Source: an uncultured archaeon (GTDB lineage: Archaea; Thermoproteota; Nitrososphaeria; Nitrososphaerales; Gagatemarchaeaceae). From it: a DNA stretch of 33,197 nt. Where the stretch lies: the NCBI GenBank assembly GCA_963817525.1, contig CAWFOU010000003.1:1-33197 (forward strand), given 5' to 3'. Position numbers and translations under genes: made by a program. Of the stretch, positions 1 to 33,197 are shown one piece after another. The notes beneath the pieces are model-generated. The model did not search any database. It worked only from the letters and a program-made list of their open reading frames with translations, and was not told the DNA's origin. How positions within the stretch are numbered: position 1 is the stretch's first letter; each line of letters begins with the position of its first letter.

Positions 1-742
1 ATTGATAGACGTCGTTGAATGATGAAGGCTCGTCGAACATGTAGATATCGGCGTCCTTTAGGGCAGCGACCGCGACGGCGACCCTCTGCAGCTCGCCTCC
101 GCTCAGGTCCGGTACGTTCTTTGACATCGCCTCCCCGAGTCCGAGCTCCGCGACGACCCCTTCGGTATTGCCCGTCTCGTCGAGCTTCTCCAGTAGAGAG
201 CGAACGTCCTTGGTCCAGACCTCGCGGAGCTTGTACACCGCCTGAGGCTTCAGGGAGACCCTGACCTCCCCATCGAGACCCTCTTGAAGTGGTCCTTCAT
301 CTCCCTCCCGCTGAGGTATTGAGGAACTTGTCCCACGACGGCTCGTGCTCGTAGTCGCCCCAGGTTGGGGACCGAGCTGGCCCGGAGTATCTGTAGCGCG
401 GTGGACTTGCCCACCCCGTTCCTCCCCACCAGCCCGACGACCTGGCCCTTCCTCGGGGTGGGAAGGCGGTAGAGCCTGAACGAGTTTATGCCGTACTGGT
501 GGATCTTGTCCTTCTTCAGCTCCTCCCCCAGGTTCAGTATCGTGATGGCGTCGAACGGGACAGACCTTTATGCAGATGCCACACCCGATGCACAGCGACT
601 CCGAGATCACTGCGAGCTTCTCCTCGCCCAGGTGGATGCAGTCCTCTCCGTTGATGTTCACCGGGCAGTCCCTGATGCACTCTAGGCCACACTTGTCCGA
701 GTGGCAGAGATCTTCATCTAGGACGGCTACTCTGTGAACCAA
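1..742 (-). CDS. rli: ABCE1/Rli ribosome-recycling ATPase, N-terminal part (runs off window; apparent frameshifts)
   Basis: Manual minus-strand translation from TTG at 742: MVHRVAVLDEDLCHSDKCGLECIRDCP...ISESLCIGCGICIKVCP (two Fe-S motifs), then HQYGINSFRLYRLPTPRKGQVVGLVGRNGVGKST (Walker A). Absent from the ORF track because of indels. Confidence 0.95.
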   Translation of the reverse strand, partial: MVHRVAVLDEDLCHSDKCGLECIRDCPVNINGEDCIHLGEEKLAVISESLCIGCGICIKVCPVRRHHDTEPGGGAEEGQDPPVRHKLVQALPPSHPEEGPGRRAGGEERGGQVHRATDTPGQLGPQPGATTSTSRRGTSSSIPQREGDEGPLQEGLDGEVRVSLKPQAVYKLREVWTKDVRSLLEKLDETGNTEGVVAELGLGEAMSKNVPDLSGGELQRVAVAVAALKDADIYMFDEPSSFNDVYQ

Positions 743-758
743 TGAAGCGACTCCCTCG

Positions 759-1282
759 TCAGTGCGTTCTTAGCTTTTTGGCGATGGGACAGAAACTGCA
801 GATTTTCGGGTCGTTTGCGAGCGACAGCCCTTCGTAGCGTGTACTTCTTTCTCGTCTCCGCCCAGACCGCTTCTTCGCTCGGCTCGCCGTTCAGGTGCAT
901 CAGCTCGTGCTCCTCGATGAGGGCCTGAGCCTGCAGGTCGAACAGTAGCTCTTCAGGAACGCTATCCTGCCTCTGGTCGAGTTGTACAGCATGAGACCGG
1001 CGGTCCCTCCTGTCAGCCACGCCATCACCAAGGAAGCCGGGAGTCCCACCATCGTCCTCGAAAGAAGGAATCCTATTGAGAAAGTGGCTACCAGGAGAGA
1101 GAAGCCCAGCACCCGCCCCTCCCTGCCGCTGGGGTACGAGAAACCTATCGCCCTCTTCGGGATAGACGAGAAGAAGAGCGGAGGGAACGCCAGCCTCACC
1201 GGCGCGAGAGCGTTACGAACCGAACGTCCGGGAACGAGGCGGGACCCATGGCCCCTCCCCACGCTCTTGTGTTCTTCTCCAT
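759..1282 (-). CDS. Hypothetical membrane protein with CxxC, HExxH and CxxC motifs (rebuilt across frameshifts)
   Basis: ORFs 900..1262 and 727..1020 plus a third frame give two hydrophobic helices, YCSTCRL, IEEHELMH and KICSFCPIAKKLRTH-stop. AT-rich TATA-like tract at 1316-1326. Start uncertain (1282 or 1301). Confidence 0.6.
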
Positions 1283-1335
1283 ACTACGCTGGTGTCTCCA
1301 TTCCGTGAAGGCCTGAATAATATATGTTGAGTTCC

Positions 1336-2160
1336 CTATTTATGCGAGCGACTCAAGTTCAGGTACATTTTTCCGATTCTGTCCTTCATGCGGGCCCCAA
1401 ACAGCCTGACCTGCCTTGAGACGGTGGGCGTGAAGTCAAGCGAAAGGGGAGAGATTGAGATAGCGTCGAGCTTGTGGACAGCGTAGATGTCAGAGTCCTT
1501 CTCAAACGTCGGCAGTCTTGCCCCCCAGACCCAGTAGTACGGCCTCCCTCTCGGGTCCTTTCGCTCTATGACGTAATCCCGATACTTCCTCACCTCAATC
1601 GATGTGAGCTTCACCTTCGTACCCTCCGTCGTATTCCATGGGAAGTTGACGTTGAGCAGGCTCACTCCGGCGGGAAGACCGTTCTCGAGGATCTCGAGGG
1701 CTATCTCTGCGGCTACGCGGGCAGGGAGGTCGAAGCGCGGGTCCTTCTGCCCGTGGCTGAAGCGTCTGGTTGAAGGGACCTCCATCGAGAACGCGATGGA
1801 TGGGATTCCGAGAAGAGCCGCCTCCATGGCCGCGGCGACGGTCCCGGAAGCCAGGATGTCCTGTATTGTGAGGTTCTCGCCAATGTTGATGCCCGACAAA
1901 ACCATGTCGGGACGCCGCGGGAGCATCTTGTTCACGCCGACCATCACCGAATCGGCGGGACTCCCGGACACTGCATAGCAGAGCCTGCCGTGGACGAGCA
2001 CCTTCTCGACGCGCAGAGGCCTGTGGAATGTGAGGCTCATGCCGGCCGCGCTCTGCTGCCCCTCGGGCGCTATCACCGAGACGTTGGCGTACGCGGAGAG
2101 GGACTCGGAGAGGGCGACGATGCCTGGGCTGAACACGCCGTCATCGTTGGTGACCATCAC
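1336..2160 (-). CDS. surE: 5'/3'-nucleotidase SurE
   Basis: VTNDDG, SGSPADSV, SGINIGEN and SGTVAAAMEA motifs in an intact ORF. Confidence 0.97.
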   Translation of the reverse strand: MMVTNDDGVFSPGIVALSESLSAYANVSVIAPEGQQSAAGMSLTFHRPLRVEKVLVHGRLCYAVSGSPADSVMVGVNKMLPRRPDMVLSGINIGENLTIQDILASGTVAAAMEAALLGIPSIAFSMEVPSTRRFSHGQKDPRFDLPARVAAEIALEILENGLPAGVSLLNVNFPWNTTEGTKVKLTSIEVRKYRDYVIERKDPRGRPYYWVWGARLPTFEKDSDIYAVHKLDAISISPLSLDFTPTVSRQVRLFGARMKDRIGKMYLNLSRSHK

Positions 2161-2192
2161 GAGCGGACCATCCGGCGCGCGGCTCTTTGCCT

Positions 2193-2819
2193 TCAGCTCC
2201 TTCCCCTCCTGACTTTGGTAACGACGGCTTTCATCGCCGCTTCGGGGTCACTGCAGCCATAATGCTCTTTCAAGATCGCCCTCGCGTGCTCTGGTGTGTC
2301 TTCAGCGAAGATAAGGTAAGCTATCTGTTCCTCTTCCGGCGAGAGCGACATACCTTCGATGAGGGCTCCTATCCGGGCTTCGTCTTCTGTGACCTCATCG
2401 AGCACTCTCTTCATCCTCTGGGACAGCTCCCTCGCCCTCCTCCTCATGATGACGATATCCTGTGCTAGCCAGTCGAGCTCCTCGTAGGTATCCCTGACCT
2501 TCAATGGGGGCTCCCTGAGGGACCTTCCGATAGTAGCGACGAGGAGGTCTCCCTCGGAGTAATCGGCGATCTTCCTGCTTTCGACGTAGTAGAGCTTCCT
2601 CTGGCTCAGGAATCTTCCTCCCCGCATCTTCTTCTCTGCAAGGATTCCCTCGTCCCTGAGTTTCACCAGGTGCTTCAGCACACCCTGCACGGAGATCCCC
2701 GTCAGGTCTGCAAGCTCGCCCAGGGTCGCCGGCCTTGAAGACAATAGGTTGGCAATCCTCAGCCGTGCTCTCGAGCTTGCAACCTCCTCTATCGTGACCA
2801 AGAATACGCTCCCGGCCAT
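2193..2819 (-). CDS. ArsR-like winged-HTH transcriptional regulator with C-terminal coiled coil; putative heat-shock repressor
   Basis: ASSRARLRIANLLSSRPATLGELADLTGISVQGVLKHLVKLRDEGIL is a wHTH signature, followed by a heptad-rich helix. Divergent from hsp20-cdc48. Start may be 2837, 2819 or TTG 2801. Confidence 0.85.
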   Translation of the reverse strand: MAGSVFLVTIEEVASSRARLRIANLLSSRPATLGELADLTGISVQGVLKHLVKLRDEGILAEKKMRGGRFLSQRKLYYVESRKIADYSEGDLLVATIGRSLREPPLKVRDTYEELDWLAQDIVIMRRRARELSQRMKRVLDEVTEDEARIGALIEGMSLSPEEEQIAYLIFAEDTPEHARAILKEHYGCSDPEAAMKAVVTKVRRGRS

Positions 2820-2837
2820 AGAAAGGTTCATAAACAT

Positions 2838-2867
2838 TTAACCATTGGCTAATTAACCAGAGGTTAA
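2838..2867. promoter_or_regulatory. Two abutting 15-bp inverted-repeat operators over the hsp20 promoter
   Basis: TTAACC-ATT-GGCTAA (2838-2852) and TTAACC-AGA-GGTTAA (2853-2867), ending 2 nt before the hsp20 TTG. Confidence 0.75.
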
Positions 2868-2869
2868 CC

Positions 2870-3368
2870 TTGTCAGAAGAAAGAAAGAACCTTCGTGATA
2901 TGCTCGATGAGCTCGATCGCTTCTTCCAGGACTTCGAGCGAAGTCTGGAGCAGACGATCAAAGATAGCGTAAACACGGGACAGAAAGCGTTCTCGAAGCC
3001 CGTGGTCGCCGGGATGGCGATGGGGCTCGGGCCCGAAGGCAAACCAAGGATCCAGTTCTTCGGGGACAATCTCATCGGTCCCGACGGATATCGCTCTCCC
3101 ATCTACGAACAGGTGGTGGATATGAAGGCCGGGAACCTGAGGCTGGTCGTGGAGCTCCCAGGCGTCGAGAAGGAAGACGTGCAGATATCCGCACTCGAGG
3201 ACCGCATCACTCTGGACGCAGCGAAGGGCGACAGGAAATACAAGATGGACCTCGCCCTTCAGAACGCGATAGACCCGGAGTCCGGGACCGCGTCTTACAC
3301 AAACGGAGTACTAGAAGTGGTCTTCAAATTGATGGATAAGACTAATAAGGGATACAGGCGAGTCAGAG

Positions 3369-3376
<8 letters not shown>
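2870..3376 (+). CDS. hsp20: Small heat-shock protein (Hsp20/alpha-crystallin family)
   Basis: [13 protein letters not shown] and [10 protein letters not shown] alpha-crystallin motifs; archaeal-type N-terminus. Confidence 0.95.
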
Positions 3377-5560
<2,184 letters not shown>

Positions 5561-5607
5561 TACGGCCGCAATCTCTTTAATCGCCCGGAGCCGTCCAAGG
5601 ATTTCAC

Positions 5608-7253
5608 TTGTCCCAGCAGGTCAAGATAATCGGCAGAGGAACCTGGCTCGACCGAGTCGCTAGCGAGGTCATCGAGAGTGACAAATCGCTGGGTCTGGAC
5701 CTATCGCTCGTCAGGGTCGAGAGCGGACTCGGCGCGTCGGGGCTGCCCCACATCGGCAGCGTCGGAGACGCCATCAGGTCCTATGGGGTCAAGATGGCCC
5801 TCGAGACCTTTGGCTACAAGTCTGAACTCATCGCTTTCTCCGACGACCTGGACGGCTTCAGAAAGGTGCCTGCGGGATTCCCCGCCTGGCTGAACGACTA
5901 CATCGCCCACCCGGTCACTCGCGTCCCCGACCCGTTCGGCTGCCACAAGTCCTTCGGCGAGCACGTGGGGTCGCTTCTCAAGCAGTCGCTCGATGAGCTT
6001 GGGATAAAGTACAACTTCATGAGCGGAGCTGAGGTCTACAAGAAGGGTCTTCTCAACGAACAGATCAAGACGATACTGCAGAACGCAAAGGTGGTCGGGG
6101 ACAAGATCAAGGAGTTCACCGGTCAGGACAAGTACACCGAGAGGTTCCCGTACACCCCGATCTGCGCGAACTGCGGAAGGCTGTACACGACGGTCGTCAC
6201 CGGGTACGACCCGGAGAAGCACCTGGTGCACTACAAGTGCAACAGGGCGAAGAATCAGGGACCTAGTCGTGGTGGGCTGCGGGTACGAAGGTGATAGGGA
6301 CGTCACAGAGGGAGAGGGAAAGCTCGTCTGGAAGAGCGAGTTCGCCGCACGTTGGGCCGCCCTCGATATCCGGTTCGAGGCGTACGGCAAGGACATCGCG
6401 GACTCGGTCAAGGTCAACGACTGGATATGCGAGAACGTCCTCAAGCACCCCCCGCCTTATCACGTCAGGTACGAAATGTTCCAGGACAAATCCGGCCGGA
6501 AGATAGCAAAGTCCGTCGGGAACGTATTGACCCCGGAGGACTGGCTGACCTACGCGTCAGCCGCGAGTCTGAGACTGCTGATGTTCAAGAGGATCGTCGG
6601 GACCCGGAACATTTCCATAGAGGACATCCCGACATACATGGACGAGTTCGACGAGCTAGAGGAATACTACTTCTCTAAGGAGAGAGGATCCGAACCAGCT
6701 GAAGGACGCCAGGCTGCGCGGGCTCTACGAATACACGGTGCTGACCGCCGTCCCGCAGAAGCCCGGAGTACACGTTCCCTATCGTCAAGTCGCAGAACTC
6801 GCTTCGACGGCCCCTGATGGTGTCACCATGGAGTTCGTCACAAGGCGTCTCATCGCTAACGGTGCCGTCATGGAGCCTTCGCCCGAGCTGGCGAGCAGGA
6901 TAGATTGGGCTGCCAAGTGGGCGCGCGCAGTGAAGCTCAGAGCCTCCGAAACTGGAGGTGCGGCGGACAAGCCTGAACAAGAGTTGCCCAGCCTTGACCC
7001 CAAGACGGTCTCTGCCCTCAGAAACTTTGCCTCGGCGGTCGCCGCGAGCAAGACTCCAGAAGAGGCACAGGCCGCAGCCTTCGACTCGGTGAAGCAGAGC
7101 GGCGCCGAGTCTGGAAAGTTCTTCACGGCCGTGTACAGGATACTCGTTGGCGCCGACAGGGGCCCTAGGCTGGGACCCTACGTGATGGACGCAGGTCCGG
7201 AGAAGGTCGCTCAGAAGATTATCGCCGCTCTGGACGCTGCAAGGTATAACTAG
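5608..7253 (+). CDS. lysS: Class I lysyl-tRNA synthetase (apparent frameshifts near 6255 and 6680)
   Basis: SGLPHIGS (HIGH-like), GKLVWKSEFAARW, EAYGKD, KIAKSVGN (KMSKS-like), C-terminal GPRLG. Confidence 0.96.
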
Positions 7254-7276
7254 CCTAGTGGTTTCAGCGGTTCTCA

Positions 7277-7374
7277 GGGCCCGTAGCCTAGTACGGATCA
7301 GGGCATCAAACTGTGCTTGGTGTGCATGCCTGCGAAGCTGGAGGCCGCCGGTTCAAATCCGGCCGGGCCCGCCA
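7277..7374 (+). tRNA. tRNA-Arg(GCG) with 19-nt intron at 29/30 (7309-7327) and encoded CCA
   Basis: Acceptor stem GGGCCCG/CGGGCCC, T-arm GCCGG-TTCAAAT-CCGGC, discriminator G then CCA. After intron removal the anticodon arm is TCAGC-CT-GCG-AA-GCTGG, anticodon at 7332-7334. Confidence 0.93.
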
Positions 7375-7460
7375 TGACTCACCTCTTGTAGATCTCTATC
7401 CGGACCGTCATGCTTCGTTGCCGAGTTTCGAGAGATCCGCTGAGAACCTGGTGTGTCGAG

Positions 7461-7823
7461 CTATGCCTTCCGTCTCGTCCGCCAGAGGTAGAGCGGTATT
7501 AGGACGAGCAGGCAGACCTGCATCACCGAGCCAGCAGCGAAGATGAAGGCCGGCACCGCCTGCCCGGTGCTGAAGAAGGCGTAGTGCTGCGGCTGGGGCA
7601 GTGAGACCGCTAGGACGACGATTGCGAGCACGAATATGACGTAGTAGGCCCACGTTCGCCGCTGCGCTACGGCGAGGCTGCTGATGGCGTAGGCCATCTC
7701 GCCGGCGAAAAGGCTCGCCTGCAGCCAGCCCGGGACGACGCCGCTCACCTCGTAGAGCAGGAAGAGTCCGAGGAACACCGTCGCATAGATCAGTCCGTCG
7801 ACAGCCTTCTTGAGCGCCGTCAT
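7461..7823 (-). CDS. Small hypothetical membrane protein (about 4 TM)
   Basis: Intact 120-aa ORF with four hydrophobic segments and a basic C-terminus; TATA-like tract at 7854-7862. Confidence 0.8.
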   Translation of the reverse strand: MTALKKAVDGLIYATVFLGLFLLYEVSGVVPGWLQASLFAGEMAYAISSLAVAQRRTWAYYVIFVLAIVVLAVSLPQPQHYAFFSTGQAVPAFIFAAGSVMQVCLLVLIPLYLWRTRRKA

Positions 7824-7892
7824 GCTTCCCCGTGCGGCGACCCCGGTCGCTGGATAAATATTCCACGCGGTAGTGATGAAGCGACGGACGAG

Positions 7893-8171
7893 ATGGCACG
7901 CATAAGCGTACGCATTCAGGTCTCAGGACGGGTCCAGGGCGTATCCTTCCGGGCAATAATGCGGGAGGAGGCTATGCACAACCGGGTGGACGGATGGGTC
8001 CGGAATCGAAGGGACGGTTCCGTCGAAGCCCTCCTCCAGGGAGACGAGGTAGCGGTCCGCAAGCTAGTCGAGTGGGCGAGGCTCGGCCCTCCGCGGGCAA
8101 CGGTCTCTTCGCTCAGGGAGGAGAAGCTGAATTCGCACCCGAACCAGGACGGCTTCAGAATCCTGGAGTGA
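7893..8171 (+). CDS. acyP: Acylphosphatase
   Basis: VSGRVQGVSFR and GWVRNRRDGSVEA signatures. Confidence 0.96.
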   Translation: MARISVRIQVSGRVQGVSFRAIMREEAMHNRVDGWVRNRRDGSVEALLQGDEVAVRKLVEWARLGPPRATVSSLREEKLNSHPNQDGFRILE

Positions 8172-8212
8172 TTCTGCAAAGCATAAATCAGTCACACGGC
8201 ACCGCCGGTCTT

Positions 8213-9223
8213 ATGAAAAAAGTCGCCCTGATAAGGGGTGACGGAACGGGGCCGGAGCTCGTCGATGCGATGCTGCTCGTGCTGAAGGCGAGCGGATCCA
8301 GTGCGGAGTTCATCACCTGCGACGCCGGTGCCGACTGGTGGGAGACGAACAAGGGTCCGAGCTTCATCCCCGATGAGACGTGGAAGGTCCTGGAGGAGGC
8401 GGACTGTTGTTTCAAGGGCCCGACCACGACGCTCCCCATCGCGGGAACCCCGAGGTCCGTCGCGATTAGCATCAGGCAGAAGTTCAATCTTTACGCCAAC
8501 GTAAGGCCGATCAAGACATTCTCGGACCGGGTGGGTCCCCTGGGGCCCGTCGACTTCCTCTGTGTGCGCGAAGGAACGGAGGGGCTCTATTCCGGAATCG
8601 AGTACAAGCTGACGGACGACGTCGCGGTTGCGATGCGCGTCATCAGCAGGGACAAGTCGACCAAGGTCTCAAGGTATGCCTTCGAGGAGGCGAGGAGAAG
8701 AGGATGGAAGAAGCTGGTGGCGATCAACAAGGCGAACATCCTCAAGGTCACCGACGGACTCTTCCTCGACTCCGTGCACAGCGTCGGTAAGGCCTACCCG
8801 GAGGTGGAGATAGAGGACCTCTTCATAGACAACTTCTCGCAGCAGCTCGTGAAGAACCCGCAGAGGTTCGACCAGACGGTGGTCCTCGGAACAAACCTCT
8901 TCATGGACATCGTGTCCGAGGAGGCCGCCGGCCTCGTCGGAAGTATAGCGATGATCTACTCGGCGAACATTGGTGACCGCTATGCGATGTTCGAGCCGGC
9001 CCACGGCAGCACGCCGAAGTACAGAGGGATGAACAAGGTCAACCCCGCCGCGACGATCCTATCAGGCGCCTGGATGCTCCAGTACATCGGGGAGGAGAAG
9101 CAGGGCAAGGCCGTCTTCGAGGCAACAATGAAGGTCATCTCAGAAGGCAAGCAGGTCACCTACGACTTGGGCGGGTCGGCGGGCACCAGAGAGATGGCGC
9201 AGGCCATCGCCGCGCAGCTTTAG
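8213..9223 (+). CDS. Isocitrate/isopropylmalate dehydrogenase family enzyme, probably isocitrate dehydrogenase
   Basis: GDGTGPE, KGPTTT, LYANVRP, KANILK, NLFMDIVSE, FEPAHGSTPKY. Start taken as ATG 8213, with CATAAAT about 30 nt upstream. Substrate is inferred. Confidence 0.9.
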   Translation: MKKVALIRGDGTGPELVDAMLLVLKASGSSAEFITCDAGADWWETNKGPSFIPDETWKVLEEADCCFKGPTTTLPIAGTPRSVAISIRQKFNLYANVRPIKTFSDRVGPLGPVDFLCVREGTEGLYSGIEYKLTDDVAVAMRVISRDKSTKVSRYAFEEARRRGWKKLVAINKANILKVTDGLFLDSVHSVGKAYPEVEIEDLFIDNFSQQLVKNPQRFDQTVVLGTNLFMDIVSEEAAGLVGSIAMIYSANIGDRYAMFEPAHGSTPKYRGMNKVNPAATILSGAWMLQYIGEEKQGKAVFEATMKVISEGKQVTYDLGGSAGTREMAQAIAAQL

Positions 9224-9229
9224 TGCGTG

Positions 9230-9286
9230 TCAGAGAACGCTGCTTGACAGGCCGCCGATTCAGCTTGACGGTCACTTGGTCATCAT
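9230..9286 (-). ncRNA. Possible C/D-box sRNA
   Basis: Intergenic minus strand reads ATGATGA-16nt-CTGA-26nt-CTGA (57 nt). No clear C' box and no target identified. Confidence 0.3.
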
Positions 9287-9345
9287 CCTTTTGACTCTTG
9301 GTGAGGATATATATTGGGCAACCTCGAGTCAGATGATCATCTAGT

Positions 9346-9744
9346 ATGCAAAATCCCCCCGCCGCTGCAGAAGCATTTACGCCTCCGGCCGATATCATAT
9401 TGGTTACGACGCCTTTCGTGTCTGGCTATCGTGTGACCCGTGTCGTAGGCGCGACGTTTGGGCTGATCGTAAGGTCACGGGGACTAGGACAGAACGTCTT
9501 CGCGTACTTCCGGGCTTGGGGTGGAGGCGAGATTAAGGTGTACACCACTCTCCTAGAACAGGTGCGCCACCAAGCAATGCGGCGGCTCGCGGACCATGCA
9601 AAGAGCCTAGGAGCGAACGCGGTCGTCTCAGTCGGCTTCGACACGTCAGAGATGGGTTCGTCAATGACAGAAGTGCTCGCCTATGGTACAGCGGTGGTCG
9701 TGGAACCTGACACCTCTCCTGCACAGCAGGTCGCGCTCCGCTGA
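9346..9744 (+). CDS. ybjQ: YbjQ/UPF0145 family protein
   Basis: GGEIKVYTTLLEQVRHQAMRRL, LGANAVV, EVLAYGTAV. Confidence 0.93.
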   Translation: MQNPPAAAEAFTPPADIILVTTPFVSGYRVTRVVGATFGLIVRSRGLGQNVFAYFRAWGGGEIKVYTTLLEQVRHQAMRRLADHAKSLGANAVVSVGFDTSEMGSSMTEVLAYGTAVVVEPDTSPAQQVALR

Positions 9745-9827
9745 GACAATGCGGGGCCGCGCTATATTTTCAGACGGACTCCCTTTAGCGCGGAACGCTT
9801 ATTTATCGTCGAAGAGTCGCTCGGGGT

Positions 9828-10460
9828 ATGTCTCTTCTGGTCAGGATAGACGCTGAGATCGAGAAAAAGAGCCTCCTCAAGCATCCCTTCTACCGAATGT
9901 GGTCAGAGGGCAAGTTGACGCAGGAGAACCTCGCAGGCTATTCAATGGAATACTTCCAGTTGGTCAAGGCTGTGCCGCGGCTAGTCTCCAACGTCGCCGG
10001 GTTAGCGGGACCTGCGCGTTCCGGCCAGATAAGGGAGAACATGGAGGAAGAGGTCACACACATCGAGCCATGGAGGAGGTTCTCAGCCTCTCTCGGCGTA
10101 TCCAAGAGCAAGCTGGAGAGTTACCGCGGTGCTGCGGCCACCCTCAATTGTGTCCGCAGTTTGGAGCAGCTCACGCTCTCTTCCTTCGAGGAGGGTACGG
10201 CAGCGCTCTACGCCTACGAAAAGCAGCTACCCGAGATCAGCCGCTCCAAGATTGACGGACTGAGGAAGTTCTACGGACTGGAGGGCGGGGATGCGACGAG
10301 ATACTTCGAGCTACACGAAGAGGCTGATGTCAGACACGCCGCGGTCTGGAAGGCCTTTCTGGCGAGGACCACTTCTGACCGGAAGGTCATGAAGGCGGTG
10401 TCCGGTTCGTTGAAGGCACAGAACGGCCTTCTCGATTCGGTTATGGCCAACCACTGCTAG
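9828..10460 (+). CDS. CADD/CT610-like heme-oxygenase-fold dimetal oxidase (PqqC/TenA superfamily); putative pABA synthase
   Basis: HPFY-x2-WSEGKLT, EEEVTH, ALYAYEKQLPEISRSKIDGL, YFELHEEADVRH; lies directly upstream of folB-folK. Confidence 0.85.
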   Translation: MSLLVRIDAEIEKKSLLKHPFYRMWSEGKLTQENLAGYSMEYFQLVKAVPRLVSNVAGLAGPARSGQIRENMEEEVTHIEPWRRFSASLGVSKSKLESYRGAAATLNCVRSLEQLTLSSFEEGTAALYAYEKQLPEISRSKIDGLRKFYGLEGGDATRYFELHEEADVRHAAVWKAFLARTTSDRKVMKAVSGSLKAQNGLLDSVMANHC

Positions 10461-10526
10461 AACGGTCTAAAGCGCAGCGAGGGCGAAGCTTAAGACCCGA
10501 CGCGTTGCTCGTGGTCGCAGCTCTCA

Positions 10527-10893
10527 ATGACCGATAGGATATTCATCGACAACCTTCGTCTCAGCTGCAGAGTGGGCATCACACCGGAGGAGAGAGAGAA
10601 AACACAGGAGGTCCTGGTCGAGATCAACATGTTCCTGAGCCTCGCAGGGGCCGGGAAGAGCGACGATGTGAAGCAGACGGTCAACTACAAGGAGGTCATG
10701 CAGCGCGTCTCCCTCTTCGTCTCGGGAAACAGTTCGGTCTGCTCGAGAGCCTTGCCGAGGGTATCGCCGGTATCGTGATGGCGTCTTCCTCGTGGAGCAG
10801 GTCGTGGTGAGGGTGCGCAAGGCCAAGTATTCGGGAGAACCCTCGATCGGGATAGAGGTCGCAAGGGACAGAAAGTCATGGTCGAGTCGCTGA
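10527..10893 (+). CDS. folB: Dihydroneopterin aldolase FolB (frameshifted)
   Basis: DRIFIDNL, VGITPEEREKTQEVLVEI, DDVKQTVNY; shifted frames continue FGLLESLAE and VVVRVRK...IGIEV. Confidence 0.9.
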
Positions 10894-11381
10894 TAGCGCT
10901 AGGCTCCAACGTCGGGGAAAGGGAGGAGAACCTGAGGCGCGCCGATCGCCGCTTTAGGACGGCTGGGGAAGATGTCCAGTGTCTCGTCCGTCTACGAGAC
11001 GGAACCCATGTACCTCAAGGACCAGGGCTGGTTCCTGAACTGCGTCGTCTCACTGCAGACCGACCTGAGACCCGAGGGACCTGCTCGAGGCGCTGAAGGC
11101 GATAGAGACAGCTATGGGCAGGACCGCGCGAGCAGATACGGCCCGCGGGTCTTGGACCTGGACATCCTCTTCTACGAGTCGGAGGTCGTCTCGGAGCCGG
11201 GGCTGGAGATACCGCACCCAAGGATCGCTGAGAGGGGGTTCGTCCTCGCTCCGCTCGAGGAGATACGGCCCACCCTGGTGCATCCTGTGCTCGGCAAGAC
11301 GGTATCCGAGATGCGCGCGAGCTGAAGGTCGACAAGAAGGTCGTCAGAAGACTCGGCCCGCTGTCCGACCCCGTCCCGTGA
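10878..11381 (+). CDS. folK: 6-hydroxymethyl-7,8-dihydropterin pyrophosphokinase FolK (frameshifted)
   Basis: IALGSNVG, SSVYETEP, FLNCVV, RYGPRVLDLDIL, IPHPRIAERGFVLAPL. End at 11325 or 11381. Confidence 0.93.
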
Positions 11382-12239
11382 TAGCCTCTGCGACTCTGAC
11401 TGCTTGGACAGTCTCCCTGACGTCGTGGGTCCTTATCATGTCGCTCCGTTGACGACGGCGACTGCCGTGGCGGCGATCGAACCGTACAGCCTCTCCCCAG
11501 GGTCGTCAAGCTTCAGATCTTACCAAGGAACGACTTGCGCGATAGGCCCACGCAGAGGGGTCTGCCGAGCGCTTCCAGCCTCCTCAGTTCGGCGAGGACC
11601 TTCTCGTCCCACTCGTGCCATGGCATGAGCTGCCTGGGGCGAATAAGCCCTTCCCGGCTCCTTCCTCCCTGAAGAAGCCGATCGCCAGGGTCGAGGACGA
11701 CTTTCCGGTCGTCGATTCCCGCCCTCTCCGCTTTGGCGAGCGTGTCCCGCAGAGCGTGACGCACCTGGACTATCGGGTCCGCCTGACTGCAAATGCGGTC
11801 GAGTGGGCCATGGCCACAAGCGAGGCTCCGTAATCCTTCACCACGCTGGCCATCCTCCTGTCGTTCTTCAGCCCGGAGACGTCATTGATGACTGACGCGC
11901 CGTTCTTGAGCGCGACCTCTGCGACCGAAGCCCTCACCGTGTCGACGGAGACGACGTCACCGTTGCCTTCCATCGCCCTCAGCGCCGCGACCGTATGCGC
12001 TCTGTCTCGACCTCTTCCGTCACCTCGTTCTTCAGGTAGGGGGCGGTCGACATGGCCCCGACGTCTATTATGTCGGCCCCCTGTTCGACGGCGTCCTTCG
12101 CGCCTGCGCTATAGCTCCGCGGTGACGTGACCACCGAGCCCTTGTAGAACGATTCTGGACTGACGTTCATGGCGGCCATCACCCGGACGGGAAACCCTGG
12201 GCCGACCTGCAGTGCGCCCAGCCTCGCGGTCCTCTTCAA
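11344..12239 (-). CDS. folP: Dihydropteroate synthase FolP (multiply frameshifted)
   Basis: MNVSPESFY, GADIIDVGAMSTAP, VSVDT, INDVSG, VLDPG, VGLSRKSF, RTHDV. Confidence 0.93.
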
Positions 12240-12336
12240 GGGGCCCAGACTCGTCCCGCGTGGCCTGTAAAGCTATCGGTCCGTCCGACCCATTCCAGGG
12301 TTACCTTTTTTAGCGCCTCCGAGGTCCGGACTGCGT

Positions 12337-12935
12337 ATGTCGACCAGCGACGAGCAGCTCAAGAGAGCCGCCGACCTCAAGCTTTGGATAGAGTCGCGGA
12401 TAGCGGAGCTTCAGGAGGAGATCGAGAAGCTGAAGGAGGCCCAGGCCATGGTCGACGCCGTCCTCAGGGCCTCGAGCTTCAGGCCTGCGAGCGAGGTGCA
12501 CGCTACGTCCGAGCAGCCCCGCGCCCAGAGAGGAGCCGCAGCGCCACGGCAGGAGGGCGGCCAGATACCCGAGATGAGGGAGCTGCGCAGGGACAAGGGA
12601 GGCGAGACGATCGCCGTCGCGCAGATGACAGGGACAGGGTCGTCATAGAGCCCGTGGCCGAGGTCATCGCTCAAGTCCGAGACCCCACCGTTCAAGTCGT
12701 TCCTGGTCGGCAAGATACTGACGGGGATGAAGACGAAGGACGAGGAGCTCGCTCGCCAAGGGAAAGCTCGACAAGGGCAGGGAGATGCGCTTCAACGTCG
12801 CACGAGAAGGCAGGGAGGATCTCGAGCATCACCATAGACAACTACAGGGAGAGCGAGAGGCTGACGGAGATACTCAACACCGTAGGCTGGACCTTCTCCA
12901 GGATGCTCGAGAAGGGCGCTACTTCATCACGGTGA
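12337..12935 (+). CDS. Hypothetical protein with N-terminal coiled coil (frameshifted)
   Basis: ORF 12337.. (ESRIAELQEEIEKLKE) continues in other frames to TPPFKSFLVGKIL and IDNYRESERLTEILNTVGWTFSRMLEK. T-rich promoter tract at 12306-12312. Confidence 0.7.
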
Positions 12936-13431
12936 CGCTCTTCACCGTCTCTGAACGCGTTCAGCTCGGCGATCACGCTAGCCCGGCACCTGCCCCTCCA
13001 CTATCAGGGTCAGCTTGGCGTCGGGGAACATGTCCGGGTCGTCCGCCAGCGCCTGCCTGACGACGATCTTGTGCTTGGCGAGCGCCGCGGTCGCCGCCGA
13101 GATGATGCCCGGCTGCCCTGAGGGTCCGCCTCTATCACGATCGCCGAGTAGCCGAGCCTGCGAGACCACGGGGAGCAGGCTCGCGCCGAAGGGCGTTATC
13201 TTCGAGAAGATCGAGTAGAGGAAGTCGTCCCCCCTTATCTGCTCGGCGGTCTGCTTCACCACCCTCCTGTCGGCCCCGACGTCCCTCGCCAGCGCCGAAT
13301 AGTCGACCTCCAGCCCGCCTATGAACAGCCTGCAGTCTTCGGAGACCCTGATCCCGTACTCCAGCATCCTCCGGGCGACCTCGAGCCTCACCTTCTGGCC
13401 TCGCGAACTGCTCGCTGACCCTCGACCACAA
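12919..13431 (-). CDS. Archaeal HTH + ACT-domain protein (COG2150-like; frameshifted)
   Basis: MWSRV...VARRMLEYGIRV, ALARDVGADRRVVKQTAEQI, PGII...IVVRQALADDPDM, KLTLIVEG. Confidence 0.8.
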
Positions 13432-13466
13432 GCGCCCAGCTCCTCACCCCTCGCGCGAGTCCGCAC

Positions 13467-14823
13467 TCAAGGCGAAGCGCCGTAGGCCCTGGTTACTCTT
13501 GACGCCCTCCACCAGCACCCAGGGGCTCAGCGTGGGCGTCGTCGACCTCCCACCACTGGATCCACTCTCTCTGCCTTCGAGAGCAGCCTGACGGAGGAGA
13601 GCATCCTCTCGAGCGAGTCGCTGATCCGCAGGCCGCTCAGCGGCTGCGTTACGCGCCCGTTCTCGACGAGGTAGGCCCCGTCCCTCGGTACGGTCGAGAA
13701 CTCGCCGGTCCTGTAGTTGGTGAACCTGCGTGTACCAGTTGCTCGTCAGGATTATCCCGTGCTTCATCTCCTTCACCATCTCCTCGTAGCTGGAGTCTCC
13801 CGCGCCCGACCTCCAGGTTCCAGCGGTCCGGGCTTGATCCAGCCCGCGTTCCCCGTGCGTCTTGCGTCTTGAACTTCTTCGCGGTGCTGAGGTTGTGGAG
13901 GTAGCTCCTCAGGACGCCCCTGCTCGATTATCTTCGTCGACTGGGTCGGGGTCCCTTCGTCGTCGAAGTCCTGCCGCCGAGGCCTCCCTCGATCCTGCCG
14001 TGGTCCGTGAGGTTGAAGTTGTCGGAGGCGACCTTCTTTCCCATCTTGTCGACGAGGTAGGACGTCCCCGCGTCGACCGAGAACGCCGAGGCGAACCCCC
14101 CGATGAGCGAGATGAGGTTGGCCGCGACCGTCGGGCTGAGCAGCACCTCGTAGCTCCCCGCCTCCGGCGGCTTGGAGTTGAGCATCCTCTTGGCGTGCTC
14201 AGCCCGCCCTCCTTCCCGCCTCCTTCGGGTTGAAGCTCCTTAGGCGTGGCCGAGCACGACAGGCCGTGACCGCTGGCGTTCCTGTCGGTGAACGACCTGA
14301 TGTTCAGCAGGATGCTGGACGGACGTCGTTGGCCGGACGTCCCGTTCGAGGTGAGTATGTGGCTCGTGACGAGGGAAGCCTCGACGGCGCCGGCGCTCCT
14401 TCGGGCGCCCGCTGCTCTTGCGGCTGCGATCGCCTCGGCGGCGAACTCGAGGCAGTTCCTTCTCGAGCTCGCCCAGCTTCTTGTCGTAGACTGCCGGGCC
14501 TGTTGAACGTCCTGCGCGTGTTAGGGAGCGGCGCGTAGACCGGTTCCTTGCTGAGGTTGACCATCGTCTTGTGCAGGCGCTCGACGAAGTCCGCCAGCCG
14601 CTCCTCTGTCGTGTTGTCGAGCCGCCGACTATCCTCTTTCCGTCCTTGGCCAGGTAGACCGAGACGACGCTCTCCTCTGTCCTCTTCGCGACGCGTCAGC
14701 GAGTCGTTCGCGAACCTTACCATCTGCTCGGTCCCGTTCGCCGACTGAAGGATGCGCATCGTCCACGCCGAGCTTCTTCGCGACCTTCATCCCGTGCTCG
14801 TTCAGCTCGCTGAGGTCCATCAC
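13467..14823 (-). CDS. tldE: TldE/PmbA family protein (heavily frameshifted)
   Basis: QMVRFAND, GSYEVLLSPTV, GKKVASDNFNLTD, ILTSNWYT, GEFSTVPRDG-like segment; directly downstream of tldD. Confidence 0.85.
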
Positions 14824-14824
14824 A

Positions 14825-16262
14825 TCACCTCGTGCCTATCCTCACCCGCCCGAGCAGCGTGTCCGGCCCTCCTGTCCAGACGGGTATGCCCTGCATCGGG
14901 TCCCCCTTGCCGCAGACCGCCGCCTCGAACTCTAGCCTCTTGCTCCTCGCCTTCACGCTCCCCCAGAGCGCCGGGGTCGTGATCTCGAGGACGGGGGCCT
15001 TCACCATCTCGCCGACGCTGCCGCCCTTGATGCGGTATGCCTCGAGCCCGACGTACCTCTGGTTCAGCCTCTTGTCGTCGATGTTCCATTCGGTGAACGA
15101 CTTGAGGTAGATGCCGTCCTTGACCTCCTTGATTATCTCCTCCGTCGTGTAGTCGCCCGGCTCGACGAAGGTGTTGGACATCCTGATGATGGGCTCCCTG
15201 TTGAAGTCCGTCCGCGCGGCGGCGCCGTTGTCCCTGACCTTGAGCTCGCGCGGCGGTGCTCCTGTTCTGCAGGAACTCGGTGATCTTCCCGTCGACTATC
15301 AGGCTCCTCTTCGTGGCCCTCACCCCCTCGTCGTCGACGGGGCGTAGCCGTTGGAGTGGGCGAGCGTCGGGTCGTCGCTGATGTTGGCCTCCCTGCTCCC
15401 GACCTTGAACCCGATGCTGTCCTTCTTCAGGTATGACTCGCCCGCCTGCGCGCCCTCCCTCCCGAGGATCCTGTCTGCCTCCTGTGGGTGGCCCACGGAC
15501 TCGTGCGCGGCTATCCCCGAGAGCTCGGGGCTCAGTATCACGTCCATCACCCCGTGGGAGACTTCGTCGCCTTGGCGAGCACCTGGCGCAGTATCCGCGC
15601 CTCCTCCTCGACCTTGGAGACGAGGTCCAGCCTCTCCACGACCTCCAGCCCTCCGGTCTCCGCCTGCTGGATCATCCTCTGCGCGACCTCCCCGCTCTGC
15701 GATGGCGGTGAGTATGCCGAAGAAGTGAATCCGCGGGGTCCTGCACTCCACCTCCGAGCCGTCGCTGTTGACGTAGTACTTCTCCTCCAGCTCGGAGCTG
15801 CGCGACCAGGATCCTGTTCGGTATCTTCGCCTGCCCTTCCCGGCCTGCATCCTCCCGTCGATCTCGAGGAGCAGCGACTTCAGCCAGGAGGCGTCCGCTC
15901 CCTCTATGTTCTCCTTCTCCGGGGCGATCACTTCTGTCGCACGCCGGGCACTCTTCCAGCTTCACCTTCTTCTTGACGAGGGCACTCGAACGCCTTCGCC
16001 ATCCTGACGGTCCTTGCGGTCAGCGTCCTTCACGGCTGCCTTTTCCAAGGTGTTGGTCGCGCCGAACGCGAGCGCCCCTCCGTAGATGACCCTGATGCCC
16101 ATGCCGAAGCTGTCCTCGATCATCGAGGGCTGAGGTTCGCCGTTCTTCAGCAGGAAGCCCGAGCCGACGTCCCCCTGGATCCTCGCCTCCGCGTAGGTCG
16201 CGCCGAGCTTCCTCGCCTCGCGGACCGAAAATGCGGCCAGGTCCTTGTGTTCTCCCTATCAT
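14825..16262 (-). CDS. tldD: TldD family metalloprotease (frameshifted)
   Basis: LGATYAEAR, AHESVGHPQEADR (HExxGHxxExD), RMSNTFVEPGD, CGKGDPMQ. Confidence 0.92.
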
Positions 16263-16304
16263 CCTGGCGGCTTTCGAGCGCCTTCGTTATTTCTATCTTT
16301 GCAG

Positions 16305-16838
16305 TCAGTGACACTGGAGCGTCTCTGATGATTCCCTGCAGATCCTCGTCTGCTCGGCTAGGTTCTCGCCGTCGAGGTCGCGTAGATGACGTAGTACCTC
16401 CCGGTCTTGTCGCAGTGGATGTGGACAGACGTCACCTCCTGCTCCTGTCCCCTTCCCGAAGAGACCCCGCCTGGGCACCTCCATCTTCACGTGGTTGTAC
16501 GACCGCCGTGTGTCCGTTGACGTCGATCTCCTTGTGGTCGAGGGGGGTCATCTTCCCCTGGACGCTCTTCTTCACCCGGTCGAGGCTGAACTTGGCGTGG
16601 TCCTCTATGGTGGGCGCCTTCTTCATCACCTTCTCGAGCTCCCCCCAGGACACGAAGACGACCGCCTTCTCTGGGGCCTTCACCGCGACGTCGCCGTCGG
16701 TCCGCTTGAATTCGGGTTGAACTCGAGCTTGCGGTCTTTGGGAACTCGAAAGAAAAACCATAGATCTCCAGCGTGTCCTTCTCCACCGGCACGTCGCCCA
16801 CGGCAGGTCCATGCTTCGGCGTTCTCCATGGCTTCCAT
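16305..16838 (-). CDS. Hypothetical protein (frameshifted)
   Basis: Joined frames give LEIYGFSFEFP, DVAVKAPEKAVVFVSWGEL, IDVNGHTA, VHIHCDKTGRYYVIY. TTTTAT on the minus strand near 16862-16867. Confidence 0.6.
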
Positions 16839-16948
16839 TGGTTCTGCTGCCAAGGACCATGATAAAAGATTGTCCGGACGCGCTGTCCGCGCCTCGCCGG
16901 GGCTCAGAAACGCTTAAGTCGACTCGCCGCGCAATACGTCACACGAAG

Positions 16949-17065
16949 TTGCTCCCGCCTCTCGCGCTGGGTCCGGACACGCTCGACTCTCTCGCAATAC
17001 TCGCTGTCGCACTCGGCATCGCGGGCGTCGCAATACTGATTCTCTTCGCCAAAGACAAGATCTAG
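16949..17065 (+). CDS. Small single-TM protein (about 38 aa)
   Basis: From TTG: MLPPLALGPDTLDSLAILAVALGIAGVAILILFAKDKI. CTTAAG at 16913-16918 upstream. Confidence 0.5.
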   Translation: MLPPLALGPDTLDSLAILAVALGIAGVAILILFAKDKI

Positions 17066-17075
17066 TGGTCGATCC

Positions 17076-17733
17076 TTGATCAAGGACTGATCTTCGACGT
17101 AGACGGCACTCTCGTGAGCCTCAAGGTCGACGGGGAGAACCTCAGGTCCACCACGTCACGCGAGCTGAGCCAAGATGGGGTTTGACGTCTCCTTCATGAA
17201 CGAGGGAAACATGTACACCCAGGACGTCATCGACAGGGCGAAGCACAGGTCGAGACGGGAGCGGTGAAGGCCGACTTCGAGGTCGTCAGGGCCACCCTCA
17301 ACAAGGCCCTGGACGAACTCGAGATGGACTGGAACGCGCAGGCCGAGCCGATCGAGGGCACCGGGGCGACCTCGCCCGGCTGAAGTCCAGCTCGGTCAAG
17401 CTCGCAACGCTGACCAACAGCGGCCGCGCCCCCTCCGACTGGCTCCTGAAGAAGCACGGCCTCTTCGGCTACTTCGACTTCACCCTCACCAGGGACGATG
17501 TCCCCGCAATGAAGCCGAGCGCCGACGGGATGCTGAAGGCGATTTCCAGGATGGGCTCTCCCGCCGGACGAGGTCCTCTACGTCGGCGACAGCATAATCG
17601 ACGTGAAGGCGGCCAAGGCGGCGGGCATGAAAATAGCCTCGGTGGCCACAGGAAGGTACACTTCGAGAGGCTGACCCAGGAGGGCAGCGACTACGTCCTC
17701 AACTCACTGTCCGAGCTCGTCGGGTTTATCTAG
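17076..17733 (+). CDS. HAD-superfamily hydrolase (phosphoglycolate phosphatase-like; frameshifted)
   Basis: LIFDVDGTL (motif I), LTNS (II), KPSADG (III), YVGDSIID (IV). Confidence 0.9.
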
Positions 17734-20292
17734 TGCTCTGAGCGTTCAACTTCGACAGCTTTTCCCTTATCTCCCTGTTCTCGCCCTTGAGCTTCTCGAC
17801 CTCCTCCTTGAGCGCGGCGACTGCTCGTCGGGGAGAACGGATTCCAAGTCGACCAGGACCTCGGCGGCCTTCCGCCGGTTCCTGTTGTCCGGGTCCTCGG
17901 CGGCCACTTTCTCGAGTGTCTCGACGAACCTCCTGTCGCGTAGCTCTCCCATGGTCTCCAAAGCTGCATCCTGACGACAAAGTCCTTGTCCCCGATCGCG
18001 ATCTCCTTCAGCAACGGGACGTCGGCCTCCTGGAGGGTACCCAGCTTGTGAAACCCTTCAGAGCACCGACCCTGACACGAGTCGGCTTCCCATATGGGAT
18101 GATTCGCCCTCATCGTCACTCTGGCGTCTCGCTCTTGGTCGCTCCCCGTGCCTCGAGGGAGGCCTCCGTGAGCCCGTTCTCCGGAGAAGGCAACTGCATC
18201 GCCTCGCGGAGGAGTCGTACGGCGTCGGCTGCCCCGGACTTGGCCAGCGAGAGCGCGGCTTCGCACTGGACATAGGGGCTCTCGTCATGGAAGAGGGCGT
18301 CCCTGAGTGCCGCCTGGGCACCTGCGTCGCCCTTGAACTCGCCGAGCGCCGCGACTACTGCCCCTCCTCACCCTCCTGTGCCTTGACGGTGCGGAGTCCA
18401 GGAGCGTCTCGAGCGCCTGCTTTCCTCCTATCTTCCCGATCGACCTCGCGGACTCAGCCCTGACCGACCAGTACTGTTCCTTCAAGGCCGCCTTGTTGAG
18501 CACCTCCACGGTCGCATCGTCCTTGAAAGCGGAGAGGTCCTCGGCCGCCTGTTTCCTGCTGAGGACGTCGACGCTGAATTCCAGTTGGTTGACAAGCAGC
18601 GAGCGGCTCTTCCTGAAGCTCAGCTTCTTCAGGAGCCATCCCTCGGGGTCGACCTCGACGATGGTCGGCTCGGAGTCAAGCTGGAAGTGTAGCTCTCCCT
18701 GCGCCGGACCCAGACCTTCCTCATCTCCCTCCCCTTCCCGGTGTAGAAGACGAGTCGCAAGGGAAGTGGAAGATGGGCGTCAGCGCGTCGACGGTCTGCA
18801 TCTGCTTGACCGAGACCACGGCGAGCATGGCTCTCTCCGTCCCAGGAGTAATCCACCTCGAGCTCGGGGTGACCGGCCTTGAAGAACGACTGTTCGAAGT
18901 ACGCTCTCGAGCGAGACGCCGCTCGTCTCCTCCATCACCCTCATGAAGTCGTGCGTGTCCACGTTCCTGAAGGCGAACCTCTTCAGGTACTCCCTGAGGC
19001 CCCTGAAAAAGGCCGCGTCGCCGAGGAGGTACCTGAGCTGGTGCATCATCCACGCCAACCCTTTTCGTACTCGTAGCGAATCGAAAGGTCGTCGGGATAG
19101 AGATAGTCGTCCTCGACTATCGACCTCCTGTACTGTCTCGTCCTCCTCGAAGTGTGACTCCGCCTTGAACCGCATGTTCTGCCTGAACTCGTCACTTCCC
19201 GAACTTCCTCTCGTGATAGACCGCCTCCATGTAAGTGGCGAAGCCCTCGTTGAGCCACGCGTGCGACCAGTCCTTTGTCGTCACCAGGTCGCCGAACCAC
19301 GAGTGGGCCAGCTCGTGCGCGACGAGCTCGATGTGGTTCCTGTCCGGCCGCGAGTACCTCGCCGCATAGTCCTCCTCGGACCTGCTCGTCCGGGAAGCGG
19401 TTGTCGACGAGCGTGGTCGCGCTGATGTTCTCCATCCCGCCGTAGATGAAGTCGTGGACGGCCACCTGAGCGTACTTCTCGTACGGATACTTGTGCGCCG
19501 TAAGCTCGACGAAGCGACCGCATCATGTCAGGGGTGAGGCCAAAGTACCTCATCGTATCCTTGGCTCTTCTCCTCCGGGACGTAGTACTGGAGCGGGACG
19601 CCACCTCGACCTGGTCGCTCAGTCTCCACGAACTTTCCGACCACGAAGGAGTTGAGGTAAGTCGAGTGGGGGGCGCTCTCGCTCCAGTTGAACGTCGTCC
19701 ACCCTCCCGAGCTCTCCTTCGAGACGAGCTTCCCCGTTGGAGATCACCTGATACCGTCGGGCGCCGTGATTATCGTCTCCGTGGTGGCTCTGTCGTCTGG
19801 GTGGTCGTGGCATGGGAACCAGTATCGGGCTGCTGTCGACTCGCTCTGCGTCCACACCTGGACCGGCTTGTTCGGGTAGGCATCGTCGGGATGCACGAAG
19901 TACACTCCGTGCACCGGTCTTGCCGAGTATTCCACAAGGACCTCGTGCTTCGAGGCCTCGCCGGCATTTGCCAGCCTCACCGTGAGGGTATCCCCGTCGT
20001 GGTCAAAACGGGCCAGCTTGCCGTCGAGCGAACTCTGCTCATGCCCATCTCGCACGCGTCGAAGGCTGATCGACCGTAGCCGTCTCTCCGGATGGCTCGA
20101 TCTTCAGCGAGCAGCTCGCCCGCTATGCGTCTTGGCTTCCGGGTCGACCTTCAGCCTGACTCTGATGTGCTCGGTCCTGTATTCCTTGTCCGGCAGGTAG
20201 TGTTTGAAGGAGCCCGGGGAATGGAACGACTTTCGCTTGCTCAAGGTCCATGCTCCGGGCTTGACCTCTTGAAAACCGTTTTCCGGGCTCAT
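17730..20292 (-). CDS. pepN: M1 family aminopeptidase with C-terminal HEAT-like repeats and coiled coil (heavily frameshifted)
   Basis: [37 protein letters not shown]...WLNEGFATY (HExxH-x18-E), YEKG, HEAT-like [15 protein letters not shown]. Confidence 0.9.
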
Positions 20293-21351
20293 TTCCAGCC
20301 TTTTTCAAGGCCTGTCGGCGTAGGCCTCCCAGTAGGGGTCGAACTTCGGAGGGACGTATACTCGGCGCCGGCCATCCCACCGAGACCGACGAGCCTCGCA
20401 CGGCCCCGCTTCCCGGCACGCCCTATAACGGCCGCTTCTATCCCCTTCCTGAGAGCCTCTGATGACCTCCTCGAGACCTCCGGGGTCTGCAGGTCACTAG
20501 AGAGTCCCCTCGCTCACGGTGAGCAGCGGGTCAGCCCGAAGAGATCTGCAGACGCGTCCGGCTCTCTTCAGATACGAGGATTGCTATCGCCTGTCGACCC
20601 TGAGCGTCCTGCTGCTCGACCGGGCCAGTTCGTACAGCGCCCCGAGACCCCGCCTTCCGTAGCGTCGTGCATCGAGGTCACGCCCTTGACCTCCAAGCCC
20701 ACCGAACTGGCGACCAGGGCGTCTTCGACCGTGGAGCAAGACGGAAGTAGCCCCGAGCAGTCTCGGCCAGACTCTCTCTCCGAAGTTTGGCCTCCACCGT
20801 CGCGGGAAAGGCCCGCGCGAGGACCGCGGTCGCCTCTATCGCCGAACCCTTGGTCATTATCACGTCGTCTCCCTCCTGCATCATCCGCGGGGTCACGTAA
20901 TCCGACTCCGCGGCTATGCCCATCATCATGCCGCCTCCGACGACAGAGAAGTCGGACCCCGGATACTTGCCCGTGTGGCCCCCGACGATCGAGATCCCCA
21001 GCCTGGTGCACTCTTCCCCACGGCCTTCACGTACCTCTCGAAATCGCCCATCCCAAGTGACGGAGGCAGGTTGTAGTCCATCACGGCGAATTGCGGCTTC
21101 ACCCCGCTCGTCAGTCAGGTCGGAGGCGAGCTCGTGCACCGTGAGCCACGCCGAGTCCTCCATCCCCACCGATGGGATGATCGAGAGGGGTCGGCGGTGA
21201 CGACCATCACTCGCCCGCTTCCTATCGAGATCACGGCGTTGTCGAGGCCCATCCCCGGACCCACGAGGACGTCGGGATTCCTCGTCCCCAGGTTATTGAC
21301 CAAGACCCTCCTGAGAAAATCCCGGTCGACCTTACCGAGTCCCCCTTCCAT
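20289..21351 (-). CDS. AIR-synthase (PurM/HypE/ThiL-fold) family protein (frameshifted)
   Basis: GKV...VGPGMGLDNAVI, VTADP, VHELASDL, IVGGHTG, SMHDATEGGV. Its TGA overlaps the pepN ATG (ATGA). Confidence 0.85.
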
Positions 21352-21413
21352 CTTGATTTCCGGAGCGGGCGCCTCTCCTCAGCTTTTATACATGCACCCC
21401 TCCGAACGGACCG

Positions 21414-22655
21414 TTGCCCTCCCGGTTCGTGGCCCACTATGGTGAAATCGGGACCAAGGGAACCAACAGACCGGTCTTCGAGCAATCCCTGGAACGGAAC
21501 ATACGGAACACTCTGAGGGGTCTGGCCGGGCTGCACGTAAGGAGCGTCCGCCAGCGGTTTTTGGTTGATGGTCGAGGACGGGGCTGCCACCGAAGCAAGG
21601 AGAGGTTGGCCAGGGTCTTCGGCCTTGTCTGGTTCGCCGTGGTCAAGACCGCCGCCGCTCTCCTACCCCGAGATCCTCGAGATGGCGGCGAAAGCACTCG
21701 GTGATGTCGGGAAGGGCTCCACATTCAGGGTGAGCGCCAGGCGCTCCGACAAGACTTTCGCGATGGGGTCCCAGGACATCGCCCGGAAGTTGGGGGAGGA
21801 CATCGTCGCCAGGCTCAGCCTGAAGGTGGACCTCGTCAGCCCGACGTGACGCTCTTCATGGACATCACTGAGAGACCAGGCGCTGCTCTACCTGAAGAGG
21901 ATCAAGGGGCTGGGCGGGCTGCCGGTGGGCGTGAGCGGCCGCGTCCTGCACCTCCTCTCGGGGGGCATCGATTCCCCCGCGGCGGGCTGGATGCATGATG
22001 AAGCGAGGATGCCGGCCGACCTATCTCCACTTCTATCTCGCCCCGGACCGCAGCACGTCGTGCAGAGCAAGATGATGGAGCTGGTCAGGCACCTCGGGCG
22101 GTACAGCGGCGACTCGGAGCTATGCTCATCCCCTTCGCCCCCTACCAGCTGGCGACCGCCGACATGCCGCCGGAGTTCGAGCCGGTGGTATTCAGGAGGT
22201 TCGTCCGGATGGTAGCTGAACGCCTCGCGTCGGACCTCGGGTATCCCGCCATCTCGACGGGGGACAATCTCGCCCAGGTCGCTTCGCAGACGCTCCAGAA
22301 CCTCGTCTGCATCGACAGCGGGAGCTCCGTCCCGACCCTGAGGCCGCTGCTTGCCTTCGACAAGGAAGAAATCGTCCAGATGGCCAAACAGATCGGCACC
22401 TACGAGATATCCCTCAGGGAGTACAAGGACTGCTGTTCCATCATCTCGAGGCACCCGAAGACGCGGATGAAGGTTCAGGGATGTGGACGACGCATCGACT
22501 CACTTCAAGTTCGACGAGCTCGCGAAGCAGTGTGTTTCCCTCGGGGACGCAGTGACGGTGGGACTCGACTGGACGACGATAAAGCCGCTCCGCGTCGCTC
22601 CTCGAAGAGTACGGTAGGAAAGGCCTCCGCACAGCTCACGAGCCGACAGGGCTGA
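21414..22655 (+). CDS. thiI: tRNA 4-thiouridine(8) synthase ThiI (THUMP + PP-loop; frameshifted)
   Basis: [57 protein letters not shown]. 3' end approximate. Confidence 0.93.
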
Positions 22656-23846
22656 CGCTGAAACCAGACACGTAGACGACCCAGAAGTTCGGGCGCGGGA
22701 ATGTCTGTGAGATTCGCACCGAACCTCCCTCCCTGCTGGAGCGTCACACTGGCATATTGGTGTCCGTCTATCGAGATCTGGGCCGTACCGTCGCTCACGG
22801 TGATCTGGTAGTCGTGGCTGTTGAAGGGGGAGAGAGTAGTCTGCACGTACGCGAGGTGTGTCTGCGCCGTGCCGTCGACGTATCGTGAGACCTCGAGTAT
22901 TCCGTCCGTGTGCAGGAACGCGTAGTAGTAGTTGCTGGAGTTCTGGTAGTCGAAGACTATCCACTGGCCGTCCCAAGGGCTGCGGACCCGTCACGATCGT
23001 CTGCATGACGACGTTCACCTGATAGTTCGTGCTGGGTGCGGCTTGGACTATGTTCACCCTCGTCCCAAGTGGCACCCCGATGAGCAGGAGCCCCAGCACC
23101 ACGAGGACCAGGACCTCCCTCCTTCGAACGGAGAGCGGCGCGCTCCTGCTCTTGTGATGGGTGACGGGCTGGGTGATGAAGATCGCAATGACCAGACCGA
23201 TGAGGAACGGGACGGGGATACCAAAACTCCCGATCATCGGAGGGGGAAGTTCATCGCTTCAGCGAAAGACCAGGGAGCCAAGGACGATGAGCAGGAAGGC
23301 AAGGACGTTCACGACACGGACCGTACCGCCGACACCCAGCCTCGAAGCCGTGGTCTTCCAGTCCCTTGTGGACCGAAGACCGACGAGGAACTCTCCCGAG
23401 ACACCGAAGAGGAAGACGATCGACATGCCGACGAGGGCTATCGCATCGAGTCGTCCTGCCGTAGCCGAGCCAGAACAGGATGGCGTAGCGGGTCCCATGG
23501 AAGAGGATGTCGAGCGGCGAACGCTCTCTGGCCTTGAGAGGCGGGGGTAGTTCCGTAGAGCAGCAGGACCGCTCCTCCCAGCACCCAGTACAGAGGGCGG
23601 AAGGAAGAGCAGGATGACCATGGAAAGGATTGCTAAGGGAGCGCCGCCCACCGAGATGAGTGAAAAACCGCTCATTCTCTCCGGCGAAAAGGGCGAAGGT
23701 CTTGGAGGTGATCGCGAACGCGATGATGAGGAGGCCCGGAAACTGCGACAGGTTGAGGAGCTCCCGAAGAGGACGGCCGCCACTACGTGCGCAAGAGAAG
23801 TGAGCACAAAATAGACGTCCTCTCGAGCGTCGGGCTGGCTCTGCAA
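22636..23846 (-). CDS. Multi-pass membrane protein with UbiA-like segments and a C-terminal beta-rich soluble domain (frameshifted)
   Basis: Joined ORFs give PPLKARERSPLDILFHG and DWKTTASRLG among about 8 hydrophobic segments, then NYQVNVVMQT...WIVFDYQNSSNYYYAFLHTDGILEV...ISIDGHQYASV. TTTTTAAG on the minus strand at 23873-23880. Confidence 0.6.
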
Positions 23847-23944
23847 GAAACAGGACGCCGATTCCAATACGGCTTAAAAACATGCACAACACGGTTCGCG
23901 CCGCCTGCATTCGCGCCACCTCTTCGGCGGAGCCCTTGACTTTC

Positions 23945-24487
23945 TCAACTTGTCATCGAGAGGAGCGCGTTCACGGTCCTCCAGTTTCTTGTCGTGGCCG
24001 TGACTTTGAGCTCCTCCTCGAAGAAGTTGTTAGAGAGCTTCGTCTCGCCGTAGCCGTTGGGGACAGAAGAGGTAGATTTCGCGCCGTGCGATGACATACT
24101 CCTCGGATCCCGTCCTCGCCCGTTCTATCCTCTCGGATGGGGCCTTCTCCGGCTCCTGCGGAAAGGAAAGTGACGTGCAGCTTTGTCCTGGTTCCTTCCC
24201 CACGAGAGGCAGCTGGAGACAACGGGCAGTTCGAGCATCCCCTCCTGACCTGACGACGACAGTGACGTCGAAACCGAACTCCTTCTTACGATGTCTCTTA
24301 ATCTTCGCTCTCGACTGCCCGGGGCTTCTTTAGCCAGAGCACTCGAAGACCAGGTTCCCGCTCTGGACGTACGTTCGGACGTTCCTCAGACCCGACGATG
24401 CGCACATGGCCCTCTAGGGTCTCCATCTTCATAGACCTTCTGCCCGCTCACGTTGATGCCGCGGAGCATAGAGACGTATGTGGGCAC
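23945..24487 (-). CDS. DUF1697 family protein (frameshifted)
   Basis: Manual translation: TYVSMLRGINVSG, NVRTYVQSGNLVF, YLFCPNGYGETKLSNNFFE, TATTRNWRTV. Confidence 0.9.
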
Positions 24488-24621
24488 GAAAGGCGCGTTG
24501 AGCCCGATTATTTAACACGAGCGAGATGTGCCTTGACCCACCCTTAGCCGCCACGGACGATTATTCGTTGACCCACGAGTTCCTGAAGGCGTAAATATGC
24601 TCAGACGGGAATTTCGCGTAC

Positions 24622-25981
24622 GTGATAAGAGTCAAGGTGACGCTGCAGCCGGATGACCTTCCTAAGAACTGGTACAACATCCAGCACGACCTGCCCGAGC
24701 CGCTCCCGCCGCCGCTCGACCCGGGGACCATGAAGCCGATGTCACCGGAGCCTCTGCTCCGGCTCTTTGCCAAGGAGTGCGTCATGCAGGAGGTCTCCAC
24801 GGAGGAGTACATCCCCATTCCCGAAGAGGTCAGGGAAGCGTACCTGCGCTTCGGGCGTCCGAGCCCCCTCTACCGAGCGACGAGGCTGGAGGCCGCGCTC
24901 AAGACTCCCGCCAAGATATTCTACAAGAGGGAGGACCTGAACCCGGCGGGAAGCCACAAGCCCAACACCGCCATAGCCCAGGCATACTATCACTCGAAGG
25001 AGGGCACCAAGAGCCTAACGACCGAGACGGGCGCGGGCCAGTGGGGCAGCGCGCTGGCGATGTCGTGCACTCTGTTCGGGATTGACTGCACGGTCTACAT
25101 GACGCGGAGCGCCTACCAGCAGAAGCCATACGGCAGGACCCTGATGGAGGTCTACGGCGCAACGTCTCATGCTTCGCCGAGCACCTCACGAAGGTCGGAC
25201 AGAAGTTCCTCGCCCAGGACCCCAACCACCCCGGAAGCCTTGGGATCGCGATAAGCGAGGCCATCGAGGACTGCGTCACGCATGACGGTACAAAATACTC
25301 GCTGGGCAGCGTCCTCAACCACGTCCTCCTCCACCAGACCGTCATCGGCCAGGAGGCCGTGGAGCAGATGAAGATGTTCGACGAGGAGCCGGACTACATC
25401 GTCGGATGCATAGGAGGAGGTAGCAACTACGCGGGCCTGGCTTACCCGTTCATGCGTGAGAAGCTCAAAGGAAGAGCGAGGCGGAGTTCCTCGCCGTCGA
25501 GCCGAAGGCCGTGCCCTCGACCACCCGAGGCGAGTACCGGTATGACTTCGCCGATACGGGCGAGATGACGCCCGCTGCTGAAGATGTACACGGTCGGCCA
25601 CACGTACCAGTGCCCGCCCATACACGGAGGCGGCCTGCGGTACCACGGGAAGGCGCCCTCGATGTGCATGCTGATAGACAAGGGCTACATGAGGAGCGTT
25701 GCGTACAACCAGAACGAGGCGATGGACGCGGCCATGACTTCGCTCGGACGGAAGGGATCGTCGTCGCCCCGGAGACCAGCCACGCCGTGAAGGGTGCCAT
25801 CGACATCGCGCTCCAGTGCAAGCAGAAGAACGAGGAGAAGGTCATACTCTTCAACCTGAGCGGCCACGGACTGCTGGACTTGAAGGCCTACGAGGACAAG
25901 CTAGCGGAAAGCTCGTGGACTACGCTCCCGACGAGGCGATGCTGAAGCGAGCCCTTGCGTCGCTGCCGGTCGGTCGCGTAG
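24622..25981 (+). CDS. trpB2: TrpB2 (stand-alone tryptophan synthase beta-like PLP enzyme; frameshifted)
   Basis: [16 protein letters not shown] (PLP Lys), [41 protein letters not shown]. End approximate. Confidence 0.95.
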
Positions 25982-26044
25982 GCCCGAATACCGCGCCTAC
26001 TGCGCGCCTCTCAAATAGAGGGGCTCGACGCGCGCTGCACACGC

Positions 26045-26977
26045 ATGAGAAGCCTCCTCCTGACTTCGGACCTGTCGGCTGCAGAGATGGATGCTCTGCT
26101 GGCCAAGGCAGGTGACCTGAAGAAGAAGATGAAGAGCGGGCACGGAGATGACGTCGCTCAGGGGGAAGGTCGTTGGGCTGCTGTTCGAGAAGCCCTCCAC
26201 GCGGACCCGGACCGGGTTCGAGGTGGCGGCGCTGCGACTCGGCGGCCATTCGCTCTACCTCTCTGCGAACGAACTTCAGCTCAGCCGAGGGGAGCCGGTA
26301 AAGGACACCGCGAGGATTCTCGGCGGATATCTTGACATCATAGTCGCGAGGGTTTACGCCCAGGACACGGTGGACCAGCTCGCCGAGTATTCCGGCGTCC
26401 CCGTCATAAACGCGCCTCAGCGACCTGGAGCATCCCGACGCAGATAGTCAGCCGACTTCTTCACGATAGTCTGGAGGCGAAGGGCAAACTGAAGGGGCTG
26501 AAGATGGCCTACATCGGAGACGGCGACAACGTCTGCAACTCGCTCGTCATGGGTTCGGCTATAGAGGGAGTGAACATCTCGGTCGCCTGTCCCCGAACCT
26601 ACATCCGAACGAGGCGATACTCGAGAAGGCACGAGTCCAGTCGCCAAGTCGACCGGAAGCACCATGGAGGTCACGGACGACCCGACGAAAGCCGTCCACG
26701 ACGCGGACATAGTCTACACTGACGTCTGGGTGAGCATGGGCGAGGAGGCGGAGAAGGAGAGGACGCCTGAGGGCCTTCAAGGGTTACCAGGTGAACTCCG
26801 AAGCTGCTGGAGGTGGCCAAGCCCGACGTGAGCGTCATGCACTGCCTTCCCGCGCACAGGGGGCTCGAGATCACCGATGACGTCATTGAGGGCCCCCACT
26901 CGATAGTCTGGAAGCAGGGAGAGAACAAGCTCTATGGAGCCGCGGCCGTCCTGGACTGGCTGGCCCGGCTCGAATGA
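26045..26977 (+). CDS. argF: Ornithine carbamoyltransferase (frameshifted)
   Basis: [40 protein letters not shown]. Confidence 0.95.
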
Positions 26978-26980
26978 AGT

Positions 26981-28008
26981 CTAGCTGACGCCCAGGGCCG
27001 ACCTTCTCGATCCGTCCACCCTCTTCATGACCTCCTCCAGCTCGTGCTTGTCCGGACTTCCTCTCGTCTCCACCCTTGTCGCCTTTATCGCTCCGGCCAG
27101 GTTGGCCCAGTTAGCCGCTTCCAGAGGCCCGTGGCCCGTCATGAGGTAGCTCGCAAAGACTCCGAGGAAGGCGTCACCGCATCCCGTAGTGTTGACCACG
27201 GTTCCTCCAAGTTCGGACATGTCGAAGCCGGAGGCCCTGCCCGCTACGCCGTCCGTCGCCACGATACACCCCTCCGGCCCGAGGGTGGCGACGATCCCCA
27301 TACGGGGGTTCTTTCGCCTGGCGATCTGAACCGCTCTGTCTTCGTCGTCCGCCTCGTAGATGTTCATGAGCTCGAATCCTGTCAACTACGAGGATGTCCG
27401 CGTTCTTCAGGACGGGCTCGAGGGAGGCGATGCCCTCCTGAGTGCGGACCCCTGGACTGTACAGCACCTTCGCGCCCGACTTCTTCGCCAGTTGAGCCGC
27501 TGCGGCAGAGACCTCGGTCGGAGGGTCCATGATTACGACCACCTGGCTTCGTGACATCGTACTCGCTGCTGGTCCCGAGCGCACATGCTGCGGCAGTATC
27601 CTCTCGTTCGCGCCGAAGTGGGTGTGGATCGTCTTCCGGCCCTTGCCATCAATCAATATGTATGCCGTCCCCGACTGGACGCCGGGAATCCTAATGACGC
27701 CGTCGACGATGACGCCTTCTCTCTTCAGCTCTTCCAACTGCTTGTCGCAGACCGCGTCAGAACCAAGAGCGCCGACGAACGCCGCTCTGCCGGGCCCTAG
27801 GGATGCGCGCAGCCGCCACCGAGACGTTCCCACCCTTTCCCCCAGAGAACTCCTCGACACGTGTCACGGGCATCTCTTCTCCTGGCCTTGCGAAGCGGTC
27901 TTCGAACAGGCTGATGTCCCAGTTAATCGCGCCTAGCACGGATACCAAACCGCCCTTCTCTCTGCTCTCTGTTGCACCTCTGCGAGAAGACGCTGTAGCC
28001 TCCGGCAA
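26981..28008 (-). CDS. PfkB/ribokinase-family carbohydrate kinase (frameshifted)
   Basis: GAINWD, GGKGGNVSVAAA, SGTAYI, TLGPEG, NTTGCGDAF. Start uncertain. Confidence 0.92.
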
Positions 28009-28077
28009 ACCGGAAATCCCTCCGCTTAGTCGGTTCTAACCCTTTCGACTTCCTGGATTGCCGCTAACCGTTGGGGG

Positions 28078-30446
28078 TCATTTGAAGAGAATTGGATACC
28101 GCTTGGTCCGCCATCTAGCCAGCAGGCCTAACGCCGCCAACACTACGGCGTTAACCGCTATTATCTCGAGATATGACAGTGGCAACGCAACGCTGCTCGA
28201 TTTCGTGCTCGTACTCGTCGTGGTTGTCGCACTCGTCGTGCTCGCAGAGGTGATCGGGGCGGAGTCAGAGATGACGGTGACGGTGTCATTTGTGGGGTTT
28301 GAAACGAAGAGCTCACCCCTCGAAGGATCGTATGCGATTTGGAAGGGATCGACGCCCGCGGCCAAAGTCGCCACTACCTTGTCAGACGTGTCAGATATTA
28401 CCGAGACGGAACCACCGACTCCGGCGTAGACGCCACCGGGGGCGCTGGCGTTGAAGCTCACTTTGCCATAATTGGCCACGAAAACATACCCCTTGCCGAA
28501 GTCGTAGGCGACACCGTCGGGAGAGTCTCCCACTGGCACTGTCGCGACAACCGAGTTGTTCGTGTCAGAGATTATGGATGTGGTGTTGGAGCCAGAGTTG
28601 GCAACAAATATCTCGCCCTTGGTTGGGTCGTAGGCCACTCCCGTTGGGCTACTCCCCACGGGCACCATTGCGACCACCTTGTCGGACGAGTCTGAGATGA
28701 CCGAGACGCTCCCGTTGATGTAGTTTGAAGCATTGGCGTCATCAGGGATGGCAGCGTCGTTGGCGACAAAGAGCTCGCCCTTGGCAGGGTCGTAGGCGAT
28801 GCCGCTGGGGAAGGAGCCCAGGGGCACGGTCGCGACGACAGAGTTGGTCGTGTCCGAGATGACAAATAACAACCCCGGCGCGCGAGGAGTAGTTCCCACA
28901 GTTTCTGAGCGCCCTCGAGCTGTCACGAATATCTCGCCCTTGGCGGAGTCGTAGGCGAGATATGACGGGATACGCTCCTATTCCGGAATTCTCAGTATTG
29001 TTCCCGAGGCCAATCGTCGCGACCACCGAGTTGTTCGTGTCGGAGATGACGGTGATGCAGTCGCCGTACTCGTTGGAGACGAAGAGCTCGCCCTTGGCGG
29101 AGTCGTAGGCGACGAACTGCGGGACTGGGGCTATCCTGGAATCCTGGATTGTTGAGCCCGGGAACGTCTATCGTCGAGACCACGGAATTGTTGGAGTCGG
29201 AGATGGCCGAGATCGTGGGGACCGAGAAATCGGCCACGAAGACATCGCCCTTGTCAGAGTCGTAGGCGAGACCGAGAGGGTCCAGGCCGACTCCGACGGT
29301 GCCCGGGCCACCCTGGGCGGTGCCCGTCTCGTAGGTGAAGGTCGTGCAACTTACCGAGAGCTGATAGCCAATGGAGCCGGGGCTGAAGCACTGGGAAGTG
29401 GAGGATGCTCCGCCGACGTCGATGTGCGAACGTGGATGCCGTGGACGGACGAGCTCGTGGCGACCGCGCTGTCTGAGATGATCGCGATGGTGTCGTCATG
29501 CCGCCACCGACGAAGACCTCTCCCTTGCCAGAGTCATATGCGAGTACGAGGGTTGCTGATTCCGGTGTTCCGATCGCCGTAGTAGCGCATTGGTCGCGTC
29601 GCTGAAGACCGTCACGTCCTGGTGGTGAAGCTGATGTTCCGCTGTCGGCCACGAAGAGTTCGCCCTTTGCGGAGTCGTAGGAGATGCCTCTGCGGTCCCG
29701 AGGGAGCCGTCTATGGTAGCGGTACATGGTGTTGGTCGAGTCGCTTATCACGGAGACGGTGTTGTCGTCGTAGTTCGTCACGAACAGCTCTCCCTTGGCG
29801 GAGTCGTAGGCGACGCCGTAGGGCTCCGACCCGACGTTCACGGTCGCGACAATCGAGTTATTGGAGTCGGAGATGACCGAGACCGTATTGCCGTCGCGTA
29901 GTTCGCCACGAAGACATCGCCCTTGCCGGAGTCGTAGGCGATGCCGAAGGGGTCGCTGACACCGGACACGGTGGCGACGACCGCGTTGGTCGCATCGGAT
30001 ATCACCGAGACCGAGCCGAGGGTCCTCGTGGTACCGCTCGCCACGAAGATCTCGCCCTTGCCGGAGTCGTAGGCTACGCACTGCTGGATAGACTCCCACG
30101 GAAACGTTCGCGATCGCTTTGTCGGTCGCGTCGGAGATGATCGAGACCGTGTTGGCTCCGTAGTTGGCGACGAATAGCTCGCCCTTCGCGGATCATAGGC
30201 TATGCCGTCCGGCTCGTAATTTTGACAAAAGTGAATGGTAGCGACCACCGCATTGTTCGCGTCCGAGAGCACCGTGATGAATCGTTGAAGAAGTGCGTCA
30301 CGAATATTTCTCCCTTGCCGGAGTCGTAGGCGATGCCGTATGAGGTGCCCCCGACGTTCACCGTCGCGACCAGAGCCTGGCCGCGGGCGAACGGGCACGG
30401 AGGAGGAGGCGAAGACCAGCAAGACGCAGCAGGAGGCGAGTGCCAT
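28078..30446 (-). CDS. Membrane-anchored YVTN/YncE protein with two 7-blade beta-propellers (frameshifted)
   Basis: Signal-like N-terminus (LLVFASSSV...ARG/QALVAT), 14 copies of the (P)xG(I/V)AYDxxKGE(I/L/V)FV...VSVISD repeat, an internal Ser/Thr linker near 29300-29470, and a Ser/Thr tail with TM and basic end. Confidence 0.8.
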
Positions 30447-31620
30447 GCAGTCGTTCGGAGAGAGACGGCGGAGGATACCAGAGACAGTTTGTGGCCTTCG
30501 GCAAGATAATCAGACTGAGTGTCCAACGCTTGCTTCGTTGTTTCGAGAGTTGCGAGTGCGCCCAGGATTCCTACGATGGCGGCGTTGATCGCGACTATCC
30601 CAAGATAGGAGAGCGGCAGAGAGATGAGCTGGATTTCGTGCTGGAAGAAGTGGAGCTGGCAACGCTGCTTGAGGCCGCAGTCGCAACCGGAGATGATGCT
30701 GAGGGTGCGGGCCGAGCCCACTCGGCACGAAGATCTCACCCTTGCCGGAGTCATATGCGATGCCGCCTGGGGATGAACTCCCACTGTACGTAGCGACGAC
30801 CGTGTCGGTCGCGTCGGAGATGACCGACACCGTGCCCTCGGAGGTGCCATTGTAGTTTCCCTCGCCATAGGACGACCCCTCGGAATTTGTCACGAAGACC
30901 TCACCTTTCGCCGGGTCGTAGGCGACACCGTAGGGATCCTCGCCCACGGTCACGTTCGCGACCACCGTATTGTGTCGCGGCGGAGATGATTGAAGTGAAG
31001 TTAGAGTTGGAGTTAGCCACATATACTTCTCCGTTTGCGGAGTCGTAGGCGAGGCCGTAGGGGTAATATCCCACCGGCACGGTCGCGACAACTGAGTTGT
31101 TGGTGTCGGAGATCACGAGGACCGAGTCGAGGGCTTCATTGGCAACGAAGAGCTCTCCCTTGGCAGGGTCGTAGGCGATACCCGCGAGGTCGGTCTGCAA
31201 GATCTCTCCATCCACTGTGGCCGTCTGGTTGACGTTAACCGTCGCAACCACAGTGATCGTCGCGTCGGAGATGACCGCGATGGCGTTGAGAGAGATGGGG
31301 AGACCGCTACCGTATGCCACGAATACCTCCCCCTTGCCTGAGTCGTAGGCGAGACCGTTGGGAGGTCCTGCCACCGGTCACCGTGGCGACGACAGCATTA
31401 TTTGCATCCGAGATGACCGATACGCTGCTGTTGTAATAATTCGCCACGAAGACTTCTCCCTTGCCTGGTCGTAGGCGACGCCAACGGGCCCATACCTACA
31501 TTCACCGTGGCAACGATATTGTTGGTCGAGTCAGAAAGCACCGTAACCGTGCCGTTGAGGTAATTGGCGATGAAAACCTCGCCCTTGGCGGGGTCGTAAC
31601 GATTGCTGACGCAGACCCTC
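28300..31620 (-). repeat. 21 degenerate coding repeats (YVTN propeller blades), roughly 125-175 bp apart
   Basis: Recurrent + strand cores like CCCTTG(G/C)CGGAGTCGTAGGCGA near 28330, 28500, 28630, 28790, 28950, 29100, 29260; 29535, 29675, 29805, 29930, 30065, 30190, 30325; 30750, 30915, 31040, 31170, 31340, 31470, 31595. Confidence 0.85.
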
Positions 31621-31741
31621 CATCCTTCGCGGTCGCCACCACCGTCTGCGCGTGCACGAACGGTAGGAAAGAGGACCCGAAGACCAATAGGGCAAGCAAC
31701 ACGAACGCTATCAGAATCTTATTTCCGTGGCGCCCTTTCAC
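30510..31741 (-). CDS. Membrane-anchored YVTN/YncE protein with one 7-blade beta-propeller (frameshifted)
   Basis: Signal peptide MKGRHGNKILIAFVLLALLVFGSSFLPFVHA/QTVVAT, 7 YDxxKGE-type repeats, Ser/Thr tail and TM. Confidence 0.82.
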
Positions 31742-31820
31742 GTACTTTACTTTTCCGCCGGGCTCTCCGAGTCCACTTAAGCGTTCCGGGCTGACCCTAG
31801 CAACTCGCGAATTCCCGGGC

Positions 31821-31952
31821 TCACACCCTCATGAAGAAATTGTCGCCGCTACTTAGCGACTGGGGGCTCCGTTTGTGCGTTGTCCCGCAGCGCTTGATGT
31901 GCCTCGCATAGTTTGACGAAATCAGCTTGTGGCACTTCGGACAGATTGGCAT
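31821..31952 (-). CDS. 43-aa basic C2HC zinc-finger microprotein
   Basis: MPICPKCHKLISSNYARHIKRCGTTHKRSPQSLSSGDNFFMRV; TAAAAG about 25 nt upstream on the minus strand. Confidence 0.65.
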   Translation of the reverse strand: MPICPKCHKLISSNYARHIKRCGTTHKRSPQSLSSGDNFFMRV

Positions 31953-32066
31953 CGGGTGTGGACGTCCTGCACGACTTTTACGTGTTTCGAAGAGCCCCTG
32001 CTGCGGACTTGGGCCTCCCCGAGGGTCGCTGAAACAATAATACGAACCCGACCATTCCCGCTTGCG

Positions 32067-32765
32067 ATGCAGAGGCTCCGACTCGCCTGGGTCCTGGTGA
32101 TATCCCTGCTCCTGGTGCTGACCGTCGGGACGGTGGCCGCGGGCCGGCTCTCGGGAGTGAGCTCCCTGCATCTTGGGAGGAATCCGTGGGACCCGTCGGA
32201 GGAGACGGCTCGAACTCTACGCAAACCGGGACGGCGGTCACAATCACCGCGGCTTCAGCCAACGGCAGTTCACATGCGACCATCGCACCGCCTGCGTTCT
32301 CGCTCTCTCTTTCATCCGCTCTGACGTTTCCGGATCTGTTGCTATTCGCAGTCGTGGCCTTCGCTCTGGCCACGGGGGTGGCTTTCCTCCTGCGAATCAT
32401 CTGGGGAGGCTGATGTGTATGATTTCGCGGCAGCGTTGGACCAGCTTGAAAAAGAGAGGTCACTGGTCGCGGGCTCTTGGTCGCAGAAGCTGAGGAACAT
32501 CGCCCTCCTGCGTTACTACTCGCTGATGCGCAAGATATGTTCCCAGATGGGGCTCGCGGACAGTCCCTCGGAGACGTCGCTAGAGTATCTCAGCCGCGTA
32601 GCCACGGCTCTCAAAATCAGCCAGACGGACGCCGCGGACTTTGCGGCGGCGTTCGACCGTGCGAGGTACGGCGGCGAGCTATCGGACGAAGAAGCGAGGA
32701 ACGCTTCGGCACACATGGCGAGCTTCGTGAACGGTCTTAGGGAGAGTTTTTCCCGTGGCCATTAG
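32067..32765 (+). CDS. DUF4129-domain membrane protein (probably one frameshifted gene)
   Basis: N-terminal TM, second TM (LLFAVVAFALATGVAFLL), then YYSLMRK...PSETSLEYLSRV...FDRARYG. Confidence 0.75.
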
Positions 32766-33108
32766 GGCGACCGCTTACACTGTTATCGGCATAGCGTCAG
32801 CGGCGGTGGTCGCTGTCCTGACCGCCCCGTACCGGGCGATTGACATATCCGTAGTCGCCTTCTCGGCGATGATGGTCGGCGCATACTGCCTGCGGAAGGC
32901 CGAGCTACCTCCCTGGCTAAAGATAACGAAGCCCGAGGTCAGGAGCAGAGTGTTCCGCTATGCCGAACTCGCGAAGACGGGCGCACGCGACCCATCGAAG
33001 AACTGGGTCATCAACGACAAACAGTCGCTCTTCTCAGCGACCGAGCTCCGAAACCTTCCCCATAAGGAGCTGGTCGAGCTCGAGGCCAAGCTACGAGCAG
33101 CGGAGTGA
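32755..33108 (+). CDS. Hypothetical membrane protein (2 TM)
   Basis: Intact 117-aa ORF overlapping the upstream stop, between DUF4129 and MoxR-like genes. Confidence 0.7.
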   Translation: MAIRATAYTVIGIASAAVVAVLTAPYRAIDISVVAFSAMMVGAYCLRKAELPPWLKITKPEVRSRVFRYAELAKTGARDPSKNWVINDKQSLFSATELRNLPHKELVELEAKLRAAE

Positions 33109-33114
33109 TTGCGA

Positions 33115-33197
33115 TTGGACGTCCAGCCCTTCGTGAAGTTCCGCGAGAGCCTTGTTCAGGCCGTGTCGAACGCGATAGTCGGTAAGACCAGGGTAAT
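33115..33197 (+). CDS. Probable MoxR-family AAA+ ATPase, N-terminal fragment
   Basis: MDVQPFVKFRESLVQAVSNAIVGKTRV resembles MoxR N-termini (IVG motif) and follows a DUF4129 gene. Only 27 codons are visible. Confidence 0.55.
   Translation, partial: MDVQPFVKFRESLVQAVSNAIVGKTRV

What the first reader, a model, noticed from the sequence alone, without database searches (positions are those of the whole stretch)
9828..12239. Archaeal folate cluster built around a CADD/CT610-type self-sacrificing pABA synthase
Seen: an intact 210-aa heme-oxygenase-fold ORF directly precedes folB-folK and faces folP, and no pabA/B/C is in the window. Established: Chlamydia CADD (CT610) and Nitrosomonas NE1434 support pABA synthesis without PabABC. 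CADD uses O2 and its own Tyr27 and Lys152, with metal ligands E81, H88, E142, H174, D178, H181. By-eye equivalents here are Y22/Y38 (same spacing as Y27/Y43), E131/K141 (as E142/K152), H163-D167-H170, and E75/H78 with a shorter loop. Inference: this archaeon makes pABA by an O2-dependent self-sacrificing route. I know of no characterised archaeal example but cannot check whether this neighbourhood is already reported.
Basis: partly seen in the sequence, partly recalled or inferred. Interest (0 to 1): 0.82.

Follow-up and report, generated by a model that had tools for sequence, protein, structure and literature searches.

The report
Archaeal CADD-type pABA synthase beside folate genes
A soil archaeon carries, next to its folate-building genes, a close structural relative of the bacterial enzyme that makes the vitamin precursor p-aminobenzoate by sacrificing its own tyrosine and lysine; the same gene is in nearly all ammonia-oxidising archaea, where it is usually mislabelled.

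Summary
The 210-aa ORF at 9828-10460 is real, intact and confirmed letter for letter by independent short-read contigs. It belongs with CADD/CT610 and not with PqqC or TenA. It scores 177 bits on TIGR04305 against 25 bits on PqqC. CADD is its best solved relative (E 1e-33), and the AlphaFold model fits it at TM 0.93 and 1.6 A. The sacrificial Tyr27 and Lys152, the six listed metal-ligand positions and the two Tyr that set Mn/Fe preference are all kept. All but one of those Tyr (Y130, Tyr or Phe) are invariant in 44 of 44 archaeal homologues.

These are assembly errors. About 140 frameshifts riddle the contig, and short-read contigs carry frame-restoring 1-base indels at 8 of the 13 sites.

The contig is a co-binned Gagatemarchaeum-like, non-ammonia-oxidising thaumarchaeon. 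The fol linkage holds in 11 of 11 same-genus loci. It is absent in ammonia oxidisers, which nevertheless almost all carry the gene. No PabB or PabC was found.

Verdict: a new archaeal member of a known enzyme kind, predicted but not assayed. I found no paper reporting it, though two key papers could not be read.

The parts
9794..9806 (+). Promoter-like element AACGCTTATTTAT, about 25 nt upstream of the ATG. It looks like an archaeal BRE/TATA box and would give a leaderless mRNA.
   Evidence: AA...TTAT.TA is invariant at a nearly fixed distance (1-2 nt of variation) from the start codon in 6 of 6 Gagatemarchaeum-type upstream regions aligned. Promoter function is inferred and was not tested.
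9828..10460 (+). CADD/CT610-type heme-oxygenase-like dimetal oxidase, the predicted self-sacrificing p-aminobenzoate synthase (210 aa, intact)
   Evidence: TIGR04305 177.1 bits, E 3.4e-52. PDB hits: 1rcw 1e-33, 8va9 1.6e-33, 9pj4 3.7e-29. AF2 pLDDT 97.1. Foldseek to CADD: TM 0.93/0.91, rmsd 1.6 A. Y22, E74/E75, H78, E131, K141, Y159, H163, D167 and H170 are invariant in 44 of 44 sequences. Short-read contigs match exactly.
10527..10893 (+). folB (dihydroneopterin aldolase), broken by 2 frameshifts near 10723-10729 and 10758-10788
   Evidence: PF02152 60.3 bits and TIGR00526 60.8 bits on the first piece. Three-frame reading against orthologues. Frameshift-aware alignment. Short-read contigs insert one base behind 10723 and one behind 10788.
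10878..11381 (+). folK (HPPK), overlaps the folB stop by 16 nt and is broken by 4 frameshifts (about 10944, 11068, 11122, 11313)
   Evidence: PF01288 85.2 bits and TIGR01498 92.6 bits on the largest piece. Frame reading. Short-read contigs carry indels at 10942, 11074 and 11123.
11344..12239 (-). folP (dihydropteroate synthase), convergent with folK, broken by 7 frameshifts
   Evidence: Three pieces each hit PF00809 and TIGR01496. Frame reading. Short-read contigs carry indels at 11442, 11516 and 11774/11784. The intact orthologue on C1 scores 207.7 bits against a cut-off of 162.6.
9346..9744 (+). YbjQ-family gene between the IDH-family gene and the CADD gene. It is a neighbour and not part of the pathway.
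   Evidence: PF01906 113.4 bits. On C1 the IDH-family and CADD genes lie 55 nt apart.

Best explanation
The ORF encodes an archaeal member of the CADD/CT610-NE1434 family of heme-oxygenase-like dimetal oxidases.

Inferred from the bacterial enzymes: it binds a two-metal centre and activates O2. Both Tyr next to the metals are kept, as in CADD, so the centre is probably Mn/Fe. It passes a radical through aromatic residues to its own Tyr22 and cleaves that side chain. It takes the amino group from its own Lys141 and releases one p-aminobenzoate per protein molecule.

Inferred from gene order and the conserved promoter-like element: it is transcribed from its own promoter together with folB and folK. 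FolB and FolK make the activated pterin. The convergent folP product, dihydropteroate synthase, joins that pterin to pABA. The cluster therefore holds both substrates' last steps and the condensation.

The frameshifts in folB, folK and folP are errors of this assembly and not gene decay.
For: **Family placement**
- TIGR04305 177.1 bits, against PqqC 24.7 and BesC 23.5.
- The best solved relatives are CT610 and the '4-aminobenzoate synthase' entries.
- A profile of 44 archaeal homologues hits CADD at 3e-49 and 9pj4 at 1e-42. PqqC reaches 9e-10 and UndA/TenA-type entries 3e-4 or weaker.
- The model (pLDDT 97.1) superposes on CADD at TM 0.93, against 0.83-0.85 for PqqC and 0.77-0.81 for TenA.

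**Residues**
- The equivalents of Tyr27, Lys152 and the listed ligand positions are kept and invariant in 44 of 44 sequences. So is the equivalent of Tyr170; that of Tyr141 is Tyr here but Tyr or Phe across the set.
- Their roles come from passages of PMC9522330 and PMC11965152.
- Internal control: the same genome's PqqC-like paralogue scores 219.6 bits to PqqC and 54 to CADD. It lacks Y22, K141, H78, H163 and H170.

**Context**
- CADD-folB-folK plus convergent folP is present in 11 of 11 same-genus loci. folB also follows CADD in 6 of 7 Gagatemarchaeum-type loci of the public scan; the 7th ends at its contig end.
- Across 41 relatives: 18 have CADD and DHPS, 17 have neither, 2 have CADD only and 4 have DHPS only.

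**No rival route**
- G000 has only TrpE (in a trp operon) and an isochorismate synthase (in a men cluster). Its single class-IV aminotransferase is IlvE.
- G007, the nearest complete relative, has one chorismate-binding enzyme.

**Aerobic host**: COX1 at 410 bits.

**Frameshifts are artefacts**
- 140 shifts in 24 gene alignments with 6 in-frame stops in all (3 of 24 alignments; 2 of them in the folB/folK row), against 0 shifts in 9 of 11 control alignments.
- Short-read contigs carry frame-restoring indels at 8 of the 13 fol sites.
Against: - No activity, complementation or expression data exist for any archaeal member.
- The score is below NCBI's trusted cut-off for TIGR04305 (177.1 against 200). 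None of the 201 class genomes searched exceeds it.
- In the ammonia-oxidiser families the homologue is not next to fol genes: 0 of 5 loci and 0 of 73 loci. Context evidence therefore comes from one genus only.
- G028 (94% complete) has the gene but no DHPS hit. G030, G033, G034 and G039 have DHPS without it.
- Canonical FolC, FolE and DHFR were not found in G000, so the pathway's end is unclear.
- The pab absence was tested on G000, whose main chromosome is a different organism from the window's contig.
- G007 has three unclassified class-IV aminotransferases.
- The short-read contigs differ from the window by 5-9% beyond 10552. There they represent a sister strain and not the window's own DNA.
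Confidence: 0.8

Rival explanations
1. The protein is a PqqC- or TenA-type enzyme (PQQ synthesis or thiamin salvage), as public annotations and a genomics paper on this family read it. Its place beside fol genes would then be incidental.
For: Sources name close homologues 'pyrroloquinoline-quinone synthase', 'PQQ biosynthesis protein C' or 'TenA family transcriptional regulator'. PMC10640624 counts a thaumarchaeal 'pqqC' as PQQ synthase (passage). The genome has PQQ-dependent dehydrogenase-like genes. PF03070 matches at 46.3 bits.
Against: PqqC TIGR02111 scores only 24.7 bits against a cut-off of 240. No PqqC or TenA structure appears at E<=0.01 with the single sequence. Fold match is TM 0.83-0.85 and 18% identity to PqqC, against 0.93 and 33-34% to CADD. 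The genome holds a separate PqqC-like paralogue (219.6 bits) beside a PQQ-dehydrogenase-like gene. No PqqE exceeds its cut-off. The dimetal ligand positions are kept here but not in the genome's PqqC-like paralogue.
Confidence: 0.04
2. It makes pABA, or a related aromatic amine for a pterin cofactor, but works catalytically on a free substrate such as tyrosine. It would not sacrifice its own residues.
For: A one-turnover enzyme is costly for slow-growing oligotrophs. Nothing here tests turnover number. The archaeal clade is divergent, with 33-34% identity to CADD and a score below the family cut-off.
Against: Both sacrificial residues are invariant in 44 of 44 archaeal sequences. Both characterised bacterial enzymes are self-sacrificing (abstract and passages of PMC11965152; passages of PMC9522330).
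Confidence: 0.1
3. In this organism the fol genes are real pseudogenes and only the CADD gene survives. The cluster would be a relic, or the CADD gene would serve another purpose.
For: There are 13 frameshifts in 1.75 kb of folB, folK and folP, against none in the adjacent 630-bp CADD ORF. No contig from the window's own strain covers the fol part.
Against: The same shift density runs through every gene alignment (14 of 14) from 10.7 to 27 kb: 127 shifts in all, for example 23 in an 853-aa gene and 16 in a 449-aa gene. In-frame stops are few (4 in all, 2 of them in the folB/folK row) and identity after frame correction is 56-87%. Among the substitutions listed between 11169 and 11236, 7 of 10 fall at third codon positions by my reading's table, which indicates purifying selection. 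The sister strain's contigs are in frame at 8 of 13 sites. All 11 same-genus loci align full-length without breaks.
Confidence: 0.04

Closest known systems
CADD / CT610, the p-aminobenzoate synthase of Chlamydia trachomatis (PDB 1rcw, 8va9)
   Same: Same fold (TM 0.93/0.91, rmsd 1.6 A). Tyr27, Lys152, Tyr141, Tyr170 and the ligand positions E81/H88/E142/H174/D178/H181 all have identical residues here. Like CADD it sits in a cluster with folB, folK and folP (passages of PMC4161248).
   Different: Only 33-34% identical. The loop between the EE pair and the ligand His is 3 residues shorter. The host is an archaeon. folK and folP are separate genes here, fused in Chlamydia. folA and folC2 are not in this cluster. 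There is no reason to expect the host-cell role reported for CADD.
NE1434 / NePabS of Nitrosomonas europaea. PDB entry 9pj4 is probably this protein; its species is not given in the output.
   Same: E 3.7e-29 over the full length. It has the same sacrificial Tyr and Lys (abstract of PMC11965152). It shares a C-terminal Cys with most archaeal homologues.
   Different: NePabS has Phe at the two positions next to the metals and prefers Fe/Fe (section 14 of PMC11965152). 9pj4 shows Phe at both aligned positions. The window protein has Tyr at both (Y130, Y159), as in CADD, which predicts Mn/Fe.
PqqC (PQQ synthase)
   Same: Same heme-oxygenase-like superfamily (TM 0.83-0.85).
   Different: 18% identity and 24.7 bits against a cut-off of 240. 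The genome's own PqqC-like paralogue lacks Y22, K141 and three of the six listed ligand positions (H78, H163, H170).
Other heme-oxygenase-like dimetal oxidases (BesC, UndA, HrmI) and TenA thiaminases
   Same: Same helical fold. The weak sequence hits are BesC at 4e-4 and UndA at 3e-4 with the profile.
   Different: TM 0.74-0.85 with 10-19% identity. They act on free substrates and are not linked to folate genes; this last point is recalled and was not tested here.

Membership tests
CADD-type self-sacrificing pABA synthase (TIGR04305 / HDO superfamily) | Heme-oxygenase-like helical fold superposable on CADD | tested here: met
   AF2 pLDDT 97.1, pTM 0.92. Foldseek top four hits are CADD chains: TM 0.93/0.91, rmsd 1.6 A over 212-214 columns.
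CADD-type self-sacrificing pABA synthase (TIGR04305 / HDO superfamily) | Residues at the six dimetal-ligand positions.
   The aligned residues are E74 (E75 adjacent), H78, E131, H163, D167 and H170. All are invariant in 44 of 44 archaeal homologues. Metal binding itself was not tested.
CADD-type self-sacrificing pABA synthase (TIGR04305 / HDO superfamily) | Sacrificial Tyr27 (carbon scaffold) and Lys152 (amine donor) | tested here: met
   Y22 and K141 align to them and are invariant in 44 of 44. They are absent from the PqqC-like paralogues. Their roles come from passages of PMC11965152 and PMC9522330.
CADD-type self-sacrificing pABA synthase (TIGR04305 / HDO superfamily) | Aromatic residues next to the metals (CADD Y141, Y170) | tested here: met
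   Y130 and Y159 align to them. Y159 is invariant and Y130 is Tyr or Phe across the 44. Their role comes from section 14 of PMC11965152.
CADD-type self-sacrificing pABA synthase (TIGR04305 / HDO superfamily) | Score above NCBIfam's curated cut-off for TIGR04305 (200 bits) | tested here: not met
   177.1 bits, E 3.4e-52, full length 6-206 of 210. None of 201 class genomes exceeds the cut-off. The archaeal clade is therefore a divergent branch that the curated threshold leaves unnamed. This is an annotation threshold, not a biochemical feature.
CADD-type self-sacrificing pABA synthase (TIGR04305 / HDO superfamily) | Genomic association with folate genes and lack of PabB/PabC | tested here: met
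   Linkage in 11 of 11 same-genus loci. No PabB or PabC in G000. One chorismate-binding enzyme in G007 and in 5 of 5 CADD-bearing genomes of other families that are at least 94% complete. The linkage is not seen in the ammonia-oxidiser families.
CADD-type self-sacrificing pABA synthase (TIGR04305 / HDO superfamily) | pABA formation from the protein's own residues with O2 and metals; rescue of pab mutants | not testable with these tools
   Needs bench work.
PqqC (TIGR02111) | Score above the curated cut-off (240 bits) | tested here: not met
   24.7 bits.
PqqC (TIGR02111) | Companion PQQ genes | tested here: not met
   No PqqE exceeds its cut-off; the best is 74.7 against 381 bits. pqqA, pqqB and pqqD were not searched. 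A distinct PqqC-like paralogue (219.6 bits) lies elsewhere in the genome.
TenA / thiaminase II | Closest relatives and fold are TenA-like | tested here: not met
   PF03070 is a broad superfamily model (46.3 bits). No TenA structure appears at E<=0.01. TM 0.77-0.81 with 10-15% identity. TenA catalytic residues were not examined.

The most novel reading that the evidence does not exclude
The CADD-type single-turnover enzyme is the sole pABA source of the whole order Nitrososphaerales, which includes essentially all ammonia-oxidising archaea. It is the gene that annotations and evolutionary reconstructions have counted as 'pqqC'.

Folate supply in some of the most abundant archaea on Earth would then cost one protein molecule per pABA. 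It would also depend directly on O2 and on Mn/Fe.

The gain of this gene at the base of the mesophilic thaumarchaea would belong with their gain of folate-dependent one-carbon genes and their move to oxic habitats.
Probability: 0.6. Interest if true: 0.65.

Novelty: new member of a known kind. Interest (0 to 1): 0.5.

Why it matters
**The gap it fills.** How most archaea make pABA is unsettled (recalled). The biochemical papers I read describe the CADD route as one of 'select bacteria' (abstract of PMC11965152).

**What is shown here.**
- A clean archaeal orthologue with every functional residue is widespread in the class sample. It was found in 112 of 114, 5 of 5, 14 of 14 and 2 of 2 genomes of the four families that include the ammonia-oxidiser controls. 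It was found in 0 of 64 genomes of the other families (f18-f26). These counts include one unpublished genome, G169.
- These genomes lack a PabB-type enzyme.
- In one genus the gene sits inside a folB-folK/folP cluster. That gives the guilt-by-association evidence that the ammonia oxidisers lack.

**What follows.**
- It makes a directly testable prediction for cultured Nitrososphaera and Nitrosopumilus strains.
- It corrects a recurrent PqqC/TenA annotation.
- It gives enzymologists a third, distant branch for asking what sets metal choice and radical transfer.

It is not a new kind of enzyme.

Tried and rejected
**Literature**
- Nine full-text searches were run. The terms combined CADD, CT610, NE1434, COG5424, pABA/aminobenzoate, aminobenzoate synthase, pqqC, archaea, Thaumarchaeota and ammonia-oxidising archaea.
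- None returned a paper linking this enzyme family to archaea.
- Not held, so not read: Macias-Orihuela 2020 (PMC7515239) and Phan 2024 (PMC12186997).
- Satoh 2014 and Wooldridge 2023 are known to me only from reference lists.
Its SI Fig. S10, which lists orthologues from folate clusters, may name archaeal members.

**Sequencing runs**
- No RNA holder was listed.
- The parts 12108-12400 and 11628-11683 have no fitting contig.

**Computation**
- A plain blastn alignment of the fol region to G007 was useless for locating indels: 108 gap openings at 75% identity.
- A first tblastn chaining with a 55% identity filter undercounted frameshifts. It was replaced by a frameshift-aware dynamic programme with a control.
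- That programme's row for folB/folK used a stop-to-stop query that runs through folB in another frame. I therefore took the split into 2 and 4 shifts from my own three-frame reading.

**Not done**
- A tree including bacterial CADD, PqqC and TenA. No named bacterial sequences were available to me as stored proteins. HMM, PDB and fold comparisons stand in for it.
- Classifying G007's three class-IV aminotransferases.
- Examining window 26963-33197 for frameshifts.
Full report
**What is in the sequence.**
- The ORF at 9828-10460 (+) is open, starts at ATG and encodes 210 aa.
- On the same strand follow pieces of folB (from 10527) and folK (from 10878).
- Pieces of folP lie on the opposite strand from 12239 downwards.
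- Upstream lie an acylphosphatase gene (7893-8171), an isocitrate/homoisocitrate/isopropylmalate-dehydrogenase-family gene (8213-9223, below every curated cut-off) and a YbjQ-family gene (9346-9744).

**The fol genes are frameshifted.** None of the three is an open frame here.
- I read the three frames against orthologues and ran a frameshift-aware alignment.
- folB has 2 shifts, folK 4 and folP 7.
- The reconstructed spans are 10527-10893, 10878-11381 and 12239-11344.

**Why I read the frameshifts as errors.**
- The window is the whole of contig C3 of a 15-contig, 2.82-Mb assembly.
- The same alignment method found 140 shifts in 24 gene alignments across 1-26962. Nineteen of the 24 genes are hit.
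- Only 5 shifts lie between 2202 and 10457. 127 lie between 10.4 and 27 kb. Examples are 23 in an 853-aa gene and 16 in a 449-aa gene.
- Only 6 in-frame stops appear in all, in 3 of the 24 alignments. Identity after frame correction is 50-93%.
- As a control, the same queries on the good-quality contig C1 gave 0 shifts in 9 of the 11 genes with a hit. The other two gave 1 and 2 shifts, which I put down to stop-to-stop query artefacts.
- Short-read contigs from four soil-metagenome runs of one study may include the source sample. They cover 9563-10551 with no difference at all.
- From 10552 on, those contigs differ by 5-9% in substitutions. By my reading of the table, 7 of the 10 listed between 11169 and 11236 fall at third codon positions.
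- They also carry single-base indels at 10723, 10788, 10942, 11074, 11123, 11442, 11516 and 11774/11784. These lie at 8 of my 13 inferred sites and have the sign that restores the frame.
- The other 5 sites are not spanned, or their rows were not shown.
- The CADD ORF therefore sits at the end of a clean block, and the fol genes at the start of a noisy one.
- Why quality and strain identity switch near 10.55 kb is unexplained. A chimeric or partly polished long-read consensus is my guess.

**Whose DNA it is.**
- C3 is syntenic, in inverted order, with C1:805-842 kb. Parts are 75-80% identical in DNA and gene products are 33-97% identical.
- C1 carries its own intact copy of the cluster: an IDH-family gene, CADD (222 aa), folB (122 aa) and folK (174 aa), with a convergent folP (303 aa).
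- Those three fol products score above the curated cut-offs: DHPS 207.7/162.6, FolK 141.5/54.1, FolB 75.8/72.15.
- The window's protein is 52% identical to the C1 copy and 80% identical to that of OY969807.1, which is G007.
- Estimated contamination of the bin is 8.75%.
- C3 is thus most likely a contig of a second, related species in the bin.
- The best public matches are an uncultured Nitrososphaerota MAG, 'Candidatus Gagatemarchaeum stordalenia' and peat-bog Nitrososphaerales MAGs.
- GC is 61%. Passages of PMC10640624 give 54-62% for Gagatemarchaeaceae.
- amoA was not found in G000 or G007, but was found in 4 of 4 genomes of other families used as controls.
- A heme-copper oxidase subunit I is present at 410 bits.

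**What the protein is.**
- NCBIfam: TIGR04305 'CADD family putative folate metabolism protein' 177.1 bits (E 3.4e-52, residues 6-206, cut-off 200). PqqC scores 24.7 and BesC 23.5.
- PDB by sequence: CT610 1e-33, '4-aminobenzoate synthase' 8va9 1.6e-33 and 9pj4 3.7e-29, then BesC 4e-4. No PqqC or TenA entry appears.
- A profile of 44 archaeal homologues widens the gap. CADD scores 3e-49, 9pj4 1e-42, the best PqqC 9e-10, UndA 3e-4 and the remaining TenA-type entries 5e-4 or weaker.
- The AlphaFold model (pLDDT 97.1, pTM 0.92) matches CADD chains at TM 0.93/0.91, rmsd 1.6 A and 33-34% identity.
- PqqC follows at TM 0.83-0.85 with 18% identity. TenA proteins follow at 0.77-0.81 with 10-15%.

**Residues.**
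- The 1rcw chain numbering equals the literature numbering. A passage of PMC4161248 notes a start 15 nt downstream of the predicted one.
- On the HMMER alignment the equivalents are Tyr27=Y22, Tyr43=Y38, Glu81=E74 (E75 adjacent), His88=H78, Tyr141=Y130, Glu142=E131, Lys152=K141, Tyr170=Y159, His174=H163, Asp178=D167 and His181=H170.
- Tyr27 as scaffold and Lys152 as amine donor are stated in passages of PMC11965152 and PMC9522330.
I did not see it in a paper.
- Section 14 of PMC11965152 reports that Phe at the Y141 and Y170 positions goes with Fe/Fe in the Nitrosomonas enzyme, and Tyr with Mn/Fe.
- The window protein has Tyr at both. 9pj4 has Phe at both aligned positions.
- In 44 archaeal sequences, which include five ammonia-oxidiser-family loci, the following are invariant: Y22, Y38, Y42, E74, E75, H78, W82, Y128, E131, K141, Y159, H163, D167 and H170. 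Y130 is Tyr or Phe.
- A paralogue elsewhere in the genome (C1:1029363-1030004) scores 219.6 bits to PqqC and 54 to CADD. It lies beside a PQQ-dehydrogenase-like gene.
- That paralogue has Met, Arg, Asp and Arg at the positions of Y22, K141, H78 and H163, and no His at the position of H170.

**Context and distribution.**
- In 11 of 11 same-genus loci fetched with 6-kb flanks, CADD is followed by folB and folK and faced by folP.
- In the public species-representative scan the 80 best loci are all Nitrososphaerales.
- Of its 7 high-GC Gagatemarchaeum-type loci, 6 have folB next to CADD and the 7th ends 90 nt after the gene. None of the other 73 has FolB, FolK or FolP within its flanks.
- Five ammonia-oxidiser-family loci carry unrelated neighbours instead.
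- Upstream of the start codon, AA...TTAT.TA is invariant in 6 of 6 aligned Gagatemarchaeum-type loci, about 25 nt before the start. I read it as a BRE/TATA promoter giving a leaderless CADD-folB-folK transcript. This is inference.
- Across a class-wide sample, 134 of 201 genomes have a match at E<=1e-25: f12 112/114, f9 5/5, f15 14/14, f4 2/2 and the families f18-f26 0/64. None exceeds the curated cut-off. The sample includes one unpublished genome, G169.
- Among 41 relatives, strong CADD hits and DHPS hits co-occur in 18 and are both missing in 17. Two have CADD only and four DHPS only. Relatives are not independent, and in this genus the genes are one locus.

**Other routes to pABA.**
- G000 has two chorismate-binding enzymes. 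One is an archaeal-type TrpE (532 bits, cut-off 512) beside TrpG and TrpB. The other is an isochorismate synthase (279.7, cut-off 224.75) among menD, menH, menE, menA and menC.
- G000 has one class-IV aminotransferase, IlvE at 413 bits.
- G007 has a single chorismate-binding enzyme. So do G027, G028, G032, G035 and G038, the five CADD-bearing genomes of other families that are at least 94% complete.
- G007 also has three class-IV aminotransferases that I did not classify.
- The route from dehydroquinate proposed for methanogens has no known genes, as far as I recall, and cannot be tested here.
- In G000 I found a type-IB GTP cyclohydrolase (98.6 bits). I found no canonical FolC, type-IA FolE or DHFR. 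The last steps of the pathway are open.

**Comparison with what is known, and novelty.**
- The enzyme kind is known and well studied in Chlamydia trachomatis and Nitrosomonas europaea.
- The archaeal proteins are members by fold, residues and best-hit relations. They fall below NCBI's naming threshold.
- Public sources call them PQQ synthase, TenA regulator or 'iron-containing redox enzyme'.
- A genomics paper on this very family counts a thaumarchaeal 'pqqC' as PQQ synthase, gained together with folate one-carbon genes (passage of PMC10640624). I cannot tell which paralogue it means.
- Nine searches found no paper reporting the archaeal enzyme. Two key papers and one supplement could not be read.
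- I rate it a new member of a known kind, of moderate interest. The prediction is clean, testable in cultured strains and touches very abundant organisms. A specialist would not be greatly surprised.

Noticed in passing
window 1-33197 (whole contig C3) against G000:C1:805000-842000: The window is a second, diverged copy of a 37-kb stretch of the main chromosome. Gene order is the same but inverted, and gene products are 33-97% identical. Bin contamination is 8.75%. It is probably a contig of another Gagatemarchaeum species binned with G000.
   Followed up: partly
window 2202-10551 against 10552-26962: Sequence quality changes sharply near 10.55 kb. There are 5 frameshifts in 8 kb before it and 127 in 16.5 kb after it. 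Short-read contigs are identical before it and 5-9% different after it. The cause is unknown; a chimeric or partly polished consensus is possible.
   Followed up: partly
G000:C1:1029363-1030004 (L027 3310-4278, minus strand) and L027 1319-3313: A PqqC-like paralogue (219.6 bits, cut-off 240) lies beside a 664-aa PQQ-dependent-dehydrogenase-like gene. No PqqE exceeds its cut-off in the genome, so how PQQ would be made is unclear.
   Followed up: partly
relatives G009, G010, G014, G015, G018, G019, G020, G022: Eight of the 22 other same-genus genomes lack both the CADD and the DHPS match. They include assemblies of 3-10 contigs, at 54-87% completeness. The whole cluster may be present or absent as a unit, which would mean folate or pABA dependence in part of the genus.
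   Followed up: no
relatives G030, G033, G034, G039: These have DHPS but no CADD-type match. G033 and G034 have only one chorismate-binding enzyme. Their pABA source is unknown.
   Followed up: no
G000 whole genome: Canonical FolC, type-IA GTP cyclohydrolase and DHFR were not found, while a type-IB cyclohydrolase is present. The glutamylation and reduction steps must use other enzymes.
   Followed up: no
window 10455-10457 (Cys210) and alignment A1: Most of the archaeal homologues shown (17 of the 22 rows printed) end in a Cys; two more have it one or two residues from the end. The last residue of the query aligns to a Cys of PDB entry 9pj4. I know of no role for it.
   Followed up: no
G000:C7:44836-45195, C10:9048-9407, C14:5958-6317: Three contigs give near-identical radical-SAM matches (36.0-36.2 bits, same 572-aa open frame). 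Small contigs C10 and C14 look like duplicates of a C7 region.
   Followed up: no
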